Shown: one piece after another, positions 1 through 64,000 of the stretch | How the letters are laid out: each line of letters opens with the position of its first letter | How positions within the stretch are numbered: the stretch's first letter is position 1 | Assembly (NCBI GenBank): GCA_028712565.1 | Contig: JAQTPW010000002.1 | Coordinates: 35,601-99,600, forward strand | From: Minisyncoccota bacterium | Lineage (GTDB): Bacteria; Patescibacteriota; Minisyncoccia; Minisyncoccales; JAQTPW01 | Direction of reading: 5' to 3' | DNA: 64,000 nt | The notes under the pieces: model-generated | Databases searched by the model: none | What the model saw: only the letters and a program-made list of their open reading frames with translations | Told to the model about the DNA's origin: nothing | Translations under genes and position numbers: made by a program

Positions 1-515
1 ATTAGCAGTGCCGGAAGGAATAAAGCAATTCCAAAAAAAATAGAAGCTAATCTTTCAAGTAAGCAAACAAAACAAGCCCCCAAATTAGTTACGCCGCACC
101 CGGTGCAGGAAAAATCTACACTTGTAACTTCGCCATTACCAACTATCACATCTTCTCCATAAATTTTGCATATTGCACCGCCGGAGCCATCGCAACAATA
201 ATAATCCGGATGGTCGTCTATGGTATATTTTAAGGAGACGCCCTTTGCCACATTTAGGCATGCCGTTACACAATTGCCAGTACTCCATTCTCCAGAGCTT
301 TCGCTTTGTCTTGAAATGGATTTGCACTCCGGTGATTCCGGAGGCGGAGTCCCAGGGCAAGAATAACTATTCGCAGTCCCTCCCCATCCATCCTCACAGC
401 CGAGGGGTGGATCAAACTGTGCTTCTGCGATTCCGTTATTTGATAAAACAGGGAATACGAATACCCCTAAGATTATAAGCGAGAAAAATAAAAATTTTTT
501 GGAATTTTTAAGCAT
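1..515 (-). CDS. Cys-rich secreted protein with pilin-like hydrophobic C-terminal segment (3' end cut by window edge)
   Basis: Not in the supplied ORF track, because it has no stop inside the window. My translation from the ATG at 515-513 gives MLKNSKKFLFFSLIILGVFVFPVLSNNGIAEA (signal peptide), then a Cys-rich region (..GCEDGW..SYSCPG..ECKS..GNCVTAC..YYCCDGSGGAICK..FSCTGCG..), then LGACFVCLLERLASIFFGIALFLPALL. This is the same layout as the C-terminus of 17928-19685. The listed ORFs 136-360(-) and 173-478(+) are other frames of this region. Confidence 0.6.
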   Translation of the reverse strand, partial: MLKNSKKFLFFSLIILGVFVFPVLSNNGIAEAQFDPPLGCEDGWGGTANSYSCPGTPPPESPECKSISRQSESSGEWSTGNCVTACLNVAKGVSLKYTIDDHPDYYCCDGSGGAICKIYGEDVIVGNGEVTSVDFSCTGCGVTNLGACFVCLLERLASIFFGIALFLPALL

Positions 516-633
516 TAAATTACTATACCATAAATAATAGAAATTATTAAAAAAGATTGATTAAATTATTCTATTATAACATTTTTATTAAAAAATATCA
601 GAATCCTTTCAAATTAAAGAGGATAGCTTTTGG

Positions 634-1296
634 CTATCCTCGGGAATATAGTATGGTTTCGTCTCCAAATTCAGAGCTATTAATTCTGTGTTTGCTATAA
701 TAAAGATTTATTGTGCATTCTTTTATTTCATCTGAGTTTCCCATGCCGGTCTTATCCGATAAAATTTCCCCCGGTTCGATTGTAAATTGGGTAGGATAAA
801 TGGTTGTTCTTTCGCCGTTTGGATCTCGGTAGCAACGCGGGCACAAATCTATCCAGAGACATCCTCGCGCCTCGTTGTCTTTTTTAATCAGGGTGATCCG
901 CAAGGATATATGTTCTCTAATTCTGTCAGCTTCTGTGATGGCACTAGTCTTATAAAGTTCCGGCTGGTGAGGGGCTATTTGTTTTTTTGATATGTTTGTT
1001 ACCGTAGTGGCGATAAAATATTGTGTTTTTCCTTTAACTACTTCTGATTTAACATAGGGAGAAAATTCAACCTTAAGCATTGCTTCCAGCCATTCGAGAT
1101 CGGTAATTTTCTTGAATGAAACCGGGATATTGTAGTTAGAAGCGGGTGTGGTAGGGTCGGGCAGCTTGGTTGCTTCTGGAGTCACAAACGACCCCTTTGC
1201 TTCAGAAGCTGCGGGTGCGCTGGTGCATCCGAAACCTATGGTTATGAGAAGAAGTGAAAGGAAGACAATTATTATTGCCGTTATTTTCCGTTTCAT
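634..1296 (-). CDS. putative lipoprotein, unknown function
   Basis: N-terminal signal peptide with a lipobox-like LLITIGFG-C. No recognisable catalytic motifs. Confidence 0.55.
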   Translation of the reverse strand: MKRKITAIIIVFLSLLLITIGFGCTSAPAASEAKGSFVTPEATKLPDPTTPASNYNIPVSFKKITDLEWLEAMLKVEFSPYVKSEVVKGKTQYFIATTVTNISKKQIAPHQPELYKTSAITEADRIREHISLRITLIKKDNEARGCLWIDLCPRCYRDPNGERTTIYPTQFTIEPGEILSDKTGMGNSDEIKECTINLYYSKHRINSSEFGDETILYSRG

Positions 1297-1432
1297 CTGT
1301 TAACCTCCTTTTTGATATTCTGTCTATTTGATATTCTGTTTATTGTTTCTATATTAACTTTGGAAAAAGCTTATATATTAAAATATAGCTGATTTTATCT
1401 TAAACAAAACAAAACGATTTGTCAAGCCCTTA

Positions 1433-2731
1433 TTAATAAATTATTAATGATTGTTTTATCGGCAGTTCAATGTAAAATGCGCTGCCGTTGTCTTTTCCTT
1501 CTGACTCTGCCCAGATTTTTCCTTGGTGAAGGTCAACGAATTTTTTTGCGATATAAAGCCCGATGCCAATTCCTTCAGTATGGAATCTTGACCCGGCAGA
1601 TCCCCGGGAAAAACTTTGGAAAAGCTTGTCTTTTTCCTCTTTTATAAGCCCGACTCCCGTGTCTGATATTTCAACCAAAACAGAATTGTTTGTTTTTTTA
1701 GTTTTTATTGTCACTCCCCCTGTTTCGGTGTATTTTACTGCATTATCAAGAACATTAATCAGCACCTGCCTTATTTTATCTTCGTCAATCATAATGTCTG
1801 GCGTGGGATTTTTTTCCCATTTTAAATAAATTTTTTTCTTTTTCGCTTCTTGGATCAATACGTCATAGGCCTCGGAGATTATATGGTCCAAATTTATTTT
1901 TTGAAGGTTTAATTCCATTTTCCCCGTTTCAATTCTGGAGACGCTTAATAAATTATTTATTAATTTAATCAATCTTTCATTGCTCTGGTAAACATTTTTC
2001 AATTTTGCGCTGATTTTATTGGAAACTTCTCCGTAGTTTCCGTCTAAAATCATTGATACGTATCCTTTAATTGCCGTCAAAGGAGTTCGCAATTGATGGG
2101 AAGTAATGGAAATAAATTCCGACTTCGCCTGATCAAGTTTTTGCAATTCTTCATACGCCACCCGTAATTCTTTTGCAGTTTTTTGTTCTTTTATGACACT
2201 ATTCATAAAAGAATAACTATAGTATCCTATCAAGCTTATTGTGACAATTCGGAAAAAAACGAAGAATAAAGATGCAATATTTAAGGCCGAATGCGTTATA
2301 TATATCTGGAAACCATAATCTCCAATTGTGCTGAGAATACCCATCGCAATTACAATTAAAACTGCGGGTAAGCTGAAAGTAAATGCGGCTTCCATTACTG
2401 CCAAAAAGAAAAAGAAGAAAAAGGGCCCATTCATGCCGCCAAATATAAAAATAAGCCAAATTATAAAAACAGCATCGGCTACCGATTCGAAGTATGTAAT
2501 AATTCTAATTGGTTTATCTTTAATTCGTGCCCGAACGGTGATAATAAGAATAATGAGACTATAGAACAATGAAGCACTAACGCCAACTCTTAAACCATTC
2601 AATTGGGAAAATCCATGAAGCCAAATTATTTTCGATGAAAATACAATAAAAACATTAAAAACAATAAACTCTATGCCAGTTCGTACTAACATTACTATAT
2701 CGTGCGCGTCTTGAGGAAATTTTTTCTTCAT
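1433..2731 (-). CDS. membrane sensor histidine kinase (HisKA + HATPase_c)
   Basis: Multi-TM N-terminus. H-box SHQLRTPLTAIKGY, N-box NAVKYT and G-boxes DTGVG / GIGIGL. Confidence 0.85.
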   Translation of the reverse strand: MKKKFPQDAHDIVMLVRTGIEFIVFNVFIVFSSKIIWLHGFSQLNGLRVGVSASLFYSLIILIITVRARIKDKPIRIITYFESVADAVFIIWLIFIFGGMNGPFFFFFFLAVMEAAFTFSLPAVLIVIAMGILSTIGDYGFQIYITHSALNIASLFFVFFRIVTISLIGYYSYSFMNSVIKEQKTAKELRVAYEELQKLDQAKSEFISITSHQLRTPLTAIKGYVSMILDGNYGEVSNKISAKLKNVYQSNERLIKLINNLLSVSRIETGKMELNLQKINLDHIISEAYDVLIQEAKKKKIYLKWEKNPTPDIMIDEDKIRQVLINVLDNAVKYTETGGVTIKTKKTNNSVLVEISDTGVGLIKEEKDKLFQSFSRGSAGSRFHTEGIGIGLYIAKKFVDLHQGKIWAESEGKDNGSAFYIELPIKQSLIIY

Positions 2732-2815
2732 AAGATTTTCAGCATTATTTATATTATCAGTTTTAGCACATAAATCAAAAAGGAGAGTGGATACCCGCTC
2801 TCCTATGTATGATAT

Positions 2816-3919
2816 TTAAGATTTTACAGAAACTAATTGCTTCTTAGAGACAATAAGTTTCTTAATTTTGCGTTGTTTTGGTAATGGAATGGCATTTCTT
2901 TCAGTTTTACTGTAAACCCTGAGATAAAAACCGAGATTACTGTCCATTTTTAATTCCCAACCAGTGTTATTATTTGATAATAGTTCATGTTTCGATGGAT
3001 CTCTCAGATAGCTTAGAATCGCCCCATTTAACGTGAGAGGCCACCGCCATGTTATAATGCTGGGAAAAATAAAAACAGGAATAATGCAGAGATCATCGAA
3101 CTCGATCACTTTCGAAGATAGGTAAGTAGTAATTTTTTCTAGCACACCTCTTTTCTCCGGCATTACATGATGTTTTAGCCGTGAATGGTAAACTAGATCA
3201 AAATAATTCTCCGGTAATGTCTCTAAATTGAAAATATTTGTTGTTAGAAACACTACTGAAAACTTTTGCGTTCCCTGATAAGAAACCAGATTTTTCATAA
3301 TTGCCAAGAAGGCGTCTTTTCTGAAATTTGGGACATCACTGAATTCCGTTAAGCTTGAGGATGGCAAAGAAGAGAGGTTTTTAAATGCCACATCACTCAT
3401 TCCGGACGTGCAGTCAACGCCTGCAAAAATTACCGGATGAGTAAAATTTTGTTTAACAAGCTCTTCGATTATTTGCCGTTCCAATTCCATACTGCCGCAA
3501 CCAATATCCAGTAAAATAATCGGTTTTTTCCTTCCTTGCATCGACATGATTTCACTGATAACCCGTTTTTTTATTGGCTGGATAATTTTTGGGAAAAAGA
3601 GTCTTTCAAGTTTAAGAAAACGTTCGTGTGTTTTCTTTTGCCATTCTGGTAACGGCAGATCCGCAAGCTCAAGAATTTTTCCTCGATTCTTTCTGATTTT
3701 TGGCGCTCGGAAAATCAACCATCTTATATAGAGAAATGGATAACGAATGGCTTTGAAAAATTCAATGTTTAATTCTGCTGCTTCCTTATATTCGGGATTT
3801 AGCTTTAGTTTTTCAAGATCAGAAATAATTTCATTAATCTCCGCATTTCTTTTGATAGAAATCAGATGAATAGTTGCGGTTACGACAACCAAAATTATGA
3901 ATATGACCAATATAGGCAT
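2816..3919 (-). CDS. membrane-anchored class I SAM-dependent methyltransferase-like protein
   Basis: N-terminal TM helix. Motif I-like ILLDIGCGSMELE followed by acidic and aromatic motifs. Confidence 0.45.
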   Translation of the reverse strand: MPILVIFIILVVVTATIHLISIKRNAEINEIISDLEKLKLNPEYKEAAELNIEFFKAIRYPFLYIRWLIFRAPKIRKNRGKILELADLPLPEWQKKTHERFLKLERLFFPKIIQPIKKRVISEIMSMQGRKKPIILLDIGCGSMELERQIIEELVKQNFTHPVIFAGVDCTSGMSDVAFKNLSSLPSSSLTEFSDVPNFRKDAFLAIMKNLVSYQGTQKFSVVFLTTNIFNLETLPENYFDLVYHSRLKHHVMPEKRGVLEKITTYLSSKVIEFDDLCIIPVFIFPSIITWRWPLTLNGAILSYLRDPSKHELLSNNNTGWELKMDSNLGFYLRVYSKTERNAIPLPKQRKIKKLIVSKKQLVSVKS

Positions 3920-4068
3920 TCTAATCTCCTTTCTTGTGATTTTCTATTTAATATATTTTAAATACAACTCGATGTAGTTGTTAAATTAGTTAAGGCATAG
4001 AACCCACTAATTGCTGATTAAAAAATAACACAAAAAAATAATTTTGGCAAAAATCTAAGCAGCGAAAA

Positions 4069-6246
4069 TTATTCCATCGGCAGTTCGACGAAGAAAGTGG
4101 CGCCCTTGCCTTTTCCCTTTGATTCTGCCCAGATTTTGCCTTGGTGGAGCTCCAAAAATTTTTTAGCAACATAAAGCCCGAGGCCTGTTCCTTCAATAAA
4201 CAGGTCAATGCCGGCAGAGCCCCGGGAAAATCCCTGGAAAATATTTTCCAGCTCTTCTTTGGTTAGCCCTTCTCCGGTATCTTTTATTGAAAATAAAATA
4301 GATGATTTTTTCTTTTTCGCTTTAATTAATATTTCTCCTTGGGTTGTGTATCTGATGGCGTTGTCAATTAAATTCAAAAATACTTGCCTGATTTTTAAAG
4401 CGTCTACTTCAATTTTTGGCAAAGCAATTTTTGGCTTTTCAAACGTCAGTTTTAAATTCTTCTTTTCCACTTCGTGCTCCAATTCTTCAATACAGGAGCC
4501 AACCAAATCCAGAACCTGCATCTTTGATTTCTCGGTTTCCATTTTTCCCAAATCAATTTTTGAAATATCCAGTAAGTCATTTACCATTTTAATCAATCTT
4601 TCATTTGATTGGGTGACATTTGTCAGCTTTTCTTTTGCCTTGTCTGAAATCGGCCCAAAGCTTCCTTCGATAAGCATAGACACATATCCCTTAATTGCAG
4701 CCAGCGGGGTTCTCAACTGATGGGATGCCATTGAAATAAATTCCGATTTTGCTTTGTCTAGCGTTTTTAATTCTTCATACGCCACCCGTAATTCTTTTGT
4801 CTGTTCGTCCACTTTCCTTTGCAGGTTTTTTGATAAGTCCTGCACTTGTCCGTATAGTTTTGCATTCTGTAAAGCAATTGATGCCTGGTTTGAGAGATTA
4901 GTTAATAACTGGACATCCTGTTCAGAATAAGGATCTCCGGAAATCTTATTTCCCAAAACAATCATCCCGATTATCTTGTCTTCCATAAACAAGGGTATGC
5001 AAAGAGACGCTTCAATTTTTTTCATATTCTCTCGCAAATATTCCAGCTTTTCTTTTTCGGAAGCTTCCCGGGCATCCCGGATGATTAATAATAACTCTTC
5101 ATATACCAGCGATTTTTGGGTTCTTTCGAGATAAGTGGTAAGAAAATTATCTTTAACCAAGGAAATGCCGTTTTCTTCCTTAAATCCTACATTCTTTTGG
5201 ATTTTATATTCCCCGCTTCCTGTTTCTCGCAAGAGAATTACTGTCCTGTCCAGCTTCATAGTATTTACCAAAGTATTGGCTATTAAAGACGTTAATTTAT
5301 CCAGCTCCAAAAATTGGGTTAATCTTCTGCCCAAGTCGGCAAATACGGTTTGGTAAGAATAAAAAGTGTAATAAAAATATTTTGCGGCAAGGTTTTCAAA
5401 AAACCGGAAGATGGGCTGGAAAACAATGATGCCGATTATTAAGATTGAAATAGAAACAACATTTAGCGGCATTGCCGGCCATAGCCGCGCGTGGCCGAAT
5501 AGCAGCAAAACCGCCAGAAGGATAACCGAAATAAAAGAAAAAAGGTATATCGCGCTTCTGCCCAAGACAAAACGCAGATCCATTAAGCGGTATTTAACGA
5601 TTGCATATCCAATAATTCCCAAGAAAATAAGAATAGGTATAAAGCCGAATGGATAGAATTCGTGTCCGTAGTTAATCAAAAAATCAGAAGAAGCAAATGC
5701 GTAAAAAATTATGGCTGTTAAAATATATTTTGTCTGCGATTTTTTTAAAAAAAATCCAGGCCCCTTTTTTATTTCAACAAAAAATAAATAGATTACTCGT
5801 ACCAATAATACACCGATAAATAAAAGGAAAAACGGGTGTAAAAAATTTGCTTTTGGATAAAATCCCCAAAAGAATTTATAATAGCCATTTATAAAATAAT
5901 TAGTGGAGAATAAAATAATTTCAAATGCGAGCGCGACAAAATAAGACAAATAAAGTGTTATTTTGTTAAATTTATCCTTTTTTTCTAAAAAAGTTATAGA
6001 AAAACGCAAGAAAGTTACTGGTAAAAATATTATTCCAATATAGCCAATTTTTACTAGTATTTCAGCTAACCCAACATCTCGCGTATTAAATAAAAAAAAC
6101 CAGCTTAACTGCCACCAAGAAGTAGTAATGCAAATTAATAGAAAAGTAAAATTAATACCCGATTTCCGGTTCTTAAAAAAAACAAAACCCCCCAAAAATA
6201 AGAACAAAATTGAACTTAAAATTGGGGGGATTGAAAGCGGGTTCAT
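4069..6246 (-). CDS. multi-TM GAF-domain sensor histidine kinase
   Basis: About 300 aa of TM helices, a GAF-like middle region, H-box SHQLRTPLAAIKGY, and the HATPase motifs DNAIRYT, DTGEG, GTGLGL. The kinase core is paralogous to 1433-2731. Confidence 0.85.
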   Translation of the reverse strand: MNPLSIPPILSSILFLFLGGFVFFKNRKSGINFTFLLICITTSWWQLSWFFLFNTRDVGLAEILVKIGYIGIIFLPVTFLRFSITFLEKKDKFNKITLYLSYFVALAFEIILFSTNYFINGYYKFFWGFYPKANFLHPFFLLFIGVLLVRVIYLFFVEIKKGPGFFLKKSQTKYILTAIIFYAFASSDFLINYGHEFYPFGFIPILIFLGIIGYAIVKYRLMDLRFVLGRSAIYLFSFISVILLAVLLLFGHARLWPAMPLNVVSISILIIGIIVFQPIFRFFENLAAKYFYYTFYSYQTVFADLGRRLTQFLELDKLTSLIANTLVNTMKLDRTVILLRETGSGEYKIQKNVGFKEENGISLVKDNFLTTYLERTQKSLVYEELLLIIRDAREASEKEKLEYLRENMKKIEASLCIPLFMEDKIIGMIVLGNKISGDPYSEQDVQLLTNLSNQASIALQNAKLYGQVQDLSKNLQRKVDEQTKELRVAYEELKTLDKAKSEFISMASHQLRTPLAAIKGYVSMLIEGSFGPISDKAKEKLTNVTQSNERLIKMVNDLLDISKIDLGKMETEKSKMQVLDLVGSCIEELEHEVEKKNLKLTFEKPKIALPKIEVDALKIRQVFLNLIDNAIRYTTQGEILIKAKKKKSSILFSIKDTGEGLTKEELENIFQGFSRGSAGIDLFIEGTGLGLYVAKKFLELHQGKIWAESKGKGKGATFFVELPME

Positions 6247-6267
6247 ATATTATCTTAATTTATATTA

Positions 6268-6759
6268 TTAAACAACATATTGCAACACCGCTTCTTTGAG
6301 TTCTGCAGGAATTGGCGCAGGTCTCCCTTCATTATTTGTGAATACTAAAACTTGCCAACCTTCAGCTATTTTTTTACCGGTTTCTTTCATTATAAAATCA
6401 ACGGATATTTTTGCACTAGTTTTTTTGACTTCGCCCACGACAATCTCAATGATTATTTCATCTCCGAAATACGCCGAAGAAATATGTTTGATATAGGTTT
6501 CGTGGGTAACAATTTGTGCTCCAGATGAGGCTAATTCGCGGAACTTAGGGAATATAGATGCAAAGAAAATTTCTCGTGCCTTCCCGAGCATATCAGAATA
6601 ATTAGCCCAATAAACAGTTTGTTCATTACAAGTATCCCCGATGCTGACGAAAACAGAATATCTAAACTTATTTTTGGTTTTCCCTATAGTCATTTTCTTG
6701 TTTTTGTTTGGCGGAGCTATTTTTGCGATTCTCGGCGCTGATTTTATCTGTTCAACCAT
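6268..6759 (-). CDS. hotdog-fold (4HBT/YbgC-like) acyl-CoA thioesterase
   Basis: Length and pattern (VFVSIGDTCNEQTVYWANY...THETYIKHISSAYFGDEIIIE) fit 4HBT-type thioesterases. The true start may be the internal Met at 6693. Confidence 0.5.
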   Translation of the reverse strand: MVEQIKSAPRIAKIAPPNKNKKMTIGKTKNKFRYSVFVSIGDTCNEQTVYWANYSDMLGKAREIFFASIFPKFRELASSGAQIVTHETYIKHISSAYFGDEIIIEIVVGEVKKTSAKISVDFIMKETGKKIAEGWQVLVFTNNEGRPAPIPAELKEAVLQYVV

Positions 6760-7162
6760 TATTTTTTTTCTCCTATTCTTAAATTTTATCCTGCTAGAAT
6801 ATATCTTAAAGCCTTAAAAGCTGAAACAATTTTAAAACAACTGAAAATATAATAACAGGAATAATCGTTTTTGTCAAAAAGTAATTTTGTGGAGATTGAC
6901 AACGCATTCTGACTTGTTAAGGTTGAATTAGATACGAAATCCTATGGGACAAAGAAAAATAGGCGACACTGTATATATGAAAACAGAAGATAATTTTTAT
7001 CATTACGCGCTTTCAGGCTCTGAAAATTAAAAATAATGCAACTTAGCACATTACCAATTAAAACCAATGATACATGCGGTTTTTGCAAGTATTTTGGGCA
7101 GAATGCTAATTTGATCAATCACTTTGGAAGAGTTATTATAAAATTACGGAGTAAACAAAATT

Positions 7163-7474
7163 ATGAAAGAAGTATTTTATAAAGTGTTACAAGTCAATAA
7201 AGAACTACTAAAAGACTATCATGATAGCTTGGGATGGTTTTTAACCTGTCAGTTAGATGAGGGGAAATTACCCGATTACGTCATTTATATCGGTACCAGA
7301 AAGATGGAAAAAGAACTGGAAGGCATTTACCACGAAAAAATGACAAACAAAGAGGCGATAGAGAAATACCTTAACGAACAAGGAATCAAAGTGGAAGAGA
7401 TGGAGCCGCCGAAAGGTATAATCGAAAGGACTTTTGCTAAATTAGGGTTTCGGCGCGGCGGAAAGGTCGGATAA
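7163..7474 (+). CDS. hypothetical protein
   Basis: 103-aa ORF with no motif recognised. Confidence 0.35.
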   Translation: MKEVFYKVLQVNKELLKDYHDSLGWFLTCQLDEGKLPDYVIYIGTRKMEKELEGIYHEKMTNKEAIEKYLNEQGIKVEEMEPPKGIIERTFAKLGFRRGGKVG

Positions 7475-7482
7475 ACTCAAAA

Positions 7483-8757
7483 TTATTTTTTATTGTTATT
7501 TTTTTCTTGATTAAATAAAACGATATCTCGATACGGCTCATTAATAATATTCGTTTCTTTTAGGCCAAGCCTTGAAAGAAGATTCATATTTTTATCTAAT
7601 GCCATTTCCCTATCGCTTTTTTTGATATTAATGCCTTCTATTTCTACAAACCATCCGGCATTTTCCACGTTATCAATAGTTATCTTTTGATTTCCCAAAT
7701 CGTACGTTTCTCTTTCCTTTATTACTTCGGCAACTTTTATAAAATTGAGCGCTTGAAGCAGCGATTCCGCTTCTTCTTTTGAAGATTTTAATAAAATGTT
7801 AAATTCTGGCTTCCAAAATTGTTTTTTATTATCCATATCCTTTGTGGTTGGCCCTTTGTAAGTTAATTCTAAAGCATCGTCTTTTTGCCTGATTCGCAGG
7901 CATATTTTTGATTTAATAAAATCTTCGTAGGCAGAAGTAAAGTATGCATCTTTTTCTTTCTTTTTTTCTTTTAAAATAGCTCCCAACATAAGCAGTTTTT
8001 TTCTTATAGAGTCGGCTTCTGATCGGTTTATTTTTACCTTAATTTCTATTTCTTCACCCTGATTTGAATCCATTAAAGAAGCATAAAAGTATTTCCCTTC
8101 TGCCCCACTTTTTTTGATAATTTCATTGGCTTTCATTTCCGTTAATTCTTGCCAAGATGTTCCCGGAAAATTATTTCTGAAAGATTCAACAATGTAGACA
8201 CCTAGTTTATAACCAATCCATTTTGGCAGGATTCCCTTGCCATAAAACCACTCCGCATGATTATAACTGCCGCCTTTTCCCTCGTCTCTTTTTCGGATAA
8301 TTTTTAGAAAATCAGAAATCTCTTTTTCGTTAAACTTGGCCCACGGCGCGACAAATGCTTTCCATTGCTCTTTTTCAAAGACCGAAGCTATTCCTTCGCT
8401 GACAATCGTCTCTAAAAGAGTGTTGCCGTATCCAATAGATCTCCAGCGGGCGATATGGTTCATTTCGTGGTAAATATTTGCCGGCAAATATTTTTCAATT
8501 ATATTTTTTAAGCCGCATTTTTTATTTTTTGGATCGATGTAAATCTGAATCCAGTCCCCGGACGGCGTATAGCCCCCTTCTCCGGTTTCCGGCATCGCCC
8601 AAGAAGGCTTAGGATAAACCGTTATCGTAACATAAGGTATATTCAAAAGCCGGCCCGCCGCCAAAGCGTGCTTTTTTATTGTTTTATTCAACAAATCCTT
8701 TTCTTCTTTAGGAATATCAAACCCGCTTTTTACATAATTTATAAATAGTTTGGTCAT
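7483..8757 (-). CDS. fusion protein: DUF2268-like putative Zn-metalloprotease domain + CYTH (CyaB/ThTPase-like) domain
   Basis: N-terminal half has YHEMNHIARW (HExxH) followed by ETIVSEGIASVFE. C-terminal half starts with the CYTH signature EIEIKVKI (ExExK) and has the pattern ...LRIRQ...LTYKG...FVEIEG. Confidence 0.6.
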   Translation of the reverse strand: MTKLFINYVKSGFDIPKEEKDLLNKTIKKHALAAGRLLNIPYVTITVYPKPSWAMPETGEGGYTPSGDWIQIYIDPKNKKCGLKNIIEKYLPANIYHEMNHIARWRSIGYGNTLLETIVSEGIASVFEKEQWKAFVAPWAKFNEKEISDFLKIIRKRDEGKGGSYNHAEWFYGKGILPKWIGYKLGVYIVESFRNNFPGTSWQELTEMKANEIIKKSGAEGKYFYASLMDSNQGEEIEIKVKINRSEADSIRKKLLMLGAILKEKKKEKDAYFTSAYEDFIKSKICLRIRQKDDALELTYKGPTTKDMDNKKQFWKPEFNILLKSSKEEAESLLQALNFIKVAEVIKERETYDLGNQKITIDNVENAGWFVEIEGINIKKSDREMALDKNMNLLSRLGLKETNIINEPYRDIVLFNQEKNNNKK

Positions 8758-8764
8758 AATAATT

Positions 8765-9613
8765 TTAAACTGATTTTGCTAAGTTTTCCCATTCAGAGAG
8801 AGTTAAGGTTTCGGCGCGGCGAGAATGGTCTATATTGTTTTTTTGGAGCCAAGATTTGGCTTTTTCTTTATCAATGTCTAGACCTTTTGATAAATTATTG
8901 ACTAGCTGCTTTCTCGGCTGGGAAAAGCCGGCTTTTACAACTTTGAAAAACGAATCTGTGTCAATTTGCGGCAAATTAGCGCCTATTCGTGGTAAATTCG
9001 TGCAAATTCGCGATATCCGAATAATCGCGCTGTCCACTTTTGGCTGCGGCCAAAATGATTTTTTGGAAATGTAGCTTATAATTTCCGGCTTTGCGTAAAA
9101 TTGGACGGAAACAGCCAGAAGGTTCATATCGGGAACTTTTGCGCAGATTCTCTGGGCAACTTCTTTTTGGATTATAAAAACCATCTCATCTGGCGGATTT
9201 TCAACTTCCAGAAACTTTCTTATAATCGGCGCTGTTAAATAAAAGGGAAGATTTGCTAGAACTTTATAGGATTTAGAATTTGGGATATAGGATTTAAGAT
9301 TTATCTTTCTGGCATCTTCTTGCACGACTTCAACATTGCCAAAATCCGCAAGGGTTTCTTTCAAAATCTCTATCATTTTTTCATCTTTTTCTATGGCAAG
9401 GACCTTTCCTACTCTTTTGGCTAATTCTTGGGTTAGATTTCCAATTCCCGGGCCAATTTCCAAGACAAGGTCGTCTTTTGAAAGGTTTGCCGCGCAAATT
9501 AGCTTCTCAATTGCGCCTTTATTTATCAAAAAATTCTGGCCGAACTTCTTTTCCGGCCGGGTTTTATGATTTTCAAGCAAGTTTTTGACGGATTCTTTAG
9601 AGGCAATATCCAT
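8765..9613 (-). CDS. rsmA: 16S rRNA (adenine1518/1519-N6)-dimethyltransferase
   Basis: FGQNFL motif, SAM motif LEIGPGIGNLT, NLPFY motif, typical length. Confidence 0.9.
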   Translation of the reverse strand: MDIASKESVKNLLENHKTRPEKKFGQNFLINKGAIEKLICAANLSKDDLVLEIGPGIGNLTQELAKRVGKVLAIEKDEKMIEILKETLADFGNVEVVQEDARKINLKSYIPNSKSYKVLANLPFYLTAPIIRKFLEVENPPDEMVFIIQKEVAQRICAKVPDMNLLAVSVQFYAKPEIISYISKKSFWPQPKVDSAIIRISRICTNLPRIGANLPQIDTDSFFKVVKAGFSQPRKQLVNNLSKGLDIDKEKAKSWLQKNNIDHSRRAETLTLSEWENLAKSV

Positions 9614-9691
9614 AAGTTTATCTTACTATAAAACAGGGGCTGTGGAAAAAGCCCTTGACTTGTGCGCTAGATGAGTTAAGTATAGAGAAGA

Positions 9692-10771
9692 GTGCATTTT
9701 ATGCGATTTTTTAATGAATTTTTAATAAATCCGCTTAAAAAACATAAGGGTTTCTCAAAAGACCCCTTTTTCTATTTAGCAATATCTGCCTTTGTTTTGC
9801 TGGTTTTTGTCTCTTTTTGCCCTAGATTTAGGGATAGAAACGCCATTCCTCTTAGCTCGGGCTCAAGCCGAGTTGCGGGAAGTTCTTCAGATTCCAGCAG
9901 TTTATTTTTAGGGCAGGCAAGTTCCCAGACAGAATCTCCGGATTTTTATTTAGTTCAAAAAAATAGTTTAATGGGGATTGCTCCGCCAGTTATGGTTACT
10001 CCCCAGGTTCTGGGAGCTATTTTGGGAGAAAATGATTTAAACGTTAGAAAAGAGGTAACAGAATATGAAGTGAAAGAAGGAGATACTTTGTCAACTATTG
10101 CTGAAAATTTCGGGATTTCATTAAAAACTCTGCTTTGGGCAAACAATTTGAGCTCTACTTCGAAAATTAAAGCTGGCCAGACGCTGGTTATCTTGCCGGT
10201 TTCAGGAGTAATCCATCATGTAATTTCTGGAGATACGGTATCGGCAATTGCTTTAAAATATAAAGCCAAAGCTTCTGATATAGTCAGCTTTAACGAATTG
10301 GCTTCAGAAGACGATATTTTTATTGGAGATATTTTGATTATTCCCGATGGAGTTATGCCGGTTGTAAAATCCAGCTATATTGCCCAAATCCCAATCGCAT
10401 CCAGCTATTTTATCTGTCCTATCGCCTCCCCCTGCCGGATTACCCAAAAACTGCATTGGTATAACGGAGTGGACTTTAGCCACAGCAAATGCGGGGATTC
10501 AATTTATGCGGCTGCCGGCGGAACGGTCCAGAAAGTAAAATTTGGCTGGAATGGCGGCGGAGGAAATACTATTACGATTTTGCATCCAAACGGAGTCATA
10601 ACAAGCTATGGCCATATTCAGACAGCTTTGGTAAAGGCAGGAGATCAGGTTTATCAAGGCCAAATTATTGCTTTGATGGGAGGCCTTCCCGGAACTTCAG
10701 GGGCTGGAATATCAACTGGCTGCCATTTGCATTTTGCTGTTATCGGCGGCAGAAACCCGTTTGGGTACTAG
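9692..10771 (+). CDS. LysM-domain M23 family peptidoglycan endopeptidase
   Basis: Two LysM repeats (YEVKEGDTLSTIAENFG.., HHVISGDTVSAIALKY..). M23 motifs HNGVDF and CHLHFAV. The ATG at 9701 is an alternative start. Confidence 0.85.
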   Translation: MHFMRFFNEFLINPLKKHKGFSKDPFFYLAISAFVLLVFVSFCPRFRDRNAIPLSSGSSRVAGSSSDSSSLFLGQASSQTESPDFYLVQKNSLMGIAPPVMVTPQVLGAILGENDLNVRKEVTEYEVKEGDTLSTIAENFGISLKTLLWANNLSSTSKIKAGQTLVILPVSGVIHHVISGDTVSAIALKYKAKASDIVSFNELASEDDIFIGDILIIPDGVMPVVKSSYIAQIPIASSYFICPIASPCRITQKLHWYNGVDFSHSKCGDSIYAAAGGTVQKVKFGWNGGGGNTITILHPNGVITSYGHIQTALVKAGDQVYQGQIIALMGGLPGTSGAGISTGCHLHFAVIGGRNPFGY

Positions 10772-10808
10772 AAAATAGATTTAAGATTAAAGATTTAAGA
10801 TTTAAGAA

Positions 10809-10830
10809 AAAACAGAGATTACTCTGTTTT
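10809..10830. terminator. bidirectional hairpin between convergent genes
   Basis: aaaacagag-atta-ctctgtttt, with A/T runs on both sides. Confidence 0.5.
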
Positions 10831-12352
10831 AATTTTCTTTGACTCTGTACATTAAAGCTTCGGCTAAGTGGTCAAAAGAAATATTTTCACAAGACGATAA
10901 ATCAGCTATAGTTCTGGCTACTTTTAAAACTCTATGATATCCTCTGGCTGAAATTTTCCCAGAATCAACGTATTTTCTCATTAAGTCTTCAGATTTTAAA
11001 TCAATTTTGCAGTATTTTTTAATTTGGGGAATTCCCATTTCAGAATTTGTCAAAATTTTTTCATTTTTAAATCTTTCCATTTGAGCCCTTCTTGCCGATT
11101 CTACTCTTTCTTTTATTTTCTGGCTGGAATTTTCTTCGTCGGGAGAAGTTAACTTTTCGTATTTTAAGGGAGGCACATCGATAAATAAATCCATTCTGTC
11201 CATTAAGGGCCCGGAAAGCTTTCTTCTATACATATATATTTGAGAAGGCGTGCAAGTGCATCTTTTTACCGGGTCGTTTAAATACCCGCAAGGGCAGGGA
11301 TTGGTGGCGGCAATTAACATAAAACGGGCAGGTAAGGTCAAAGAAGTTTTGGCTCTTAAGACCGTAACTTCTCCATCTTCCAAAGGCTGTCTTAAGGATT
11401 CTAAGGCATCTCTATGGAATTCCGGAAATTCGTCCAAAAATAAAACTCCTCTGTGCGCCAAAGTAATTTCTCCGGGCCTTGGCGGATTTCCTCCGCCGAT
11501 TAAAGCAACTTCAGAAGAGGTATGATGGGGCGAGCGGAATGGCCGCAAATTAATCAAGGGCTTGCCTTTTGGCAAGAATCCGGAAACGCTATAAATTTTT
11601 GTAACCTCCAAAGATTCTTCAAAGGACAAAGATGGCAAAATAGAAATTGCAGATTTTGCCAAAAGGGATTTGCCTGTGCCCGGAGGCCCGGTAAATAATA
11701 AATTATGCGAGCCGGCCGCTGAAACTTCCAAAGCCCTTTTTGCATATTCCTGGCCTTTTACATAACTCAAATCAATTTGGTATTCGGGTTTTTCCAAAAA
11801 ATCTTCAGTTTTTGTTTCAAAAGGCGCAATATTTAATTTTCCCTCCAAATAAAAAACAGTTTCTTTTAAATTTCCAACAGGAATTACTTTTATTCCTTTA
11901 ATTAAAGCGGCTTCTGGGGCATTTTCTTTTGGCAAAATAATTTCTTCAAAATTTTTTTCTTTGGCGGACAAAGCAAAAGAGAGCGCGCCTTTTACGGGCC
12001 TCAAGTTTCCGTCCAAGGCAAGTTCTCCCAGAAACATTCTTTTTTCAAAGCCAAATTTTGTCTGTTTTGAAGCTGCCAAATACGCCAAAGCAATGGGCAA
12101 ATCATATAACGCCCCTTCTTTTTTAAGGTCAGCAGGAGCTAAAGAAACCAAAACTCTGACTGGCGTGCTGTGCGGAGATTTAAATCCAGAGCTTTTAATT
12201 GCAGAACTTACTCTTTCTCTGGCTTCCTGGACAGCTTTGTCCGGGAGGCCGACAATGGCAAAAACCGGCAGGCCGTAAGAAACATCGGTTTCCACTTCAA
12301 TTATTTGAGCGTCAAGGCCGACAACAGCTGCAGAGAAAACTTTTGAAGGCAT
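10829..12352 (-). CDS. comM: YifB/ComM family Mg-chelatase-like ATPase
   Basis: Lon-like N-terminal domain. Walker A GPPGTGKS, then LFLDEFPEF and a C-terminal ChlI-like region. Full-length at 507 aa. Confidence 0.9.
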   Translation of the reverse strand: MPSKVFSAAVVGLDAQIIEVETDVSYGLPVFAIVGLPDKAVQEARERVSSAIKSSGFKSPHSTPVRVLVSLAPADLKKEGALYDLPIALAYLAASKQTKFGFEKRMFLGELALDGNLRPVKGALSFALSAKEKNFEEIILPKENAPEAALIKGIKVIPVGNLKETVFYLEGKLNIAPFETKTEDFLEKPEYQIDLSYVKGQEYAKRALEVSAAGSHNLLFTGPPGTGKSLLAKSAISILPSLSFEESLEVTKIYSVSGFLPKGKPLINLRPFRSPHHTSSEVALIGGGNPPRPGEITLAHRGVLFLDEFPEFHRDALESLRQPLEDGEVTVLRAKTSLTLPARFMLIAATNPCPCGYLNDPVKRCTCTPSQIYMYRRKLSGPLMDRMDLFIDVPPLKYEKLTSPDEENSSQKIKERVESARRAQMERFKNEKILTNSEMGIPQIKKYCKIDLKSEDLMRKYVDSGKISARGYHRVLKVARTIADLSSCENISFDHLAEALMYRVKEN

Positions 12353-12388
12353 TCTTTAATTTTACCAAATTAAAGAGTGATTTCAAAC

Positions 12389-12426
12389 AAAATCCCGTCC
12401 TTCGACAAAGCTCAGGACGGGATTTT
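12389..12426 (-). terminator. hairpin terminator with conserved loop ttcgacaaagctca
   Basis: 12-bp stem aaaatcccgtcc / ggacgggatttt with A and T runs flanking. It lies between the stop at 12447 and the start at 12352 on the minus strand. Confidence 0.6.
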
Positions 12427-12446
12427 GTTTAGAGATAAAAGCAGTT

Positions 12447-12818
12447 TTATTTGCCGCATTTTATGCAAAAGCGGGATTCAGGAGAAACTTTCAAACGGTC
12501 TGAAGGAATTTCCTTTTTGCATTTTTCGCAAATTCCGTAATTTCCTTTTTTGATTTTTTCCAAAGCCAAATTTACATTTTTTAACCTGATTTCCAAACTG
12601 TGTTCTACCGGCAAAAGCGAGCCGTATTGCTCGACTTCGTCAGCGGCAATCTCCAAACTTCCGCTTCCTGATTCGTTTCCGTCCAGCCGCGGATATTTTG
12701 TGTCCCAGTCGCCGGACAATTTTTCATCTTTTGTGGCGAATTTTTTCAGTTGCTCTTCCAAGCCGGCTTTTTCTTTTTCTAATTTTTTCTGCAAATCCAA
12801 TACGATTTTTTTGTCCAT
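12447..12818 (-). CDS. DksA/TraR-family C4 zinc-finger protein
   Basis: Coiled-coil N-terminus and the C-terminal motif CEKCKKEI...RFCIKC. Confidence 0.75.
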   Translation of the reverse strand: MDKKIVLDLQKKLEKEKAGLEEQLKKFATKDEKLSGDWDTKYPRLDGNESGSGSLEIAADEVEQYGSLLPVEHSLEIRLKNVNLALEKIKKGNYGICEKCKKEIPSDRLKVSPESRFCIKCGK

Positions 12819-12832
12819 TTTTTTAATTTAAT

Positions 12833-13165
12833 TTACTTAATAAAAAGAAATCTAATATAGCCGAATAAAACGCTAAAAATTATCAAAGATATCAAAAAGA
12901 TTATAATTAAAGTGAAAAAACGGGCGACAATTTTTCCAGCCAGAGTTTGCTTTCTGCCGCGGGGTTTTATGATTTCGGCGGGCTTTTCGAGCGGCTTTTG
13001 GGGCGGAAGTTTTTCCCTTTCTTCTTTTGCCCAGATTCTTTCCAGGAATTTTTTCCGGCTCAGCTCTTCGGATTCCTGCGTCTTTTCCAGCTCGTTTTTT
13101 ATTTTTTCTGCCCGGTTTTCTTTTTGTTCCGCATTTTCAGTTTTTATTTCTTTTAAATTCGCCAT
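12833..13165 (-). CDS. hypothetical tail-anchored charged protein
   Basis: E/K-rich N-terminus and a single C-terminal TM helix. Confidence 0.4.
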   Translation of the reverse strand: MANLKEIKTENAEQKENRAEKIKNELEKTQESEELSRKKFLERIWAKEEREKLPPQKPLEKPAEIIKPRGRKQTLAGKIVARFFTLIIIFLISLIIFSVLFGYIRFLFIK

Positions 13166-13167
13166 TT

Positions 13168-14535
13168 TTAAGCTATATTTTTTAAATTTTCTTCAGTTTC
13201 TTTTATTTTCGCCAGCGTTTCCTGAAAAGCCGCATCCAGTTTTTTTAATTGGAAGTTCAAATTATTTTTTTCTGTTTCTTTTTGCCATCTTTGCCGCTCT
13301 AATTCCCGCCTTTGCTTTTCTATTTCCCATCTTTCTTTTTCAATTTCCCTTTTTTCTTTCGGCAAAGCGGATTCTTTTTCTCTTTCCTCAATTTTAATTA
13401 TTTTTTCTTCAATCACTTTTTCCCTTTCGGAAATATCCTGCAGGTCGTATATTGCCCGGTCTTTTTTAGCTAAAATCTTTTCTCTTTCCAGTTCCGAATA
13501 CTTTTTTTGGCTGTTTAAATCCAAAAGGGCTTCTTTCAATTTGGCCTCCTTTTCTATTTTTAAAGCATTCTCTTTTTTAGCCAAAAAAACTTTTTCCTGC
13601 TCGGAAATCTTTTTATATTCGGGCTCTATTCTCCCCAGCTCTTTTCCGATTTTTTCAATCCGGTCTTCTGCCTGCCATCTTTCTTTTTCAATTTTTTCCC
13701 TTTCTTTTTCGGTTTTCTCCCTTTCTTTTTCAATTTTTCTTCTGGCGCGGGTTAAAACAGTTTTTCTTTCCATTTCGTCAATTTCTTTTTTCTTTATTTC
13801 CGCTCCCTCCTCTTTTTTCAAAATTTCTGCGAGAGCGACCTTCAGCTGTTCCAATTCTTTATTGAGATTGCCAATTTTTTCCTGCAGGGGAGATTTTTTT
13901 GTTATTATTTCTGCCAATTTCCTTTCAATTCTTTCGCTTTCCGGCAAATTCTTTTCTTCTTCAGCCAATCTTGCCTCTTCTTCTTTTTTCATTTCTGCAA
14001 TTCGCTTTGCCTCTTCCTTTTCTTTATTTTTCTTAATCTCTTCATCTTGCTTGATCTCTCCGCTTTTCTTAATTTCCGTAATTTCCTTAGTTTCCGCAAC
14101 TTCCTCGGTTTCTTTAATTTCCGGGTTTTTCTTAATCTCTTCCAAGCGTTTTGCTTCCTCAATTTTTTTTGCCTCTTCAATGCGCATTACTTCTTCTTTT
14201 CTTCTTTCCTGCCTTCTTCTTTCAATTTCTTCAGCAATTCTTTCGTCCTCCTGCTTGTCTCTTACTCTTTTTAACGCGTCATCTATTTTTTCCTGCCCTG
14301 AAGTTTTAATTGTTTCCTCGATTGTCGGAGCGCCTGATGTTTTTTCTTGAGATATTTTTTTTGGAACATTTTCTTTCGGCGCTTCGGGCGGTTTTGCGGC
14401 CACTGTTTTTTTCTTTTGCTCTCCTTTCAGTTTTGAAATTTCTTTTTGCATAGTTTTTATTTCTTCTCTACGCAAAAAGCCATTTCCAGATGTTATTGGT
14501 TTTTGAGGAGATGTATTTGGTTCTTTTTCGGGCAT
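13168..14535 (-). CDS. E/K-rich coiled-coil protein, unknown function
   Basis: 455 aa dominated by E, K and R heptad-like runs (EKEREKIEKERW...). The long antisense ORFs are mirror artefacts. Confidence 0.5.
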   Translation of the reverse strand: MPEKEPNTSPQKPITSGNGFLRREEIKTMQKEISKLKGEQKKKTVAAKPPEAPKENVPKKISQEKTSGAPTIEETIKTSGQEKIDDALKRVRDKQEDERIAEEIERRRQERRKEEVMRIEEAKKIEEAKRLEEIKKNPEIKETEEVAETKEITEIKKSGEIKQDEEIKKNKEKEEAKRIAEMKKEEEARLAEEEKNLPESERIERKLAEIITKKSPLQEKIGNLNKELEQLKVALAEILKKEEGAEIKKKEIDEMERKTVLTRARRKIEKEREKTEKEREKIEKERWQAEDRIEKIGKELGRIEPEYKKISEQEKVFLAKKENALKIEKEAKLKEALLDLNSQKKYSELEREKILAKKDRAIYDLQDISEREKVIEEKIIKIEEREKESALPKEKREIEKERWEIEKQRRELERQRWQKETEKNNLNFQLKKLDAAFQETLAKIKETEENLKNIA

Positions 14536-14539
14536 ATTT

Positions 14540-16651
14540 TTAAGATTTTTTGTTATCTTGTGATAGTGCCTCTTTCAAAGAAAGATTTATTCTGCCCTGT
14601 TCGTCAATTGAAATAACTTTTACGGGAATTATCTGGCCTATTTTTACAATATCTTCAACTTTGTTTACCCGGTAATCGGCTAATTGGGAAATATGGACCA
14701 ATCCTTCTTGGCCGGGCAAAATTTCAACAAAAGCTCCAAAAGCCAAAATTCTTTTTACTTTTCCCTGAAAGGTTTCTCCAACCTTCACTTCTCTGGTAAT
14801 ATTTTCTATCCAAGACAGGGCTTTTTTTGTCGCGTCTTCGCTTTCTCCGGTGATGAAAATTTTTCCCGAATCTTCAATGTCAATCGCCACTCCGCACTCG
14901 TCAATAATTTCATTGATGACTTTTCCGCCGGGGCCTATCACTTCTCTTATTTTATCAGGATTTATCTGAATTGTTATAATTCTCGGCGCATATTGGGAAA
15001 GATTTTCTCTGGGTTTTAAAATCACCTTTTCCATTTTATCCAAAATTTCAAGACGGGCTTTCTTTCCCCGTTCCAATGTTTCTTTTATAATTTTTTCATC
15101 AATGCCTTTTATTTTTACGTCCATTTGTATTGCAGTAATCCCTTCTTTGGTTCCGGCTATTTTAAAATCCATGCCGCCGTGATGGTCTTCCGGGCCTTGG
15201 ATGTCAGTTAAAATTTTGTAATTTCCTTTTTCGTCAGTTACTATTCCCATTGCAATTCCAGCCGCAGGTCTTTTTATCGGGACTCCGGCATCCATTAAAG
15301 CCAAAGACGAAGCGGAAATTGAAGCCATAGAAGTTGACCCATTTGAAGAAAGAATTTCTGTGACTACTCTTATGGTATAAGGAAAATCTTCCACGGAAGG
15401 TATCTGGGGCAATAGCGCTTTTTCAGCCAGCATGCCATGGCCAATTTCTCTTCTTCCGGGGCCTCTCATTGGTTTTATTTCTCCTGCAGAGTAGGGCGGA
15501 AAATTATAATGGTGCATAAATCTTTTTTTGCCGACAATTTCCATCCCTTCTAAAATCTGCTGGTCTCCGGGAGCTCCCAAGGTCAAAATTGAAAGGGCTT
15601 TTGTCTGGCCTCGGCAAAACAAGCCCGAGCCGTGAGTTCTAGGCAATAACCCAACTTCGCAGGAAATTTCTCTTATCTCGTCAATTTTTCTGTCATCCGG
15701 GCGCCTCTCATTTTTTAAAATATTTTCCTGAAGCAGTTTTTCAATGGATTTTTCAAAAAACTTTTGCGCGTATTTTACTTTTTCCGGATATTTTTCGCTG
15801 ACAAAAAGAATAAGGTCTTTTTCCAATAAATCAGTAGATTTTTGCCTTTTTGATTTATCTGCCTGAAAAAAAGCAGCTTCTAGCTTTTCCCCCAAAAATT
15901 CTGACATTTCTTTTTCCAATTCCAAATCTTTCTGCGCGGTTATTTTTATTTTTTCCTTGCCGGCCTCTTTTATTATCTGCTTTTGGAAATCCAAAATATT
16001 TTTTAAATCTCCCTTTGCAAATTCTATGCCTTCCAAAATTGATTTTTCATCCGCTTCTTCAAAACCGCCTTCCATCATATTGATTAATATTTTCTCGCCT
16101 TCTGAAACTGCGGAAATAATAAAATCAACAGGAGAATTTCCCCGTTCTTCATAAGAAGGGTTTAAAATAAATTTATTTTCTGCCTTTCCGATTCTGGCCG
16201 CAGCCAGAGGCCCCTGCCAAGGGATGTCAGAAAGCGAGAGCGCCAAAGATGCAGAAATTAATCCCACCAAATCCGGATCGTTTTGCGCATCCCAGGAAAG
16301 AACAGTGATGATTAACTGGACTTCCCGCGGCAAATCTTGGGGAAACAAGGGCCTTATTGCCCGGTCAATCAACCTGGCATTTAAAATCGCCTCATCTGAT
16401 GGGCGAGATTCTCTTTTTATGTATTTTGGCCCCCTAATTTTTCCTGCGGCATAATATCTTTCTTCGTAATCTACGGTTAAAGGGAAAAAATCTCCAAGGC
16501 CCCGGTCTTCTTTTGACATAACGCAGGTTGCCAAAACCTCAGTGTCGCCATAGCTGACCAAAACATCGGCATTCGCCTGTTCAGCCAAATGCCGGATTTG
16601 CACTTCTAAATTTTTTCCGCCGATTTCTAAATTATATTTTTTGCTTTCCAT
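14540..16651 (-). CDS. pnp: polyribonucleotide nucleotidyltransferase (PNPase)
   Basis: Two RNase PH domains plus KH and S1 (GQEGLVHISQL). 703 aa. Confidence 0.95.
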   Translation of the reverse strand: MESKKYNLEIGGKNLEVQIRHLAEQANADVLVSYGDTEVLATCVMSKEDRGLGDFFPLTVDYEERYYAAGKIRGPKYIKRESRPSDEAILNARLIDRAIRPLFPQDLPREVQLIITVLSWDAQNDPDLVGLISASLALSLSDIPWQGPLAAARIGKAENKFILNPSYEERGNSPVDFIISAVSEGEKILINMMEGGFEEADEKSILEGIEFAKGDLKNILDFQKQIIKEAGKEKIKITAQKDLELEKEMSEFLGEKLEAAFFQADKSKRQKSTDLLEKDLILFVSEKYPEKVKYAQKFFEKSIEKLLQENILKNERRPDDRKIDEIREISCEVGLLPRTHGSGLFCRGQTKALSILTLGAPGDQQILEGMEIVGKKRFMHHYNFPPYSAGEIKPMRGPGRREIGHGMLAEKALLPQIPSVEDFPYTIRVVTEILSSNGSTSMASISASSLALMDAGVPIKRPAAGIAMGIVTDEKGNYKILTDIQGPEDHHGGMDFKIAGTKEGITAIQMDVKIKGIDEKIIKETLERGKKARLEILDKMEKVILKPRENLSQYAPRIITIQINPDKIREVIGPGGKVINEIIDECGVAIDIEDSGKIFITGESEDATKKALSWIENITREVKVGETFQGKVKRILAFGAFVEILPGQEGLVHISQLADYRVNKVEDIVKIGQIIPVKVISIDEQGRINLSLKEALSQDNKKS

Positions 16652-16657
16652 TTATTT

Positions 16658-17164
16658 TTATTTTTTTAATAAGAATTTTTCCGGGGATTCTTCAAGGTCA
16701 ATGAATTCATCGGCCACCTCCCTTAACTTTGAAGACGCGGATCTTCCAAAAGCCATAACCTCTACTCTTTTACCCTGGTTTTTCAAATAATCTATTAACT
16801 GAATAAAATCTCCGTCTCCCGAAACAAGGACAATGGTGTCAACGCTGGGATTGATTCTGACAGCGTCAATTGAAAGGCCGACGTCCCAGTCAGCTTTTTT
16901 CAGGCCGCCGTAATATTCCTGCAAATCTCTGACTCTGGTTTCAAATCCTAATTTTGTCAGCGCCTCAAAAAACGGCTTTTCTTCGCCGGTTTTTGTCCTG
17001 ACGACATAGGCAAAAGCGCGGATTAATTTTCTTCCCGAAACCGCGTCTTTTAGGATTTCAGAAAAATTAACCCTTGCCTGATAGAGGTTTTTTGCCGAAT
17101 GGTACATATTCTGGACATCAATCAGGACGGCCAATCTTTGTTCTTTGTGTTTAGGGAGTGGCAT
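16658..17164 (-). CDS. NYN/LabA-like domain protein
   Basis: LAVLIDVQNMYH ... LVSGDGDF pattern typical of NYN (DUF88). Confidence 0.8.
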   Translation of the reverse strand: MPLPKHKEQRLAVLIDVQNMYHSAKNLYQARVNFSEILKDAVSGRKLIRAFAYVVRTKTGEEKPFFEALTKLGFETRVRDLQEYYGGLKKADWDVGLSIDAVRINPSVDTIVLVSGDGDFIQLIDYLKNQGKRVEVMAFGRSASSKLREVADEFIDLEESPEKFLLKK

Positions 17165-17430
17165 TATTTCTTTAGTCCTATTTTTTTGACAATAGAATTA
17201 TATTTTCTGACGCTGTCTGTTTTCAAAGCCGCCAAAAACTTTCTTCTTTTTGCAACCATTTTCAACAGCCCCTTTTTTGAGCTGAAGTCCTTCGGATGGG
17301 TTTTTAAGTGCGAAATTAACTTTTTAATTTCTTCGGTTAATAAAGCAATCTGAACCTCAACAGAGCCCGTGTCAGTATCGTGCTCTTTAAACTCTTTTAT
17401 AATTTTTTCTTTCTCTTTGGTTTTTAACAT
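17164..17430 (-). CDS. rpsO: 30S ribosomal protein S15
   Basis: 88 aa. DTGSVEVQIALLTEEI..L..HL..H.KD..S..GLLKMV..R motif. Lies upstream of pnp as in the classical rpsO-pnp arrangement, here with the NYN gene between them. Confidence 0.95.
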   Translation of the reverse strand: MLKTKEKEKIIKEFKEHDTDTGSVEVQIALLTEEIKKLISHLKTHPKDFSSKKGLLKMVAKRRKFLAALKTDSVRKYNSIVKKIGLKK

Positions 17431-17580
17431 ATATTTATAAAGAAAAAGTTACAGGGACCCGCGCAGACGGGAAATATAATTTTTTCTTTCTCTTTGGTTT
17501 TTAACATATATTTATAAAGAAAAAGTTACAGGGACCCGCGCAGACGGGAAATATAATTTTTTCTTTCTCTTTGGTTTTAA
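17401..17580. repeat. 77/76-bp tandem direct repeat (about 2.4 copies) covering the rpsO start codon and 5' leader
   Basis: Unit aattttttctttctctttggtttttaacatatatttataaagaaaaagttacagggacccgcgcagacgggaaatat starts at 17401. A second copy starts at 17478 (one A shorter). A partial, degenerate third copy starts at 17554. Confidence 0.9.
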
Positions 17581-17843
17581 TTATGTATTAATATAAGGTT
17601 AAAATAAAATTACCTCTAGGGGGAAAATTCTTAATTAATCATATCTAAAAAAAACAAAAAAGGCAAGATGCCCTAAGGTAAAAATCCCAATTATCAATTA
17701 CCAATTACCAAATCGAATGTAATTTGTACGAGTAATTTGTAATTGGGGAGCAAATTTTTATTCACATTTCGCAGTCGTACCGCCCTAATTACTAAATACT
17801 AACTACTAACTACTGCAATATTTTGCAATGGCAAAATTTGCTG

Positions 17844-17916
17844 TGCCCCGCGCAGGGCTCGGACCTGCAACCTTGTCCTTAAGAGGGACCTGCTCTACCA
17901 ATTGAGCTAGCAGGGC
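17844..17916 (-). tRNA. tRNA-Lys(CTT)
   Basis: Hand fold: acceptor GCCCTGC/GCGGGGC, anticodon loop CT-CTT-AA, T arm GCAGG-TCCGAGC-CCTGC. CCA is not encoded. Confidence 0.8.
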
Positions 17917-17927
17917 ATAGTATACAA

Positions 17928-19685
17928 TTAATTGAGCTTGCAGTCAATCTGAAACCAGTTTTCGGGACGCCAACCGCCAAAATTCGGATTCATAAGCCCA
18001 GGAATTGTGAGAACCGTATTAACGATTATCCAAGCCGCATAAATTATTATCAAACCCACTGCCACGGAAGTTAATATTGATTTTCCTTGCGCTACTAATT
18101 TCGGATTTACTCCCCCAAAAATAAGCATAGCTCCTCCTGATACTACTAATAATACTGCAGCCAAGGGAACAATTCTAAATAAAATAAAATCTAATATCCT
18201 TTTGAACATTACAAAAAAATGGCAGAATTGGCAAGGGCAATCAGGCGTTCCGCAGGGAACCAGCCCTTCTTTGGGGCAATCACTGTAAGTGGGATTGTTA
18301 GGTTCGCCGCCGCCCGATGGCTTGCAGGTTCCTGGGATTCCTACTGCCAAATTCTCGCATTTTGCACTTTTGCATTCCGCGTTGTCATAACATGCCCCGC
18401 CGTTTAATGAATTAGTTGTGTCAAAACAAGCATTGGAAACTGCGCTGCATTCTAAATCTGCGTCTTCACAGCATTTATTATTTGTTGAGTCGCAGGCTTC
18501 TCCTCTGTTTTTGCAAGTCGTGCTGAATTTTTCACACGTCCCCGGATTATTCGGAGTTGGCGAACCGTTGCATTTTTTGCTTTTGCATTCTGCATTATCA
18601 TAACAGTCTTCTCCCGTATCTTTGGCAGCGCTGGGATTATAACAAGCTCCAGATTGGGCGCTGCAATAAGTGCTGTCGCAATCAATGGGCAGGGCGCAGC
18701 TTTCTCCTCTGTCTTTGGTTGTGCAATTCGCTTTGCAGGATTTCTGGCCAGTTGTAGAATTTACACAACAGAAAGTATTATCTGTTTCGCAGCAGGGCTT
18801 TGTGTCGGAACAAGTTTCATTTGTTTTTGCGCAGGAAGTTGTGCAATTTTTTTTGCAGGTTTTTGCGCCGGTGGTTGTATTAAGGCAGCATACAGTGCCA
18901 TCTTCTTCACAGCAGTGTAAATCATCAGAGCAGGTATCATTGGTTTTTGCGCAATCTGGCCCGCATTTGCACACGCCATTTTTACATTTTCCTCCTTCGG
19001 TGCCGCAGGATTTATTGCAGCAGTTATTATCGCAAGAAGTGCCTAATTTAAGAAGACAGCAAAAATCTTCCCCGGCAATGCATTCAGGAGAATCTTCGCA
19101 GCTATATTCCCATCTTCGGCTGCCGGAGCAGCTGTCGATATCTGGGCAGCCAATTAAAGGGTTGCGGCAATCGTCAGAAGTGCAGACACAACTACCGGCG
19201 ACGCAAGAACCGCCTGCACTGCCGCAAGAAGCGGCGCAACAAGAATTGTCGCAGCCAGCTTTTTCAAGAGAACAGCAGGTTTGGTTTGGATAGCCAGCGC
19301 ATTTTGTTGCGCTTGTTATGCATTGGTAGGACCATTTATCCGAACCGCTACAACTTGTAACAGTTGGGCATTCATGGCCCGGGTCGTTGCAATCTGGTTC
19401 TGGATTGCAAACGCAGTTGCCGCCTATACAAGAGCCTCCCGGCCCGCCGCATGTTTGAGAGCAGCAGCCGCTGTCGCAGCCGTCATTAATAGTGGTGACG
19501 CAGCAAGTCGGATCATAAGAACCGCAAGCTTCAGGGTCTAATATACAGGATGATTGCCAGCTGGACTCTCCGGCGCAGCCGGAATCAGGGCAGCCATCGC
19601 AAGATGCAAAAACAGAATTTATTATAAAAAAACTGAAAAATAAAATTAGGGACGAGGTTAAAAAAATAGGTAAATATTTTTTCAT
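17928..19685 (-). CDS. very Cys-rich secreted modular protein with C-terminal CPR-type pilin-like (TrbC/VirB2-like) two-TM domain
   Basis: Signal peptide followed by about 82 Cys by my hand count, arranged in three kinds of internal repeats. The C-terminus reads GLVPCGTPDCPCQFCHFFVMFKRILDFILFRIVPLAAVLLVVSGGAMLIFGG..KSILTSVAVGLIIIYAAWIIVNTVL. The local GC is visibly higher than in neighbouring genes. Confidence 0.8.
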   Translation of the reverse strand: MKKYLPIFLTSSLILFFSFFIINSVFASCDGCPDSGCAGESSWQSSCILDPEACGSYDPTCCVTTINDGCDSGCCSQTCGGPGGSCIGGNCVCNPEPDCNDPGHECPTVTSCSGSDKWSYQCITSATKCAGYPNQTCCSLEKAGCDNSCCAASCGSAGGSCVAGSCVCTSDDCRNPLIGCPDIDSCSGSRRWEYSCEDSPECIAGEDFCCLLKLGTSCDNNCCNKSCGTEGGKCKNGVCKCGPDCAKTNDTCSDDLHCCEEDGTVCCLNTTTGAKTCKKNCTTSCAKTNETCSDTKPCCETDNTFCCVNSTTGQKSCKANCTTKDRGESCALPIDCDSTYCSAQSGACYNPSAAKDTGEDCYDNAECKSKKCNGSPTPNNPGTCEKFSTTCKNRGEACDSTNNKCCEDADLECSAVSNACFDTTNSLNGGACYDNAECKSAKCENLAVGIPGTCKPSGGGEPNNPTYSDCPKEGLVPCGTPDCPCQFCHFFVMFKRILDFILFRIVPLAAVLLVVSGGAMLIFGGVNPKLVAQGKSILTSVAVGLIIIYAAWIIVNTVLTIPGLMNPNFGGWRPENWFQIDCKLN

Positions 19686-19708
19686 TTATTTTTTAAAAAT
19701 TTACTAGT

Positions 19709-19748
19709 GGGACGTAAATAAATTTTTTGTGAAAAATTTACACGTCCC
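19709..19748. repeat. 40-nt hairpin element, copy 1 (copy 2 at 63574-63613)
   Basis: gggacgt-aaat-aaattttt-tgtg-aaaaattt-ac-acgtccc. The two copies differ by compensatory base-pair changes. Confidence 0.6.
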
Positions 19749-19785
19749 TACCACGTGAAAATTTTGCCAAAGCAAACTTTTTACG

Positions 19786-19860
19786 TGGTGCCCCTGCCAG
19801 GATTTGAACCTGGACTTCAGCGTCCGAAGCGCTACGCGATATCCATTTCACTACAGGGGC
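19786..19860 (-). tRNA. tRNA-Arg(TCG)
   Basis: Acceptor GCCCCTG/CAGGGGC, anticodon loop CT-TCG-GA, T arm CCAGG-TTCAAAT-CCTGG. CCA is encoded. Confidence 0.8.
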
Positions 19861-20001
19861 GCAGGGGATGATTTATTTAATTTTATCAAACAGATCGCCC
19901 TTCGACAAGCTCAGGCACCCCGAATCGTATATCGAAGGATGGAAAAAACAATGCTTTTGAGATAGTATTAAATATAATACTGATCTACGAATCGAATCCG
20001 A

Positions 20002-20394
20002 ATGCTGCGAATAGATAAAAAATTGTTATATCCCGATCTGTCATACAAAATTTGCGGTTTATGTTTTGATATTCATAACAAACTAGGCAGGTATCGTAAT
20101 GAAAAGCAATATAGCGATGCTTTGGGAATTTTATTAAAAGAGAACAAAATAAAGTATTCAAAAGAAATGCCTCTTCCCGTATCTTTTGAGGGTGAAAAAG
20201 AGAGAAGGAATATACCTGATTTTATAATAGACGAAAAAATAGTTTTAGATTTAAAAGCAAAACCATTTACGACCAGAGAAGATTATTTCCAAATGCAGAG
20301 ATACTTAAAAGAAAGCGGCAAGGAGTTGGGATTAATAGTTAATTTTCGGCAAAAATATCTGTATCCCAAAAGGATATTAAAAACAAAAAGTTAA
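20002..20394 (+). CDS. GxxExxY family protein (PD-(D/E)xK-like minigene)
   Basis: LSYKICGLCFDIHNKLGRYRNEKQYSDAL...DFIIDEKIVLDLKA...GLIVNF matches my recollection of the GxxExxY family pattern. Confidence 0.8.
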   Translation: MLRIDKKLLYPDLSYKICGLCFDIHNKLGRYRNEKQYSDALGILLKENKIKYSKEMPLPVSFEGEKERRNIPDFIIDEKIVLDLKAKPFTTREDYFQMQRYLKESGKELGLIVNFRQKYLYPKRILKTKS

Positions 20395-20439
20395 ATTTGA
20401 ATCATTCGGATTTTATTTGAATCATTCGGATTATATTTT

Positions 20440-21921
20440 ATGGAGATACCCAAAGAGGTTAAATTTATCATTGAAAAGCTTGAAAAAGCCGGCTTTGAGG
20501 CATATATTGTCGGCGGGTGCGTCAGGGATTTTTTGCGGGGAGTAGAGCCTGAAGATTGGGACGTGGCGACCTCGGCAAAGCCCGAAGAAATACAAAAAGT
20601 TTTTCCAAAAAGCTTTTATGAAAATAAATTTTTAACCGTTACTGCCCAAATTGAAAGCAAAAATCCAAAATTAAAAGAAATTGAAATCACCACTTTCAGG
20701 TCGGAAGCAAAATATACTGACAAGAGGCATCCCGACGAAATTAAATTTGCAAAAACCTTGGAGGAAGATTTAAAAAGGCGGGATTTTACAGTAAATGCTT
20801 TAGCGATTAAATTACAAATTACAAATCACAAATTACAAACGGCTGGAGGATATGACCTGATTGATTTGTTTGACGGCCAAAAAGATTTGAAAAATAAAAT
20901 AATTCGGGCGGTTGGAGAACCAAAAGACAGATTTTCAGAAGATGCCCTGAGAATGATGCGGGCAGTAAGATTTTCCGCAACTTTGGGATTTAAAATCGAA
21001 GAAAAAACCGAAAAAGCAATCGAAGAAAATGCAGCCGGATTAAAATTTATTTCACAAGAAAGAATTAGAGAAGAGTTTTTGAAAATAATTATGTCCAAAA
21101 ATGCGGCCGAAGGAATTGATCTTTTGAGAAAGCTCGGGCTTTTAAAATATATAATTCCCGAACTCTTGGAGGGTTATGGAGTCGGGCAGAACAAACACCA
21201 TATATATGAATGCTATGAACACAGCTTGCGGTCTTTGGCTTTTGCCGCAAAAGAAAAGTTTAATATATATGTAAGGGTGGCTTCTTTGCTTCATGATATT
21301 GGAAAACCTCGGGCAAAAAGAGGAGAGGGCAAGGACTCCACTTTTTATAACCACGAAATTATAGGGGCCAGGATGGCGAGCCAGATTTTAAGCAGGTTAA
21401 AATTTCCCAAAAAGGATGCTGAAAAAATCACAAGATTGGTGAGGTACCACCTTTTTTATTATAATGTCGACGAAGTTTCCGACAGCTCGGTAAGAAGATT
21501 GGTCAGGGAGGCGGGGCCTGAAAATATGGAGGAATTGCTTCAAGTAAGAATGGCAGACAGAATAGGATCTGGAGTTCCAAAAGCAGAACCCTATAAATTA
21601 AGGCATTTAAAATATGTTATTGATAAGGTGGCGCAAGATCCGATTTCTGCAAAAATGCTGAAAGCTTCGGGGAATGACGTGATGTCAATTTTAAAAATAG
21701 AGCCGGGGCCGAAAGTCGGACAAATTTTGGACGTTTTATTAGGCGAAGTTTTGGAAGATCCCAAAAAAAATAAAAAAAATATTTTGGAAAAAGAGATTAA
21801 AAGGTTGGGAGAGATGGGAGAAAAAGACTTGATTTCTCTGGCTGAAAAAGCTAAAAAAGAGCGAGAAAAGGTGGAAACAAAAAGAGACGAAATGACGAAA
21901 CAAAAGTATTGGGTGACGTAG
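20440..21921 (+). CDS. cca: CCA-adding tRNA nucleotidyltransferase with HD domain
   Basis: GGCVRDFLRG..EDWDVAT, RDFTVNALA, and the HD motif LLHDIGKP. Contains an in-frame insert KLQITNHKLQT encoded by an aattacaaattac word repeat. Confidence 0.85.
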   Translation: MEIPKEVKFIIEKLEKAGFEAYIVGGCVRDFLRGVEPEDWDVATSAKPEEIQKVFPKSFYENKFLTVTAQIESKNPKLKEIEITTFRSEAKYTDKRHPDEIKFAKTLEEDLKRRDFTVNALAIKLQITNHKLQTAGGYDLIDLFDGQKDLKNKIIRAVGEPKDRFSEDALRMMRAVRFSATLGFKIEEKTEKAIEENAAGLKFISQERIREEFLKIIMSKNAAEGIDLLRKLGLLKYIIPELLEGYGVGQNKHHIYECYEHSLRSLAFAAKEKFNIYVRVASLLHDIGKPRAKRGEGKDSTFYNHEIIGARMASQILSRLKFPKKDAEKITRLVRYHLFYYNVDEVSDSSVRRLVREAGPENMEELLQVRMADRIGSGVPKAEPYKLRHLKYVIDKVAQDPISAKMLKASGNDVMSILKIEPGPKVGQILDVLLGEVLEDPKKNKKNILEKEIKRLGEMGEKDLISLAEKAKKEREKVETKRDEMTKQKYWVT

Positions 21922-21970
21922 CGGACTAGCCACTAGCCAATAGGGACTAGGGATTAGGGAAATAATAAAT

Positions 21971-22327
21971 ATGTTAAATTCTTACAAAGACCTAATAGTT
22001 TGGCAAAAATCATTTGAATTAGCAAAAGAGATTTTTCAGCTTACGGGGCAATTTCCGCGTTCTGAACTTTACGGATTAACAGACCAAATCAAAAGAGCCG
22101 CAGTATCTATTCCATCAAATATTGCTGAAGGATTTGCGAGAAGGTCAAGAAAAGAATACTCCCAATTTATTGCTATAGCATTTGGTTCAGGCGCAGAATT
22201 AGAAACGCAAATTTTATTGGCAAAAGATTTAAAATTAGTTAATGAAGAAAAATTCGAAAAGTCTTTAAGATTATTAGATGAAATAATGAGGATGTTAAAT
22301 GTTTTAATAAGGAGATTAAAAGAGTAG
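21971..22327 (+). CDS. four-helix-bundle protein (23S rRNA intervening-sequence protein family)
   Basis: YKDLIVWQKSFELAKEI...FPRSELYGLTDQIKRAAVSIPSNIAEG. Confidence 0.85.
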   Translation: MLNSYKDLIVWQKSFELAKEIFQLTGQFPRSELYGLTDQIKRAAVSIPSNIAEGFARRSRKEYSQFIAIAFGSGAELETQILLAKDLKLVNEEKFEKSLRLLDEIMRMLNVLIRRLKE

Positions 22328-22475
22328 TCCACTAGCGGCTAATCACTAGTGGCTAGTCGCTAATCACTAGTGGCTAAATAATGTAACGGGGGCTGGTGTA
22401 ACGGTAACCCCAGTAGCAGAAAGCTGTGCTTTCGCTACGGGGCAAAGCATGTACGTTTACCTCATCCAAATTTAC

Positions 22476-22548
22476 CGGGGAGTAGCGCAACGGTTAACGC
22501 GCACGGTTCGGGACCGTGAGATTATGGGTTCAATTCCCATCTCCCCGA
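22476..22548 (+). tRNA. tRNA-Pro(CGG)
   Basis: Acceptor CGGGGAG/CTCCCCG, anticodon stem CACGG/CCGTG, loop TT-CGG-GA. Confidence 0.8.
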
Positions 22549-22551
22549 CTC

Positions 22552-22622
22552 GGGCCTATGGTCCAGCGGTAAGACGCCGCATTCGCATTGCGGAAACGGC
22601 AGTTCAAATCTGCCTGGGTCCA
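22552..22622 (+). tRNA. tRNA-Ala(CGC)
   Basis: Acceptor GGGCCTA/TGGGTCC with the G3:U70 identity pair. Anticodon loop TT-CGC-AT. Confidence 0.75.
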
Positions 22623-22629
22623 TCAAAGT

Positions 22630-23037
22630 ATGAGTTCAAGAGAAACCGGAAATATCGGCGAAAAAATCGCGGAAAATTTTCTCAAAGAAAAAGGTTATAA
22701 AATTTTGGATAAAAATTATTCTTTTAGAATTTTTGGCCCGCAAAAAGGAGAGATTGATATTATTGCCAAAAAAGACGGAGTGATTTCTTTCGTCGAAGTA
22801 AAAACTTTAGCTTACAGAGGACAGTCATCTGTAAGCTCTGTTTCGGGGGAGCTTTCGAATCCGGAAATTAAAGTTGATTTTATAAAAATGCAAAAGATTA
22901 TAAAAACCGGGCAGAGTTGGTTAATGAAAAACAAAATTCCCTTAGATTCGCCTTGGCGAGTTGATGTGGTGGCAGTAGTAATTGACGAAAAAACCCAAAA
23001 AGCAAAAGTCCGGCATTTGGAAAATGCAATATATTAA
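22630..23037 (+). CDS. YraN family (UPF0102) endonuclease-like protein
   Basis: GNIGEKIAENFLKEKGYKIL..NY....GEIDIIAKK.....FVEVKT. I trimmed the start to the ATG at 22630 because the upstream part of the listed ORF overlaps tRNA-Ala. Confidence 0.8.
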   Translation: MSSRETGNIGEKIAENFLKEKGYKILDKNYSFRIFGPQKGEIDIIAKKDGVISFVEVKTLAYRGQSSVSSVSGELSNPEIKVDFIKMQKIIKTGQSWLMKNKIPLDSPWRVDVVAVVIDEKTQKAKVRHLENAIY

Positions 23038-23150
23038 TTATCAATTTTCAATTCCCAATTATCAATTAAAACCCAATCCTCAATTCTCAAAAGAAAATTT
23101 ATTGGGATTTGGTCATTGAAAATTTGGACTTTTAGCCCTAATATAACTTA

Positions 23151-25754
23151 ATGCCTTTTACTTGGATAATTATAAGCTATCTTTTGGGTTCCATCCCCTT
23201 TGGTTTTTTGATTTCCAAATTTTCCGGAAAAAATATTTTAGAAATCGGCTGGAAGAAAACTTCCGGCTCCAATGTTTATAAAAACGTCGGGAAACTCCAA
23301 GGGATTTTAACTGGAATTTTAGATATTGCAAAAGGATATTTGGCAGTTTGGTTAGTGCAAAGATTGGGGTTTTCCCCTGAAATTCAGATTTTTTCCGGAG
23401 TCGCAGCAATTTTAGGCCATAACTGGTCATTATTTTTAAAATTTTCCGGGGGCAGAGGAATCGGAACTTTTGCCGGCGCTTTTTTGGCTTTGGCTCCGAA
23501 AGTTTTTGGCTTTTCTTTGATTCCTTTTGTCGCGCTCGCTTTGGTTTGGGATGCTGCAATAGGCACCCTGGCCTTTTTTGTTGCGGCTATTTTTCTTTCC
23601 GCACATTTCAATGAATTTAGGTTATCCGGCGTTTTTACGCTTTTGTCTTTAGGGCCTATTTTGATTAAAAGATTAAGCCCTGTTTCAGAAATTAAAAATT
23701 CAAAAGACAAATTTTCCTTGATCAGGAACCGGCTGATTTTTGACAATGACCAATTTTTAAGAAGTTTTAGGATAAATAGGATTTTTCAGCAGAAAAAAAC
23801 GGGCAAAATTTCTTTAGCTTTTAAAATTATAACTGCCCCGTTTCTTTTGCCGCCAAAATATGGCTGGAGGATTGCAAAATTCGGGGTGAATGCTGCAAAA
23901 AAGCCTCTGGAAAAACTAATTTCCCAAAACAGAGAAAATGTCGTTACTGAACTTACTGTTGAGGATTTTAAAAAAATGATAGTGGCTTCTTCCCAGAAAA
24001 TTGTTTTGCACCAGGAAGAAATAAATAAAATTAATGTTTTTCCCGTTGCCGATAAAGATACAGGTTATAATATGGCTGCCACTTTATTGGGGATTGAAGG
24101 AGTGATCTCCCAAAAAAAATACTCAACCCTTCGCGAACTAACCGACGATATCAAAGAAGCTGCAATGATAAATGCCAGAGGAAATGCTGGAATGATTCTT
24201 ACTGGATACTTAATTGAAATTTTAGACAGAATAAAGCATTTAGAATCTATTGATGCGTTTCACTTGGCTTTGGCAATGAAAAGAGGAATTAAGGCCGCCC
24301 GATTTTCTATAACCTCGCCGGTGGAAGGCACTATTTTAGATGTAATAAAAGCGGCAGGAAACAAAGCTTTTGAAATAGCAAAATTAAAAAATTCAGAAGA
24401 AAAAAAATCAGAAAAAAATATAATCAAGGTTTTGGAAGCCGCCTATTCTGCGGGAGAAATCGCGTTAAAAGAAACTAAAGAAAAATTAGAAGTTTTAAAG
24501 CAAAACGACGTAGTGGACGCAGGAGGTCTTGGGTTTTTGAAGATTTTAGAGGCTTGGGTTGAGAGTTTAAAAGGGATTGCTCCTGCTCCAAGAGTTGAGG
24601 TCACTTCTCCTGTTTCTACACCCGAGGTATTAAGGGAAGGATTAAAATTTAAATATGAAGTTGTTTTAAGCTTTAAAAACGAAAAAGGCATTGGAAAAGA
24701 AGAATTAAGAAAAGAGCTTTCTTTCTTTGGGGATAGTTTGGAAATTTTGGAATTGGAAGGAAAAATAAAATTTCACATTCATACTAACCAGCCAGATTAT
24801 ATTGTTGAGAAATTTAAAGGTTCTCTAGATTTAGAATACAGGGTAGAAGACATGGAAGAAGAATTAAGCAAAATTAAGAAAAGACCTTTGGGTTTGGTGG
24901 TTGATGAAGTTGCAGATTTGCCCAGAGAATTTCTGGAAAAAAATAAGATTGAAGAAGTCCCTTTTACGACAAGGTTTCCCGATGGAGAGATGGCAATTTC
25001 CAAAGAAGAAATTTATACAAAAATGAAGGAAGCATTGATAAAAGGCAGCCCCTTGCCTACTACTTCGGCTCCCACTTTCCAAGAATTTCTTGATGTCTAT
25101 CAAAGGGCTTTCAAAAAATTTGAGAAAATTTTAGTAATTACCGTTTCTTCAAAACTATCAGGAACCTACAGTTCGGCAAGAATTGCCAGGTCTGTTTTCA
25201 AAAAACCGGAAAAGTTAAATATATATGTTTTCGATTGTTTTACAGCCGAGGTTGGAGAGGGGTTAATTGCCCTTCGAGCGCAGGAATTAATTTCTGCAGG
25301 GAAAAAATTGGAAGAAGTTGTCGAAGAATTAAAAAAGTTTTGCCCAAAAATTACTTTAATCGGATGTTTAGATGATTTTAGATATGTTGTCCACGGAGGA
25401 AGAGTCCGTCTGCCAAAAATATTTGTTGGCCCGATCTTTCTTCTGCAAAAAATAGGAATCAGAGTGCTAGTCGGGCTAAAAAACGGCAAGGTGGGTTTTT
25501 TTGGCATAAATTTGGGAAAAGATGTAGCTAAAATTTTGGCAGAAGAAATTTCAAAACAAAGCAAAGGAAAAGAAATAGCAGTGGCTATTGCCCATGCAGA
25601 CAATTTGAAAGCCGCCGAGGATTTAAAAGTGGAATTAGAAAAGGAGCCAAAAGTAAAAGTTTTATTTATTTCTTCAGTGTCCCCTGTTGTGGCGACTCAT
25701 ACGGGTCCCGGCGCCTTGCTCGCCGCTTTTTATTCAAAAAACATTGACAAGTGA
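23151..25754 (+). CDS. triple-domain fusion: PlsY-like acyl-phosphate:glycerol-3-phosphate acyltransferase + Dak2 (FakA/YloV-type kinase) + DegV (FakB-type fatty-acid binding)
   Basis: Residues about 1-195: YLLGSIPFGFLISK..LDIAKGYLAV..LGHNWSLFLKFSGGRGIGT (PlsY pattern, with a diverged GSGN motif). Residues about 270-475: NVFPVADKDTGYNM...NARGNAGMILTG...PVEGTILDV...VVDAGGLGF (Dak2). Residues about 500-570: GDSLEIL..KIKFHIHTNQP (FakA middle region). Residues about 575-867: VVDEVADLP..TTSAPT..VSSKLSGTYSSA..HGGRV..ATHTGPGALL (DegV). Confidence 0.8.
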   Translation: MPFTWIIISYLLGSIPFGFLISKFSGKNILEIGWKKTSGSNVYKNVGKLQGILTGILDIAKGYLAVWLVQRLGFSPEIQIFSGVAAILGHNWSLFLKFSGGRGIGTFAGAFLALAPKVFGFSLIPFVALALVWDAAIGTLAFFVAAIFLSAHFNEFRLSGVFTLLSLGPILIKRLSPVSEIKNSKDKFSLIRNRLIFDNDQFLRSFRINRIFQQKKTGKISLAFKIITAPFLLPPKYGWRIAKFGVNAAKKPLEKLISQNRENVVTELTVEDFKKMIVASSQKIVLHQEEINKINVFPVADKDTGYNMAATLLGIEGVISQKKYSTLRELTDDIKEAAMINARGNAGMILTGYLIEILDRIKHLESIDAFHLALAMKRGIKAARFSITSPVEGTILDVIKAAGNKAFEIAKLKNSEEKKSEKNIIKVLEAAYSAGEIALKETKEKLEVLKQNDVVDAGGLGFLKILEAWVESLKGIAPAPRVEVTSPVSTPEVLREGLKFKYEVVLSFKNEKGIGKEELRKELSFFGDSLEILELEGKIKFHIHTNQPDYIVEKFKGSLDLEYRVEDMEEELSKIKKRPLGLVVDEVADLPREFLEKNKIEEVPFTTRFPDGEMAISKEEIYTKMKEALIKGSPLPTTSAPTFQEFLDVYQRAFKKFEKILVITVSSKLSGTYSSARIARSVFKKPEKLNIYVFDCFTAEVGEGLIALRAQELISAGKKLEEVVEELKKFCPKITLIGCLDDFRYVVHGGRVRLPKIFVGPIFLLQKIGIRVLVGLKNGKVGFFGINLGKDVAKILAEEISKQSKGKEIAVAIAHADNLKAAEDLKVELEKEPKVKVLFISSVSPVVATHTGPGALLAAFYSKNIDK

Positions 25755-25902
25755 AGATTTTTTTACTAAACTTACTTTAGTCCGTCCAAAAACGGATTCG
25801 TTTTTTAAAATAACATAATACTAATCTACGAATATTATTCGAATGATTCTAATACGTATTGGGAGCATTCGGATATAATTAGCAGATTCGGATTATATTA
25901 CT

Positions 25903-27216
25903 ATGTTTGATCTCAAAAATTTTACGTCAGCCATCTCGCAAATCGCAGAAGAAAAAGGAATATCTTATGAAAAAGTAGTTGAAAGCATAGAATCTGCAAT
26001 AGCTGCGGCTTATAAAAAAGATTACGGAGAAAAAGGCCAGATAATAAAAGCGAAACTCGATCCCCAATCGGGCGAAGTTAAGTTTTGGCAGGTAAAATTA
26101 GCAGTTAATAAAGACATGATTTATTCTGAAAAGGAATTGGAGGAATTAAAAGAAAAAAGCTTACAGGCAGAAAATGAAAAACAAGAGGGAGAAAAAGAAG
26201 GAGAGAAAAAAGTCCGTTTTAATCCCGAAAGGCATATTATGCTAGAAGACGCCAAAAAAATAGATCCAAAGATAAAAACCGGCGAAGAGTTGGAAACCCT
26301 GCTCGAAACCAAAGCCGACTACGGGAGAATTGCAGCCCAAACAGCAAAACAAGTGATTTTACAAAAGATCAGGGAGGCAGAAAGAGAAACGATTTTAAGC
26401 GAATATAAATCAAAAGAAGGAGAATTAATTTCAGGCATTGTCCAGAGGATTGAAGGAAGAAATATATTTTTTGATATTGGGAAAACTTTGGGAGTTTTAA
26501 CAAGAGAAGAGCAAATTCCCGGGGAATTTTACAGGCCGGGCCAGAGATTAAAGGTTTATATTTTAAAAGTTGAAGAAAGCCCAAAGGGGCCGTTGGTGTT
26601 TTTGTCGCGCGCTTATCCAAAATTAATTTCAAAACTTTTTGAATTGGAGGTTCCGGAAGTATCTTCCGGCTCTGTGGTCATTAAATCAATTGCCAGAGAA
26701 GCAGGTTCAAGGTCAAAAATTGCCGTTGCCTCAACTGTTGAAGGAGTAGATCCTATTGGTTCTATGGTTGGGCAAAGAGGAACAAGGGTTATGGCAGTAA
26801 TTAACGAGTTGGGCGGAGAAAAAATTGATATTATTGAATGGTCGGATGATCCGCAAAGATTTATTGCCAATTCCTTGTCCCCTGCAAAAGCAGTAGAAGT
26901 AAAAATTCTTCCCAAAAACAAGGCCTTAGTTATCATACCTGATGACCAGCTGTCTTTGGCTATTGGCAAAGAAGGGCAGAATGTGAGATTGGCGGCAAAA
27001 CTTACCGGCTGGAAAATTGATGTCAGAAGCCCGGGGCAGGTTGAAAGCGAAGCAGCAGAAGCGAATGAAGTTGATAAAGCGAGTAAAGCGGATGAAGAAA
27101 AAGAAGAGATTAAAGAGGCCAAAGACGATAAAGAGATTAAAAAAGAGGAAAAAACGAAAGAAAAGCCGGCTTCAAAAAAGAAAAACTCAAAAACAAAGTT
27201 AAAAAATAAAAAATAA
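25903..27216 (+). CDS. nusA: transcription termination/antitermination factor NusA
   Basis: N-terminal domain, S1 domain and two KH domains (GQRGTRV.., GKEGQNVRLAAKLTGWKIDV), followed by a K/E-rich tail. Confidence 0.9.
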   Translation: MFDLKNFTSAISQIAEEKGISYEKVVESIESAIAAAYKKDYGEKGQIIKAKLDPQSGEVKFWQVKLAVNKDMIYSEKELEELKEKSLQAENEKQEGEKEGEKKVRFNPERHIMLEDAKKIDPKIKTGEELETLLETKADYGRIAAQTAKQVILQKIREAERETILSEYKSKEGELISGIVQRIEGRNIFFDIGKTLGVLTREEQIPGEFYRPGQRLKVYILKVEESPKGPLVFLSRAYPKLISKLFELEVPEVSSGSVVIKSIAREAGSRSKIAVASTVEGVDPIGSMVGQRGTRVMAVINELGGEKIDIIEWSDDPQRFIANSLSPAKAVEVKILPKNKALVIIPDDQLSLAIGKEGQNVRLAAKLTGWKIDVRSPGQVESEAAEANEVDKASKADEEKEEIKEAKDDKEIKKEEKTKEKPASKKKNSKTKLKNKK

Positions 27217-27231
27217 GCTAATTAAAAACCT

Positions 27232-29238
27232 ATGTCATACTTTCCAATTATCGTTTCGGTTTTTTCGCTTTTATTCACTTATTTTTTAATCAGAGAAATC
27301 CAGAGAAAGCCATCGGGCGAAGGAAAACAAATAGGGATTTCTGCAGCCATTAAAGAAGGAGCTAAATCTTATTTAGCGAGACAATATAAAACAATTGCTT
27401 TAGTCGGGACGGTTTTATTTATAATTCTTTGGGCGATACCAAATTCCAAACCAGATTCCAATTTCGGATTCAAAACAGCTGTGGGATTTTTGGTCGGAGC
27501 TTTGGCTTCCGGGCTTTCCGGATATATCGGCATGATGGTTTCAACTTCAGTTAATGTAAAAGTTACTGAAGCCGCAAAAAAAGGGCTAAAAGAGGCATTT
27601 TCTTTATCTTTTAAGGGAGGTTCAGTCACGGGATTTTTGGTAGTGGGGTTGGCGCTTTTGGCAGTTTCTGGATTTTATTATTTAACTAAAGATTTAAAAT
27701 ATCTGGTGGCTCTTGGCTTTGGGGGATCTTTAATCTCGGTTTTTGCAAGATTGGGCGGAGGCATTTACACAAAAGCTGCAGATGTGGGAGCGGATTTGGT
27801 AGGAAAAGTAGAAAAAGGAATTCCAGAAGACGACCCAAGAAATCCAGCAGTAATTGCCGACCAAGTTGGAGACAATGTCGGGGATTGCGCAGGCATGGCA
27901 GCAGATTTATTTGAAACTTATGCAGTGACCGCAATTGCCGCAATGATTTTGGGGAATTTATTATTTCCTAATTCCCAGTTAGCTTTGCTTCCTTTAATTT
28001 TGGGAGCTATTTCAATTTTAAGTTCTATTATCGGAACCTTCTTTGTGCGGCTTGGCAAATCTCAAAATATAATGGGTGCCCTTTACAAAGGATTAATAGT
28101 TTCAGCAATTTTGGCAGCAGTGGGTTTTTATTTTGCCATAAATCAAATTACGATCCCTGATGCAAGTTTCACAAAAATTAACCTTTATTTTGCAGCAATA
28201 ATTGGATTGTTAATTACTGCCGGCATGGTTTTGATAACAGAATATTTTACTTCAAGGAAATATCAGCCGGTAAAATCAATTGCTCAAGCTTCTGAATCAG
28301 GCCACGCCACAAATATAATTACGGGTTTGGCAGTAGGGATGAAGTCAACTGCTCTCCCGGCAATTTTAATTTCTCTCGGCATTTTAGTAAGTTATAATTT
28401 GGCCGGCCTTTATGGAATAGCAATTTCTACAATGAGCATGCTTTCTTTGGCGGGAATTATTGTGGCAATAGATGCTTACGGCCCCATCACCGACAATGCC
28501 GGCGGCATTGCTGAAATGTCAGGTTTGCCAGATGAAGTCAGAGAAGTTACAGATGCCTTGGACGCAGTCGGAAACACAACAAAAGCTGTTACCAAGGGTT
28601 ATGCCATAGCTTCTGCAGGATTGGCGGCCTTGGTGCTTTTTTCTTCATATACTCAGGATTTATTGAAATCGGAAAGAAATTTTGATTTTGGGCTAAATAA
28701 TCCAAAAATAATAGCCGGTCTGTTAATTGGCGGGCTTTTGCCTTATCTATTTGGATCCTATGCAATGTCCGCAGTTGGAAGGGCGGCGTCAAAAGTCGTT
28801 GATGAAGTCAGAAGGCAGTTTAAGGAAATTAAGGGCTTGATGGAAGGGGAAGCAAAGCCAGAGTACGGGAAAAGCGTAGACATTGTTGCAAAAGCCGCAA
28901 TAAAAGAAATGTTATTGCCTACTTTACTTCCTATTTTGACTGTAATTTTAGTGGGGTTTGTTTTAGGGCCCGAAGCTTTGGGAGGAGTTTTAATTGGTTC
29001 AATTATTACCGGCCTTTTTGTAGCAATTTCTATGACTTCAGGCGGGGCTGCTTGGGATAATGCGAAAAAATATATTGAGGCGGGGAATTTAGGAGGCAAA
29101 GGGTCTTTTGCCCATCAGGCGGCAGTAACAGGAGATACAGTCGGAGATCCTTACAAAGATACAGCAGGGCCTGCTATTAATCCCATGATTAAAGTATTAA
29201 ATATTGTAGCTTTGTTAATTGTTAGTTTTTTGATTTAA
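27232..29238 (+). CDS. hppA: membrane-bound ion-translocating pyrophosphatase
   Basis: 668 aa, multi-TM. Motifs [33 protein letters not shown] and [15 protein letters not shown]. Confidence 0.95.
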
Positions 29239-29242
29239 AAAA

Positions 29243-29266
29243 GCACCGAGTAATTTTACTCGGTGC
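29243..29266. terminator. bidirectional hairpin between convergent hppA and the 29256-29942 gene
   Basis: gcaccgagta-attt-tactcggtgc. It overlaps the last codons of the minus-strand ORF. Confidence 0.55.
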
Positions 29267-29942
29267 AAACGTTTAATCCGAAATTCTTAGCTCTTTTTAT
29301 AAAACTTTCTTTGTCTTCGTCGGGCCACGGAAGATACTTTATATAGTCCGGACTTTTGAACGCGTAGAGCAATAAATCAATTATTTGTTTTGATGAATTG
29401 CTAAGGCGTACCACCGTTTCTTTTTTTGCCGCGAAAATCTGGCCGGTTATTATTGTTGGTATATTTGGATAATAAACATTAACTAAGTTCACCTGATGGT
29501 TATTTTCGCCGCTTATCATTATTTTTTCTTCAGATATAATCCAGCCATACGAGATGCAAGTCGGGGAATACAGGAAAAGGCAGGGTGTGAGATGTGATAA
29601 TCTTTCGAAAGTCATTATCTGGCCTTCTCCGAAAAAAAGTCCGAGTACGGGAATTTTAGAAAAGAATTTATTTATGGGAGTTTTCCGGAGTAAGTATCCG
29701 GTTGACAAAAAAATTAGCAGCAAAATCAAGCTTGCGACGCCAGGATAAATTATTTTCCCCGGGAAAAAAAGATGGCCGATTTCCCCGCCTATTGCCTCGA
29801 GATTAGCGAAAGCATACCACACAATAATAATAAAAATAGCGATTGGCAACCAGAAAATAAAACCATATAAAAGATAACCAGCCTGGTTTTTAAAGAACTT
29901 TTTCATCGGTTTGCCCTCCTCATCTGCTAAATAGTTAAACAT
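29256..29942 (-). CDS. DUF502-like membrane protein
   Basis: Two N-terminal TM helices. The C-terminal pattern VYYPNIPTIITGQIF...V..L..S....IDLLL resembles DUF502 as I recall it. Confidence 0.45.
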   Translation of the reverse strand: MFNYLADEEGKPMKKFFKNQAGYLLYGFIFWLPIAIFIIIVWYAFANLEAIGGEIGHLFFPGKIIYPGVASLILLLIFLSTGYLLRKTPINKFFSKIPVLGLFFGEGQIMTFERLSHLTPCLFLYSPTCISYGWIISEEKIMISGENNHQVNLVNVYYPNIPTIITGQIFAAKKETVVRLSNSSKQIIDLLLYAFKSPDYIKYLPWPDEDKESFIKRAKNFGLNVCTE

Positions 29943-29972
29943 ATTATAAGTTAATAATCAATATTATAAATA

Positions 29973-31247
29973 ATGAAATTCACAATAAAAAAATTACCGA
30001 AATCAAAAATTGAATTGACGATCGAAGTTTCTACAAAAGAGCTAGAGAGTTTTGAGAAAACAGCAATTCTTAATTTAGGAAAAGAAATAAAATTAGAAGG
30101 ATTCAGGCCGGGCCATATTCCCGAAGATATTATTGAAAAAACAATCGGCAAGGAGAAAATTTTAGCAGAGGCCGCTGAATTAGCTATTAAAGAAAATTAC
30201 AGGAAAGCAATTTTAGAAAATAAAATAGAACCTTTAGGTCAGGCAGAAATCGAAATTTTAAAATTAGCTACGGGGAATCCCTTGGAATTCAAAGCGACCG
30301 TTTCTGTTCTTCCAGAAATAGGCCTGCCAGATTACAAAAAAATTGCAGCTTCGGTCAAAAAAAAGCCAGTAGAGATAGCCGAAAAAGAAATTGATGATTC
30401 TTTGCTTTGGCTTCAGAAATCCCGGGCAAAATTTTCTTTGAAACAAGAACCCAGCCAAAAAGGCGATTTTTTAGGAATAGAATACAATTCTCCTCAATTG
30501 GAAAATGGAAAAGCCTTCAAAGATAATTTCATTTTAGGAGAGGGCCATTTTTTGCCTGACTTTGAAAAAGAATTGGAGAATTTGCAAAATGGAGCCGAGA
30601 AAAATTTTTCTGTTAAGTTCCCAAAAAATCATTCTCAAAAAGATCTGGCCGGGAAAGATGTTGATTTTAAGGTAAAAGTTAATTCTGTCCAAAAAATGGA
30701 GCTGCCGGAAATCAACGATGAGTTTGCAAAAAATCTGGGAAATTTCGAAAACACAGAAGCTTTGAAGAAGAGCATTAGAGAGGGATTGGATGTTGAGAAA
30801 GAAAATGAGGAAAAGCAAAGGGTTCGCCAAGAAATTTTGGACAAAATTTCCCAAAATTCCAATTTTGAAATTCCGGATATTTTGATTGAATCAGAAAAAC
30901 ATCATGTTTTGGAGGATTTAAAAGCGCGAGTTTCCCAGGGTTTGCAGATTTCTTTTGAAGATTATCTTTCAAAAATTGGCAAATCCGAAAAAGAATTATT
31001 GGATTCATTCGCTTCTCAAGCTGAAAAAAGGGTGCGGGACTCTTTGGTTTTAAGAGAAATCGGAAAGAAGGAAAATATTTCAGTTTCGGAAAAAGAGTCT
31101 GCGGAAGAAATTAATAAAATTTTAATGCGTTATCCTGATATAAAGAAGGCAGAAGCGGAAATTGACTTGGCAAATTTAAAGGCTTATACTGAAGAAGTAA
31201 TTCGTAATGAAAAAACTTTCCAGCTTCTGGAAAGTTTTATAAGATAA
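29973..31247 (+). CDS. tig: trigger factor
   Basis: N-terminal ribosome-binding domain with the GFRPGH motif, typical length, and synteny with clpP. Confidence 0.9.
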
Positions 31248-31248
31248 T

Positions 31249-31851
31249 ATGAATCCAAAAAACATAAACTTAATCCCGACAGTAATTGAAAAATCCCAAT
31301 ACGGCGAGCGGGCTTACGACATTTACTCCCGGCTTTTAAAAGAAAGGATTATTTTTCTGGGCAGTCCAATAGTTGACGATGTGGCAAACTCCATTATTGC
31401 CCAAATGCTTTTTTTGGCCTCTCAAGACCCAAAAAAAGAAATCCAGTTTTATATTAATTCTCCGGGCGGAGTTTTGACTGCGGCTTTGGCAATTTATGAC
31501 ACTATGCAGTATGTAAAATGCCCGATTTCGACTGTTTGTATAGGCTCTGCCGCTTCCGCGGCAGCGGTATTATTAGCTGCCGGGGCAAAAGGAAAAAGAT
31601 TTTCTTTGCCAAATTCCCAGATTCTTTTGCATCAGGTGGCAGTAAGCGGAATTTCCGGCCAGGCGGTGGAAGTTGAAATCGCGGCAAAACAGATTCTCAA
31701 ATTAAAAGAAAAAGTAAATAAAATTCTAGCAAAACATACGGGTCAACCCTTAGATAAGATGGAAAGAGATACTGATCGGGACTTTTATTTGACGGCTGAC
31801 GAGGCAAAAGATTACGGAGTTATTGATGAAGTTATAAAGACAAAAGAGTAA
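31249..31851 (+). CDS. clpP: ATP-dependent Clp protease proteolytic subunit
   Basis: [22 protein letters not shown], and a catalytic Ser/His context ([13 protein letters not shown]). Confidence 0.95.
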
Positions 31852-31869
31852 ATAAGCTTCTTTTGAATC

Positions 31870-31899
31870 AAAAAATCCTTGTTCTTGCAAGGATTTTTT
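31870..31899 (+). terminator. rho-independent terminator after clpP
   Basis: aaaaaatccttg-ttct-tgcaaggatttttt. Confidence 0.6.
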
Positions 31900-31928
31900 G
31901 ATTTTCTTATTTGTGTTATCATAAAGTA

Positions 31929-32441
31929 ATGCTAAACAAATTTTTCCCCAAAAAAACTTTTTATATTCTGATTTTAATAATTTTATTTGCAGTTTTTTCC
32001 CTTCTCGCTTATTTTTTAGGGTACAATAAGGCAAAAAGAATTTACCAGTCCGTCGAAGGGTCAAGGGCAAATCCTGCGGATTTTGGCGCAGGTTCCGAAG
32101 GAGAAATAACGGTAAAAGATGAAAAAACAGGCAAAGAATCTTATTTAATATCTCCTACTATGCCGTCAATAATAACCAGCACCTCGGGAAAAATTTCTGA
32201 AGTTAACCAAGACAGGATTGTTTTAAGAAGCGACGGCTATAGTTTTGCCGACGGCCTTCCCAGAAATATTACTGCTGTCTTTACGGCAGATACGATAACT
32301 TTCAACAAAAATCAGAGCGTCCACTGGACAGGAAATTCTGGGCTTAAACAGTTAAAGCCCGGAATGAATATTTTAGTCGAGGGAAGCGGAAATATACGGG
32401 GGAAAATCGAATTTGAAGCAAAAACAATTAATATGTTTTAA
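31929..32441 (+). CDS. hypothetical N-terminally anchored protein
   Basis: TM helix after MLNKFFPKK. Start chosen at the second Met of the listed ORF. Confidence 0.4.
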   Translation: MLNKFFPKKTFYILILIILFAVFSLLAYFLGYNKAKRIYQSVEGSRANPADFGAGSEGEITVKDEKTGKESYLISPTMPSIITSTSGKISEVNQDRIVLRSDGYSFADGLPRNITAVFTADTITFNKNQSVHWTGNSGLKQLKPGMNILVEGSGNIRGKIEFEAKTINMF

Positions 32442-32445
32442 AAAA

Positions 32446-33240
32446 ATGAACAAAAATATTTCTTCAAAAAAATCTGCTTTAATAATTGGTATTTTTCTGA
32501 TGTGTTTTGCCGTAACATTTTATATTTTTGCCTGGACAGAACCAACTGCTCCGCCGCCCGGCGATAATGTTTCTGCCCCCATTAATGTCGGCACATCTCC
32601 TCAGGCAAAAGCTGGCAGAATATCTGCTACGGAGTTTTACGACTATAACGATGCAAATTATTATTTAAATCCCAACAGTCAGTCTGCTTTGAAAACAATT
32701 TGTTTGAGTGGCACTTGCCGCGATACTTGGCCCGCAGCCGACTGGACAATTTTTGACTACGAGGCAAATTTCCAATTATATGCTACGGCCCAAACCTATA
32801 GCGGAAATCTTGGAGGCTTGACTGGTGCAGATGTAAAATGCGCCGCGGCCGCAAATAAACCCGCAGGTTTTACCACTTATAAGGCAATTCGGAGCACCGA
32901 TGTTCCTCCGACAGGCAAATGCTATTATAACAGCACCAGCCCTTCTTCTTGCCCCTCGAGTCTGTCTAGTTGGTCTTTCGCTAACAGGTTCAATCAAGTG
33001 GATAATAATCGTGAGGAAGTGGGCATTGCTTGGAAAAACGTAGTTGGCTGGTCAACTTGGAAAACAGGAGCTTGCACTTGTACCGGTTGGACCACTTCCA
33101 GTCCCGCCGATGGCGCTTGCTGGAGCACAATGGCAGAAAATTATCTCGGAGGCGGATTCATGACTTTGTCTGCCTTTTCAGAGTACGTTTCGTCTTACTG
33201 TAGCGAGTATAATCCGATTATTTGTATTGCCAAAAAATAA
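32446..33240 (+). CDS. secreted Cys-containing protein, DUF1554-like
   Basis: N-terminal anchor, then TEPTAPPPGDN. TYSGNLGGLTGADVKCA resembles the DUF1554 motif as I recall it. Confidence 0.5.
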   Translation: MNKNISSKKSALIIGIFLMCFAVTFYIFAWTEPTAPPPGDNVSAPINVGTSPQAKAGRISATEFYDYNDANYYLNPNSQSALKTICLSGTCRDTWPAADWTIFDYEANFQLYATAQTYSGNLGGLTGADVKCAAAANKPAGFTTYKAIRSTDVPPTGKCYYNSTSPSSCPSSLSSWSFANRFNQVDNNREEVGIAWKNVVGWSTWKTGACTCTGWTTSSPADGACWSTMAENYLGGGFMTLSAFSEYVSSYCSEYNPIICIAKK

Positions 33241-33261
33241 GTCAAAAATTTTCCCGCTTTG

Positions 33262-35691
33262 ATGAAAAAGCAAAAATATAACCCCTCTTTTATTTTAATA
33301 TTTTTTTCAGTTTTTTTTACACTGGCAGTTTTTTTTGTTTTTAGTAATTTTGCCAATGCTCAGGAATTGATCTGGGAACAGGTAGAAAATATTGTTGGGG
33401 GCAAACAAAATGATGAGGCGCCTTATGGCGCAGTTGTAGACAATACTTATCTTTATTTAGTTGGCTCTGATTTCAACACGCCCTATACTTACGACTCCCA
33501 ATGGCGAGTTGAAAAAAGGGACAAGTCAAATGGCAGCTTGGTTTCTTTCAAGGTTATAAACTTTTTAGATAGCGGGCTGACAGATCTTGCAGCCGGAGTT
33601 GCCGCAGACGATAATTATCTTTATATAATTGGCACAAGATATTTCGGCAGCTTTAATTGGCGCATTGAAAAAAGGCGGAAATCTGATTTGATTGTTGAAA
33701 GTTATAAACATGCAAATACGGGCGAAGGCAGGGCAATTTTCCTTAGCGGAGATTACCTATATTTGATTGGGACAGATGCAGCTTCTGGAGAGGACAGATG
33801 GAGAATTGAAAAGCGAGATAAGGCGCTGAATTTGATTTGGGGGTTAACCGTAGCTGATGACAGGGTTGAATGGAATGATATGGTAACGCCCTCCTCAATT
33901 TATGTTGATGAAAATTATTTGTATGCGGCAGGTTCTATTGGGACTACGCCGAATTCGTGCTGGAGAATTGAGAAACGGCAAAAAACAGATGGAAGTTTAG
34001 TTGGAGGTTCAACTGGCAAATGCGGCGAATTTGTTTATGTCGCGAGTATTTCAGCTGACCAAAATTACTTATATCTGGCAGGCAGAGACCAGTCGGGCGC
34101 GTCGAATGATTCAATCTGGCGGATTGAAAAAAGAAGAAAATCGGATTTGGGAATTGAATGGTTTGTAACTTCAAACGATCCGGTTGCGTATTGGCAAGAA
34201 AAAGCAACTGCTATTTTTGCCGACAGTAATTATTTGTACATATCTGGGAATTCCGGTTTGGAAGGCGAGGGTTGGCGGCTGGAAATAAGATTAAAGTCGA
34301 ATGGAAATTTAATTTTTAGCGAAACTAGCGCCGAACATTCTGAATTCCAGCAGGGAATAAAAAATTCTATTGCCCAAGATGGAGATCACATTTATATTGC
34401 GGGCCCCGATTATAGTCCATCATCGGACAGCAGATGGAGAATTGAGAAAAGGACAAAATTAAAAACTAATGTCTCTGGTTTTGCCTGGTCTGAAAACATC
34501 GGCTGGATCAGTTTCGGGAACATTTCAGGAGGAACAGTAAGTTACGGTGTAGATATAAACGAAGCAGGAGAATTTTCCGGCCAAGCTTGGTCTGAAAACA
34601 TCGGCTGGATCAGTTTTGACAAAGCCGAAACCGGAACCCCGCCCGTCGAACCTTATAATGGTTCCGAAACCTATGTCGCAAAAGTTGATTTAGAAACAAG
34701 GAAAGTTACTGGTTGGGCAAGAGCATTGTCTTATGGCTCAGACTGGGATGGTTGGATAAAACTAAGCGGCCCTGATTATGGGATTTGGATTGATGATTCT
34801 GTGGAGCCGGCAGAATTTATGAATTATACCTGGAGCGCAACTGACACATACCCCGCCGTGATAGGTTGGATAAGCTTTAATTGCAGAAATAATGACTGGT
34901 GCGTGGCTTCCGATTATAAAGTAATTACAACTTTTAATTTTAACAGCCCGCCTGAAAAACCCGGCGTCCCCGCAGAATATCCTGAAGGCGAAACTTGGAA
35001 TAATTGCCAAACCGAAGGGCTTTCTGTGCCAACTTTTTACTGGACTTACTCTGACCCGGAAAGCGATCCTCAGACAGGTTATGAAATCAGAATAGACAAT
35101 GATTCTGATTTCGCAACCCAGGACCCCGAAGAATTAACATACTCAGGAGGAGTGTCAACTTCGTATATTCCGATTCCTAGCGTTTGGGCAGATTGGATGA
35201 ATTGGGACACAAATTATTGGTGGGTAGTCAGAGTAAAAGACGACCATGAAAATTGGTCTGAATGGTCAGATGCAAATCCTTTTAAATCTCCTTTGCACGC
35301 ATCGCCTTTTGTAGATTTTACCCATTTGCCCCAAAGCCCGATAGCCGGCACGCCAGTTGATTTTTTCGACAGCTCGATATGCTATTCTTATCCCGGAAAT
35401 GCGCCATATAATTGCAAAGATAATTGCACGGGCCTTGTTTATTTGTGGGATTTTGGAGACGGCAATTTTAGTTCAGATTGCGACACTACCTCCCATGCTT
35501 TTTTGCAGGCAGGGCCTTATGACGTGAAATTATCGATTACCGACAATACTTTTCCTTCTCCGGAAATCTGCATAAAGAACGGGGACAGCCCGGTTGGAGT
35601 GCTTCCGCCCCTTCCCAAATGGAAAGAAATAACTCCCCTAATGTTTTTAAAAAAGTTTTTTGCGTCAATTTCAAATAGATTCAAATTTTAA
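33262..35691 (+). CDS. large secreted repeat protein (7x WRIEKR-type repeats, 3x GWISF motifs, C-terminal PKD-like domain)
   Basis: Signal peptide followed by repeats of the form D.NYLY..G....WR[IV]EKR.K..G.L. Then SENIGWISF (x2) and VIGWISF, and YLWDFGDG...HAF...GPYDVKLSITD (PKD). Confidence 0.7.
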   Translation: MKKQKYNPSFILIFFSVFFTLAVFFVFSNFANAQELIWEQVENIVGGKQNDEAPYGAVVDNTYLYLVGSDFNTPYTYDSQWRVEKRDKSNGSLVSFKVINFLDSGLTDLAAGVAADDNYLYIIGTRYFGSFNWRIEKRRKSDLIVESYKHANTGEGRAIFLSGDYLYLIGTDAASGEDRWRIEKRDKALNLIWGLTVADDRVEWNDMVTPSSIYVDENYLYAAGSIGTTPNSCWRIEKRQKTDGSLVGGSTGKCGEFVYVASISADQNYLYLAGRDQSGASNDSIWRIEKRRKSDLGIEWFVTSNDPVAYWQEKATAIFADSNYLYISGNSGLEGEGWRLEIRLKSNGNLIFSETSAEHSEFQQGIKNSIAQDGDHIYIAGPDYSPSSDSRWRIEKRTKLKTNVSGFAWSENIGWISFGNISGGTVSYGVDINEAGEFSGQAWSENIGWISFDKAETGTPPVEPYNGSETYVAKVDLETRKVTGWARALSYGSDWDGWIKLSGPDYGIWIDDSVEPAEFMNYTWSATDTYPAVIGWISFNCRNNDWCVASDYKVITTFNFNSPPEKPGVPAEYPEGETWNNCQTEGLSVPTFYWTYSDPESDPQTGYEIRIDNDSDFATQDPEELTYSGGVSTSYIPIPSVWADWMNWDTNYWWVVRVKDDHENWSEWSDANPFKSPLHASPFVDFTHLPQSPIAGTPVDFFDSSICYSYPGNAPYNCKDNCTGLVYLWDFGDGNFSSDCDTTSHAFLQAGPYDVKLSITDNTFPSPEICIKNGDSPVGVLPPLPKWKEITPLMFLKKFFASISNRFKF

Positions 35692-35712
35692 ATAGAAAAT
35701 ATTATACAAAAT

Positions 35713-35738
35713 AACCCCGCCCTTCGAAGGGCGGGGTT
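35713..35738 (+). terminator. rho-independent terminator
   Basis: aaccccgccc-ttcg-aagggcggggtt, followed by a T-rich tract. Confidence 0.65.
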
Positions 35739-35886
35739 TACAATTTTTACAAAATTTGCTAAGATTTATTTGTAAAATTAACCTTGGATTTTGCCCGAAA
35801 ATCAGGGCACCGGAAAATTTCCGGCTGGATTTATCAAGCATTAATTTAAAAACAAGTGTTAGATAGCCCAATTTCCATATTAAAAT

Positions 35887-37416
35887 ATGAATTCATTACT
35901 TCTATTAATTGTAGGCGTTTTAGCCTTAGGAATAGGATCAACTTTAGGGTATCTTGCCCGCCAATCAATCGCGAGAAGGAATTACCGGACCATAGAAGCC
36001 CGGCTCCAAAAGAAAATTGATCAGGCAAGGCAGGACGCTGATTTAATATTATCTCAGGCAAAAGAAAAATCATCTCTAATCCTTGAATCTGCAAAAAAGA
36101 ATGAAGATGAGAGGAGGGCAGACCTTTTGCAAACAGAAAGGCTTCTTTTAAGGCGTGAAGATGTTTTGGATGAAAAAATTTCCAATCTGGAAAAAAGGGA
36201 AAATGAGTTTAATGATAGGGTGGAAAAATTAAAAGAGATAAAAGAAAATCTGGAAGGTTTGCACAAATCCGCCCTTGAAAATTTGGAGAGAATTTCCGGG
36301 CTTTCCAGAGAAGAGGCAAAAAAAGAATTTTTGGGAAATTTGGAAAGGGAATATCAAAAAGAATTTATGGAAAGAACCAGAAAGTTGGAATCAGAGGGAA
36401 TAGAACAATTTGAAAAAAAAGCAAAAGAAATTTTAGCATTAGCCATTCAAAAACTGGCAATTAACCAATCTCAAGAAATTACAACAACTACTGTCAGCCT
36501 TCCCTCTGAAGAAATAAAAGGCAGGATTATCGGAAAAGAAGGGAGAAATATAAGGACTTTGGAAAGGTTGACCGGAGTGGAAATTGTAGTTGACGAAACC
36601 CCAGAGGCAGTTGTAATTTCCGCCTTTGATCCTATAAGAAGGCAAATTGCAAAAGTAGCTTTGGAAAAACTGATGCAGGATGGCAGAATCCAGCCGGCCA
36701 GAATTGAAGACACGGTTATCAAAGCAAAAGAGGAAATAGCAAAACAAATAAAAGACGCAGGAGAGCAGGCAGTTTATGATGTTGGGCTTTTGGGTTTGGA
36801 CCAAAAATTAGTCCAGCTATTGGGAAGGCTGCGCTTTAGAACAAGTTACGGCCAGAATGTTTTATTGCATTCAATTGAGGTGGCGCATTTGGCCGCGGGA
36901 TTGGCCGCTGAAATAGGAGCCAATGCAAAGACGGCTTTGAAAGCCGGATTGTTGCACGATATCGGTAAGGCCGTTGACCAGCAAGTGGAGGGTTCTCATA
37001 CAGATATTGGGGTTAAAATTTTGGAAAAATTCGCAGTAGAAAAAGAAGTGGTAGATGCCATGAAATCCCATCATGAAGAATATCCTTATTCCAGCTTGGA
37101 AGCTATAATAGTCCAGACAGCCGATGCCATATCCGGGTCAAGGCCGGGAGCCAGAAAAGATACTTTGGAAAATTATTTGAAAAGATTGGGAGATTTGGAA
37201 AATATTGCCACATCTTTTGCCGGCGTAGAAAAAGCTTGGGCATTGCAAGCTGGAAGAGAAATCAGAGTTTTTGTAAAGCCGGAAGAAATAGATGACTTTG
37301 GAGCAAAAAAACTGGCAAAAGAAATCGCCAATAAAATTCAGGAAGAATTAAAATACCCCGGAGAAATAAAAGTGAATGTGATCAGGGAAAGCAGAGTCGT
37401 GGAATACGCAAAGTAA
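35887..37416 (+). CDS. rny: ribonuclease Y
   Basis: N-terminal TM helix, coiled coil, KH domain (GRIIGKEGRNIR) and HD domain (LLHDIGKA). Confidence 0.9.
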   Translation: MNSLLLLIVGVLALGIGSTLGYLARQSIARRNYRTIEARLQKKIDQARQDADLILSQAKEKSSLILESAKKNEDERRADLLQTERLLLRREDVLDEKISNLEKRENEFNDRVEKLKEIKENLEGLHKSALENLERISGLSREEAKKEFLGNLEREYQKEFMERTRKLESEGIEQFEKKAKEILALAIQKLAINQSQEITTTTVSLPSEEIKGRIIGKEGRNIRTLERLTGVEIVVDETPEAVVISAFDPIRRQIAKVALEKLMQDGRIQPARIEDTVIKAKEEIAKQIKDAGEQAVYDVGLLGLDQKLVQLLGRLRFRTSYGQNVLLHSIEVAHLAAGLAAEIGANAKTALKAGLLHDIGKAVDQQVEGSHTDIGVKILEKFAVEKEVVDAMKSHHEEYPYSSLEAIIVQTADAISGSRPGARKDTLENYLKRLGDLENIATSFAGVEKAWALQAGREIRVFVKPEEIDDFGAKKLAKEIANKIQEELKYPGEIKVNVIRESRVVEYAK

Positions 37417-37439
37417 AAAAATTATAAATCATCAAAAAA

Positions 37440-37460
37440 GCGCCCGCGGGCGCTTTTTTT
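37440..37460 (+). terminator. rny terminator
   Basis: gcgcccgcgggcgc palindrome followed by ttttttt. Confidence 0.65.
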
Positions 37461-37534
37461 GGGTGACTCGGGGAGCGGGCCGCCCCGTCCAGTCAAGCTG
37501 GGCGGGCGATCCTCGCACTTTTCTTTTTAAAAAT

Positions 37535-37709
37535 GAGTATATTTACGACTTCGCTCGAACTCATTTTATCAGAAATTCCTGAAAAATCCAGTGCTCGCCG
37601 CCCGACTGGCGGCGAGCAGGAAACACCCTCGGCTCGCGGGCGAAAAATCCTTCCCCCAGCCCCTTTTCATTTTTCGCCCGCTCGCCGGAAAAATTTTTGA
37701 GGGAAAAAA
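37535..37709 (+). repeat. inverted repeat X, left copy
   Basis: 37535-37641 is the exact reverse complement of 40743-40849 (107 bp by hand alignment). The inner part is diverged but ends in a shared 27-mer. It contains the GC-rich hairpin ctcgccgcc-cgact-ggcggcgag. Confidence 0.85.
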
Positions 37710-39125
37710 TTATTTAGAAATTGTAATGTAGGTATTACTTTGACTCAAGAGTAAATTTTTAACCTCAATACCCCAACTTGATAAAATATTTACATCTCCT
37801 ATTTGAATTTTGTATTTAGCCGGTCCAATTTTAAATCTCTGAAAAAGTCCAACTGGTATGTTCCAATCAAACACTTTCTGGGAAACCAAAACATCTTTTG
37901 CGATAAGATATCTCGGCGTTAAATCGCTAGTTGGATAATATTGATAATCAATTTTTGGCTCAATATCTTTTCCGTCTTGCTGATAAGCGTACAAATAAAT
38001 ATTAACTTTTTTATTTTCTAATCCTAATTGATCCCATTTAATAGAGTATATGCCGCCTTCTCTTAATTGGTTTTCTGGTTGCAAAGCCTCTAATTTTGTT
38101 GGCTCAATAAATTTAAAAGTAGACACTGTTTGATTAAGGGTTTCTTCCATTTTTTTAGAATCTGACCCGACGGTAATTCCAATCATAAACAAATAATTTC
38201 CTTTTGCTACAAAATTATCAATAGCTTTGCCACCATTTACGCAGACAGCATTTATCCCATCAATTTCGCCTATTTTTACTTCCTTGGTTGCGCATTGCTT
38301 AGTAAAAAACGACGGCATATATTTATTTAACCATTCTTTGGTAGGAAAATTTTCCGAATTATCGTAAACTGCGATGTTTATTCCGTCCGGCAGAATCCGC
38401 ACTAGCTTGAGACAAGTGTACTCCTCCGTTCCTTGACACCACCAATAAGGCTGGCTTTCGATTTTTACCTCACTATTTTGCGGATATTTTATTTCAAAGC
38501 CATATTCCCCATTCTTGTAGGTCTGCCAAGTAACAGTTTCCCCGTCTGAAACAACCTTAAAGTAATTGGGTGATTCTTTTGTATCTTCAATCCGCCCCTT
38601 TTTATCATGGCCGGTAATAATAACTTTAAAATTATCCCCCGATTGCCAAACTGGATATGCGTTAAAAAGATCACTAGGAATGGACCAATTATAGACCCCG
38701 TCTTTGGCAGAAAAATTATCAATGATCTGGCCGTAGCAAACCTCTGTTTTAGCCATTTCAGAAGGTAAAAAGATATTTTCCATGCTGGTTGTAGAATATC
38801 TATTAAGACAATCATAATTAACTATCTGAATTCCTATTTTATCTATGCCGGTTGATTGCCATTGAATTGGATACGTGTTTCCAACTTTTAATTCGTTTTC
38901 AACTGAAGAAACCGCCAATGCGGGTTGCTTCCAGTTTTTATCGTGAAAATAAGCTATACCACTGAGTATAGAAATAACCACAATAACAATGATTATAGCG
39001 GGAAGCCAGTAACGAACGGGGATTTGGGCGTGCGTTACGCCCTCTCCTTTTCTTCTAGAAATCATCCATATTATAAAACCCCCGAGTAAAAATACTACTA
39101 AAAGAGTGATTGTTGAAGATTCCAT
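37710..39125 (-). CDS. N-terminally anchored surface protein with repeated beta-rich modules
   Basis: TM helix at the N-terminus. Two similar modules (VGNTYPIQWQSTG..DGVYNWSIPSDLF..GDNFKVIITG and EGGIYSIKWDQLG..VFDWNIPVGLF..AKYKIQIGD). Confidence 0.55.
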   Translation of the reverse strand: MESSTITLLVVFLLGGFIIWMISRRKGEGVTHAQIPVRYWLPAIIIVIVVISILSGIAYFHDKNWKQPALAVSSVENELKVGNTYPIQWQSTGIDKIGIQIVNYDCLNRYSTTSMENIFLPSEMAKTEVCYGQIIDNFSAKDGVYNWSIPSDLFNAYPVWQSGDNFKVIITGHDKKGRIEDTKESPNYFKVVSDGETVTWQTYKNGEYGFEIKYPQNSEVKIESQPYWWCQGTEEYTCLKLVRILPDGINIAVYDNSENFPTKEWLNKYMPSFFTKQCATKEVKIGEIDGINAVCVNGGKAIDNFVAKGNYLFMIGITVGSDSKKMEETLNQTVSTFKFIEPTKLEALQPENQLREGGIYSIKWDQLGLENKKVNIYLYAYQQDGKDIEPKIDYQYYPTSDLTPRYLIAKDVLVSQKVFDWNIPVGLFQRFKIGPAKYKIQIGDVNILSSWGIEVKNLLLSQSNTYITISK

Positions 39126-39140
39126 AATTATTATATTATT

Positions 39141-40196
39141 TTAGAAATTACTCTGAAAAATTACAGGGACAATTAATGGTGAAGGTGGAGATACGTGAGT
39201 AGCCGGCCAGTCGCCAAAAATCTCAATAGTCCCTTTTTTAGATAACGGGGAAGAAAAAGAAACAGTTTTACTAAAGGGACAAAATAGTCTTGCATAATCA
39301 CAATTTTCGCAATCGCAATTTTCAATTTGAGTAGTTGTAAAGGTAGAAACCAACTCTTTGCCAGTTTCGTCCTTTATTTTAATATAAACCGTACCTTCAA
39401 AGGTGCTTGCCTTGCCTTCAATCTCAACCGGATTGAAAACTACCGAATTTGGTTGAGGTTGATCAACTACAATAAATTTTTGAAATGTTTCTTCTCCACT
39501 ACCGATTGTTTGTTCTTCATTTTCGCCCGTTTCTTCCGACACGCCAAAATACTGCAAAGCCAAAATTCCTAATCCTCCAAATACTAAAATGGCAATAATT
39601 ACAATAATTAAAGTCTTCTTTATCGGTCGAGTTTTCTCTGCGTATTGAATTTCAGGCGATGCTTTTGATAATTTTATAAGAAAATGATGCACCGAAAAGA
39701 AGCTAATAAATGACAATACTACTAGCAGTATAATCAAAAGTATAAATAATATTATTATCCAAGCAATAGGTATGCCCGTAAACTTCCCTGTTAAAAAATC
39801 TAAAAGAATAAGGAAAATATTGATTGAAATTATCCAAATTATAGTAGTCTTAGCTATTTTTTCAATTTGTTGAAAATCAATTTGAAAACGTTTTGCCACG
39901 GATTTAGCACCATATATGCTGCCAAGGAAACTTCCGATAGCTACGGCTAAAATCAAATAAAGAAGACTTATAATATTTGTATTGCCTGGCTCAATGTTAA
40001 ATATAAAAACAAGAACAAACGCAAAGGCAAGCCAAGTTAAAAAAGCAGTGAGTAAAATCTGCTGAGCAATAAAAAAACTGATTTTATTAACGGAAGCAGG
40101 GACTGCCATAACTTTTTTCCTATCTATTATATATTTCACAGGTAAAATAATTACCGCAAGGATAATTATAATGAAAAAGATTGCAAAAAGAGGCAT
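39141..40196 (-). CDS. polytopic membrane protein with C-terminal Gmad2-like Ig-fold domain
   Basis: About 6 TM helices. The C-terminus is VVDQPQPNSVVFNPVEIEGKASTFEGTVYIKIKDETGKEL...GTIEIF. Confidence 0.55.
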   Translation of the reverse strand: MPLFAIFFIIIILAVIILPVKYIIDRKKVMAVPASVNKISFFIAQQILLTAFLTWLAFAFVLVFIFNIEPGNTNIISLLYLILAVAIGSFLGSIYGAKSVAKRFQIDFQQIEKIAKTTIIWIISINIFLILLDFLTGKFTGIPIAWIIILFILLIILLVVLSFISFFSVHHFLIKLSKASPEIQYAEKTRPIKKTLIIVIIAILVFGGLGILALQYFGVSEETGENEEQTIGSGEETFQKFIVVDQPQPNSVVFNPVEIEGKASTFEGTVYIKIKDETGKELVSTFTTTQIENCDCENCDYARLFCPFSKTVSFSSPLSKKGTIEIFGDWPATHVSPPSPLIVPVIFQSNF

Positions 40197-40223
40197 GATT
40201 GTTTATTGTTTTAATATTACCAT

Positions 40224-40252
40224 ACTATACCTCAAAAATAGCCTTTAGACAA
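40224..40252 (-). promoter_or_regulatory. sigma70-like promoter for 39141-40196
   Basis: Minus strand TTGTCT, 17-nt spacer, TATAGT, about 25 nt upstream of the ATG. Confidence 0.45.
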
Positions 40253-40253
40253 G

Positions 40254-40285
40254 TATAAAAAAGCCCCTCGATGCTATCTCGGGGC
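40254..40285 (-). terminator. terminator after 40308-40613
   Basis: Minus strand gcccc...ggggc stem followed by tttttt. Confidence 0.45.
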
Positions 40286-40307
40286 TTTTCAGCACTCCAG
40301 AAAAGGA

Positions 40308-40613
40308 CTACTTTAGCAAGTTTTTAGGCAATTTTACTACTTCTCTGAAATATATCTTGGATCCTTTGACTTCGTTATCGCTTATACGAATTAAGTGTTT
40401 CCCGCAATCACAGAGAAAGAGGCCGTTCTTTTCCGGAAATTCGCCACAACAAGCGGGTGGCTTCCGACCAATGCTGTTCTTAGCAGTCTTAATGCCATCG
40501 TCCCACCTCTCAAATCCCTGGAAGACAATCTTGGCGTAAAATGTGGTCTTTAATCTAAGATTTCCAACCCTTACATCTTCCTGAAGAACAACTGTATTCC
40601 TTATTCTTTTCAT
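40308..40613 (-). CDS. small 4-Cys (zinc-ribbon-like) protein, unknown function
   Basis: 101 aa containing ACCGEF...CDCGKH. A strong RBS (aaaggagg) and promoter lie upstream. Confidence 0.5.
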   Translation of the reverse strand: MKRIRNTVVLQEDVRVGNLRLKTTFYAKIVFQGFERWDDGIKTAKNSIGRKPPACCGEFPEKNGLFLCDCGKHLIRISDNEVKGSKIYFREVVKLPKNLLK

Positions 40614-40637
40614 TTTTTCCTCCTTTTATGATTTAAA

Positions 40638-40666
40638 ATTGTACCTTATTTATTCAAAATTGTAAA
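40638..40666 (-). promoter_or_regulatory. sigma70-like promoter for 40308-40613
   Basis: Minus strand TTTACA, 17-nt spacer, TACAAT. Confidence 0.45.
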
Positions 40667-40673
40667 GGTTTCA

Positions 40674-40849
40674 TTTTTTTCCTCAAAAATTTTTCCGGCG
40701 AGCGGGCAAAAAATGGAAGGGTTTTAGGGGAGGAAATTTTTTGCCCGCGAGCCGAGGGTGTTTCCTGCTCGCCGCCAGTCGGGCGGCGAGCACTGGATTT
40801 TTCAGGAATTTCTGATAAAATGAGTTCGAGCGAAGTCGTAAATATACTC
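40674..40849 (-). repeat. inverted repeat X, right copy
   Basis: Reverse complement of 37535-37709. Confidence 0.85.
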
Positions 40850-40983
40850 CACGATAAAACTTTTCGGCTTTTTGGAAGCCATTTCACGGGCGGCGCAAAG
40901 CGCCGCCCAGTGCGTTTTAAGAGGGAAATCCGTTCCGCTCGGCGCGCTCTGGCGCGCCTCGCGGTTTAGTAAAATGAGGTTCG
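40847..40983 (-). repeat. inverted repeat Y, left copy
   Basis: Exact reverse complement of 42538-42674 (137/137 by hand alignment). It overlaps the X copy by 3 nt. Confidence 0.9.
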
Positions 40984-41007
40984 TTGAGCGATTTTTAAAA
41001 AGAATTT

Positions 41008-41034
41008 TTGCTTTTTATTTTGGCGTGGTATAAT
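41008..41034 (+). promoter_or_regulatory. extended -10 promoter for the recombinase
   Basis: TGgTATAAT at 41026-41034 with a weak -35 (ttgctt). Confidence 0.4.
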
Positions 41035-41150
41035 GAAGTTGCGACAAACAGACCAACGAATTTTTTAATGGCCGTCTTCGGAACAATCCAATTCGTTGGG
41101 TTTGTCGCACCGAGGGCGGCCATTTAAGTTTTAATAACTAATCAAAATAT

Positions 41151-42701
41151 ATGCAAAAATTCTTTTTATACGCCCGCAAGTCCACCGATGTGGAAGACAA
41201 ACAAGTTAGGTCTATTGAAGACCAAATATCAGAATTGCGCGCCTTTGCTCAAAAAGAAAATTTAGAAATTACTGATATTTTTATCGAAAAACAATCCGCC
41301 AAAGTTCCGGGCAGGCCAATTTTTAACAAAATGATAAAACGAATTGAAGGGGGCGAGGCAGACGGAATTTTGGCGTGGCACCCCGATAGATTGGCGCGCA
41401 ATTCGGTGGACGGTGGAAAAATTATCTATCTCATTGATTGCGGGCGTATTTCTACCCTGAAATTCCCGACTTTTTGGTTTGAACCAACGCCGCAAGGAAA
41501 ATTCATGTTGAATATTGCTTTTGGGCAAAGCAAATACTATGTTGATAATTTGAGCGAGAATACAAAAAGAGGTTTGCGCCAAAAAGTTAGACGAGGCGAA
41601 TATCCGGGTTTCGCGCCGATTGGATATTTAAACGATTCAAGAATAAAAAGCGTGGTTATGGACAAAAAGAAATCTCAAATTATCAAAAAGGCATTTGAAC
41701 TCTACGCCGAAAACAATTATCGGCTTGAAGATGTTTCTAACTTTTTGGCGCAACAAGGAATTACTTCGCGAGGCGGAAAAAACCTAAAACGAGACAGAAT
41801 TTCTTTTATCCTTTCCAATCCGTTTTATGTCGGGTTATTCAGATATTCTGGCGAAATACACGAAGGCAAGCATCAGCCAATTATATCAAAGAAAATTTTT
41901 GATAAAGCGCAGGAAATCTTAAAGCAAAGAGGAAGACCGCACCACAAACCTAAAAATGAACCTCAACCATTTTGCGGGGTTTTGAAGTGCGGGAATTGCG
42001 GAATGTCCATCACTGGCGAATACAAGGTTAAAAGACAAAAGAACGGCAACGAGCATTACTACACCTATTACCACTGCACCCACAAATCCAAAACAATCAA
42101 ATGCAAAGAGCCTTGTATTCGCCAAGAGAAATTAGATAAACAAATTTCCTCTTTGCTTCAAAAATTTTCTTTGAAAAAAGCTTGGGCAGAAGAATTAAAT
42201 AAAATGTTGGAAAAAGATAAAACGAAAACCGCCCAATCTTTTACCGCTTTTGTTCAAGGAGCGCAAAACAAAGTTAAAGAAATTTCCATCAAACTTCAGC
42301 GTCTTTTGGACGGCTATTTAGAACAAGATATTGAAAGAGAAATTTATAGAGTAGAAAAAGCAAAACTGCTTTCCGAAAAGAAGTCGCTGGAAGAAAAAAT
42401 AACCTCTCTTGAACAAAAGCGGATTGGCTGGATCGAACCGATGAAAGAATGGATAAAAGAAGCAGAAAACCTTCCTAAAATCGCTCAAAACGACAACCTT
42501 TTTGCTAAAAAGGTCGCCTGCCGAAATATTTTCGGCTCGAACCTCATTTTACTAAACCGCGAGGCGCGCCAGAGCGCGCCGAGCGGAACGGATTTCCCTC
42601 TTAAAACGCACTGGGCGGCGCTTTGCGCCGCCCGTGAAATGGCTTCCAAAAAGCCGAAAAGTTTTATCGTGGAGCGGGTAATGGGAATCGAACCCACATA
42701 A
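41151..42701 (+). CDS. large serine recombinase (resolvase domain + recombinase domain + zinc ribbon + coiled coil)
   Basis: YARKSTDVEDKQVRSIEDQ (catalytic Ser motif), HPDRLARN, PFYVGLFRY, and CGVLKCGNCG...YYTYYHCTH. The last codons (..MGIEPT*) read through the T-arm of tRNA-Gly, so the native C-terminus is uncertain. Confidence 0.85.
   Translation: MQKFFLYARKSTDVEDKQVRSIEDQISELRAFAQKENLEITDIFIEKQSAKVPGRPIFNKMIKRIEGGEADGILAWHPDRLARNSVDGGKIIYLIDCGRISTLKFPTFWFEPTPQGKFMLNIAFGQSKYYVDNLSENTKRGLRQKVRRGEYPGFAPIGYLNDSRIKSVVMDKKKSQIIKKAFELYAENNYRLEDVSNFLAQQGITSRGGKNLKRDRISFILSNPFYVGLFRYSGEIHEGKHQPIISKKIFDKAQEILKQRGRPHHKPKNEPQPFCGVLKCGNCGMSITGEYKVKRQKNGNEHYYTYYHCTHKSKTIKCKEPCIRQEKLDKQISSLLQKFSLKKAWAEELNKMLEKDKTKTAQSFTAFVQGAQNKVKEISIKLQRLLDGYLEQDIEREIYRVEKAKLLSEKKSLEEKITSLEQKRIGWIEPMKEWIKEAENLPKIAQNDNLFAKKVACRNIFGSNLILLNREARQSAPSGTDFPLKTHWAALCAAREMASKKPKSFIVERVMGIEPT
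42538..42674 (+). repeat. inverted repeat Y, right copy (inside the recombinase 3' coding region)
   Basis: Identical to the reverse complement of 40847-40983. Contains the GC palindromes ggcgcgc-caga-gcgcgcc and gggcggcgc-ttt-gcgccgccc. Confidence 0.9.
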
Positions 42702-42743
42702 ATAGCTTGGAAAGCTATCACACTACCATTGTGTTATACCCGC
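42670..42743 (-). tRNA. tRNA-Gly(TCC)
   Basis: Acceptor GCGGGTA/TACCCGC, discriminator U, CCA encoded. Anticodon stem ATAGC/GCTAT with loop TT-TCC-AA. T arm GTGGG-TTCGATT-CCCAT. Confidence 0.8.
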
Positions 42744-42804
42744 CTTCGCCAGCCGTAGCTGGCTTCGGCGGGAAATGACCGCCAAGGCTAGCGAAGGCTG
42801 GATG

Positions 42805-42876
42805 TCGGGGGAGAGGGAGTTGAACCCTCAATCTTACGCACCCAAAGCGCACATGTTGCCATTACACCATCCCCCG
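42805..42876 (-). tRNA. tRNA-Pro(TGG)
   Basis: Acceptor CGGGGGA/TCCCCCG, anticodon loop TT-TGG-GT, T arm GAGGG-TTCAACT-CCCTC. Confidence 0.75.
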
Positions 42877-42964
42877 CTGGATAATAACATTCTAATATAT
42901 TTTTCCCCCAAGTCAATTTAACTTTTTTCTTCTTGGGTCCCTTTAAATATGTTATAATATTTTA

Positions 42965-43912
42965 ATGGATAAACCAAAATTTATTGAAAGTGCTAATATT
43001 TACTCCCAGTGCAAAAAATACGGGCTTCCTCTTTGGCAGTGCCCCCAATTTTTATTTTTGATAATGGGAGCAGTTATTGTTACGGCAATTTTAACAACTT
43101 ATATTGTCGGCACCCATTATGTCAACAACCCCCCGCTTATTACTTTAATTATTTTGATATTAGTTGTAATTTTATTTGTCATATCCTTTGTCATAATAAA
43201 GAGCTTTGAAAGGTTGGCAGAAGCAAACCGGATGAAATCTGAATTTGTTAATATTGTTTCTCATCAGTTGAGATCCCCCCTTACAAATTTGAACTGGACG
43301 ATTGAATTATTGATGTCGGGAGAGGTCGGAAAAATCGGAGAAAAACAGGTGGATTATTTCAGAATTTTGAAAGAAAACAGCGGCAGAATGGCTGATCTTA
43401 TTTCCGACCTTTTGATAGCTTCAAAAATTGAAACTGCAACTTTGCCAGCAAAAAAAGAGGAAGTTTCTTTAAGGAAAATATTAGATGAATTAATAAAAGA
43501 ATTCGCCCTTTTTGCAAAAGCTTCAAATGTGGAAATGAAATTTGATTTTCAAGAAAATCTGCCTTTAATTTTAGCAGATTCTTTCCAGATTAAACTCGCA
43601 ATTGAAAACCTTTTGGATAATGCAATCCGCTACGTAAAGACAAACGGCGAAGTTTCAATAAAGCTGGAAAAGCAGGGGAAAAATATTTATTTGGAAATAA
43701 AAGATAACGGAGTCGGCATTCCAAAAGATGATCAGAAATACATTTTCCAAAGATTTTTCCGTTCCGAAAATGCGCTTCGCCACCAGACGCAGGGAACAGG
43801 CTTGGGCCTGTATATAACAAAGGCAATAATAGAAAAATCGGGCGGAAAAATAAGTTTTAAATCAATAGAAAATAAAGGGACAACTTTTTCCCTTATATTC
43901 CCGGCCAAATAA
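42965..43912 (+). CDS. sensor histidine kinase
   Basis: Two TM helices. H-box SHQLRSPLTNL and the HATPase motifs DNAIRY, DNGVGI, GTGLGL. Confidence 0.85.
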   Translation: MDKPKFIESANIYSQCKKYGLPLWQCPQFLFLIMGAVIVTAILTTYIVGTHYVNNPPLITLIILILVVILFVISFVIIKSFERLAEANRMKSEFVNIVSHQLRSPLTNLNWTIELLMSGEVGKIGEKQVDYFRILKENSGRMADLISDLLIASKIETATLPAKKEEVSLRKILDELIKEFALFAKASNVEMKFDFQENLPLILADSFQIKLAIENLLDNAIRYVKTNGEVSIKLEKQGKNIYLEIKDNGVGIPKDDQKYIFQRFFRSENALRHQTQGTGLGLYITKAIIEKSGGKISFKSIENKGTTFSLIFPAK

Positions 43913-43948
43913 AATTTAAAAATTATTATTAATTATTAAATTTAAAAC

Positions 43949-44320
43949 ATGAAAAAAATTCTTTTCATTGAAGACGAATCAGCTCTTCAAAAAACCTTTA
44001 GCGACCTTTTATCAGCCGCGGGATTTGAAATGATTTCTGCCCTAGACGGGGAAATCGGGCTGGAGTTGGCCCAAAGAAAAAATCCAGATTTGGTTCTATT
44101 GGACCTTGTTTTGCCAAAAATGCATGGCTTGGAAGTTTTAAAAAAGCTGAAAGAAGACCCAAAAACGAAAGAAGTACCGATTATTATTTTAACTAATTTG
44201 GAAGGAATGGCAGAAGTTGAAAAAGCGTTAGAACTGGGAGCTACAACTTATTTGGTAAAATCCCAATACGATTTAAAAGAAGTAGCAGAAAAAATAAAAC
44301 AAATTTTAAACAATAAATAA
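43949..44320 (+). CDS. single-domain response regulator (CheY/PilH-like receiver)
   Basis: DE...DLVLLDLVLP..G.....K pattern. 123 aa with no output domain. Confidence 0.85.
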   Translation: MKKILFIEDESALQKTFSDLLSAAGFEMISALDGEIGLELAQRKNPDLVLLDLVLPKMHGLEVLKKLKEDPKTKEVPIIILTNLEGMAEVEKALELGATTYLVKSQYDLKEVAEKIKQILNNK

Positions 44321-46068
44321 TGAAAGTAGAACCGGGACAGCTGAAAGCTTTTTTACTGGACGCTTCCTTGATTACCGAAGAGCAATTTGGCGAGGCGCAA
44401 AAAAAAGCCAAAGGCTGCGATAAAAAAATCGAGGATGTTTTAATTTCTGACGGATTAATCAGCCAAGAAGAATTAATAAAACTTGAGGCCTATATTTTGG
44501 GCATTCCTTTTGTCAATTTGGAAAAAGAAATAATATTGCCGGAAATTTTAAAAATAATACCAGAGCCCATCGCCAGGTCAAATAATATAATTGCTTTTAG
44601 AAAAAGCGGCCAGAATCTGGAAGTGGCTATGCTAGACCCCGAAGATTTAAGAACAATAGAATTTATTAAAAAAACATCTGATTACAAGATATTGCCGCGC
44701 CTTACCACTCCGGAGGGAATAAAAAATGTTTTGCGCCAATACCAGCAGACCTTGGAAGTCGAATTCGGCGAGATTATTAAAAAAGATGCGGGAATTATCC
44801 AGCCGATAAAAGAAACAGAAGAAGTTGAAGAAAAGGAAGAATTGAGAAAAGCGGCTGAAGAATTGCCGGTAATCAGAATTGTAGACACTTTATTAAAGCA
44901 TGCTATTTTGCAAAGAGCTTCCGATATTCATATTGAGCCGACAGAAAAAGAAGTGATAGTCAGATATAGGATAGACGGGATTTTGCACGACGCCATGGTA
45001 TTGCCCAGGCAGGCAAGCTCAGGAATTGTTGCCAGAATCAAAGTGCTATCAAATTTAAAATTAGACGAACACCGCCTTCCGCAAGACGGCAGGTTCAAAG
45101 TTGAAACCGAAGATTATAAATATTCTATCAGGGTTTCAATTTTGCCTGTTTTTGACGGGGAAAAAATCGTAATGAGGCTGCTTCCTGAAACTTCAAGGGC
45201 TTATACTTTGGAGGGCTTGGGCCTGAGAGGCGAAGCTTTGGAAAAAATACAAGACAATCTTAGAAAACCAGTAGGGATGATTTTGGTGACAGGCCCCACC
45301 GGGTCTGGTAAGACAACAACTTTATATGCCATGATGGAAATTTTGAATACGCCTTCAGTAAACATATCCACGGTTGAAGATCCGGTTGAGTACAGGATGC
45401 CAAGAGTGAACCAAACCCAGGTAAATCCAAAAATCGGCTTCACTTTTTCCAGCGGGCTTAGGTCTTTGGTCAGGCAAGATCCGGATGTTTTAATGGTCGG
45501 GGAAATCAGGGATAATGAAACTGTGAGTTTGGCAATAAATGCGGCCCTGACCGGCCACTTGGTTTTATCTACTTTGCATACAAATTCCGCTGCGGGCTCT
45601 ATTCCAAGATTAATAGATATGAAAGCCGAACCCTTTTTGATTTCTTCTACTTTAAACTGCATTTTAGCCCAGAGATTGGTCAGAAAGCTTTGCGACGAAA
45701 AGGAAAAATACAATTTGAAGGAAGCTGAACTGAAAAATATAGAAAAATATTGCGATTTAAACAGAATTTTAAAAATTTTAAAAGAGGAAAAAATAGTATC
45801 TCAAAAAGCAACTTGGAAAAACGTTGATTTTTACCGGGCGAAGCCCACAAAAGAAAACCCCGAAGGGTATAAAGGCAGGGTTGGGATTTACGAAGTCCTG
45901 TCGGTGACAGAAACAATAAAAGAAATGATTATAAAACAGGCGTCTTCAGACCAAATTCAAGAGCAAGCCCAAAAAGAAGGAATGAGGACAATGCTTGAAG
46001 ACGGGTTTGTTAAAGCTGCCCAGGGGCTGACAAGCATAGAAGAAATTTTGAGGGTTATTATTGAATAA
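44320..46068 (+). CDS. pilB: type IV pilus assembly ATPase (GspE/PilB family)
   Basis: N-terminal MshEN-like domain, Walker A GPTGSGKTTT, Asp/His boxes, 582 aa. Confidence 0.9.
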   Translation: MKVEPGQLKAFLLDASLITEEQFGEAQKKAKGCDKKIEDVLISDGLISQEELIKLEAYILGIPFVNLEKEIILPEILKIIPEPIARSNNIIAFRKSGQNLEVAMLDPEDLRTIEFIKKTSDYKILPRLTTPEGIKNVLRQYQQTLEVEFGEIIKKDAGIIQPIKETEEVEEKEELRKAAEELPVIRIVDTLLKHAILQRASDIHIEPTEKEVIVRYRIDGILHDAMVLPRQASSGIVARIKVLSNLKLDEHRLPQDGRFKVETEDYKYSIRVSILPVFDGEKIVMRLLPETSRAYTLEGLGLRGEALEKIQDNLRKPVGMILVTGPTGSGKTTTLYAMMEILNTPSVNISTVEDPVEYRMPRVNQTQVNPKIGFTFSSGLRSLVRQDPDVLMVGEIRDNETVSLAINAALTGHLVLSTLHTNSAAGSIPRLIDMKAEPFLISSTLNCILAQRLVRKLCDEKEKYNLKEAELKNIEKYCDLNRILKILKEEKIVSQKATWKNVDFYRAKPTKENPEGYKGRVGIYEVLSVTETIKEMIIKQASSDQIQEQAQKEGMRTMLEDGFVKAAQGLTSIEEILRVIIE

Positions 46069-46075
46069 AATTAAA

Positions 46076-47296
46076 ATGGCAAAATATTTTTATACGGCAA
46101 AATCCATAAGAGGGGAGGAAAAAACCGGCGAGGCCGAGGCAAAAGACGAACATCAATTAGCCCGAGCCCTCCGCCAGGAAGGGTTTATTTTAATTTCCGC
46201 AGAAATGAAAGAGGGCGCCGAAAAAAGGAAATTTAGCATGCACTTTTCAATTTTTGATAAGGTTGGGCTTAAAGAAAAAATATTCTTTGTAAGAAATTTA
46301 AGAATAATGATAGCGGCCGGTATTTCTCTGCCGAGGTCTCTGAATTCTTTAGCTGAGCTTACGAAGAATAAAAAATTCAAAAAAACGATTCTTGAAATTG
46401 TAGAAGAAGTTAATAAAGGAAAAAACTTTGCTGACTCCTTATCCAAACACCCCGATGTTTTTTCTGAACTTTTCTGCAGTTTGGTGGCAGTAGGGGAAGA
46501 ATCGGGAACCCTGGAAGAAGTTTTGCAAAACTTGACCGTGCAAATGGAAAAGCAGAATGAACTTTCTTCAAAATTAAAGGGAGCCATGATTTATCCCGTT
46601 GTCATCATTTGTGCAATGATTGGCATTGGAATTTTAATGCTCATTATGGTGGTTCCCCCATTGTCTGCAACATTTGCAGATTTGGGAGTAGAGCTTCCGC
46701 CAATGACCAGAGCCGTTATCTTTCTCGGAAAAATTATGTCTGAAAAATGGTACTTTTTATTGATACTGCTAATTATTTTCGTTTTTTCAATAAGATCGGC
46801 TATTAATACAAAATCCGGGAAAAGAAGAATTGATAAAATTTTATTAAAAATTCCTATAATTTCCCAGCTTATTAAAAAAAGCAATTCCGCCTCTGCGGTA
46901 AGAACAGTTGGATCCCTGGTTGGTTCTGGAGTAACAATGATAAGGGCTTTGGAAATTACTGCCGGAGTTTTAGGGAATGTTTATTTTAAAGAATCAATGC
47001 TAGATGCGGTTGAGAAAGTGAGAAAGGGCAAAAAATTATCCGAGGCCTTGAGGCCTTATGAGAATTTATATTCTTTGATTGTAGTCCAAATGCTGGAAGT
47101 CGGGGAAGAAACCGGGGAAACTTCCGATATTTTGCAAAAACTCGCTGATTTTTTTGATGAAGAAGTGGCAATTGCCACTAAAAATTTCGCAACTATAATT
47201 GAGCCGGCTTTAATGCTTGTAGTCGGAGGAGCAATCGGTTTTTTTGCAGTTTCAATGATCCAGCCGCTATATAGCATGCTAGGGTCAATAAAATAA
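46076..47296 (+). CDS. pilC: type IV pilus platform protein (GspF/PilC family)
   Basis: MAKYFYTAKS..G start typical of PilC. Two GspF repeats with 3 TM helices. Confidence 0.9.
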   Translation: MAKYFYTAKSIRGEEKTGEAEAKDEHQLARALRQEGFILISAEMKEGAEKRKFSMHFSIFDKVGLKEKIFFVRNLRIMIAAGISLPRSLNSLAELTKNKKFKKTILEIVEEVNKGKNFADSLSKHPDVFSELFCSLVAVGEESGTLEEVLQNLTVQMEKQNELSSKLKGAMIYPVVIICAMIGIGILMLIMVVPPLSATFADLGVELPPMTRAVIFLGKIMSEKWYFLLILLIIFVFSIRSAINTKSGKRRIDKILLKIPIISQLIKKSNSASAVRTVGSLVGSGVTMIRALEITAGVLGNVYFKESMLDAVEKVRKGKKLSEALRPYENLYSLIVVQMLEVGEETGETSDILQKLADFFDEEVAIATKNFATIIEPALMLVVGGAIGFFAVSMIQPLYSMLGSIK

Positions 47297-47300
47297 ACAG

Positions 47301-48179
47301 ATGTTGTTACAAAAAACCTTAAAAAGTTTCACTTTAATAGAAATTCTTATAGTTCTGGGAGTTTTTATGATTCTTGTCGCGATTTCTATGCCCAGTTTAA
47401 TCAATATCCGAAGGCAGGCAGAATTGGACAACGCCGCAGAAGAAATTATTAATACCTTGCGCCTTGCGCAAAGCAAAGCCTTGTCAGCTGTTGGCGCCAG
47501 CGAATGGGGAGTTTATTTTGACAATTCAACAACCCCTCATCAATTTGTCTTATTTAAGGGAAATAACTATGCAACGAGAATTGTTTCATTTGACCAAATC
47601 CATAAAATTCCAAAAACTGCAGAATTTTCCCAGATCAATTTGTCGGGCGGAAAGGAAACTTCTTTTGAAAGAATTTCTGGCTTTGCTTTGCAGGACGGAA
47701 GCGTTTCCTTGCGGCAAAAAAACGATCATTCAAAAACCAGCGCAGTTTATGTTGAGAATTCAGGAAGGATAGGAAAAGGTTCTCCGCCTTCTCCTTCTGA
47801 CGCCGAAAGAATAAAAGATTCCCGCCATGTCCATTTCCATTACAGCCGGCTGATTAACACAGGCTCCGAGATTATAACTTTAAAATTTGATGACACTGTT
47901 GCTAAAGATATTCCTATCGCAGATAATATGAGAGATGACCAAATTTATTGGTCGGGCGAAGTTGCAGTTTCGGGGCAAACCCAAAAAATAACAATTCACA
48001 CCCATTCTTTGAATATGCTTGGCACAAATTTTTGCGTTCACCGGGAAGGAGGAGAAAATACAAAGAGCTTGGAAATAAATATTAGCGAAGACGGTTCGGG
48101 ATATTTATTGAAATTTTCAGCTGATGGCAAAACCGTAGACAGGACTTCAATTTATACAATAGACATACAATGGCAATAA
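47301..48179 (+). CDS. prepilin-type N-terminal domain protein (pilin/pseudopilin)
   Basis: KSFTLIEILIVLGVFMILVAI, an N-terminal methylation-type motif lacking the usual Gly at -1. Confidence 0.6.
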   Translation: MLLQKTLKSFTLIEILIVLGVFMILVAISMPSLINIRRQAELDNAAEEIINTLRLAQSKALSAVGASEWGVYFDNSTTPHQFVLFKGNNYATRIVSFDQIHKIPKTAEFSQINLSGGKETSFERISGFALQDGSVSLRQKNDHSKTSAVYVENSGRIGKGSPPSPSDAERIKDSRHVHFHYSRLINTGSEIITLKFDDTVAKDIPIADNMRDDQIYWSGEVAVSGQTQKITIHTHSLNMLGTNFCVHREGGENTKSLEINISEDGSGYLLKFSADGKTVDRTSIYTIDIQWQ

Positions 48180-48658
48180 AAATCTGCAAAAAAATTAATA
48201 AAGGCTTCAGTCTCATCGAAGTTTTAATAGCAATTTTCATTGTTTCTGCTGGGCTGGTCGCTATTTTGAGCCTGACCAATTCTTCTCTGAAAAATCTGTT
48301 TTTAATAAAAGAAAATAATTCGGCCTTAAATCTTGCCAAAGAAACTGCTGAAGCAGTAAGAAGCTTTAGGGACGAGACAACCTGGAGCTCAGATGGCTTG
48401 GGTTTGATAATAAATAACGTAAGCTATTATCCAAAAAAAACCGGATCTCCCCAAAAATGGAATTTGCTCCAAGGCACAGAAACATTGGGCCGCTTTACCA
48501 GAAAAGTAATTTTTAGCGAAGTTTTCAGAGATGCAAACACTAGTAATATAGTTTCAGTTGGCGGGACAAGCGATCCGAATACAAAAAAAGCGACAATTAC
48601 TGTTTCCTGGAGGGATAAAAAGGTGGAAATTATCACTTACTTTACAAATTGGAGATGA
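48170..48658 (+). CDS. pseudopilin (prepilin-type cleavage/methylation N-terminus)
   Basis: KG-FSLIEVLIAIFIV. Confidence 0.7.
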   Translation: MAIKICKKINKGFSLIEVLIAIFIVSAGLVAILSLTNSSLKNLFLIKENNSALNLAKETAEAVRSFRDETTWSSDGLGLIINNVSYYPKKTGSPQKWNLLQGTETLGRFTRKVIFSEVFRDANTSNIVSVGGTSDPNTKKATITVSWRDKKVEIITYFTNWR

Positions 48659-49170
48659 TAAAAAACAAAAAAGGTTTTACATTAATTGAGCTTTTGGTCT
48701 ATATCGGGATTTTTTCTATTTTGGCAGCTGGTATTTTTTCTTTTGTTATTTGGGTAGTGCAGTCAAATCATAAGACGATGGTAAGCCGGGAAGTTTTGGA
48801 CAATGCAAGAAGGGCAATGGAAATCATTACGTATCAAATAAGAGAGTCAGAAAACGTTTATTCTTCAACCAGCGTATTTGAAATCAGTCCGGGCCAGCTT
48901 TCTTTGAAAACAAAAAAATATTTGCCTTCTGGAGAAGAGGAAAGCTATATTGATTTTTATATTTGTGAAAACAAATTGTGCTTAAAAGAAGAAGAGCAGG
49001 CTCCCATTCCTTTTACTTCAGACAGGGTAAAAATAGATAAATTAATTTTCAATAAAGTGGGAGAAAATTCTATTCAAATTTATTTAAAAGTTGACTATTT
49101 GGCTCCCAATAACAAGTCAGAATACCAGGGGTCGGCAGATGCGACCTCAACAGTTAACATAAGATATTAA
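48649..49170 (+). CDS. pseudopilin (prepilin-type cleavage/methylation N-terminus)
   Basis: KKG-FTLIELLVYIGIF. Confidence 0.7.
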   Translation: MEMIKNKKGFTLIELLVYIGIFSILAAGIFSFVIWVVQSNHKTMVSREVLDNARRAMEIITYQIRESENVYSSTSVFEISPGQLSLKTKKYLPSGEEESYIDFYICENKLCLKEEEQAPIPFTSDRVKIDKLIFNKVGENSIQIYLKVDYLAPNNKSEYQGSADATSTVNIRY

Positions 49171-49174
49171 ATAT

Positions 49175-50461
49175 ATGGATTTTTGTTTTAAAAACAGTGA
49201 AAAAGGTTTTGTCGCTATTTTAATGGCAATTTTGGTTTTATTTGTGATGGTGGGAGTGGGTTTGTACATTGGGATTTTGGCTGTGGGAGAGCAAAAAATT
49301 TCCAGCGAATCGGTTTTGGGAACTCAAGCATATTACGCCTCCGAAGCCGGGATTGAAGACGCGCTTTTAAGGATAAATAAAAAATTGCATTGGATAAGCC
49401 CTTATAAAATAACCGTCGGAGGCGCTTCAGCTACTACAACAATATCGGGCGCTCTCGGCGGCTCAAGGACAATTACTTCGGAAGGGGAAATTGCAAAAAG
49501 GGCAAAAAAAATAGAAGTCATTTGCGAGGTTTCTACTGATAAAATTTCTTTTTACTACGGAGCTCAAGTCGGTGATGGAGGTTTGGTAATAGGAAATAAT
49601 GCAACGATAGTGGGAAACGTTTTTTCCAATGGAACCATAATTTCTGGCAATGGCGGTAGTGCTACTGGCAGCGTTGTTGTAGCGCGTAATGGCAATAAAA
49701 TTAAAAACTTAATAGTTGGAGGAGATGCAATTGTTCATACCTGCGAAGGCTCAACAATAGCGGGAACCTTAACATATGTTTCTGGAGGAAGCGTCGGAGA
49801 TTGCACTGCCGGAACAGAGATAAAAAGCAGGCCGAATGAAGTAAGCCCCCAGGATCTTCCCATTTCTCAAAGCCAGATTGATAAATGGAAACAGGAAGCC
49901 GCGGCAAGAGGAATTATAAGCAACGATGTTTTTTTAACAGACGGCTCTATAAATTCTTTAGGCCCGATCCAAATCGGGACTCCTGAAAATCCTAAAAATT
50001 TAACCGTGACCAATAATGCAAGATTAAAAGTTCTTGGGACTATTTATGTAACAGGAAACATTAATTTTAGCAATAATTCAATAATAGAATTGGATAATAA
50101 CTCTTACGGTTCTTACAGCGGGACTATTGTGGCAGACGGAAAAATAAATATTTATAATAACTCTGTGGAAAGGGGTTCGGGCGCCGCCGGAAGCTATATC
50201 TTGATTCTTTCCACAAACAATTCAGTTGATCCGGTTTCCCCGGCAATAAACGTATCAAACAATGCTGACGGTGCGATCTTTTATACAAATTTAGGAATGA
50301 TTTCTCTTAGCAACAATATGCGAGCCAGAGAAATTACTGGATATATGGTAAATCTTAATAATAATGCTGTGGTCCAATATGAGAGAGGCTTGGAAAACTC
50401 TAATTTTTCTGGAGGGACAGGCGGGGCTTGGGAAGTGACGAGCTGGAAAGAAATAGAGTAA
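49175..50461 (+). CDS. PilX-like N-terminally anchored minor pilin candidate with beta-helix-like repeat region
   Basis: EKGFVAILMAILVLFVMV anchor followed by G/N/S-rich repeats (GNVFSNGTIISGNGGSATGSVVV...). Confidence 0.5.
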   Translation: MDFCFKNSEKGFVAILMAILVLFVMVGVGLYIGILAVGEQKISSESVLGTQAYYASEAGIEDALLRINKKLHWISPYKITVGGASATTTISGALGGSRTITSEGEIAKRAKKIEVICEVSTDKISFYYGAQVGDGGLVIGNNATIVGNVFSNGTIISGNGGSATGSVVVARNGNKIKNLIVGGDAIVHTCEGSTIAGTLTYVSGGSVGDCTAGTEIKSRPNEVSPQDLPISQSQIDKWKQEAAARGIISNDVFLTDGSINSLGPIQIGTPENPKNLTVTNNARLKVLGTIYVTGNINFSNNSIIELDNNSYGSYSGTIVADGKINIYNNSVERGSGAAGSYILILSTNNSVDPVSPAINVSNNADGAIFYTNLGMISLSNNMRAREITGYMVNLNNNAVVQYERGLENSNFSGGTGGAWEVTSWKEIE

Positions 50462-50496
50462 AGCGCAGAACATGAAACGCAAAGCAAAAATAAAAT

Positions 50497-51618
50497 ATGT
50501 TAGATATCCTTAATTTAAAACCGGAAGCATTTGGATTGGATATTTCTGACCTTTCCTTGAAAATTGTAAAACTTAAAAAGAAAGGGAAGTTTTTGAGTTT
50601 GGCTTCTTTTGGAGAAACAAAGATTTCTCCTGGAATATTGACGGAGGGCGAAGTAAAAGATGAAAAAAAACTGGCGCAGATTATAAAAGAATCAGTGAAA
50701 AACATTACGGGAGAAAAATTAAAAACAAAATACGTGGTTTCCTCGCTGCCAGAAGAAAAAACCTTTTTACAGGTAATCCAGATGCCGAAAATGAAGGAGG
50801 AAGAATTAAAAAAAGCCGTTCTTTTTGAGGCGGAAAATTATATTCCTCTGCCTATTGACCAAGTTTATTTGGATTCCCAAATCGTTCCCCAATTATACGA
50901 TCATTTAGACCATTCAGATGTTTTAATTTTAGCTCTGCCAAAAAAAATTGTAGATCCTTACCTTTTTTCTATAAAGTCAGCGGGATTGCAGCCCTTGGCT
51001 TTTGAAATTGAATCTCAGGCTATTGCTCGCGCCTTGATTAAAAACGAATTGTCAGAATCTCCTGCTTTATTGATAGACCTCGGGGCAGGCCGGACAAGTT
51101 TTATTATTTTTTCCGGCTATTCTTTGAAATTTACAAGTTCAATTCCTATTTCTTCGCAGGGCTTTAACGAAGTTATCTCAAGGTCTTTGGGAGTCAACAA
51201 CGAAAAAGCGGAAGAATTAAAAAGGGAATACGGGCTTCAGGAAAATATAAAATTAAAAAAAGATGATGGAAAAACAAAAGACGGAGAAATTTTTGAAGCG
51301 TTAATTCCCAGTTTAACCGATCTGATAGAACAAATTAAAAAATATCTTAGCTATTATCAAACCCACGCCCTTCATGAGCATTCACTGCCGAATAATAAAG
51401 GCGTTAAAAAGATTTTGCTTTCCGGAGGCGGCGCGAACTTGAAGGGGCTGGACGATTTCTTGTCTTTGGAGCTTAAAATTCCGGTGGAGGTTGCCAACCC
51501 CTGGGTTAATATTTTGCCGTCTCAAATAAAAGAATTGCCGCAATTGCCTTTTGAAAAATCACTTTCATTTACGACAGCTTTAGGGTTAGCTTTAAGAGCC
51601 ATTAAAACTCATGATTAA
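50497..51618 (+). CDS. pilM: type IV pilus assembly protein PilM (actin-like ATPase fold)
   Basis: GLDISDLSLKIV.., ...LIDLGAGRTS.., LSGGGANLKGL. Confidence 0.85.
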   Translation: MLDILNLKPEAFGLDISDLSLKIVKLKKKGKFLSLASFGETKISPGILTEGEVKDEKKLAQIIKESVKNITGEKLKTKYVVSSLPEEKTFLQVIQMPKMKEEELKKAVLFEAENYIPLPIDQVYLDSQIVPQLYDHLDHSDVLILALPKKIVDPYLFSIKSAGLQPLAFEIESQAIARALIKNELSESPALLIDLGAGRTSFIIFSGYSLKFTSSIPISSQGFNEVISRSLGVNNEKAEELKREYGLQENIKLKKDDGKTKDGEIFEALIPSLTDLIEQIKKYLSYYQTHALHEHSLPNNKGVKKILLSGGGANLKGLDDFLSLELKIPVEVANPWVNILPSQIKELPQLPFEKSLSFTTALGLALRAIKTHD

Positions 51619-52168
51619 CCTTCTTCCGACCGAAGAAAAACAAAATTTATTAGAGGAAGAAAAACTGAAATTAGTTTTAATTTTAGGACTAATTGTTTTA
51701 TTTTTCTTTATGTCATTGAGCCTGGTTTTTCTTTCAATCAGAATTTTAATTTCCAGCCAAGTTGAGGCAGAAAAATTAAATTTAGAGTCCAAAAAAGCGG
51801 AATTTAACAAGGAGGAAATCCAAAAATTCCGGGAGGATATAATTAAAAATAACAAAATAATTCTGGAATTAAGCGACTTTTACAAGCAGAAAACCGACCT
51901 AACCGCATTTTTGGCAAAAATTTCTGATTTAGTTCCTTCTGATATTTCTCTGAGTGAAATTTCCGTAAGATTTACCGAGAGCGGAAATTGCCAGGTTTCT
52001 CTTTTGGGTTTTTCTCCTGTGGCAGAAAATTTAAGCCAGCTTATAGATAATTTGGAAAAAGAAAAAGAAGATTTCAGCCAGATATATTTGCCGCCTTCAA
52101 CTTGGGGAAAAACAAAAGATATTGATTTTAACTTAAGTTTTTACGCAAAAATTAAAAATGAGCACTAA
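51611..52168 (+). CDS. pilN: PilN-like pilus assembly protein
   Basis: MINLLP start and a single TM helix. Translationally coupled to pilM. Confidence 0.7.
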   Translation: MINLLPTEEKQNLLEEEKLKLVLILGLIVLFFFMSLSLVFLSIRILISSQVEAEKLNLESKKAEFNKEEIQKFREDIIKNNKIILELSDFYKQKTDLTAFLAKISDLVPSDISLSEISVRFTESGNCQVSLLGFSPVAENLSQLIDNLEKEKEDFSQIYLPPSTWGKTKDIDFNLSFYAKIKNEH

Positions 52169-52727
52169 AAGAAAAATTTTTATTGCCTTGGGAACTTTTG
52201 GAGCGCTAGCCCTTGTTATTGTTTTTCTGATAATATTGCCACTTTTCAGAGATATTAAAAATAATTCTAAAAATTATATTTTAGTAAAACAGGAAGCTTT
52301 TTCTATTGAGGAGGAGGCTAAAAATTTAGCTGAAATTAAAGAAAAATACTCCGAATACGGGCCGGATCTAAACAAAATTGACTCGCTTTTTGTCAATGCT
52401 AAAATTCCCTTTGCTTTTACCAGATTTTTGGAAGATCTTGCCAAAGATTCGGATGTTTCATTGGAAGCGTCTCTTTCTCCCTCTTTGGAAGAAAATAAAA
52501 ATCAGGTTTGGCCGGCTATTTATTACCAGCTGGCAATCACAGGGCCATTTCCTAATTTTTCAAAATTTCTTGAAAAACTGGAAAATTCGCCCTATTTAAT
52601 TAAAATTCAGAATTTGACTGTTAAAAAATTAACAAAAGGAGATTTATCCAAGAAAGAATTTGAGAATTATTCTTTTACAGACGTAAAATCAAATCTTCAA
52701 ATATCAGTTTTTACTTCGGAAAAATGA
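52158..52727 (+). CDS. pilO: PilO-like pilus assembly protein
   Basis: Single TM helix plus coiled coil. Position after pilN, with overlapping stop and start. Confidence 0.55.
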   Translation: MSTKRKIFIALGTFGALALVIVFLIILPLFRDIKNNSKNYILVKQEAFSIEEEAKNLAEIKEKYSEYGPDLNKIDSLFVNAKIPFAFTRFLEDLAKDSDVSLEASLSPSLEENKNQVWPAIYYQLAITGPFPNFSKFLEKLENSPYLIKIQNLTVKKLTKGDLSKKEFENYSFTDVKSNLQISVFTSEK

Positions 52728-53032
52728 AACTAAATTTTAACAAAATTAAAAATTTTTTCAGAAAATTGCCGCGGTTTTTGGCTAAAAAATCATTTTTTAC
52801 TTCAATTGCCTTAATCTTTTTAGCTTTGCTTGTAGGAGGAGCTGTTTTTTACCAATATAATTTTTTGCCCCAAAAAATTACTCCTGTTTTGAATGATATT
52901 GTTTCCAAGTTTCAGGAAAAAAAATACCAAGAAGTGTTATCTGTTTGGCAGGAAATGGAAAGCAGGTTTAACGAAGCTGGTTTAAAACAGTATCCAAATA
53001 TTTTTGCAGCCCCTGCAGCAGAAATTGACTAA
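52724..53032 (+). CDS. hypothetical anchored protein, last gene of the pilus cluster
   Basis: N-terminal TM helix. Overlapping start with pilO. Confidence 0.4.
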   Translation: MKLNFNKIKNFFRKLPRFLAKKSFFTSIALIFLALLVGGAVFYQYNFLPQKITPVLNDIVSKFQEKKYQEVLSVWQEMESRFNEAGLKQYPNIFAAPAAEID

Positions 53033-53084
53033 GAGCTAATTTTAGCTATAATTAAACTCGTTCTCTTGCCCCTGGCCCCTGTAG

Positions 53085-53149
53085 CCCCTCACCTAGAAAT
53101 CTTCAATTTCATTAATTGTCGTTGCCTACTAAGGATTTCTGGGTGAGGG
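53085..53149 (+). repeat. 65-bp TIR hairpin insert in the tRNA-Arg(TCT) leader
   Basis: TIRs cccctcacctagaaatc / gatttctgggtgaggg. Flanked by the direct repeat gcccctgtag (53075-53084 and tRNA nt 1-10 at 53150-53159). Confidence 0.75.
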
Positions 53150-53221
53150 GCCCCTGTAGTTCAATGGATAGAACACGGGTTTTCTAAACCCGATATGGAA
53201 GTTCGATTCTTCCCAGGGGCA
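53150..53221 (+). tRNA. tRNA-Arg(TCT)
   Basis: Acceptor GCCCCTG/CAGGGGC, anticodon stem CGGGT/ACCCG, loop TT-TCT-AA, T arm GGAAG-TTCGATT-CTTCC. Confidence 0.8.
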
Positions 53222-53301
53222 TAGCAAATTTTGCTATCGCAAAATATTGCAGTAGTTAGTATTTAGTAATTAGTAATTAGGGACGTTTAAATCTAAAAAA
53301 T

Positions 53302-53379
53302 GGTGCCCGTAGCTCAATTGGTTAGAGCTTCGCGCTGTGGCCGCGAAGGTTGGCGGTTCGAGCCCGCTCGGGCACCCCA
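53302..53379 (+). tRNA. tRNA-His(GTG)
   Basis: Encoded G-1 opposite C73. Anticodon stem TCGCG/CGCGA with loop CT-GTG-GC. CCA is encoded. Confidence 0.8.
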
Positions 53380-53397
53380 AATTTTTAAAACTAACTG

Positions 53398-53425
53398 ATC
53401 GCCCTTCGGCAAAGCTCAGGGCGAT
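53398..53425 (+). terminator. hairpin terminator with conserved loop ttcggcaaagctca
   Basis: Stem atcgccc/gggcgat followed by ttttt. The loop is nearly identical to that of 12389-12426. Confidence 0.6.
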
Positions 53426-53506
53426 TTTTAAATTGTCCGATTCTACAGAAATGATAAAATAAAAATAATGGGTCGACAAAATAAATTACTAAAAAACAAA
53501 ACAATT

Positions 53507-54448
53507 ATGAAAAAACTATCTATTATCGCTGTTCTTTTTACGTTTATTTTTGTCGCTTTCGGCGCAGAAGCTGCACCTACTATTAAAGCACCCTCAATGC
53601 TTGTGGCAGCAGCGGTTTCTGACTCCCAAATCAATTTAAATTGGAAGGATAATTCCACGAATGAAGCCGGTTTCAAAATTGAAAGAAGCTTAAACAGAGT
53701 GAATTTTTCTGAAATTGCGCAAGTTGGGGCAAATGTGACAAATTATTCCAATCTTGGCCTTGACTCTGCCACTACTTATTATTACAGAGTTCGAGCTTAC
53801 ATGATTTCTGGGAGAAAAACTATATATTCTGGATATTCAAATATAGCTTTCGCGACAACGTTTGAACTATTCCCGGCAGCTCCAACTAATCTTTTTGCCC
53901 AAGTTTTTTCTGCCTCTTCAACTAGTTTTGTCGTATTAAACTGGCAAGATAATTCTACAAACGAAACTGGATTTAAGGTTGAAAAAAGCACGAATGGTGT
54001 AGATTTTGCCGAAATTTATTCACTTCCGGCTAATTCTACTAACTGCTACGATTATGATGTAGCGCCAGGAACAACTTACTATTATAGGGTTAAGACATAC
54101 AATGCTGCAGGTGATTCTGAATATTCAAACATAGCTTCTGCTACAATTTTGGAGCTAGTCCCGGCAGCTCCAACTAATCTTTTTGCCGATGTTTATTCGA
54201 TAGCAACCTCAACTTATTATGTGGTGTTGGGCTGGCAAGATAATTCTACAAACGAAACTGGATTTAAGGTTGAAAAAAGCACGAATGGTGTAGATTTTGC
54301 CGAAATTTATTCACTTCCGGCTAATTCTACTAACTGCTACGATTATGATGTAGTCTCGGGGGCAACTTATTATTATCGGGTAAAAGCCTATAATCCCGCA
54401 GGCGATTCTGATTATTCTAATGTGGTTTTTGTCGAAATACCGTTTTAA
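53507..54448 (+). CDS. secreted protein with three fibronectin type III-like repeats
   Basis: Signal peptide MKKLSIIAVLFTFIFVAFGAEA. Three repeats of the form L.W.DNSTNE.GF.[IV]E[KR]S....F.....L.AN.T.Y.D......TYYYRV.AY. Start trimmed to the Met at 53507. Confidence 0.75.
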   Translation: MKKLSIIAVLFTFIFVAFGAEAAPTIKAPSMLVAAAVSDSQINLNWKDNSTNEAGFKIERSLNRVNFSEIAQVGANVTNYSNLGLDSATTYYYRVRAYMISGRKTIYSGYSNIAFATTFELFPAAPTNLFAQVFSASSTSFVVLNWQDNSTNETGFKVEKSTNGVDFAEIYSLPANSTNCYDYDVAPGTTYYYRVKTYNAAGDSEYSNIASATILELVPAAPTNLFADVYSIATSTYYVVLGWQDNSTNETGFKVEKSTNGVDFAEIYSLPANSTNCYDYDVVSGATYYYRVKAYNPAGDSDYSNVVFVEIPF

Positions 54449-54538
54449 TCCCGGATTGTAAACCAAAAACAGGGCAAAGCCCTGTTTTTGGTTTACACGC
54501 TTTTCAGATTTTGAAGGAAGAGTTAAAATATATACAAT

Positions 54539-54991
54539 ATGGCGCAATATTTTACACAAGAGGGATTAGAAAAATTAAAAAAAGATCTAAAGCATTTAGA
54601 AACAGTAAAAAGAAGGGAAGTGGCAGAAAAACTCCGCCACGCCGTTTCCTTTGGCGATGTTTCGGAAAATGCGGCTTATGATGACGCAAAAGAAGCCCAG
54701 GGCGTCCTGGAGGGAAAAATTTCCAGATTAAAGGGAATTTTAGCCACTGCCAAAATAGCGGAAAAAAACGGCAAAAAAGAAATTCAGGTAGGGTCAGTTG
54801 TTGTAGTCTGTTCAAACAATAAAAAAGAAGAATATCAAATTGTCGGCCCCGAAGAAGCTGATGTTTTAAAAGGAAAGATCTCTTATCAGTCGCCTTTGGG
54901 GAAAAATCTTTTAGGAAAGGAAAGGGGAGATAGTATAACTCTTAAAACTCCGAGCAGTGCAATCGAATACGAAATTAAAGATGTAAAATAA
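54539..54991 (+). CDS. greA: transcription elongation factor GreA
   Basis: Coiled-coil N-terminal domain (..REVAEKL..A...GD.SENA.Y..AKE.Q), C-terminal globular domain, 150 aa. Confidence 0.9.
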   Translation: MAQYFTQEGLEKLKKDLKHLETVKRREVAEKLRHAVSFGDVSENAAYDDAKEAQGVLEGKISRLKGILATAKIAEKNGKKEIQVGSVVVVCSNNKKEEYQIVGPEEADVLKGKISYQSPLGKNLLGKERGDSITLKTPSSAIEYEIKDVK

Positions 54992-54993
54992 AT

Positions 54994-55015
54994 CCAGCCC
55001 CGAGGGGGGGGCTGG
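54994..55015. terminator. bidirectional hairpin between greA and htrA
   Basis: ccagcccc-gaggg-ggggctgg followed by tttt. Confidence 0.55.
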
Positions 55016-55027
55016 TTTTGTATTTGA

Positions 55028-56071
55028 TTATTTTTTCTCCTCCAGTTTTACTTTTGTTTTTATTTCTTTTTTCTCCCTTAAAATTTTCACAGGAATTTCT
55101 TCATCTATTTTGCATTTTTGCAAAATATCAGAAAGAGAATTTTCTTCAGTAATTTTTTCTCCATTTAATTCCAAAATAATGTCATATTCTTTCAGCCCGG
55201 ATTTTTCTACCGGAGATCCTTTAATTATTGCGGGCTCCCCCAAATGTTCTCTAACGATCAAGGCGCCATAATCGACTGGTAATTTATTCGGCTGGGAAAT
55301 TTCTTTATTCAAAATTACATATCTTACTCCCAAAAATGGCCTTCTCAGTTTTCCATATTGTTTTATTTCTTCCAAAACTTTTTTGGCATTATTAATAGGT
55401 ATGGCAAAGCCGATATTTTGCGCTCCCGCAACCACTGCAGTATTTATTCCAATTACCCTTCCTTCCAAGTCCACCAAAGGGCCTCCGGAATTTCCGGGAT
55501 TAATAGCGGCATCTGTTTGAATTAATCCCCGCAAGGAAGTCGTTTTTAAAGCCAATCCCCCGTGGGCGGTAATAGTCCTGCTTAAACCTGAGATAATTCC
55601 AGCCGAAAGAGTATCTTCAAATTCTCCCAAAGGATTTCCTATTGCTACAACTGACTCTCCCAACTCCATTTCTTCTGAATTGCCGAGTTCCAGATAGGGA
55701 AGGCTTTTTGCGTCAATTTTCAAAATCGCCACATCTACCAAAGGATCATTTGCTAAAATTTTTGCCGGATATTTTTTTGTAGGTTCAATAATTACCGTAT
55801 AATCCGCTTCCGGATCTCCAACTACATGATTGCAGGTCAGAACATAGCCGTCTTCGGAAATTATAAAGCCCGAACCTCCGCCTACTTTTGTCTTTTCCGT
55901 ATCGTTTTTCATTTTGGGAAAAATCATTTCCTGTCCGCCAAAAGGCATTAGGAAAAATCCCTCAATTTTTGGCAGATCTTTTGAAACGACAATGGTAATT
56001 ACTGCCGGGCAAACTTTTTTAGCGACCTCAACTATCTTAGATGGTTCTTTCATATTTTTTAATTTTAGCAT
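55028..56071 (-). CDS. htrA: HtrA/DegP family serine protease (trypsin-like + PDZ)
   Basis: GSGFII..DGYVLTCNHV, D.A.LKI and GNSGGPLV, plus a PDZ domain. Start trimmed (Met at 56071 or 56053), because the upstream part of the listed ORF runs into the tRNA-Arg leader. Confidence 0.85.
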   Translation of the reverse strand: MLKLKNMKEPSKIVEVAKKVCPAVITIVVSKDLPKIEGFFLMPFGGQEMIFPKMKNDTEKTKVGGGSGFIISEDGYVLTCNHVVGDPEADYTVIIEPTKKYPAKILANDPLVDVAILKIDAKSLPYLELGNSEEMELGESVVAIGNPLGEFEDTLSAGIISGLSRTITAHGGLALKTTSLRGLIQTDAAINPGNSGGPLVDLEGRVIGINTAVVAGAQNIGFAIPINNAKKVLEEIKQYGKLRRPFLGVRYVILNKEISQPNKLPVDYGALIVREHLGEPAIIKGSPVEKSGLKEYDIILELNGEKITEENSLSDILQKCKIDEEIPVKILREKKEIKTKVKLEEKK

Positions 56072-56150
56072 AAGGCGCCTTGAAAACAAGGGAAAAATTT
56101 GATAACATTTTAGATTAGATTTGTCTATAATGAGTATGTAGCCTCTGCAG

Positions 56151-56219
56151 CCCCTCACCCAGAAATCTTCAACTTTGTTAGGAATTTTCCGCTATTCGCT
56201 AAGGATTTCTGGGTGAGGG
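56151..56219 (+). repeat. 69-bp TIR hairpin insert in the tRNA-Arg(CCT) leader
   Basis: Perfect 17-bp stem cccctcacccagaaatc / gatttctgggtgagggg (the last g is tRNA nt 1). The upstream degenerate copy gcctctgcag matches the tRNA 5' end at 8/10. Confidence 0.75.
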
Positions 56220-56292
56220 GCCCCTGTAGTTCAACGGATAGAACAATCCCGTCCTAAGGGAGAAATTGGGGGTTCAATTCCTCCCAGGGGCA
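56220..56292 (+). tRNA. tRNA-Arg(CCT)
   Basis: Same acceptor and D arm as tRNA-Arg(TCT). Anticodon loop GT-CCT-AA. Confidence 0.75.
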
Positions 56293-56295
56293 CTC

Positions 56296-56366
56296 GGGCC
56301 CATAGTAAATCGGTATTACATGCCCATGGCATGGGCAAGGGTCGGGTTCGACTCCCGATGGGTCCA
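56296..56366 (+). tRNA. tRNA-Ala(GGC)
   Basis: Acceptor GGGCCCA/TGGGTCC with G3:U70. Anticodon stem TGCCC/GGGCA with loop AT-GGC-AT. Confidence 0.75.
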
Positions 56367-56534
56367 CCGAGTCAAGCTCGGTTTCAGCCGAGTACAAAAT
56401 GAAAGCAGGCAAGTTAGACTTGCCACAGATATTTTTCTCTGGCGAGGTATGGTGGGATGCCAGAGCGGTTGAACCCCGAAAAAATTTCCGTAAATTTAAA
56501 CGGGGCAAGTGGGCCGCTTTATCCCGTATAATGC

Positions 56535-56621
56535 GGAAGAGTGGCTGAGCGGTTGAAAGCGCGGCTCTCGAAAAGCCGTAGGGGCGAAAGCCCCTCGTGA
56601 GTTCAAATCTCACCTCTTCCG
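56535..56621 (+). tRNA. tRNA-Ser(CGA)
   Basis: Class II tRNA. Acceptor GGAAGAG/CTCTTCC, loop CT-CGA-AA, and a long variable arm GGGGCGAAAGCCCC. Confidence 0.8.
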
Positions 56622-56703
56622 TAATATAAAAATTATTTAGGCATCGCGATTTCAGAAGGAACACGCAGAAAATTAATGAGATATTATAATTAATCAAATC
56701 AAA

Positions 56704-57186
56704 ATGGAAAATCAAATCAAAAAAACAGGTTGTTGCGAGCCGTTTGATCCAGAACCGTGGCAGGAAAAAGAAATTATCTGGAAGGACAAAATTTTTATCA
56801 AAGATCGTGTTAAAAGTTTTTTCCACATCCCGCTTGATTTCGGAAAAAAAGTTGTAAAAAATATGGAATTGATTGAAAGGGCTGGAGCAAAATCTCCCTA
56901 TCAACTTATGTTAACTGATGAAAAATCGCTTTGGGCAGCAGATATTTACATTGATGTTGCAAAAGAAGTTCTGGGAGCAAAAATTGCAAAACTTTCTGGA
57001 ACATTTCTAACTAAGGTCTTTGAGGGGCCTTATCAAAATGCCGGCAAATGGGCAAAAGAAATGGAAGAATATGTAAAAAATAAAGGCAAGGAAATAAAAA
57101 AATTATATTTTTCCTACACGACATGCCCCAAGTGCGCAAAAGCTTATGGCAAAAATTATGTCGTTCTTTTTGCAGAAATTATTTAA
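56704..57186 (+). CDS. hypothetical Cys-motif protein
   Basis: 160 aa with N-terminal GCCEPFDPEPW and C-terminal CPKC. Family not recognised with certainty. Confidence 0.45.
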   Translation: MENQIKKTGCCEPFDPEPWQEKEIIWKDKIFIKDRVKSFFHIPLDFGKKVVKNMELIERAGAKSPYQLMLTDEKSLWAADIYIDVAKEVLGAKIAKLSGTFLTKVFEGPYQNAGKWAKEMEEYVKNKGKEIKKLYFSYTTCPKCAKAYGKNYVVLFAEII

Positions 57187-57191
57187 AAAAT

Positions 57192-57587
57192 ATGATAAAT
57201 ATTTTCAAAAAAAATAAAAAAGCTCCGGAAAATTTAAATGAAGTTTTATCGCAATTTGCGGCTTTGGAAGAAAATTTCAAAAAAGTTTCGGGGGAGCTGG
57301 AAAGTTTAAAAAAGGAGTCAAAATTTATGGCTCAAAAGTTTGGAGTAATAAGATTTAATCCTTTTAAAGAAGTGGGAGGAGACCAAAGTTTTTCAATCGC
57401 GCTTTTAGATGCCACTGATTCAGGCTTTATTATTACCAGTCACTACACAAGAGAAGGAAATCGGGTTTATGGAAAACCAATAAAAAACGGCAAATCCGAA
57501 TACCAATTATCTGAAGAAGAAATAAAGGCAATTGAAATGGCGAAAACATCAAAAGAACTCCCAATAGATCAAAATGCAAAACAATGA
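57192..57587 (+). CDS. DUF4446-like protein
   Basis: FGVIRFNPFKEVGGDQSFSIALLD..SGFIITSHY.R...RVYGKPI pattern as I recall for DUF4446. Start trimmed to the Met at 57192. Confidence 0.55.
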   Translation: MINIFKKNKKAPENLNEVLSQFAALEENFKKVSGELESLKKESKFMAQKFGVIRFNPFKEVGGDQSFSIALLDATDSGFIITSHYTREGNRVYGKPIKNGKSEYQLSEEEIKAIEMAKTSKELPIDQNAKQ

Positions 57588-59097
57588 AAATAAAAATTTA
57601 ATAAACAGGCCGCCCGTTGTTGTAATTTTAGGCCATGTTGATGCTGGCAAAACCAGCCTTTTGCTGGCGATTAGAAATCTCCAATTTACTGGAGCAAAAC
57701 CCGGAGGAGTTATTACTCAACATATTGGAGCTTATCAAGTAGGAGTTGGCAACCCTCCTTCGCCAAAGGCTGCGGACGGGCGAAGAAAAATTACTTTTAT
57801 AGATACTCCTGGGCACGAAGCCTTTTCAGCAATGAGGGCAAGGGGAGCTAAAGTCGCGGACGTGGCAATTTTAGTAGTGGATGGCGTATCTGGAGTCCAG
57901 CCGCAAACAAAAGAAGCGATTTCGCATATAAAAGATGCTAAAATTCCTTTTATTGTTGCGATAAATAAAACCGATAATCCTCAAGCAAATCCCGAAAAAA
58001 TAAAGCAGGTATTAATGAAAGAAGATGTTTTAGTGGAATCTCTTGGCGGTAAAATTCCTTCAGTCAATGTATCGGCAAAAACCGGGCAAGGAATAAATGA
58101 GCTTTTGGAATTGATACAATTGGTTGGAGAAATAACAAATTTAAAAGGAGACATTTCAAAGCCCGCCGAAGGAGTGGTGATTGAATCTTATTTGGATCCT
58201 CAGAGGGGGCCAGTTGCCACTGTCATTGTTTCTGATGGCACATTAAAAATAGGAGATATTTTAGGCACTTTTTCCACTTTTGGAAAAGTTAAGAATTTGG
58301 AAAACTTTCTAAGGTCCCCTATTGAGCAAGCTCTTCCTTCTGATCCGGTTGTTATTATCGGTTTGCCTGAAACTCCTAAAGTTGGAGAGATATTTAAAGT
58401 TTTTTCCGACACAGAACAGGCAAAGAGTTATTTGAAAACTCAAGAAAAAAAAGAAATTTGGAATCCAGAAATAAAAGAGGGACAAAAGGTTTTAAATTTA
58501 ATTTTAAAGTCCGACGTTGTTGGGTCCATTGAAGCCATTTACGAGGTTTTAAAAGAAATTCCGCAAGAAAAAGTGATTTTAAATATTATAAAATCTGAAG
58601 CGGGGGAAATAAATGAATCCGATGTAAAATTAGCCAGATCAACGAGGGCTGCAATTTTCGGCTTTAGGACAAAAGCAAATCCGGTTGCAAAACAAATGGC
58701 AGAAAGGGATAAAATAAAAATTTTAACTTTTGATGTTATTTATGATTTGGTTGAAGGAGTGAGGAAATCAATGGAAAGAATTTTATCTCCTGAGTCAGTA
58801 AGATTGGATTTGGGCAAGGTAAAAGTTTTAGCATTATTTTTAGATGAAAAAAACCGCCAGATTGTCGGCGGTAGAGTGGTTTTTGGTGAAGTAAAAAAGG
58901 GAGCCCAAATTGAAGTTTTAAGGAACGACGAAGCGGTTGGCAAGGGCAGGATTATAAGTTTGCAGAAAAATAAAAGAGATGCAGAAAGGGTTGCAAAAGG
59001 AGAAGAGTGCGGCATTTTATATGAAGGCGATATAAAAATTGAGACTGGAGATTTATTAGGAATTTATACCGAGGAAAAGCAAAAAGGGGAACTGTAA
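57574..59097 (+). CDS. infB: translation initiation factor IF-2 (short form)
   Basis: RPPVVVILGHVDAGKTSLL, DTPGHEAF, NKTD, and C-terminal beta-barrel domains. Confidence 0.9.
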   Translation: MQNNENKNLINRPPVVVILGHVDAGKTSLLLAIRNLQFTGAKPGGVITQHIGAYQVGVGNPPSPKAADGRRKITFIDTPGHEAFSAMRARGAKVADVAILVVDGVSGVQPQTKEAISHIKDAKIPFIVAINKTDNPQANPEKIKQVLMKEDVLVESLGGKIPSVNVSAKTGQGINELLELIQLVGEITNLKGDISKPAEGVVIESYLDPQRGPVATVIVSDGTLKIGDILGTFSTFGKVKNLENFLRSPIEQALPSDPVVIIGLPETPKVGEIFKVFSDTEQAKSYLKTQEKKEIWNPEIKEGQKVLNLILKSDVVGSIEAIYEVLKEIPQEKVILNIIKSEAGEINESDVKLARSTRAAIFGFRTKANPVAKQMAERDKIKILTFDVIYDLVEGVRKSMERILSPESVRLDLGKVKVLALFLDEKNRQIVGGRVVFGEVKKGAQIEVLRNDEAVGKGRIISLQKNKRDAERVAKGEECGILYEGDIKIETGDLLGIYTEEKQKGEL

Positions 59098-59114
59098 TTC
59101 ATGTTTTATGATCT

Positions 59115-59462
59115 ATGACCGTCAATCGCATTCAGCGCGTAAACCAATTAATAAAAGAGAAAATAGCCCAAATTATTTTAAAGGAAGCTGATTTTCCCGT
59201 CGGCGTTTTGGTGACCGTAACTCGAGTTAATACCTCGAGCGATTTGAGAGACAGCAACATTTTTGTCAGCGTTTTTCCCGAGCGAGAAAGAGTAAAAACC
59301 GTCGGGTTTTTAAATAAAAAAATTTATAACTTCCAGGGAAAAATAAACAAACTATTGAGAATGAGGCCGGTTCCAAGAATTAAATTTTTGGAGGAAAAAG
59401 AAACAGTTGAAGCCGCAAAAATTGAAGAAATTTTAGAGGAATTGAAAAAAGAAGAGAAATAG
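59115..59462 (+). CDS. rbfA: ribosome-binding factor A
   Basis: RVNQLIKEKIAQII....D.....VTVTRV..S.DL....IFVSV pattern. Follows infB. Confidence 0.85.
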   Translation: MTVNRIQRVNQLIKEKIAQIILKEADFPVGVLVTVTRVNTSSDLRDSNIFVSVFPERERVKTVGFLNKKIYNFQGKINKLLRMRPVPRIKFLEEKETVEAAKIEEILEELKKEEK

Positions 59463-59494
59463 GGTAATTTGATATTGGAAGCATTTTAAAATAA

Positions 59495-59567
59495 GGCCTG
59501 GTGGTGAAGCAGCCAACACGGCGGTCTGCAAAACCGCTACACGCGAGTGCAATTCTCGCCCAGGCCT
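59495..59567 (+). tRNA. tRNA-Cys(GCA)
   Basis: Acceptor GGCCTGG/CCAGGCC, discriminator U, anticodon stem GCGGT/ACCGC, loop CT-GCA-AA. Confidence 0.8.
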
Positions 59568-59581
59568 CAACGATAGAAATT

Positions 59582-59664
59582 GCCCGGGTGGTGAAATGGC
59601 ATACACGAGAGACTTAAAATCTCTTGAGAGCAATCTCGTGAGGGTTCGAGTCCCTCTCCGGGCA
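59582..59664 (+). tRNA. tRNA-Leu(TAA)
   Basis: Class II tRNA. Anticodon stem AGAGA/TCTCT, loop CT-TAA-AA, variable arm GAGAGCAATCTC. Confidence 0.8.
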
Positions 59665-59670
59665 CAAAAA

Positions 59671-59697
59671 AACAACCAGTCCAAAGGACTGGTTGTT
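59671..59697. terminator. bidirectional terminator
   Basis: aacaaccagtcc-aaa-ggactggttgtt, flanked by A and T runs. Confidence 0.7.
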
Positions 59698-59712
59698 TTT
59701 TTTAAATATGAT

Positions 59713-60231
59713 TTAATCCAAAACCTCAATGGAAGCTGTTTTTACTCCGAAATTTTCGGCTGACTGATGGCTCGGAAACCAGATATCAAAGCAGAAATAA
59801 CCAACTTTTGGATTCATCCTGTCCTCAACTACAAAAATTTTATCTCCATATAAGTTTGGTATTTTGATTTTAGTTCCCAAGGGTAAAAGATTATTAGCCA
59901 CAATCCCGTCTCTGACATGGGCTCCCGAAGCCGTATAAAATGGGCTTTCGTCAGTTTCTTCAGGCGTGGAAGAATAAGCAGTAATTAAAGCACTTATTGT
60001 CCTTATTACTTCCGGTTCAGGATTGATCGGGTTTGAAACAGCTGCCAAGCTATTTCCTTGCAATATTTCCAGTTCCGGCAAAACCAATATTGGATCTCCC
60101 AACTCAGCTTCAGCTTTTTGAAATCTGCTCCATAAAAACGGAAAACCGCCGATTAAAACGGAAACGCAGATAAAACTTATTAAAATTTTCCTGCCTTTTC
60201 CAAAAATAAGGCAATTTAAGCGTTTTTTCAT
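59713..60231 (-). CDS. 3D-domain (MltA/RlpA-like) cell-wall protein
   Basis: N-terminal anchor. ITAYSSTPEETDESP..TASG..V..G.VA.N.LP.GT...I......FVVEDR... Confidence 0.7.
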   Translation of the reverse strand: MKKRLNCLIFGKGRKILISFICVSVLIGGFPFLWSRFQKAEAELGDPILVLPELEILQGNSLAAVSNPINPEPEVIRTISALITAYSSTPEETDESPFYTASGAHVRDGIVANNLLPLGTKIKIPNLYGDKIFVVEDRMNPKVGYFCFDIWFPSHQSAENFGVKTASIEVLD

Positions 60232-60322
60232 TTTAAACCCCCTTTTTATGGGGGTGCATACAGTATAGCAAAAGTACCTGACTTGTCAAGACAGGTCGGG
60301 GGAAAAAGAGTGTAAAATTTAG

Positions 60323-61333
60323 TTAGTCTTTTTGGCTAGGAAAAGGAGAAATTACTTCTTTTAACTCTTGGATAATGGCATTTACAGCAATTTGCCCGCC
60401 AAAATAAGAGAGATGAATGCCGTCTGAAAGCCGGGCTGACATATATTTTCCATTTTGGTCTGGCAAAAACGCGGTATAGTCGCCGTTTTTGTCGGTAAAT
60501 AAGTACCAAAGCGGCACAAAGTGCGCATTCTTTACCTTTTTTGCCTCATTTTCGTATATAGAATTCAGCTTTTGCATCTTTTGAGAATAGGTTTTGTTCT
60601 CCATAATGGGAAATCCCACCCAAAAAGCCGTGATATTTTTATCTGCAAAGATATGTAAAAAGTCAGAAACTCGATGTTCGTATTCTCTAAACCATTCATC
60701 GGTTCCGTATTTGAAAATTATATTTTTTCCATCTGCGGCGGCAACCGAAAAGGATTGGGCGTCGTTAGAGCCCAGCATAATAATGACAATATTGGGGTTA
60801 AATTGTGAAATCAGGGTTTTAGCTTGTGAATTCCAGTCAAAGTAATCAGGTCTAGAAAGTCCGCTGGAAACCACCCCTTTTCTAAGAGCAGTTATATCAT
60901 TATAAGCCAGTAAGGTTCTTTCCAGAGTATCCCCGACGCCGCCGTAAACCGCAATGAAAGAATCGCCGATTATTAAGATTCGGTAAGGCGGTTTAAGTTT
61001 TTGTATGGGTTCGGGCAGTTCTTCTTTTGTGCTTGTGGCGGGAAGTTGAGAAAATACTATTGGTGACATTTTAATTTTTGACCAGAACAGATTTTCTTTT
61101 TGGAAAAAACTGGAAAGCCCCAAGTCCGCCTTTATTTTTTCAGAAGTTTTGGCAAAAGCTAAAGAAACATGGTTGAATGCGTCGTATTTTTGGCTTTGCG
61201 GCTTTTCCCAAAGAATGACCTTTTTCGATTCGTAAAAAGAAACAAATAAAAAAATAAGGGAAAAGAGAAGAATTGCTATTTTAGGATTAGATGACCTTTT
61301 TTGTAAAATATTTTCGTTTTCCATAATTATCAA
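60323..61333 (-). CDS. SGNH/GDSL-family hydrolase partner of the MBOAT acyltransferase
   Basis: ILIIGDSF, LGSNDAQ and DGIHLS blocks. The stop/start overlaps the upstream MBOAT gene. Confidence 0.7.
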   Translation of the reverse strand: MIIMENENILQKRSSNPKIAILLFSLIFLFVSFYESKKVILWEKPQSQKYDAFNHVSLAFAKTSEKIKADLGLSSFFQKENLFWSKIKMSPIVFSQLPATSTKEELPEPIQKLKPPYRILIIGDSFIAVYGGVGDTLERTLLAYNDITALRKGVVSSGLSRPDYFDWNSQAKTLISQFNPNIVIIMLGSNDAQSFSVAAADGKNIIFKYGTDEWFREYEHRVSDFLHIFADKNITAFWVGFPIMENKTYSQKMQKLNSIYENEAKKVKNAHFVPLWYLFTDKNGDYTAFLPDQNGKYMSARLSDGIHLSYFGGQIAVNAIIQELKEVISPFPSQKD

Positions 61334-62751
61334 AAGCTAAAATATATGAAAGAAGGCAAGATATCCGGACTTAATTCAAAAAGCAGGATAATTGCCAAGA
61401 TAACGAATGTAATCCAAGGGAACAGGGATAATTTTTGCTGGAAATCAGTTAATTTTTTAGTAATTTGCTTTTCAAACAGAAATAAAAGAAAACCCAAGGC
61501 CATTACGGCAATAATATAAATTTGAAACGGCTCCACTATTTTCCCAAAGTTAAATAAATTTTTTATTAAAATAATCCCGTTTCCGAATGTTTCTGAGCGA
61601 AAAAATATCCACGAAAAAGAAATAAAATTAAAAGTTAAGGACCAATTTAAAATATTTTTCCATTTTTTCTGGGGAAGGGTTTGAGAAACTTCTTTTTTCC
61701 TGTCCGAATAAATGTGGGTTACGGCCAAACCTATTCCTTGGAGAAATCCCCAAAAAATAAAGTGGGTAGCTGAACCATGCCAGAGGCCAACCAAAATCAT
61801 AGTTATCATCAAATTTAAATATTGCCTTATTTTCCCTTTTCTGCTTCCTCCCAGAGGAATATAAATATAGTCCCTGACCCAATTGGAAAGGGTAATATGC
61901 CATCTGCGCCAAAAATCTTGAATATTTTGAGACATATAAGGCATATTAAAGTTAATCGGAGACTTAAAGCCCATCAATCCCGCAAATCCGATAGCTAAAT
62001 CTGTGTAGCCGCTGAAATCAAAATAAATGACTAAAGAATAAGCAAAAATTGCTAAAAATATTGCCAAAGACGAATGGTTTTGGGGAACGGCAAAAACGTC
62101 ATCAGTAAGGTTTAAAGCTAAATAGCTGGAAATCACTAATTTTTTGAATAAGCCCAATAAAACTAAAGAAACATTTCCATATAAATTATCTATTTCTTTT
62201 GCTCCCCCATTTTCTAATTGGGGGAGGAATTCGTCAGCTCTGGATATTGGACCTGACAATAACTGCGGGAAAAAAGCAACATAAATTGAGAAATCGAGAA
62301 TTGATTTGCAGGGTTTTATTTTTTTTCTGTAAACATCAATAATGTAAGAAATCGTTCTGAAAATATAAAAAGATAAGCCTACTGGCAAAATGATTGCCAA
62401 AACCGGCAAACTAATGGCCAATCCCATTTTCCCTAAAAATGATTCAATTGAAACTCTGAAAAAATCATAATATTTAAAAAGTCCCAAAACCAATAGATTG
62501 GCAGCTATTGAATAGATGAATAAGATTTTTTTAAATTTAAAAGAGTCTTCACTAATAAATTTTCCTGCAAAAAAATTAAAGACCGAAACTCCAAAAATTA
62601 TTAGTAAAAATCTAACATCCAGGATTGAATAAAAATAATAACTTGAAGCAAATAAAAATAGCCGCCAGATAAGGGGCCAGCGTTTTAAATACCAGTTTAA
62701 AATCAAAACTACGGCAAAAAATAGAAAAAATTCAAAAGTCGTAAACGTCAT
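61330..62751 (-). CDS. MBOAT family O-acyltransferase (AlgI/PatA/DltB-like)
   Basis: Polytopic membrane protein. FWRRWHITLSNWVRDYIYIPLGGSR and a conserved His (GLWHG). Confidence 0.9.
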   Translation of the reverse strand: MTFTTFEFFLFFAVVLILNWYLKRWPLIWRLFLFASSYYFYSILDVRFLLIIFGVSVFNFFAGKFISEDSFKFKKILFIYSIAANLLVLGLFKYYDFFRVSIESFLGKMGLAISLPVLAIILPVGLSFYIFRTISYIIDVYRKKIKPCKSILDFSIYVAFFPQLLSGPISRADEFLPQLENGGAKEIDNLYGNVSLVLLGLFKKLVISSYLALNLTDDVFAVPQNHSSLAIFLAIFAYSLVIYFDFSGYTDLAIGFAGLMGFKSPINFNMPYMSQNIQDFWRRWHITLSNWVRDYIYIPLGGSRKGKIRQYLNLMITMILVGLWHGSATHFIFWGFLQGIGLAVTHIYSDRKKEVSQTLPQKKWKNILNWSLTFNFISFSWIFFRSETFGNGIILIKNLFNFGKIVEPFQIYIIAVMALGFLLFLFEKQITKKLTDFQQKLSLFPWITFVILAIILLFELSPDILPSFIYFSF

Positions 62752-62795
62752 ATAATTAAAAATAGCTCATTTCAAGCTATTTTTAAAGAGATATG

Positions 62796-62867
62796 AGCGG
62801 GTGAGCGGAATCGAACCGCCGTCACTACCTTGGCAAGGTAGTGTAATAGCCACTATACGACACCCGC
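62796..62867 (-). tRNA. tRNA-Gly(GCC)
   Basis: Acceptor GCGGGTG/CACCCGC, discriminator U, anticodon stem CTACC/GGTAG, loop TT-GCC-AA. The trailer is CATATC, with no CCA. Confidence 0.8.
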
Positions 62868-63573
62868 CTGCGCTTCGACTAAGTCGAAGCTACGGCGGGC
62901 ATGCCCGCAAATTATGCCTCGTGCGCCGTAGCCCTAGCGAAGTTTTGCCCCAGTCCAGAGTTGGTTATAACTTTAATGGACTGGCGATATATATCCATAC
63001 TAAAGGAAAAGGTCGCTAGAATCAAGAATTTTTATAGAACTAAGCTTTGAAGACGTTGAGTTGTTGACAAATCCTTTCAAAATGATAAAAGGATCTTGCG
63101 GAGGGAAATCCTCCGAGCCCTAATTCGGAACGAGCTAGGCCAGCTCACGCTTTTGCAGAAATACTGCAGATAAGTATGCAGAAGCTAAGTGCTCTGCAGG
63201 CGCACTCCGATTAGGGCTTTTTTCTTTGAAAACAAATTTTTAAATTTCAAAAGTTCTGTGCAACATGTTGGTACCGAATTGCCTTTGCATCAAAATTACT
63301 AGTCCGATAGCCCCGCACGGTGTCCAAGGATTTTCAATAAGATGATCTCTTGTTATCTTAAGAGATTGCATTTCTATTCTATTACCATGCAGTAAAGTGT
63401 AACCAAAACCAAAGGACTAAACCAAGAAAAATTACAACCTCAAAAACTTTAACCGGAATAGCCGTGTATTTAAGGAGTGACTTAAAGATATTCATATTAA
63501 TTTAATATCTTTTAATGGTAACGAATTTGATTCGTCAAGGAGGGACAATTTGCCTGCTCCGGCAATTAAGTGT

Positions 63574-63613
63574 GGAACGTAAATAAATTTTCTGCGGAAA
63601 ATTTACACGTTTC
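63574..63613. repeat. 40-nt hairpin element, copy 2
   Basis: ggaacgt-aaat-aaattttc-tgcg-gaaaattt-ac-acgtttc. Confidence 0.6.
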
Positions 63614-63743
63614 TACCCAGTAGAAAAAGAGAGCTTTTACAGAAACAGCGTCTAACGCTGTTTTGTATTTAAGATATAAACAAGTGGCAAGTCTGACTTG
63701 CCTACCTCGCAAACTCGTTTCTTATGAACCGAGTTTGACTCGG

Positions 63744-63815
63744 TGCCGTGGAATGGAATCGAACCATCGACCCTTGCTTTTTCAGAGCAATGCTCTACCA
63801 CTGAGCTACCACGGC
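63744..63815 (-). tRNA. tRNA-Phe(GAA)
   Basis: Acceptor GCCGTGG/CCACGGC, D arm GCTCAGTGGTAGAGC, anticodon stem TTGCT/AGCAA, loop CT-GAA-AA. Confidence 0.8.
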
Positions 63816-63979
63816 TCTCCTACGCTTCGATTTTCATCGAAGCTTCGGCGGAGCAAGTAGAATTATATAAATAAACTTGCCCTTCCGAAGCTCAAACGAA
63901 GTGCAGAGCGAAGGAGGGAGCTACCACGGCGTGCATATATTAAAATTTTAACCGATTATAACTTCGCAATCAATATGAG

Positions 63980-64000
63980 TGGACGACATAGGATTCGAAC
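63980..64000 (-). tRNA. tRNA 3' fragment (gene continues beyond the window)
   Basis: The reverse complement reads gttcgaatcc-tatgtcgtcca: a T-loop, T-stem and acceptor 3' strand. Identity cannot be determined. Confidence 0.5.

Follow-up and report, generated by a model that had tools for sequence, protein, structure and literature searches.

Introduction

CPR bacteria (Patescibacteria), which are tiny and depend on hosts, make up a large share of bacterial diversity; they are without fatty-acid synthesis and are thought to use host lipids. The locus described here raises the question of whether a single protein could activate a scavenged fatty acid and also transfer it to a phospholipid precursor. 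In CPR genomes, PlsY and PlsC have been found but no PlsX, and the source of acyl-phosphate was left open (Probst et al. 2020, PMC7242380). The ORF in question lies in a 64-kb window, which is the whole stretch of DNA that was analysed. Its initial annotation proposed a PlsY acyltransferase, a FakA-type Dak2 kinase and a FakB-type DegV protein in one chain, with channeling of the substrate between them. The channeling idea is reasonable, and it matches the question left open by Probst et al.

Architecture and integrity of the open reading frame

According to the ORF list, positions 23151-25754 (+) form a single ORF of 867 codons with an ATG start and no internal stop (Table 1). All four domains of the 867-aa protein exceeded curated Pfam thresholds: G3P_acyltransf (PF02660; aa 8-160) with 104 bits against a cutoff of 24, Dak2 (PF02734; aa 298-470) with 85 bits against 27, FakA-like_M (PF21645; aa 499-572) with 41 bits against 25, and DegV (PF02645; aa 581-860) with 161 bits against 27. 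None of the three parts named initially failed in the Pfam part of the Pfam/NCBIfam searches, and the matches above curated thresholds bear out the three-part identity (PlsY family, FakA-type Dak2 kinase, DegV/FakB). The motifs quoted for it are all present, and most are invariant in the 119 homologues.

Table 1. Features of the fusion gene and its surroundings (positions in the window)
Feature	Position	Strand	Basis or remark
Complete ORF: PlsY-like domain, linker, Dak2, FakA_M, DegV	23151..25754	+	ORF list; stop codon 25752-25754
PlsY-family 7-TM domain, paralog "type A" (aa 1-176)	23151..23678	+	PF02660, AF2 model
Motif-1 loop GWKKTSGSNVYKNVGK (aa 33-48)	23247..23294	+	Counterpart of canonical GSGNxGATNVxR
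Acyl-phosphate site GHNWSLFLKFSGGRGIGT (aa 89-106)	23415..23468	+	His90 = aaPlsY His92; GGRG = "phosphate hole"
Invariant KRLSP (aa 173-177) replacing canonical motif 3 (HRxNhxRh)	23667..23681	+	Alignment
Basic amphipathic tail and disordered linker (aa 177-262)	23679..23936	+	pLDDT, charge count
Dak2 / FakA_N ATP-Mg binding domain (aa 263-478)	23937..24584	+	PF02734, Foldseek
FakA middle (catalytic/dimerisation) domain (aa 499-572)	24645..24866	+	PF21645; HMMER alignment to 7W7H_A
DegV / FakB-type fatty-acid-binding domain (aa 578-862), at the FakA_C position	24882..25736	+	PF02645, TIGR00762
Upstream: tRNA-Pro (22476-22549), second tRNA call (22552-22622), UPF0102/YraN gene	22476..23037	+	
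Downstream: nusA (25903-27216), H+-pyrophosphatase gene (27232-29238)	25903..29238	+	

At least 119 distinct relatives (52-73% identity) and about 20 species genomes share the four-domain architecture, and all belong to Patescibacteria. The ORF protein (P0001) is also present in NCBI, where the record names Candidatus Pacebacteria. A CPR bacterium as the source organism is supported.

An assembly chimera or a sequencing error joining plsY, fakA and fakB is effectively refuted. The one point in its favor is a split form in a single species (L017), in which a PlsY-like gene is followed by an adjacent Dak2-M-DegV gene. Against it, run SRR22315508, assembled independently by Logan, yielded the identical 867-aa ORF on a 3.5-kb contig, and the 119 homologous clusters, drawn from four data sources (NCBI, JGI, ENA and Logan assemblies), keep a continuous reading frame over both junctions together with a conserved linker. 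Moreover, unfused genomes have the kinase gene ahead of PlsY, opposite to the arrangement in the fusion, and therefore simple read-through cannot create the fusion. The uninterrupted ORF claimed initially, including its two junctions, is confirmed and is not an artefact.

The linker behind the PlsY-like domain is basic (21 K+R against 6 D+E in aa 173-262), and its pLDDT falls below 50 at aa 216-261 in the AF2 model. Type-A proteins that stand alone have its first part as their C-terminal tail (ending ...LIRNRLIFDDD..LRIKRI.KKLTK), and a linker HMM matched most fused homologues.

Fatty-acid kinase module

The Dak2 domain is structurally close to S. aureus FakA_N (SaFakA_N; Foldseek TM 0.92-0.93). 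Residues N295, D301, D303, T304, N345 and D456 correspond to N32, D38, D40, T41, N82 and D185 of SaFakA, whose roles in nucleotide and Mg2+ binding have been described (PMC9136124), and the six are invariant in 119 sequences. In the middle domain, the His542-x-His544 pair is found in 119/119 sequences. Glu503 occupies the position of the catalytic/zinc Cys of the FakA Cys240/His282/His284 triad and C1H3 zinc site (PMC9136124, PMC10848957); this column holds Glu in 101 sequences, Asp in 11 and Cys in 7. Judged from the alignment, the change from Cys to Glu looks more like a ligand swap than a loss. The nucleotide/Mg residues and H542/H544 match residues that have been shown to be indispensable in the FakA of S. 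aureus and of S. suis.

The fusion scored below the curated cutoffs of the FakA family, with 222 bits against 396 for TIGR03599 (YloV) and 134 against 975 for NF038248, and it is likewise far below the FakB1 equivalog cutoff (101 against 350 bits). In the Pfam/NCBIfam search of the 867-aa protein, there was no match to FakA-like_C (PF13684), and the YloV profile match ended at 302/530. FakA_C is missing, and a DegV domain stands in its place; the initial annotation was silent on this point. In FakA, the role of FakA_C is to dock FakB, and FakA_NL, which is without FakA_C, retains catalytic activity, its Km for FakB being impaired only 10-fold. Thus, a covalent tether plausibly substitutes for FakA_C.

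The DegV domain has the EDD fold and reached 191 bits with the NCBIfam DegV model TIGR00762 (cutoff 99.7) and TM values of 0.82-0.85 to S. aureus FakB1, Thermotoga DegV (TM841) and others in Foldseek. Its carboxylate site is largely conserved among the 119 sequences: T638 in 106, S639 in 110, S670 in 112, R751 in 117 and H850 in 101 (Tyr in 16). These residues predict that the domain binds a fatty acid. R751 is the counterpart of the catalytic Arg173 of FakB1, which FakA_C does not have. The domain is covalently joined to the kinase C-terminus, and is not a free, exchangeable subunit that shuttles between the membrane, FakA and PlsX/PlsY. Since both the kinase residues and the fatty-acid-binding residues are conserved, the sequence data give good support for a fatty-acid kinase whose carrier is tethered in a single chain.

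The C-terminal DegV domain might instead serve mainly as a FakA_C-like docking platform for a free FakB, and not as the substrate carrier. FakA_C itself has a DegV-like fold and binds FakB, the whole soluble module was aligned collinearly with FakA by Foldseek (about 630 columns), and about one third of the fused loci (L001, L003, L007, L008, L014, L018 and L058) have a separate DegV gene immediately upstream. This reading, which is compatible with the tethered kinase, is nevertheless unlikely. The domain is a complete DegV that clearly exceeds the family cutoff and has no match to FakA-like_C; the carboxylate-binding Thr/Ser/His are preserved in it, as is the catalytic Arg missing from FakA_C, and no free DegV gene was found in the 64-kb window.

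PlsY-family domain

The N-terminal domain was matched to Aquifex PlsY (5XJ5) with an E value of 4.7e-19. In the AF2 model, it consists of seven hydrophobic helices (pLDDT mostly 80-96), and the K/R-rich active-site loops and the tail share one face. It has in common with Aquifex aeolicus PlsY (5XJ5; TIGR00023) the 7-TM fold, the Pfam family, the His92 equivalent, the Gly-rich phosphate hole, the D..KG motif and the cytoplasm-facing active-site loops. It differs in motif 1, in the loss of motif 3 (HRxN), which is deleted and has KRLSP in its place, and in carrying about 690 additional cytoplasmic residues. Type A forms a clade separate from canonical PlsY and remains below the PlsY equivalog cutoff (TIGR00023; 96.9 bits against 137.2). 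Canonical CPR PlsYs from L020 and L044 pass this cutoff with 166 and 148 bits, whereas the type-A protein of L020 scored 106 bits.

The initial annotation regarded motif 1 as diverged and paired TSGSNVYKNVG with GSGNxGATN. This pairing is wrong; by the spacing common to all PlsY paralogs, GSGNxGATNV corresponds to GWKKTSGSNV, and motif 1 of type A pairs without gaps with the canonical and type-B paralogs. Nor is the motif decayed, as GW[RK]KTSGSNV is invariant across the type-A family and all 119 sequences have G33, W34, K36, S38, G39, N41 and V42. The changes relative to canonical PlsY are Ser35->Trp34, Asn37->Lys36, Thr41->Ser40 and Arg45->Lys44.

The roles of the PlsY active-site residues are known from work on the Aquifex enzyme (PMC5700162). 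The acyl-phosphate site, comprising the equivalents of His92, Thr41 and the Gly-rich hole 100-107, is retained in type A as His90, Ser40 and GGRG, the last with Lys104->Arg102. His90 occurs in 115/119 sequences, and N91, W92, S93, G100, G101, R102 and G103 are invariant; the Thr41->Ser change retains about half of the activity of aaPlsY. The G3P side of the site is different. Mutagenesis of Aquifex PlsY identified Ser35, Asn37, His177 and Asn180 as critical, either for binding G3P or for catalysis (PMC5700162). In type A, Ser35 of the G3P phosphate clamp (Ser35, Arg45, Lys104 and Asn180) and the oxyanion residue Asn37 are replaced by the invariant Trp34 and Lys36, and the equivalents of His177 and Asn180 are absent because types A and B have a 3-residue deletion in common. 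Arg45->Lys44 and Lys104->Arg102 are conservative changes within the clamp, and in the profile alignment the probable counterpart of Ser142, which like His177 binds the 2-OH of G3P, is the invariant Thr139. Two TIGR00023-passing CPR PlsYs (L042 and L044; ALRENI) are also without His177, and its absence is therefore less diagnostic in Patescibacteria. As far as its residues indicate, type A has a remodelled G3P pocket and a preserved acyl-phosphate site. Of the claim that one ORF holds activation and the first acylation step, the fatty-acid kinase part stands on conserved residues, but the G3P->LPA step by the N-terminal domain is not established.

Gene neighborhood and the acyl acceptor

The gene order CCA-enzyme, YraN, type-A PlsY is conserved, and nusA lies directly downstream in nearly all fetched loci that extend past type-A PlsY, fused or free. 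Closely related type-A domains are also found in loci such as L022 and L023, where no kinase gene lies within 10 kb. One possibility is that the PlsY-like domain essentially anchors the protein in the membrane or receives acyl-phosphate without catalysing transfer itself, and that the fatty-acid kinase releases acyl-phosphate to the bilayer for a separate PlsY. Critical canonical residues are indeed missing, canonical PlsY is present in related genomes, and Dak2-M-DegV stands alone in hundreds of clusters. Even so, this is a very unlikely reading. An anchor would not preserve some 30 invariant polar and glycine residues that cluster in the two active-site loops; moreover, the free type-A protein is conserved too and has a fixed place in the genome, and must therefore serve a function of its own.

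In relatives, the fusion gene follows a CarS/CdsA-like cytidylyltransferase gene after a gap of 15 bp, and it adjoins CDP-alcohol phosphatidyltransferase and free DegV genes, which links it to the CDP-alcohol pathway. In unfused genomes, Dak2-M-DegV, DegV and PlsY paralogs occur in one cluster. By Rosetta-stone logic, this clustering supports a joint function of the parts.

The type-A domain could also be an acyl-phosphate-dependent acyltransferase with an acceptor other than G3P, and canonical PlsY, where present, would then carry out the G3P step. Candidate acceptors are PcrB-made polyprenyl-glyceryl phosphate (giving a mixed ether/ester lipid), G1P, and lysophosphatidate (an ACP-independent second acylation). 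Besides the altered pocket and the separate clade, several neighborhoods point in this direction. Type A is in tandem with a TIGR00023-passing PlsY in L042-44 and L046, and L020 also has a canonical copy; with both forms in at least five species, type A may not be a G3P acyltransferase. In L019, L047 and L051-53, the genes for GGR, UbiA, polyprenyl synthase and PcrB immediately precede type A, with a 4-bp overlap between the PcrB stop and the type-A start in L051 and L052. The cytidylyltransferase beside the fusion belongs to the CarS (CDP-archaeol synthase) family, and no ACP or PlsX that could feed PlsC has been reported in CPR. On the other hand, no PcrB, UbiA or polyprenyl-synthase genes were found within 10 kb of any of the about 20 fused loci or in the 64-kb window. 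The residues Lys44, Arg102 and Thr139 still suit a glycerol-phosphate head group, the loss of His177 is shared with some TIGR00023-passing PlsYs, and canonical PlsY already accepts both G1P and G3P (PMC13400652). An acceptor other than G3P is a tentative alternative, and a new acyltransferase that specifically uses PcrB-made polyprenyl-glyceryl phosphate or lysophosphatidate is rather doubtful. If true, Patescibacteria would build complete, possibly hybrid ether/ester phospholipids via kinase-fed PlsY paralogs, independently of ACP, CoA and PlsX. The position of PlsY paralogs in a lipid gene island with archaeal-type ether-lipid genes is relevant to the "lipid divide".

Proposed function

The best explanation, to which a probability of about 60% is assigned, is that the fusion is a membrane-anchored, single-chain enzyme for fatty-acid activation and transfer. 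A free fatty acid from the inner leaflet would be bound in the C-terminal DegV (FakB-type) domain. Phosphorylation of the carboxylate to acyl-phosphate would be carried out by Dak2, which would use ATP with two Mg2+, together with the His-x-His pair and Glu of the FakA middle domain. FakA_C, which docks free FakB in Firmicutes, would be dispensable because the fatty-acid carrier is covalently attached and may itself have taken its place. Flexible linkers of about 45 and 20 residues would keep the kinase module on the cytoplasmic face beside the 7-TM PlsY-family domain. This domain, through its acyl-phosphate site, would then pass the acyl group to a phosphorylated glycerol-type acceptor to form a lysophospholipid; G3P is the default guess for this acceptor and is not secured. 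Kinase activity, hand-off of acyl-phosphate in cis and acyltransferase activity are all predicted. How the domains are arranged relative to each other is not predicted with confidence by AF2 (pTM 0.46 and 0.58), the rmsd to FakA being about 26 A, and the hand-off in cis is therefore not structurally supported. Further points against this explanation are the Glu at the catalytic/zinc Cys position of the middle domain, the altered G3P pocket, the presence of canonical PlsY beside type A in some species, and the closely related type-A domains that have no kinase nearby.

The fusion may provide the acyl-phosphate that CPR bacteria without PlsX and FASII otherwise cannot make. It suggests how bacteria lacking fatty-acid synthesis build membranes from scavenged fatty acids, and it is a cloneable candidate answer to the question of the acyl-phosphate source, with which channeling of this labile intermediate can be tested. 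It also bears on the debate over FakA_C, which the tether would make dispensable.

Relation to known systems

The fusion resembles the FakA and FakB of Firmicutes (S. aureus; S. suis complex 7W7H; FakA_N 7RM7; FakB1 6ALW) in the Dak2 ATP/Mg2+ ligands, the His-x-His pair of the middle domain, the Thr/Ser/His/Arg carboxylate site of the carrier and the expected product, acyl-phosphate. It differs in being one polypeptide instead of two, with the carrier in the place of FakA_C, in having Glu (or Asp) at the catalytic/zinc Cys position in most members, and in its membrane anchoring by the PlsY-family domain.

The initial annotation stated that no PlsY-FakA-FakB fusion had been described. This holds for the four-domain PlsY-Dak2-FakA_M-DegV form, of which no description was found in the literature, but two PlsY-DegV fusions (UniProt A0A0P6X7I7 and A0A0P6XUK7) from Bellilinea caldifistulae and Thermanaerothrix daxensis were noted by Li et al. 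2017 (PMC5700162). In one paragraph, and with no further study, they were interpreted as channeling labile acyl-phosphate from FakB to PlsY. DegV is at the C-terminus of a PlsY-family protein in both cases; as described, those proteins have two domains and come from thermophilic Chloroflexi, whereas the present family, from Patescibacteria, adds Dak2 and the middle domain in between.

The soluble module has the same domain order as uncharacterised Dak2-FakA_M-DegV proteins (about 595 aa; annotated as "DegV family protein" or "DAK2 domain-containing protein"), with which it aligns end to end at 27-41% identity and which accounted for over 100 of the top 150 representatives. They are without the PlsY-family membrane domain; in Patescibacteria, they lie beside a type-B PlsY paralog and are not fused to type A. 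On the rather doubtful reading that type A is a new acyltransferase with an acceptor other than G3P, this single chain would be the ancestral form that gave rise to the two-component FakA/FakB, and FakA_C would be a degenerated carrier domain. With the PlsY-DegV fusion noted in 2017 and Dak2-M-DegV widespread, the novelty of the four-domain form is moderate.

Single-chain dihydroxyacetone kinases with fused DhaK and DhaL (e.g., Citrobacter DAK), named in the FakA literature as the evolutionary analogue, likewise combine a substrate-holding EDD-fold and a Dak2 nucleotide domain in one chain. Compared with the fusion, they have the reverse domain order, use a triose instead of a fatty acid, and have neither a middle domain nor a membrane domain.

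A conserved single-chain fusion

An uninterrupted ORF at 23151-25754 (+), with an ATG start, 867 codons and no internal stop, encodes a protein with PlsY-family, Dak2, FakA-like middle and DegV domains. PDB sequence searches matched these regions to Aquifex PlsY (5XJ5; E 4e-18, aa 6-174), Streptococcus suis FakA (7W7H_A; E 1.6e-30, aa 267-571), and DegV/FakB structures (E 1e-26 to 1e-17, aa 580-863). An identical protein is present in NCBI on a 163.6-kb contig, annotated 'MAG: glycerol-3-phosphate acyltransferase [Candidatus Pacebacteria bacterium]'. The identical ORF also forms its own 3.5-kb contig in a Logan assembly built directly from run SRR22315508, which confirms its continuity across the domain junctions. 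The four Pfam domains recur over the full length of at least 119 other 90%-identity clusters from NCBI, JGI, ENA and Logan assemblies (52-73% identical); in the family alignment every segment is conserved, including the inter-domain linker. The fusion is real: the independent assembly and the 119 homologs rule out an assembly or frameshift artefact, and the single three-part ORF (PlsY, FakA and FakB) of the initial annotation is confirmed by the ORF call, the four Pfam domains and these clusters. When one genome per species was scanned, about 20 Patescibacteria species had the full fusion, with records labelled Nealsonbacteria, Paceibacterota, Parcubacteria and Wildermuthbacteria.

We propose, with a probability of roughly 60%, that this protein is a membrane-tethered single-chain fatty-acid kinase, which would feed acyl-phosphate to its own attached PlsY-family acyltransferase domain. 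The kinase function is the most secure part of this proposal, followed by acyl transfer; glycerol-3-phosphate (G3P) as the acceptor is the least secure.

Kinase and carrier module

The YloV/FakA profile (NCBIfam) aligns with the protein only over its positions 1-302 of 530; a full-length DegV domain makes up the remainder (TIGR00762, 191 bits; cutoff 99.7). This indicates that the C-terminal domain of FakA (FakA_C) is absent and that a genuine FakB-type domain takes its position, a difference from Firmicutes FakA that the initial annotation had missed. The nucleotide/Mg2+ ligands defined in the crystal structure of S. aureus FakA_N (PMC9136124), namely N32, D38, D40, T41, N82 and D185, correspond to N295, D301, D303, T304, N345 and D456, and these counterparts are invariant in the family alignment. 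The His-x-His of the middle domain is likewise invariant as H542/H544 (H282/H284 in S. aureus, H289/H291 in S. suis). The catalytic/zinc Cys position (C240/C244 in FakA) is occupied by Glu in 101 of the 119 sequences, Asp in 11 and Cys in 7; the substitution appears to be a metal-ligand swap, not a loss. In the DegV domain, the carboxylate site retains T638, S639, S670 and H850, and Arg is found at R751 in 117 of 119 sequences. In FakB1 this Arg is essential for catalysis; FakA_C has no counterpart.

According to Subramanian et al., FakA_NL retains kinase activity when FakA_C is removed, its Km for FakB rising only about 10-fold, and FakA_C serves to dock FakB. In the fusion, FakA_C would be unnecessary because the covalent tether replaces docking of FakB, which would account for the architecture. 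AlphaFold2 (AF2) modelled the individual domains confidently (mean pLDDT 82 for the full length and 87 for the soluble module), with disordered linkers at aa 216-261, 479-498 and 571-575. Foldseek gave TM-scores of 0.92-0.93 to S. aureus FakA_N, and 0.82-0.85 to FakB1 and DegV. The models gave no fixed Dak2/DegV docking geometry (pTM 0.46 for the full length and 0.58 for the soluble module; rmsd to FakA about 26 Å).

PlsY-like domain

The N-terminal domain has seven hydrophobic helices, with the topology expected for PlsY in the AF2 model. Its two active-site loops and tail contain 27 Lys+Arg against 7 Asp+Glu, with no Lys or Arg in the opposite loops, suggesting that the kinase module lies on the cytoplasmic, active-site face. 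Motif 1 is placed without gaps, and in one and the same register, by HMMER, by alignment to the family profile and by aligning the three paralog types together: canonical G34-S-G-N-x-G-A-T-N-V-x-R45 corresponds to G33-W-K-K-T-S-G-S-N-V-Y-K44. We therefore dropped the earlier register, in which TSGSNVYKN was aligned to GSGNxGATN. The view that this motif, called diverged in the initial annotation, has decayed was also abandoned, since the motif is invariant in all 119 sequences, which suggests a distinct enzyme under strong selection.

Compared with the residue roles of Aquifex PlsY (PMC5700162), the acyl-phosphate side is kept: His92 corresponds to His90 (115/119), Thr41 to Ser40, and the phosphate hole GGKG to an invariant GGRG. 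On the G3P side, Ser35 is replaced by Trp34 and Asn37 by Lys36, both invariant; Arg45 is replaced by Lys, Lys104 by Arg, and Ser142 probably by Thr139. The His177 position is removed by a 3-residue deletion, Asn180 is absent, and an invariant KRLSP follows TM7. By this comparison, the G3P side of this paralog clade (type A) appears to be remodelled and its acyl-phosphate side preserved. The domain scores 96.9 bits against the PlsY equivalog profile TIGR00023 (cutoff 137.2), whereas two other PlsY-family genes of related Patescibacteria exceed that cutoff (166 and 148 bits). The three domains and the kinase and carrier residues of the initial annotation stand, but its assignment of the first acylation step to this domain is less secure, given the remodelled G3P side and the score below the cutoff.

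Paralogs and genomic neighborhood

Domain HMMs scanned over 61 fetched loci of relatives (L-numbers) distinguished no fewer than three types of PlsY-family protein in Patescibacteria. All three occur in L020, and L042-44 and L046 carry a canonical PlsY gene in tandem with type A, so type A is not simply "the" PlsY. In L042 and L044, the copies that pass TIGR00023 as canonical carry Leu where His177 would be, and their motif 1 includes GSKSSTATN. In a rough neighbor-joining tree, type-A domains from fused and free proteins are intermixed, a pattern compatible with one or with several fusion events. L017 has a split form in the fused gene order.

In nearly every fetched locus that reaches far enough downstream, nusA is the next gene after type A, whether type A is fused or free. 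An H+-pyrophosphatase gene follows nusA in many of these loci, and a CCA-enzyme gene and yraN are often found upstream, as in the window. In L058 and L059, a gap of 15 bp separates the fusion from the CarS-like/CTP_transf_1 cytidylyltransferase gene before it, and genes for a CDP-alcohol phosphatidyltransferase and a free DegV protein are adjacent. The island in the unfused loci L020, L047 and L051-53 has the order DegV, CDP-OH transferase, CarS-like, Dak2-M-DegV, type-B PlsY, (other genes), type-A PlsY, nusA. This neighborhood is strong guilt-by-association evidence for a role in phospholipid assembly from kinase-activated fatty acids. Within the 64-kb window, searches for PlsC, CdsA/CarS, CDP-OH transferase, PcrB, UbiA, GGPPS and a second PlsY found none, nor was a free DegV gene found there. 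About one third of fused loci have such a FakB-like gene a short distance upstream of the fusion, although FakA_C, the domain that docks free FakB, is missing from the fused kinase. Promoter and terminator scans gave no signal over shuffled background.

The main alternative keeps the same mechanism with an acceptor other than G3P. In L019, L047 and L051-53, genes for a GGR-like protein, UbiA prenyltransferase, polyprenyl synthase and PcrB (GGGP-synthase family) lie between type B and type A. The island they belong to also holds the CarS-like, CDP-alcohol phosphatidyltransferase, DegV and Dak2-M-DegV genes, and in L051 and L052 there is a 4-bp overlap between the PcrB stop and the type-A start. 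Partial versions of the set occur in L037 and L045. One Parcubacteria genome with both GGGPS and DGGGPS had been noted by Villanueva et al. Taken with the CarS-family cytidylyltransferase gene near the fusion, the PcrB-containing set suggests that type A could acylate an ether-lipid intermediate or another non-G3P acceptor. However, no gene of this set was found in the 10 kb on either side of any fused locus, nor in the 64-kb window, and we consider this alternative distinctly less probable than transfer as proposed for the fusion.

Distribution and earlier reports

An exhaustive search over 1.84 billion 50%-identity representatives gave 591 matches at E <= 1e-30. The full four-domain form was found in only about 3-4 representatives (P0050, P0114, P0124, P0126/P0275). 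Among the best 150 matches, more than 100 are about 590-600 aa long and align end to end with aa ~268-860 of the fusion. All seven that were tested consist of Dak2, FakA_M and DegV, and in their source records they are simply called 'DegV family protein' or 'DAK2 domain-containing protein'. This suggests that the single-chain kinase-carrier is common and uncharacterised, and that the extra PlsY-family domain is specific to the Patescibacterial fusion. One representative, P0200, shows a weak FakA-like_C match overlapping its DegV domain, consistent with FakA_C being a degenerate DegV.

Li et al. 2017 (PMC5700162) noted two PlsY-DegV fusions in thermophilic Anaerolineae and proposed FakB-to-PlsY channeling, which qualifies the initial annotation's statement that no PlsY-FakA-FakB fusion is known to have been described. 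Our search of the openly available literature found no description of the kinase-containing fusion, of the type-A paralog, or of Fak systems in CPR. Probst et al. 2020 (PMC7242380) left open the source of acyl-phosphate in PlsX-less CPR; with the fusion, this question about how CPR build their membranes becomes directly testable through a single gene that can be cloned.

Features of the fusion protein, related loci and the window
Feature	Location	Strand	Remarks
G3P_acyltransf (PlsY family)	aa 8-160		Pfam 104 bits, well over gathering threshold
Dak2	aa 298-470		Pfam 85 bits, well over gathering threshold
FakA-like_M	aa 499-572		Pfam 41 bits, well over gathering threshold
DegV	aa 581-860		Pfam 161 bits, well over gathering threshold
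Canonical PlsY			GSGNxGxTN...HRENLKR
Type B PlsY			GTGNVGAMN...IKQWP
Type A PlsY (fused in window)			GW[RK]KTSGSN...IKRLSP
PlsY-family paralogs	L020 422-8483; L042-L044 and L046 ~9.9-11.2 kb; also L027-L030, L033, L036, L040		often tandem, up to three
Free DegV upstream of fusion	L001 7520-8476; L003 9980-10876; L008 456-1364; L014 9965-10870; L018 9943-10836; L058 7402-8283
Archaeal-type isoprenoid ether-lipid set	L019 3804-7853; L047 12268-16246; L051 8883-12905; L052, L053 equivalent
Dak2-FakA_M-DegV single chain	proteins P0130-P0267; L019 1325-3133; L020 5284-7170		no PlsY, no FakA_C
tRNA-Pro(CGG), then tRNA-Ala(CGC) 2 bp on	window 22476-22622	+	ARAGORN
Hydrophobic 228-aa ORF	window 29256-29942	-	no Pfam match; after H+-PPase gene
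Co-oriented ORF run	window 44320-53032	+	two large (582, 411 aa), then at least 3 small with prepilin-like N-termini ..FTLIE[IL]L..
DUF459/GDSL-like protein	window 60326-61333	-	adjoins MBOAT gene
MBOAT membrane O-acyltransferase	window 61333-62751	-

Other features of the window

The MBOAT and DUF459/GDSL-like pair resembles polysaccharide or teichoic-acid O-acylation pairs. The ORF run with prepilin-like products suggests a putative type IV pilus or competence-like system; T2SSE and T4SS_pilin genes lie near the fusion in L058 and L060. The cumulative GC-skew minimum at about 18000-20400, where local GC reaches 0.447, coincides with a switch in gene orientation (minus to 19.7 kb, plus from 20.0 kb), a possible replication-origin-like site. 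The tRNA-Ala(CGC) call overlaps the annotated TTG start (22588) of the YraN/UPF0102 ORF; translation of YraN probably begins further downstream. The gene directly after the H+-PPase gene in L058 encodes a VTT/DedA-family membrane protein.

Follow-up and report, generated by a model that had tools for sequence, protein, structure and literature searches.

The stretch of Minisyncoccota DNA analysed here (64,000 nucleotides of contig JAQTPW010000002.1, hereafter the window) carries a 5.1-kb insertion next to tRNA-Gly(TCC) that belongs to a very large family of CPR integrative gene cassettes whose driving enzymes, large serine recombinases (LSR), form a distinct clade. Members of the family insert at positions 72–74 of tRNA or tmRNA genes and hold a second, inverted attP block (X'Y', ~310 bp here) that separates the cargo from the promoter of the recombinase gene. 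The final 14 codons of that gene, encoding about two thirds of a C-terminal helix that is confidently predicted by structural modelling, lie beyond the crossover in repeat X. We found no published description of this element family in the literature searched. This agrees with the preliminary description of the DNA, made from its letters alone, which knew of no bacterial or CPR element of such a design.

Layout of the element and its tRNA target

The insertion reads X, cargo, X'Y', recombinase and Y, followed by the tRNA 3' end (Table 1). Both X and Y recur inverted inside the element, as the preliminary description had proposed. The Y pair (40847–40983 and 42538–42674) is complementary at 137 of 137 positions in the repeat comparison of the window. 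The X pair comprises an outer part of 114 nt with 99% identity (37535–37648 versus 40736–40849) and an inner part of 68 nt with 84% identity and indels (37643–37710 versus 40673–40740). Exactly two copies of the 27-mer GCCCGCTCGCCGGAAAAATTTTTGAGG are present in the window, where none would be expected. X' and Y' share 3 nt (40847–40849), and the reverse complement of 40674–40983 reads ...ttatcgtgGAGtatatttacg..., which is the right end of the element joined to its left end (Y/X). The claim that the two internal copies abut and reproduce the joined ends was therefore confirmed, as was the GC-rich character of the repeats (51% in X and 57% in Y versus 38% in the window). X and Y have no further copies elsewhere within the 64 kb and are thus not dispersed repeats in the window, a possibility that had been raised against the original reading. 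The layout supports that reading in its essentials: a large serine recombinase drives an integrative element that sits at the tRNA-Gly 3' end and holds an inverted copy of its joined ends (attP) in its interior. Its excised circle, with a geometry derived by joining the ends of the integrated form, would hold two inverted attP blocks parting the cargo arm from the recombinase arm.

Table 1. Features of the element and its target gene (positions in the window)
Feature	Position	Strand	Remark
Left crossover core (GAG)	37535..37537	.	common to right end and internal copy; attL is chromosomal flank / X
X	37535..37709	+	P' arm of attP plus flank; includes (C/A)GAAC DBD2-type motif
Detached recombinase ORF end	37538..37582	+	14 codons (YIYDFARTHFIRNS) and stop; in frame only with Y joined to X
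Terminator-like hairpin in X	37592..37618	-	would stop transcripts leaving the cargo arm
Cargo arm	37710..40673	-	three minus-strand ORFs
Cargo ORF, 471 aa	37710-39125	-	N-terminal hydrophobic stretch by eye; weak Ig-like match
Cargo ORF, 351 aa	39141-40196	-	several hydrophobic stretches by eye; Gmad2 domain
Cargo ORF, 101 aa	40308-40613	-	no domain match
X'	40674..40849	-	inverted copy of X
Same hairpin in X'	40766-40792	+	
Y'	40847..40983	-	inverted copy of Y; with X' forms an intact inverted attP and an intact recombinase ORF 3' end
Extended -10 promoter-like element TGGTATAAT	41026..41034	+	by eye; not in the consensus-scan list
Pseudoknotted 5' leader of recombinase mRNA	41041..41124	+	conserved
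Large serine recombinase ORF, integrated form	41151..42701	+	516 aa; final 9 codons are antisense tRNA sequence
Y	42538..42674	+	P arm of attP; encodes recombinase residues ~463-508
Terminator-like hairpin in Y	42613-42633		serves the tRNA on the opposite strand
Target gene tRNA-Gly(tcc)	42670..42743	-	crossover at tRNA positions 72-74 (window 42672-42674)

The right boundary falls within the last bases of tRNA-Gly(TCC), where it was first placed, and the last 5 nt of the gene derive from Y. The empty site would read ...ACCCG[CTC]ATTTTT and resembles the end of tRNA-Gly(gcc) (...ACCCGCTC/ATATC). Most tRNA genes of the window are missing an encoded CCA; the target tRNA acquires one from the opposite strand of Y, along with a terminator-like hairpin and a new 3' trailer. 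Some tRNAs used elsewhere (e.g., Leu-taa and Arg-tcg) are unoccupied in this window.

Large serine integrases cross over at a central dinucleotide common to attP and attB; the core common to the two recombining sites of this family is 3–9 nt long and always involves tRNA positions 72–74 (GAG here; GTG is the commonest). The most frequent offset of the (C/A)GAAC motif in 91 non-redundant junctions is +19 for X and +15 for the tRNA, counted from where their flanks part (~19 nt for X here). The attP and attB sites of large serine integrases differ by a 4–5 bp shift of the motif for the second DNA-binding domain (DBD2), which lies nearer the centre in attB (PMC11722253). Judged by sequence, the 4-bp offset of (C/A)GAAC is this canonical attB/attP rule. 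We infer that the tRNA 3' end is the target half-site. The DBD2 of the recombinase appears to read the antisense T-loop motif TCGAAC, which the X arm would mimic 4 bp further out.

The recombinase gene and its detached end

The integrated ORF has Resolvase, Recombinase and Zn_ribbon_recom domains, in keeping with the original assignment of a large serine recombinase to the interval. The resolvase-type catalytic domain (PF00239; E = 6e-23) covers residues 5–150, and all of 30 homologues share a Y-x-R-K-S-T motif that includes the nucleophilic serine, S11. The two DNA-binding domains match PF07508 (DBD1; E = 6e-17) and the zinc ribbon PF13408 (DBD2; E = 1.3e-8). AF2 predicts long helices (343–391 and 396–425) that follow the zinc ribbon and precede the final beta hairpin, as an inserted coiled coil, and the sequence aligns with the SPbeta and A118 integrase structures. 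At 516 or 522 aa, the protein is a large serine recombinase and not a Hin/Gin-type enzyme of ~190 aa with a C-terminal HTH.

The recombinase frame stays open across Y/X for 14 conserved codons. Of 86 unique Y/X junctions, 69 share the exact position of the stop and 82 agree on it to within one codon, and the tail peptide, x(L/I/F)Y(N/D)xARTYFxxxx followed by the stop, has synonymous changes between junctions. About 20 of the 120 closest database homologues carry the native tail with a length of exactly 522 aa, and the window yields the same 522-aa product once its Y is joined to X. In the AF2 model of P0003, a helix occupies residues 503–521 (block-mean pLDDT 75–91), and integration cuts it after residue 508. 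Because the ORF runs through Y/X, the native C-terminal helix is severed in the integrated form and kept only in the internal copy. Integration swaps the C-terminus of the ORF for tRNA antisense sequence, as expected of an attP inside the integrase gene (Mx8 type). Native-tail ORFs were found only in tandem arrays or on contigs no longer than 5.3 kb and could be repeat mis-joins.

The recombinase arm contains only a promoter, a leader and the recombinase gene. The position of the promoter-like element is conserved in many loci. In the leader, hairpin P1 is formed by 41041–41062 pairing with 41090–41108, and loop 41067–41081 pairs with 41110–41124. The sense-strand G-U pairs in this conserved structure point to an RNA rather than a single-strand origin. 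No ORF family recurs among the cargo arms compared, and no cargo gene is common to the family loci. Since the cargo shares nothing between loci, there are no conserved replication or partition genes; conserved excision genes were likewise absent from the cargo arms compared. The lack of a conserved cargo gene, together with the minimal recombinase arm, indicates that the element encodes no directionality factor. Canonical serine integrases require such a factor for excision, and its gene is usually carried by the element in phage systems but absent in TnpX-type transposons.

A cassette family across the Patescibacteria

About 100 independent loci in Patescibacteria genomes and metagenomes have the order X, variable cargo, X'Y', recombinase, Y and tRNA or tmRNA 3' end. 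Searches of GTDB species representatives gave at least 568 loci of the family, and those of JGI metagenomes gave at least 588. The full arrangement, X-cargo-X'/Y'-recombinase-Y with an overlap of 3–9 nt, is spanned completely at 27 genome loci and at more in metagenomes; at many other loci the contig ends inside the repeats. The X'/Y' junction in family loci is always precisely Y/X, and X' still adjoins Y' at loci that seem to hold the recombinase arm alone. The Y end overlaps the tRNA 3' end in ~58 + 38 loci; the targets include more than 20 tRNA species and, in locus L028, the tmRNA. No family relatives were found in plasmid and phage collections.

Within most elements the repeat arms are 98–100% identical, and they are diverged between elements, a pattern that indicates concerted evolution. 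Tandem accretion has produced hybrid Y0/X junctions, which show that new copies enter between the resident element and the tRNA. Some cargo arms measure only 1.0–1.2 kb. Locus L162 has a recombinase arm between two tRNAs, without X, an arrangement for which homologous recombination between two elements is a better explanation than an active internal attP. Isolated X-type junctions are present in L063 (at 12779) and L119 (at 4138).

The 3' end of the recombinase gene lies against the tRNA in ~100 loci, and the opposite orientation was seen in two. One of these (L028) has the order tmRNA/Y'-R-Y/X-A-X' and the other (L072) tRNA-Val/Y'-R, R and A being the recombinase and cargo arms. Both are short-read assemblies; the repeat copies of L028 differ, which argues against misassembly. 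Homologous cargo pairs are few, and all are in one orientation. The family contigs fetched included no circular ones. The arms are not found in both orientations at comparable frequency, as they would be if they flipped freely in the way first envisaged. Host selection could account for the bias, for example through convergent versus co-directional transcription with the tRNA.

A single element family brings unrelated cargo to tRNA ends in hundreds of CPR/Patescibacteria genomes and is therefore likely to be one of the chief ways in which these reduced genomes acquire genes. Recognition by the recombinases appears to depend on the T-arm, which is universal among tRNAs, and on a matching 72–74 core. 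If true, this rule would describe an unusually general and compact serine-integrase target of possible interest for genome engineering. Furthermore, the leader with its pseudoknot may be a new cis-regulatory RNA.

Possible role of the internal copy and comparison with known systems

We found no description elsewhere of a recombinase gene whose end is severed when its element integrates while an inverted spare of that end stays inside the element. The layout suggests that the direction or activity of recombination could be controlled without an accessory protein. Our preferred reading, to which we assign about an even chance, is a self-locking integrative cassette in which the internal copy serves both as a second attP and as a spare 3' end for the gene. 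The excised form would be a circle with two inverted attPs, either of which could recombine with the tRNA attB. Integration through the attP at the gene's 3' end, the case in this window and ~100 other loci, would remove the native C-terminus of the recombinase, a loss that is proposed to switch the enzyme off and lock the insertion. Use of the other attP, or inversion of the recombinase arm between Y' and Y, would let the gene read into the intact internal Y/X and produce a full-length recombinase that stays active until excision or a flip to the locked state. The internal copy would in this way allow a locked element to be reactivated by inversion, and the identical hairpins of X and X' and of Y' and Y would insulate each arm transcriptionally in either orientation.

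Insulation could instead be the sole function of the repeats. X and Y would then be terminator and tRNA-trailer modules in an ordinary serine-integrase island with one attP, and X'Y' would never recombine. The hairpins in X, X', Y and Y' do face so as to stop transcripts leaving the cargo arm and those entering the recombinase arm from either side, and the orientation of the recombinase arm is nearly fixed. However, hairpins alone would suffice for this task, which needs neither the exact core nor both half-sites nor the in-frame 14-codon end. The invariably precise Y/X sequence at X'/Y' and the permuted loci (L028 and L072) also make this explanation unlikely. The separate pair of inverted repeats flanking each arm could alternatively reflect two transposon-like neighbours, an IS-like Y'-R-Y unit with 137-bp terminal inverted repeats and a non-autonomous cargo unit (X-A-X'). 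The X-less recombinase arm of L162 and the isolated X-type junctions of L063 and L119 fit such a pair. Yet X contains the recombinase ORF end and a P'-type half-site, and is therefore part of the recombinase system. X' and Y' always meet on the same core, even where the recombinase arm seems to stand alone with X' beside Y', and we consider two separate units quite improbable.

An internal copy that is inverted, contiguous, long and near-identical, in an element with no directionality factor, would also be explained if X paired with X' and Y' with Y in single-stranded DNA, aligning the element ends as a duplex attP in which the break in one strand falls precisely at those two ends. Natural transformation is a main DNA entry route in these bacteria, and uptake by this route would be the likely source of single strands. 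Host flap nucleases and ligase would excise and circularise the element without recombinase or directionality factor, and second-strand synthesis would give a two-attP circle whose full-length recombinase inserts it at a tRNA end. This chain of events has only a slight chance of being correct, as serine recombinases act on duplex DNA, gene conversion can explain the repeat identity, and the G-U pairs of the leader favour RNA. The likeness to the yeast 2-micron plasmid noted in the preliminary description holds for geometry and fails for function. A replicating circle that amplifies its copy number by inversion and integrates secondarily would match the geometry of the derived circle and the short contigs that read R-Y-X-A. 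Against it stand the lack of a conserved replication or partition gene, the shortness of some cargo arms, the absence of plasmid or phage relatives and of circular contigs, and the long contigs, all of which show chromosomal integration in one orientation; such a life cycle is extremely improbable. An assembly or amplification chimera, for which only the general tendency of MDA to form inverted junctions speaks, is excluded because inner X differs from its copy by substitutions and indels and the same layout recurs in more than 100 loci from the assemblies of many projects.

Large serine integrases and transposases (phiC31, Bxb1, A118/LI, SPbeta SprA, TnpX of Tn4451 and CcrAB) share with this recombinase the three-domain architecture with an embedded coiled coil. 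They likewise use short att sites with few common bases at the crossover and a DBD2 motif 4 bp more central in attB. The phage and plasmid homologues are, however, only 24–29% identical to it. The family described here also differs in inserting at the very 3' terminus of tRNA and tmRNA genes of any kind, in placing attP inside the recombinase ORF, in carrying a second inverted attP inside the element and in having no directionality-factor gene.

The attP of myxophage Mx8 is located inside intP, which integration converts into intX, a gene with an altered C-terminus. In both systems the integrase gene runs across attP and exchanges its C-terminal end, but Mx8 Int is a tyrosine recombinase, and the phage keeps no inverted spare of that end. 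Serine-invertase switches (Mu Gin/G segment, Hin and shufflons) resemble the element in having a segment bounded by inverted repeats, the inversion of which would alter the C-terminal end of a gene. These systems use small invertases with an enhancer and Fis to change tail-fibre, flagellin or pilin genes, whereas the putative inversion here would affect the recombinase itself.

The yeast 2-micron plasmid (FLP/FRT) is a circle with two long inverted repeats and two unique arms, one with the recombinase, a form that is inferred for our element. FLP is a tyrosine recombinase in an autonomous plasmid with an origin, REP/STB and equally abundant isomers, in contrast to a serine recombinase, chromosomal integration, no replication genes and an orientation ratio of ~100:2. 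Tycheposons and tRNA islands are cargo elements beside tRNA or tmRNA genes that accrete in tandem, with newcomers next to the tRNA (10.1101/2020.12.28.424599). The family shares this mode of insertion and growth, with the newest copy at the tRNA. Tycheposons and tRNA islands, however, rely on tyrosine recombinases dedicated to one tRNA each and duplicate tens of tRNA bases as direct repeats, whereas the junctions of the serine recombinases here have only 3–9 nt in common with the target, and close relatives use many tRNAs.

A family of recombinase cassettes with internal copies of their own ends

The window element (37535–42674) is a member of a family of integrative cassettes that combine a large serine recombinase (LSR) with variable cargo and no accessory gene. 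The window derives from a Candidatus Pacebacteria MAG (P0001). Its recombinase ORF has three LSR domains, in line with the large serine recombinase read from the sequence in the preliminary description. An exact-protein lookup gave no entry for this recombinase; thousands of homologues with 50–89% identity are present in Patescibacteria. We found no close relatives in phage and plasmid collections (best identity, 24–29%), and viral contigs yielded just two partial N-terminal matches. GTDB species genomes contained at least 568 family loci, and JGI metagenomes at least 588. We are highly confident in this description of what the element is.

Self-comparison of the best 80 of the at least 568 genome loci revealed a common anatomy wherever the contig was long enough. 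Inverted copies of the right end (Y' and Y, ~110–160 nt) surround the recombinase, a pair of left-end copies (X and X', 120–360 nt) flanks a cargo arm of 1.0–8 kb, and X' adjoins Y' with an overlap of 3–9 nt. For 27 loci that were fully spanned, reversing the internal junction gives the left part of attR (the tRNA side) plus the right part of attL (the chromosomal flank joined to X), an identity also seen in metagenome contigs. Many contigs stop within X' or Y', which is expected because repeats break short-read assemblies. A separate class consisting of the recombinase arm only was rejected, since loci without a detected X pair retain X' beside Y'. The repeat copies are 98–100% identical within most elements and divergent between elements and, therefore, evolve in concert. 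Cargo arms have no gene family common to different loci, and cargo genes occur in both orientations; thus, neither a directionality factor nor a replication gene is conserved.

In the window, a repeat finder recovered the inverted copies of X and Y and the internal block of joined ends that had been read from the sequence. X' and Y' share the trinucleotide GAG (40847–40849), so in the reverse complement of 40674–40983 the right end of the interval is linked through GAG to the left end. X and Y have no further copies within the 64-kb window, which rules out dispersed repeats there. Nor do they represent a known structured RNA, as an Rfam search of 36800–43400 (E ≤ 1) listed two tRNAs only. Y contributes the terminal CCA of the target tRNA-Gly(tcc); an encoded CCA is absent from most other tRNA genes of the window, tRNA-Gly(gcc) among them.

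Features of the window element and its insertion site
Feature	Position	Strand	Description
X and X', outer part	37535–37648 / 40736–40849		114 nt, 99% identity (repeat finder)
X and X', inner part			diverged 68 nt, 84% identity (repeat finder)
Y' and Y	40847–40983 / 42538–42674		137/137 match (repeat finder)
Pseudoknotted leader	41041–41124	+	conserved; upstream of recombinase start; equivalent site in most of family loci L005–L080
Recombinase ORF	41151–42701		Resolvase, Recombinase and Zn_ribbon_recom domains (LSR)
GC hairpin in Y	42613–42633		in all family members; perfect stem GGGCGGCGC-TTT-GCGCCGCCC inside coding sequence
tRNA-Gly(tcc)	42670/42673–42743	minus	ARAGORN and Rfam
Joined ends, Y to X			...atcgtgGAGtatattt...; in plus orientation with the recombinase 3' end, would point to a circle or to a recombinase arm that has flipped
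Inferred empty site of the window locus			...ttaaaaatGAGcgggtaatggg...

tRNA-end targeting and a recombinase gene that spans attP

The family targets tRNA 3' ends with the canonical attP/attB geometry of large serine integrases. In ~58 genome and ~38 metagenome loci, Y reaches at its outer end a few bases into the 3' end of a tRNA gene on the opposite strand. The targets comprise more than 20 tRNA species (four each for Arg and Leu, three for Gly, together with Val, Thr, Lys, Glu, Gln, His, Tyr, Ile, Ala, Asn, Asp, Ser, Met, Phe, and Trp) and, in locus L028, the tmRNA gene. Y terminates in ...TGG-N-N and so supplies the CCA. Positions 72–74 of the tRNA fall within the shared core in every case, most commonly as GTG and next as GAG (15 of 91 junctions); the GAG-core loci that we inspected lie at tRNA-Gly (window and L002) and tRNA-Thr (L021). 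Furthermore, Leu-taa and Arg-tcg tRNA genes that are occupied in other genomes are unoccupied in the window, providing evidence for empty sites at the family level.

In 91 non-redundant junctions, the X side carries a (C/A)GAAC motif at +19 and the tRNA side the antisense T-loop sequence TCGAAC at +15. The geometry that defines large serine integrases has the DBD2 motif 4–5 bp further inward in attB than in attP, with a shift of 4 bp in SPbeta (PMC11722253). The offset in the family fits this rule. The joined ends (Y:X, with the colon marking a junction) are therefore a genuine attP, and the tRNA 3' end forms the B' half of attB; the second half, in the tRNA trailer, is not conserved.

Several observations concern tRNA ends and trailers. 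Two loci on JAPUDQ010000038.1 (L073, ~11530; L057, ~2614) retain after Y only 12 nt that look like the 3' end of a tRNA, beyond which the sequence is unrelated; use of secondary (pseudo-attB) sites or later rearrangement could account for them. Between the rny terminator and the window element is a GC-rich stretch (37461–37520, plus strand; ...ccgtccagtcaagctgggcggg...) with a hairpin (GTCAAGC loop) resembling those directly after tRNA-Ala(ggc) (56369) and tRNA-Phe (63741). This stretch may originally have been the tRNA-Gly(tcc) trailer. A repeated tRNA-downstream element is present at 17818–17842 (minus), 53222–53246 (plus), and 19761–19785 (minus): the tRNA-Lys(ctt) and tRNA-Arg(tct) trailers have a common palindromic motif, agcaaattttgc(c/t)at(t/c)gcaaaata, and the tRNA-Arg(tcg) trailer a related one, gtttgctttggcaaaat. 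Elsewhere in the window, 33259–35691 (plus) encodes a secreted-looking protein of 810 aa with ~8 copies of YLY...G...WRIEKR(D/R)K followed by repeated GWISF segments.

The attP lies within the recombinase ORF. When Y is joined to X, the frame remains open for 14 further codons, x(L/I/F)Y(N/D)xARTYFxxxx*, and the stop codon has an identical position in 69 of 86 unique junctions (82 of 86 allowing one codon). Tail codons vary synonymously (e.g., CGA/AGA and ACT/ACC). This native tail, giving exactly 522 aa, is found in ~20 of the 120 closest database proteins, and the rest end in tRNA antisense sequence (...ERVxGIEP...). In the window, the Y-to-X join also yields a protein of 522 aa, ending in ...SFIVEYIYDFARTHFIRNS. 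The AF2 model of a native homologue (P0003, 88% identical) has a beta hairpin (465–474) and two helices (487–497 and 503–521), with block-mean pLDDT of 75–91 over residues 491–522. In the window arrangement, residues after 508 are exchanged upon integration, and the intact gene end remains solely in the internal inverted attP.

Hairpins and a structured leader

A strong hairpin is present in both X and Y. The orientation is such that transcripts exiting the cargo arm, and those running into the recombinase arm (tRNA read-through among them), would encounter a terminator-like structure at both ends. The Y hairpin codes for the conserved WAALCAA helix of the recombinase and, on the opposite strand, is terminator-like for the tRNA, so one sequence apparently serves two functions.

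In most loci, an extended -10 element lies in the interval from Y' to the start codon. It is followed by the leader hairpin, whose loop (AATGGCCGTCTTCGG) pairs with a downstream sequence (CCGAGGGCGGCCATT). The leader shows strong covariation, with 99% pairing in the outer stem (7 of 9 pairs compensatory) and 88% in the pseudoknot (9 of 15), a score reached by none of 500 shuffles. On the other strand, the conserved U-G pairs would become A-C mismatches, which suggests that the leader acts as RNA. Rfam has no family for it. Two further sequence types have the same topology (L041–L045 plus L050, and L001–L003), and some loci lack the leader entirely. A role as target guide, by analogy with the IS110 bridge RNA, was rejected: the leader is unchanged across different targets, being essentially alike in loci at tRNA-Val (L007) and tmRNA (L028).

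Arm orientation and a possible mechanism

The family has a strong orientation bias, with ~100 loci arranged as in the window and two in the alternative arrangement. One (L028) has the order tmRNA:Y' R Y:X A X' (R, recombinase arm; A, cargo arm), and its repeat copies are only 94–98% identical, making misassembly unlikely; the other (L072) reads tRNA-Val:Y' R. Homologous cargo pairs had the same orientation in five of five cases, a number too small to decide. Three short contigs with the orders R-Y-X-A (L082 and L083) and X':Y' R Y:X (L089) fit circles or flipped arms and also repeat mis-joins or tandem arrays. Native-tailed proteins are suggestive of circles and are likewise ambiguous, as they occur only on these short contigs, which end in repeats, or in tandem arrays (L081 and L088). 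No circular contig was found, as none of the contigs examined had a terminal overlap. Hybrid junctions joining X to the right end of another element (Y0:X; L032, L049, and L081) and the arrangement Y:tRNA:X* in L088, with X* also from another element, show tandem accretion beside tRNAs. In L162, a recombinase arm lies between convergent tRNA-Leu and tRNA-Ile genes. We rejected this locus as proof of internal attP activity because its two Y copies differ in their outer 45 nt, and homologous recombination between two elements is the probable origin.

Locus L081 (VMGM01000010.1, 4719–11815; Parcubacteria Licking1014_1) shares the window neighborhood (trigger factor, ClpP, and RNase Y) and contains a member of the family whose cargo differs. 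This member has a deletion of the internal Y' and of the attP core, and its recombinase continues into a foreign X* (hybrid Y:X*); it looks like a rearranged tandem array.

We tentatively propose a lock-and-reset mechanism, to which we give somewhat less than an even chance. The free form would be a circle with two inverted attPs. Integration via the attP at the gene 3' end would remove the C-terminal helix and switch the recombinase off, an absorbing state that would explain the ~100:2 bias. The internal copy would provide a second attP as well as a spare gene end, which inversion of the recombinase arm could rejoin through host homologous recombination across the 137 identical bp or through full-length enzyme acting in trans. 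In the SPbeta integrase, F532, near the C-terminus, is reported to play an important part in controlling directionality (PMC11722253), making it conceivable that the swapped tail has a role in direction control.

The layout had been likened to that of the yeast 2-micron plasmid. The circle geometry is indeed alike and follows from the sequence; free flip-flop and plasmid-type replication are unsupported in this family, given the orientation bias and the lack of circular contigs. Full-text literature searches found no description of the family or its design. The components are of a known kind, LSR integrative elements, and, as far as we can tell, the novelty lies in the combination of generic tRNA-end targeting, an attP-spanning ORF, and a spare attP in inverted orientation with a pseudoknotted leader RNA candidate upstream of the recombinase gene.

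Follow-up and report, generated by a model that had tools for sequence, protein, structure and literature searches.

TnpX of Tn4451, TndX of Tn5397 and CcrAB of SCCmec represent systems in which one large serine recombinase (LSR) moves a non-phage island as a circle. TnpX/TndX/Ccr-type systems use cores of 2–3 nt, and the core of Tn4451 and Tn5397 is GA. To our knowledge, none of them carries a spare copy of its gene end in inverted orientation or inserts at a tRNA terminus. In the Hin system, the recombinase gene lies within the segment that is inverted. In the cluster G mycobacteriophages, which show integration-dependent immunity, attP lies within an element gene; these phages use tyrosine recombinases and are not known to have an internal spare copy.

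The SSV-type "suicidal" archaeal integrases are tyrosine recombinases with attP within an element gene, which is split or given a new end upon integration into a tRNA gene, and they have no internal spare copy (PMC7253208). Most Islander-type islands and tycheposons rely on a tyrosine integrase and leave part of the tRNA gene duplicated (PMC4383910; bioRxiv 10.1101/2020.12.28.424599). Tycheposons are small islands adjoining tRNA genes with highly variable, often defence-like cargo, and a minority of them use large serine recombinases (bioRxiv 10.1101/2020.12.28.424599). In intragenic invertons, inversion with one arm inside a coding sequence recodes the end of the protein (bioRxiv 10.1101/2023.03.11.532203).

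We analyzed a window of 64,000 nucleotides from the Minisyncoccota bacterium assembly GCA_028712565.1 (contig JAQTPW010000002.1, positions 35,601 to 99,600); all coordinates below are positions in this window. Judged from its sequence, the 5-kb segment 37538–42674 is a mobile island that has integrated at the 3' end of tRNA-Gly(UCC) and belongs to a very large family specific to CPR. The reading that we prefer, to which we assign a probability of roughly 0.68, is that of an LSR-driven CPR island whose att site lies in the 3' end of the LSR gene, and whose LSR cassette is flipped by recombination between two inverted repeat arms, Y' and Y, onto a spare module.

Like the TnpX/TndX/CcrAB elements, this island is non-phage and LSR-borne and has a short core. 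It differs from the known serine integrase systems in that at least 24 tRNA species can serve as its target, in each case at the 3' tip, its attP lies in the coding end of its own integrase gene, and its att module of about 310 bp is duplicated in inverted orientation, with no directionality factor evident. As in the SSV type, attP is inside the integrase ORF and the last 14 codons are found at the far end of the island; unlike the SSV type, the enzyme has serine recombinase domains, and the inverted full 3' module could rebuild the gene without excision. It is also set apart from Islander-type islands, in which a displaced 3' piece of the tRNA forms a direct repeat at the far end, by its serine recombinase and by a far end that has no more than GAG in common with the tRNA end. 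Neither paired inverted modules nor an invertible integrase cassette has been described for tycheposons or Islander islands. As with Hin, Gin, Cin and Pin, flipping would alter what is expressed. However, those enzymes are small serine invertases with a C-terminal HTH, sites of about 26 bp and a Fis-dependent enhancer, whereas here a 516-aa LSR is accompanied by homogenized arms of 114–219 bp, and the switched item would be the enzyme's own C-terminus together with its orientation to the tRNA operon. Compared with intragenic invertons, the gene that is recoded here encodes the recombinase, the repeats exceed theirs in length by an order of magnitude, and the system belongs to the attachment machinery of a mobile element.

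A first-pass annotation of this DNA had singled out a perfect 137-bp inverted repeat around the promoter and codons 1–462 of the recombinase gene. Our repeat search gave the same coordinates: Y' (40847–40983, minus strand) and Y (42538–42674, plus strand) are 100% complementary over 137 nt, with 1554 nt between the arms. The next-longest inverted pair within 38000–46000 was just 33 nt long at 79%, which rules out chance as the source of Y'/Y. Because the first base of Y is the second base of codon 463, codons 1–462 of the 516-aa LSR lie between the arms, together with the promoter and a structured leader. Y, the right arm, contains LSR codons 463–508 and two hairpins, and Y' is an inverted spare copy of the same codons. 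The first-pass annotation treated Y/Y' without mention of a mobile island or of the attL at 37535–37537.

The LSR gene in its tRNA-fused state (41151–42701, plus strand) encodes 516 aa with Resolvase (PF00239, E = 6e-23), Recombinase (PF07508, E = 6e-17) and Zn_ribbon_recom (PF13408, E = 1.3e-8) domains, and R9, S11 and D13 of its catalytic motif YARKSTD were invariant among 28 homologs. The integrases of phiC31, Bxb1 and A118 and SPbeta SprA have the same Resolvase, Recombinase and zinc-ribbon domains and long coiled-coil helices. Matches in the PDB were distant (E about 1e-10), with the alignment ending near residue 414, and the best NCBIfam matches, CcrB and XisF, both scored below their cut-offs (128.7 vs 900 and 112.1 vs 375 bits, respectively). 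As found, the ORF terminates in ...KSFIVE-RVMGIEPT*, and its last 32 nt overlap tRNA-Gly(tcc) in antisense. This tRNA gene (tRNA-Gly(UCC), 42670–42743, minus strand) is the inferred integration target, and its encoded CCA and trailer derive from the end of Y.

The first-pass annotation had suspected that such a tRNA-encoded end was not native, had predicted that after a flip the frame would run on into a different tail, and had suggested alignment with homologs to locate the native C-terminus. Reading Y' and then 40846–40803 from the minus strand, we obtained the predicted post-flip frame, ...KSFIVE-YIYDFARTHFIRNS*; the flipped protein would have 522 aa, with this tail (tail B) in place of the tRNA-derived residues. 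The homologs agreed with these expectations. They were conserved up to ...KSFIVE and then fell into two classes, ending either in antisense-tRNA tails (24 tRNA species) or in a single conserved tail, xLY(D/N)xxRT(Y/H/F)FxxNx*, which is exactly what the flip would yield. The tail-B frame was kept for 12–15 codons, with the same motif and the stop at the same place, in 43 of 46 loci, and tail B was the actual protein end in 18 of the top 120 homologs. Among LSRs at least 90% identical to each other, some had tail B and others had tails from several different antisense tRNAs. The identification of tail B as the native C-terminus of the LSR is thus supported by comparison among homologs. The AF2 model was poor overall (pLDDT 61.5, from an 18-sequence alignment) and unsuited to comparing folds, and only its C-terminal helix and coiled coil were used; it placed tail B in a confident terminal helix (residues 503–520, pLDDT 87–89) and coiled-coil helices at residues 343–390 and 396–425.

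Two inverted pairs are present in the island, X'/X around the cargo and Y'/Y around the promoter-leader-LSR cassette, and the bracketed segments are adjacent. X' (37538–37710, plus strand) and X (40673–40846, minus strand) are 93% identical over 174 bp. X', the outer copy, begins with 14 tail-B codons and the stop (37538–37582), followed by two GC-rich hairpins; X, the inner copy, carries tail B (YIYDFARTHFIRNS*) at 40846–40803, with the stop at 40805–40803, and then its hairpins. Combined, Y' and X make up a full attP-type junction, Y-GAG-tail B, which lies inverted. The attL-type junction core GAG is located at 37535–37537, where host DNA 3' of the RNase Y terminator meets X', and the attR-type core GAG at 42672–42674 is the reverse complement of tRNA-Gly C72-U73-C74. 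The three junctions (aaaaatGAG/tatattt, atcgtgGAG/tatattt and atcgtgGAG/cgggtaa) have GAG alone in common, which sets the island limits at 37538–42674.

The GAG core maps onto tRNA positions 72–74, and the exchange point falls inside these three bases. Because the exchange occurs there, after integration the LSR frame leaves the element past ...KSFIVE and reads into the antisense tRNA, and the last 14 native codons with their terminator hairpins (X') come to lie at the far left. Serine integrases have a very short common junction core, and the same is seen here; junctions shared just 3–5 nt, which is compatible with an exchange between attP and attB across a core of 2 bp that yields attL and attR with no long duplication of the target. 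In addition, the tail-B half-site (..GCTCGAAC..) resembles the tRNA T-arm half-site (..AATCGAAC..), displaced by 4 nt. Half-site displacement is the attP/attB pattern described for the A118 integrase.

CCA is not encoded by most tRNA genes of the window, and the end of tRNA-Gly(gcc), CCCGCTC/AT, is like that of the reconstructed empty site (...ACCCGCTCATTTTTAAAAAG). An exact match to this reconstruction (B arm plus tRNA-Gly) was found in none of the metagenome contigs. A shorter empty-site pattern retrieved four unoccupied tRNA-Gly genes ending CTCAT, at unrelated loci without RNase Y synteny, and these lend only weak support to the reconstructed attB. The orthologous empty site that we sought in metagenome contigs was not found, and the exact exchange dinucleotide was not obtained.

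The cargo (37710–40613, minus strand) consists of ORFs at 37710–39125 (471 aa), 39141–40196 (351 aa, with a Gmad2 Ig-like domain) and 40308–40613 (101 aa), and there is a promoter-like site at 40666–40638 (minus strand). In 19 other loci the cargo genes were nearly all unrelated. Apart from two small-ORF clusters, found in 3 and 2 loci, no conserved cargo, excisionase, directionality-factor or replication gene was detected in the 20 loci, although the absence of a directionality factor cannot be proved from sequence alone.

About 50 independent CPR assemblies, which originate from many projects and assemblers, show the same layout. Among 80 species-level loci, the Y'/Y repeat was found in 49, with arms of 114–219 nt that always started at codon ~463 (FGSNL) and ended in TGG(A/T)G. 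X'/X pairs bracketed 1.4–5.3 kb in 20 of the 28 loci with sufficient upstream DNA. A convergent tRNA gene overlapped the end of the LSR ORF at 54 of the 80 loci (24 tRNA species), and the three junctions of each locus shared TGGTG, or GAG/GTG alone where CCA is not encoded in the native gene. The family comprises more than 8000 protein matches and at least 586 confirmed genome matches, at times several per genome. It was essentially absent from viral contigs (best match, 43% identity), and the reading of the LSR as a phage integrase was dropped for that reason. A literature search yielded no description of this CPR family, which is not proof of novelty.

These assemblies also bear on whether the repeat is real. 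The window comes from a metagenome-assembled genome, and inverted repeats longer than the assembler k-mer are error-prone; an assembly artefact, which the first-pass annotation had named as a way in which it could be wrong, or a duplication of recent date, dead and confined to this genome, might have been suspected. The occurrence of the same architecture with locus-specific sequences in about 50 assemblies effectively refutes both, and we regard them as hardly conceivable. The arms within one locus were nearly identical (median 99.3%, 23 of 49 perfect), as against 45% identity between loci, and this held at each of the 49 loci in a family extending down to 53% amino-acid identity. This pattern supports the earlier proposal that exchange between the arms is ongoing. 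Orientation differences were seen between genomes only, no read-level evidence places both orientations together in this or any other single population, and the agent of flipping (RecA or the LSR) has not been shown.

Perfect terminal inverted repeats around a single gene are typical of insertion sequences, and many gene-bearing contigs of the family are only about 2 kb long. The 1828-bp unit 40847–42674 might accordingly be an IS-like transposon with Y'/Y as its termini and the LSR as its transposase, X being merely its preferred target or neighbouring DNA. However, the outer flank of Y' was the conserved tail-B/X sequence in all of the roughly 50 loci and never unrelated DNA, this flank prolongs the LSR frame with a conserved peptide and stop, and among LSRs that are nearly the same, Y is joined to tail B in some and to tRNAs in others. 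The short contigs are accounted for by assembly breaks at the repeats. We saw no copies of Y'-LSR-Y in unrelated DNA without X and no circular Y/Y' palindromic junction. Y'/Y as element termini were rejected on the evidence of the outer flank, and a transposon of this kind appears very improbable.

The two GC palindromes reported in Y by the first-pass annotation exist, at 42563–42580 (hairpin 1) and 42613–42633 (hairpin 2). Their proposed function as binding or crossover sites was not supported: their sequences drift with compensatory changes (at 6 of 6 pairs in hairpin 2), and the point at which all variants of the junction part is Y's outer end (TGGNG) and not a palindrome. Crossover at the palindromes was rejected on these grounds. 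The compensatory changes come at the cost of encoded amino acids. In the minus-strand direction, in which the tRNA is transcribed, the Y hairpin resembles a terminator, and the X module has terminator-like hairpins at 37618–37592 (X') and 40766–40792 (X). By their pattern of substitution the palindromes are conserved hairpins, and they have the look of terminators. The motif said to be shared by X and Y, gctcgaac(c)tcatttta, is present at 42536–42554 and, reverse-complemented, at 40817–40833; its copy in X is near the outer end beside Y' and not near the inner end as had been claimed. At the inner edge of Y, GGCTCGAACCTC was invariant, third codon positions included, which points to a constraint acting at the DNA level.

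A putative LSR promoter was inferred by inspection at 41008–41034 (plus strand; TTGCTT, 15-nt spacer, extended -10 TGgTATAAT). It is conserved in two relatives (L081 and L102), and the consensus promoter scan missed it because the spacer is 15 nt. Downstream is a structured 5' leader (41041–41124, plus strand) with a stem formed by 41041–41049/41100–41108 and 41053–41062/41090–41099, whose loop (41067–41081) is predicted to pair with 41110–41124 into an H-type pseudoknot. In the 15-bp helix of the leader 98% of cells were paired, with compensatory changes at 11 of 15 pairs, and 0 of 500 shuffles scored as high. The enclosing stem was found in most loci even though the sequences are unrelated. 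An Rfam scan of 38000–46000 at E≤1 returned two tRNAs only, with no match for the leader or the repeat.

It could be argued from these structures that Y' and X have no switching role and are kept as hairpin insulators for the LSR promoter and the tRNA operon, with an LSR operator inside Y' and the tail irrelevant to the enzyme. The hairpins are indeed conserved as structures and terminator-like on the strand facing the LSR cassette, and the invariance of GGCTCGAACCTC would fit an operator. Insulation, however, needs neither a base-for-base match between the arms nor a preserved tail-B frame and stop behind Y', and flipped loci exist. We consider this explanation improbable.

The flipped state, tRNA(+)..CCA/Y'-promoter-LSR, was observed in four genomes (L021, L035, L050 and L053). 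These loci could also stem from excision followed by re-integration via the other attP copy. There would then be no inversion in situ: a circle bearing attP twice in inverted orientation, once as Y-GAG-X' and once as the internal twin of that junction, would integrate via either, which would by itself give both orientations found between genomes, and non-crossover gene conversion would homogenize the arms. The predicted attL x attR excision circle does have two equivalent attP-type junctions, the arrangement in L081 (Y-GAG-tail B-X-cargo-X'), which also counts in favour of arm exchange and flipping, is compatible with such a circle, and each flipped example comes from a different genome. On the other hand, recombination that homogenizes inverted arms of 114–219 bp is expected to yield crossovers, that is, inversions, as well; a second attP in streamlined genomes is left unexplained, and no conserved excision factor was found in the cargo. 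We therefore hold re-integration to be unlikely, without dismissing it. Of the relatives, L102 has its junction on the RNase Y side occupied by another island, which speaks for mobility. Y' is missing from both L102 and L012; the spare module can thus be dispensed with, which counts against the preferred reading.

Under the preferred reading, in which Y' x Y recombination flips the LSR cassette, homologous recombination or gene conversion would be the simplest route because the arms match from end to end. With canonical serine integrases, attP-type and attR-type sites do not recombine unless a directionality factor is present. Exchange catalyzed by the LSR at the GAG cores is still possible, but it is doubtful because canonical integrases need such a factor and none is conserved in the cargo. 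In the state seen in the window, the LSR gene and the tRNA operon converge, and the gene would produce a tail-less enzyme with tRNA-derived residues, probably of low activity and quiescent, although this activity is inferred. In the flipped state, the gene would be co-directional with the tRNA promoter and would have its own terminators back, along with the codons for the conserved C-terminal helix (xLYDxxRTYFxxN). In this way the spare module would solve the "suicide integrase" problem that arises from an attP inside the integrase gene, and the GC hairpins of Y and X may act as terminators or insulators that stop tRNA read-through in both orientations.

We suggest only tentatively, and consider it doubtful, that this family of serine integrases uses inversion to control its directionality or activity, in lieu of a directionality factor. 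Integration at the tRNA tip would automatically replace the tail of the enzyme, and a flip onto the spare 3' module would rebuild the full-length form; the flipped cassette, downstream of the tRNA promoter, might then be licensed for excision or for a hop to another tRNA. If true, this would, together with the pseudoknotted leader RNA, constitute an undescribed regulatory logic in an element that is pervasive in CPR and targets essentially any tRNA gene.

For annotation, family ORFs that "end" in GIEP-type peptides should be seen as junction artefacts from integration, and sequence contigs break at Y/Y'-type repeats of this family. Serine integrases are genome-engineering tools, and an enzyme that recognizes the T-arm and acceptor end of tRNA genes, with a core that may be retargetable via the discriminator base, would be of practical interest. 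The island represents a natural case of a serine integrase gene rewired by integration and, as inferred, by inversion, in which RDF-free directionality control is directly testable. CPR bacteria (Patescibacteria) have tiny genomes and few described mobile elements, and this family looks like a major delivery route for variable, often defence-like cargo beside their tRNA genes.

The open reading frame at 41151-42701 encodes a 516-aa product with Resolvase, Recombinase and Zn_ribbon_recom domains, the domains that define large serine recombinases (LSRs); it is therefore called the LSR here. The product was 100% identical to a protein from a 'Candidatus Pacebacteria' MAG, and model tests did not place it in the CcrB or XisF equivalogs. 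The first-pass annotation had described a perfect inverted repeat around most of this gene, and the repeat proved real: Y' (40847-40983) and Y (42538-42674) are 137 nt each, 100% complementary and spaced by 1554 nt. A repeat search of the neighbourhood found no better runner-up inverted pair than one of 33 nt at 79%. The arms enclose a promoter-like site (TTGCTT-15-TGgTATAAT, 41008-41034, read off the sequence), the leader and codons 1-462 of the ORF, the final 32 nt of which overlap a minus-strand tRNA-Gly(tcc) gene (42670-42743); tRNA-Pro (42804-42876) comes next.

A word-indexed protein search returned at least 8000 LSR relatives, the best 120 sharing 70-89% identity, and a genome scan yielded at least 586 confirmed relatives, of which 80 loci were retained for comparison. 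In 49 of these 80 loci the final 114-219 bp of the LSR frame recurred, inverted, upstream of the gene; where this copy was missing, the contig mostly began or stopped at the repeat. Within a locus the arms had a median identity of 99.3% (perfect in 23 of 49), whereas Y arms compared between loci had a median identity of only 45%, and the LSRs themselves diverged to ~53% amino-acid identity. The repeat boundaries were constant, with invariant FGSNL codons at the inner end and TGG(A/T)G at the outer end. As judged from these alignments, the arms evolve in concert atop an ancient common design. Neither an assembly artefact nor a recent private duplication is compatible with this pattern. Of the inversion or gene conversion suggested earlier, the exchange itself was thus supported. 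Full-length identity of the arms requires the action of homologous recombination or gene conversion. LSR-catalysed exchange at the cores would leave the arms unhomogenised and, being between attP-type and attR-type sites, is not expected of canonical integrases, although it is not excluded.

Several MAGs carried two family copies at different tRNA genes (L073 and L078, on the single contig JAPUDQ010000038.1; L024 and L030; L027 and L055; L040 and L041), and the element is therefore multi-copy within genomes. The contigs of loci L004, L007, L008, L010, L012, L016, L022 and others are filed as Gammaproteobacteria, Syntrophaceae, Phycisphaerae or Bdellovibrionales MAGs. They hold a CPR-type LSR in a CPR-like tRNA context and are probably mis-binned short contigs, because repeats fragment assemblies.

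The two arms differ in what lies beyond them. To the right of Y, the flank was in every case a tRNA acceptor stem and T-arm in reverse complement; a convergent tRNA overlapped the ORF end in 54 of 80 loci, with 24 tRNA species used. To the left of Y' (coding strand), it was always the same conserved stretch, T(A/G)T(A/C)TTTAC(A/G)ACnnn(G/A)C(T/C)(C/A)GAAC..ATTTTATC..TGA. In the window, reading Y' on the minus strand into 40846-40803 gave ...KSFIVE-YIYDFARTHFIRNS and a stop. The LSR frame stayed open for 12-15 codons past Y' in 43 of 46 loci, with a constant stop position and a shared peptide pattern, x(L/I)Y(D/N)x(A/V/I)RT(Y/H/F)FxxNx; this ending is here termed tail B. Selection on tail B acts at the protein level, because its Arg codons are either CGA or AGA and third positions in its Thr codon are free; a near-fixed GAAC suggests a further constraint on the DNA. 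Among the best 120 of the at least 8000 homologs, 18 ended in tail B, ~80 in antisense-tRNA peptides, and the remainder could not be sorted. Even within single 90%-identity clusters, one enzyme bore tail B or tails from several different tRNAs. The tRNA-encoded end, which had looked suspicious as a native end, is thus a product of the junction, and aligning the homologs located the native C-terminus beyond Y, in the tail predicted to follow a flip. The integrated enzyme thus lacks the conserved terminal 14 residues. An AlphaFold2 model of a tail-B homolog, poor overall (pLDDT 61.5), assigned KSFIVE together with tail B to a terminal helix spanning residues 503-520 (pLDDT 87-89). The nearest solved LSRs (SPbeta, A118) could be aligned only to ~residue 414, so the C-terminal region is family-specific.

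The LSR island sits at the tip of a tRNA gene, integrated via an att site located within the LSR gene. It spans 37538-42674 (~5.1 kb) in the order X', three minus-strand cargo genes, X, Y', promoter with leader and LSR, and Y; X' (37538-37710) and X (40673-40846) are inverted and 93% identical over 174 bp. The left neighbour is an RNase Y gene (35887-37416) with its own terminator, directly past which X' begins (aaaaatGAG/TATATTTACGAC). The host-X', X-Y' and Y-tRNA junctions have only GAG in common. In 17 other loci the common core was TGGTG if the native tRNA gene encoded CCA, and only GAG or GTG if not. Most tRNA genes of the window lack an encoded CCA (e.g. 62795-62867, 17843-17916 and 42804-42876), and the end of tRNA-Gly(gcc), CCCGCTC/AT, was the same as the empty site rebuilt from both outer junctions. 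This places the point of exchange inside the bases that form the reverse complement of tRNA positions 72-74; core and discriminator base covary. tRNA-Gly(UCC) owes its CCA solely to the end of Y, which contributes TGG. The native T-rich trailer of this tRNA has been replaced by the island's own hairpin terminator.

The GC palindromes of Y had been proposed as binding or crossover sites, a reading that did not hold. The stem of hairpin 2 (42613-42633) was kept through double changes at 6 of 6 predicted pairs across 40 Y arms, as in TGGGACGCGCttcGCGCGTCCC, where the peptide WAALCAA became WDALRAS; covariation in hairpin 1 was also apparent by eye. On the tRNA-transcription strand GTGCGTTTT comes after hairpin 2, which had a terminator-like score, as did the Y' and X hairpins, all oriented towards the LSR cassette. 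The hairpins are structural elements, read most simply as terminators or insulators replacing the tRNA operon terminator in either orientation, and not crossover sites recognised by sequence. The motif reported as common to X and Y, GCTCGAAC(C)TCATTTTA, is real. Its tail-B copy lies 4 nt farther from the core than the tRNA T-loop motif AATCGAAC; in serine integrases, such a displacement is expected for attP versus attB half-sites. The copy of the motif at the inner edge of Y does not vary even at third codon positions. There, GGCTCGAACCTC, which covers the FGSNL codons (42535-42546, also the Y' inner end at 40975-40983), was invariant at the DNA level in 40 loci. It resembles the half-site in tail B as well as a tRNA T-loop (reverse complement GGTTCGAGCC), and beside the promoter it might act as an additional LSR-binding site or operator.

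The LSR 5' leader (41041-41124, plus strand) contains a conserved H-type pseudoknot with a stem of 18-25 bp that differs in sequence by locus, and its loop UUAAUGGCCGUCUUCGG pairs with CCGAGGGCGGCCAUU directly downstream. The long-range helix comprised 15 pairs, with 98% of cells paired and compensatory changes in 11; 0 of 500 shuffles scored as high. G-U pairs were confined to the sense strand, indicating that the structure is RNA. It had no Rfam match and was absent from ~20 loci with short leaders (51-90 nt). The pseudoknot could serve autoregulation or translational control.

The second inverted pair is a general feature of the family: of 28 loci whose upstream sequence was long enough, 20 had X'/X pairs, which enclosed 1.4-5.3 kb. 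Cargo was almost wholly unrelated between loci, with only two small-ORF clusters in common, and its orientation within X'/X varied. The cargo segment, three genes in the window, is also potentially invertible, as X'/X bracket it, and it has one junction, its right-hand one, in common with the LSR cassette. Translations read by eye, without domain search, resembled a retron-type reverse transcriptase, GMP synthase and glycosyltransferase, and on this basis the islands appear to carry both housekeeping-type and defence-type genes. Within X'/X, locus L033 has a full-length GMP synthase-like gene (3871-5397) and locus L005 a retron-type reverse transcriptase-like gene (2977-4158) beside LamG-like secreted proteins, both likewise identified by eye without domain search.

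Two loci departed from this plan. In L102 (Parcubacteria bacterium Licking1014_1, VMGM01000010.1; 4290-4330, 7750-8000, 9380-9600), a different island occupies the same RNase Y-side flank (trigger factor-ClpP-RNase Y/TTTTGGAG/TACATTTACAAC...), with seven small cargo genes unlike those of the window and an LSR 82% identical. No Y' was present upstream of this LSR, which terminates straight in a tail-B-like peptide (..NEARTFFERQSLE, stop). L102 is a variant architecture, and the RNase Y-side site appears to be a hotspot. In L012, a full LSR (3333-5423) terminates in tail B and is flanked by an X-type inverted pair without detectable Y', and a truncated second LSR 3' fragment (7794-8255, residues 371-515) reads into tRNA-Ile 2.5 kb downstream, which points to arrays of more than three junctions, or else to tandem insertions that have decayed.

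The opposite state was found in four genomes (L021, L035, L050 and L053), in which a tRNA co-stranded with the LSR ends in ...CCA and is directly followed by Y', promoter and LSR; every contig stops inside Y. The P0003 contig (L081) has the order partial Y', promoter, LSR, Y, GAG, tail B, X, cargo, X', and is either a flipped chromosomal state or an excised circle. Nature thus has both orientations, as seen between genomes; coexistence within one population was not shown. The main rival to inversion is that orientation is fixed at integration, by whichever of the two attP copies on the circle is used, and the L081 order also fits the excised circle. The inverted spare 3' module is preserved base for base.

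Full-text literature searches turned up neither this CPR family nor a spare inverted integrase 3' module, and a search of viral contigs showed the family to be practically absent there. As an LSR-carrying island, the element works partly like a serine integrase island. It resembles Hin-type switches in carrying the recombinase gene within its own invertible segment, and SSV-type 'suicidal' integrases (PMC7253208) in having attP within the int gene and a tRNA target, but it lacks some defining features of both, and likewise of the partly similar intragenic invertons (10.1101/2023.03.11.532203). By inference, recombination between Y' and Y would flip the LSR cassette, rebuild the full-length enzyme with its native stop and hairpins, and reorient the LSR gene, at present convergent with the tRNA operon, so that both run in the same direction; by this change the element would pass from a quiescent to a mobile-competent state.
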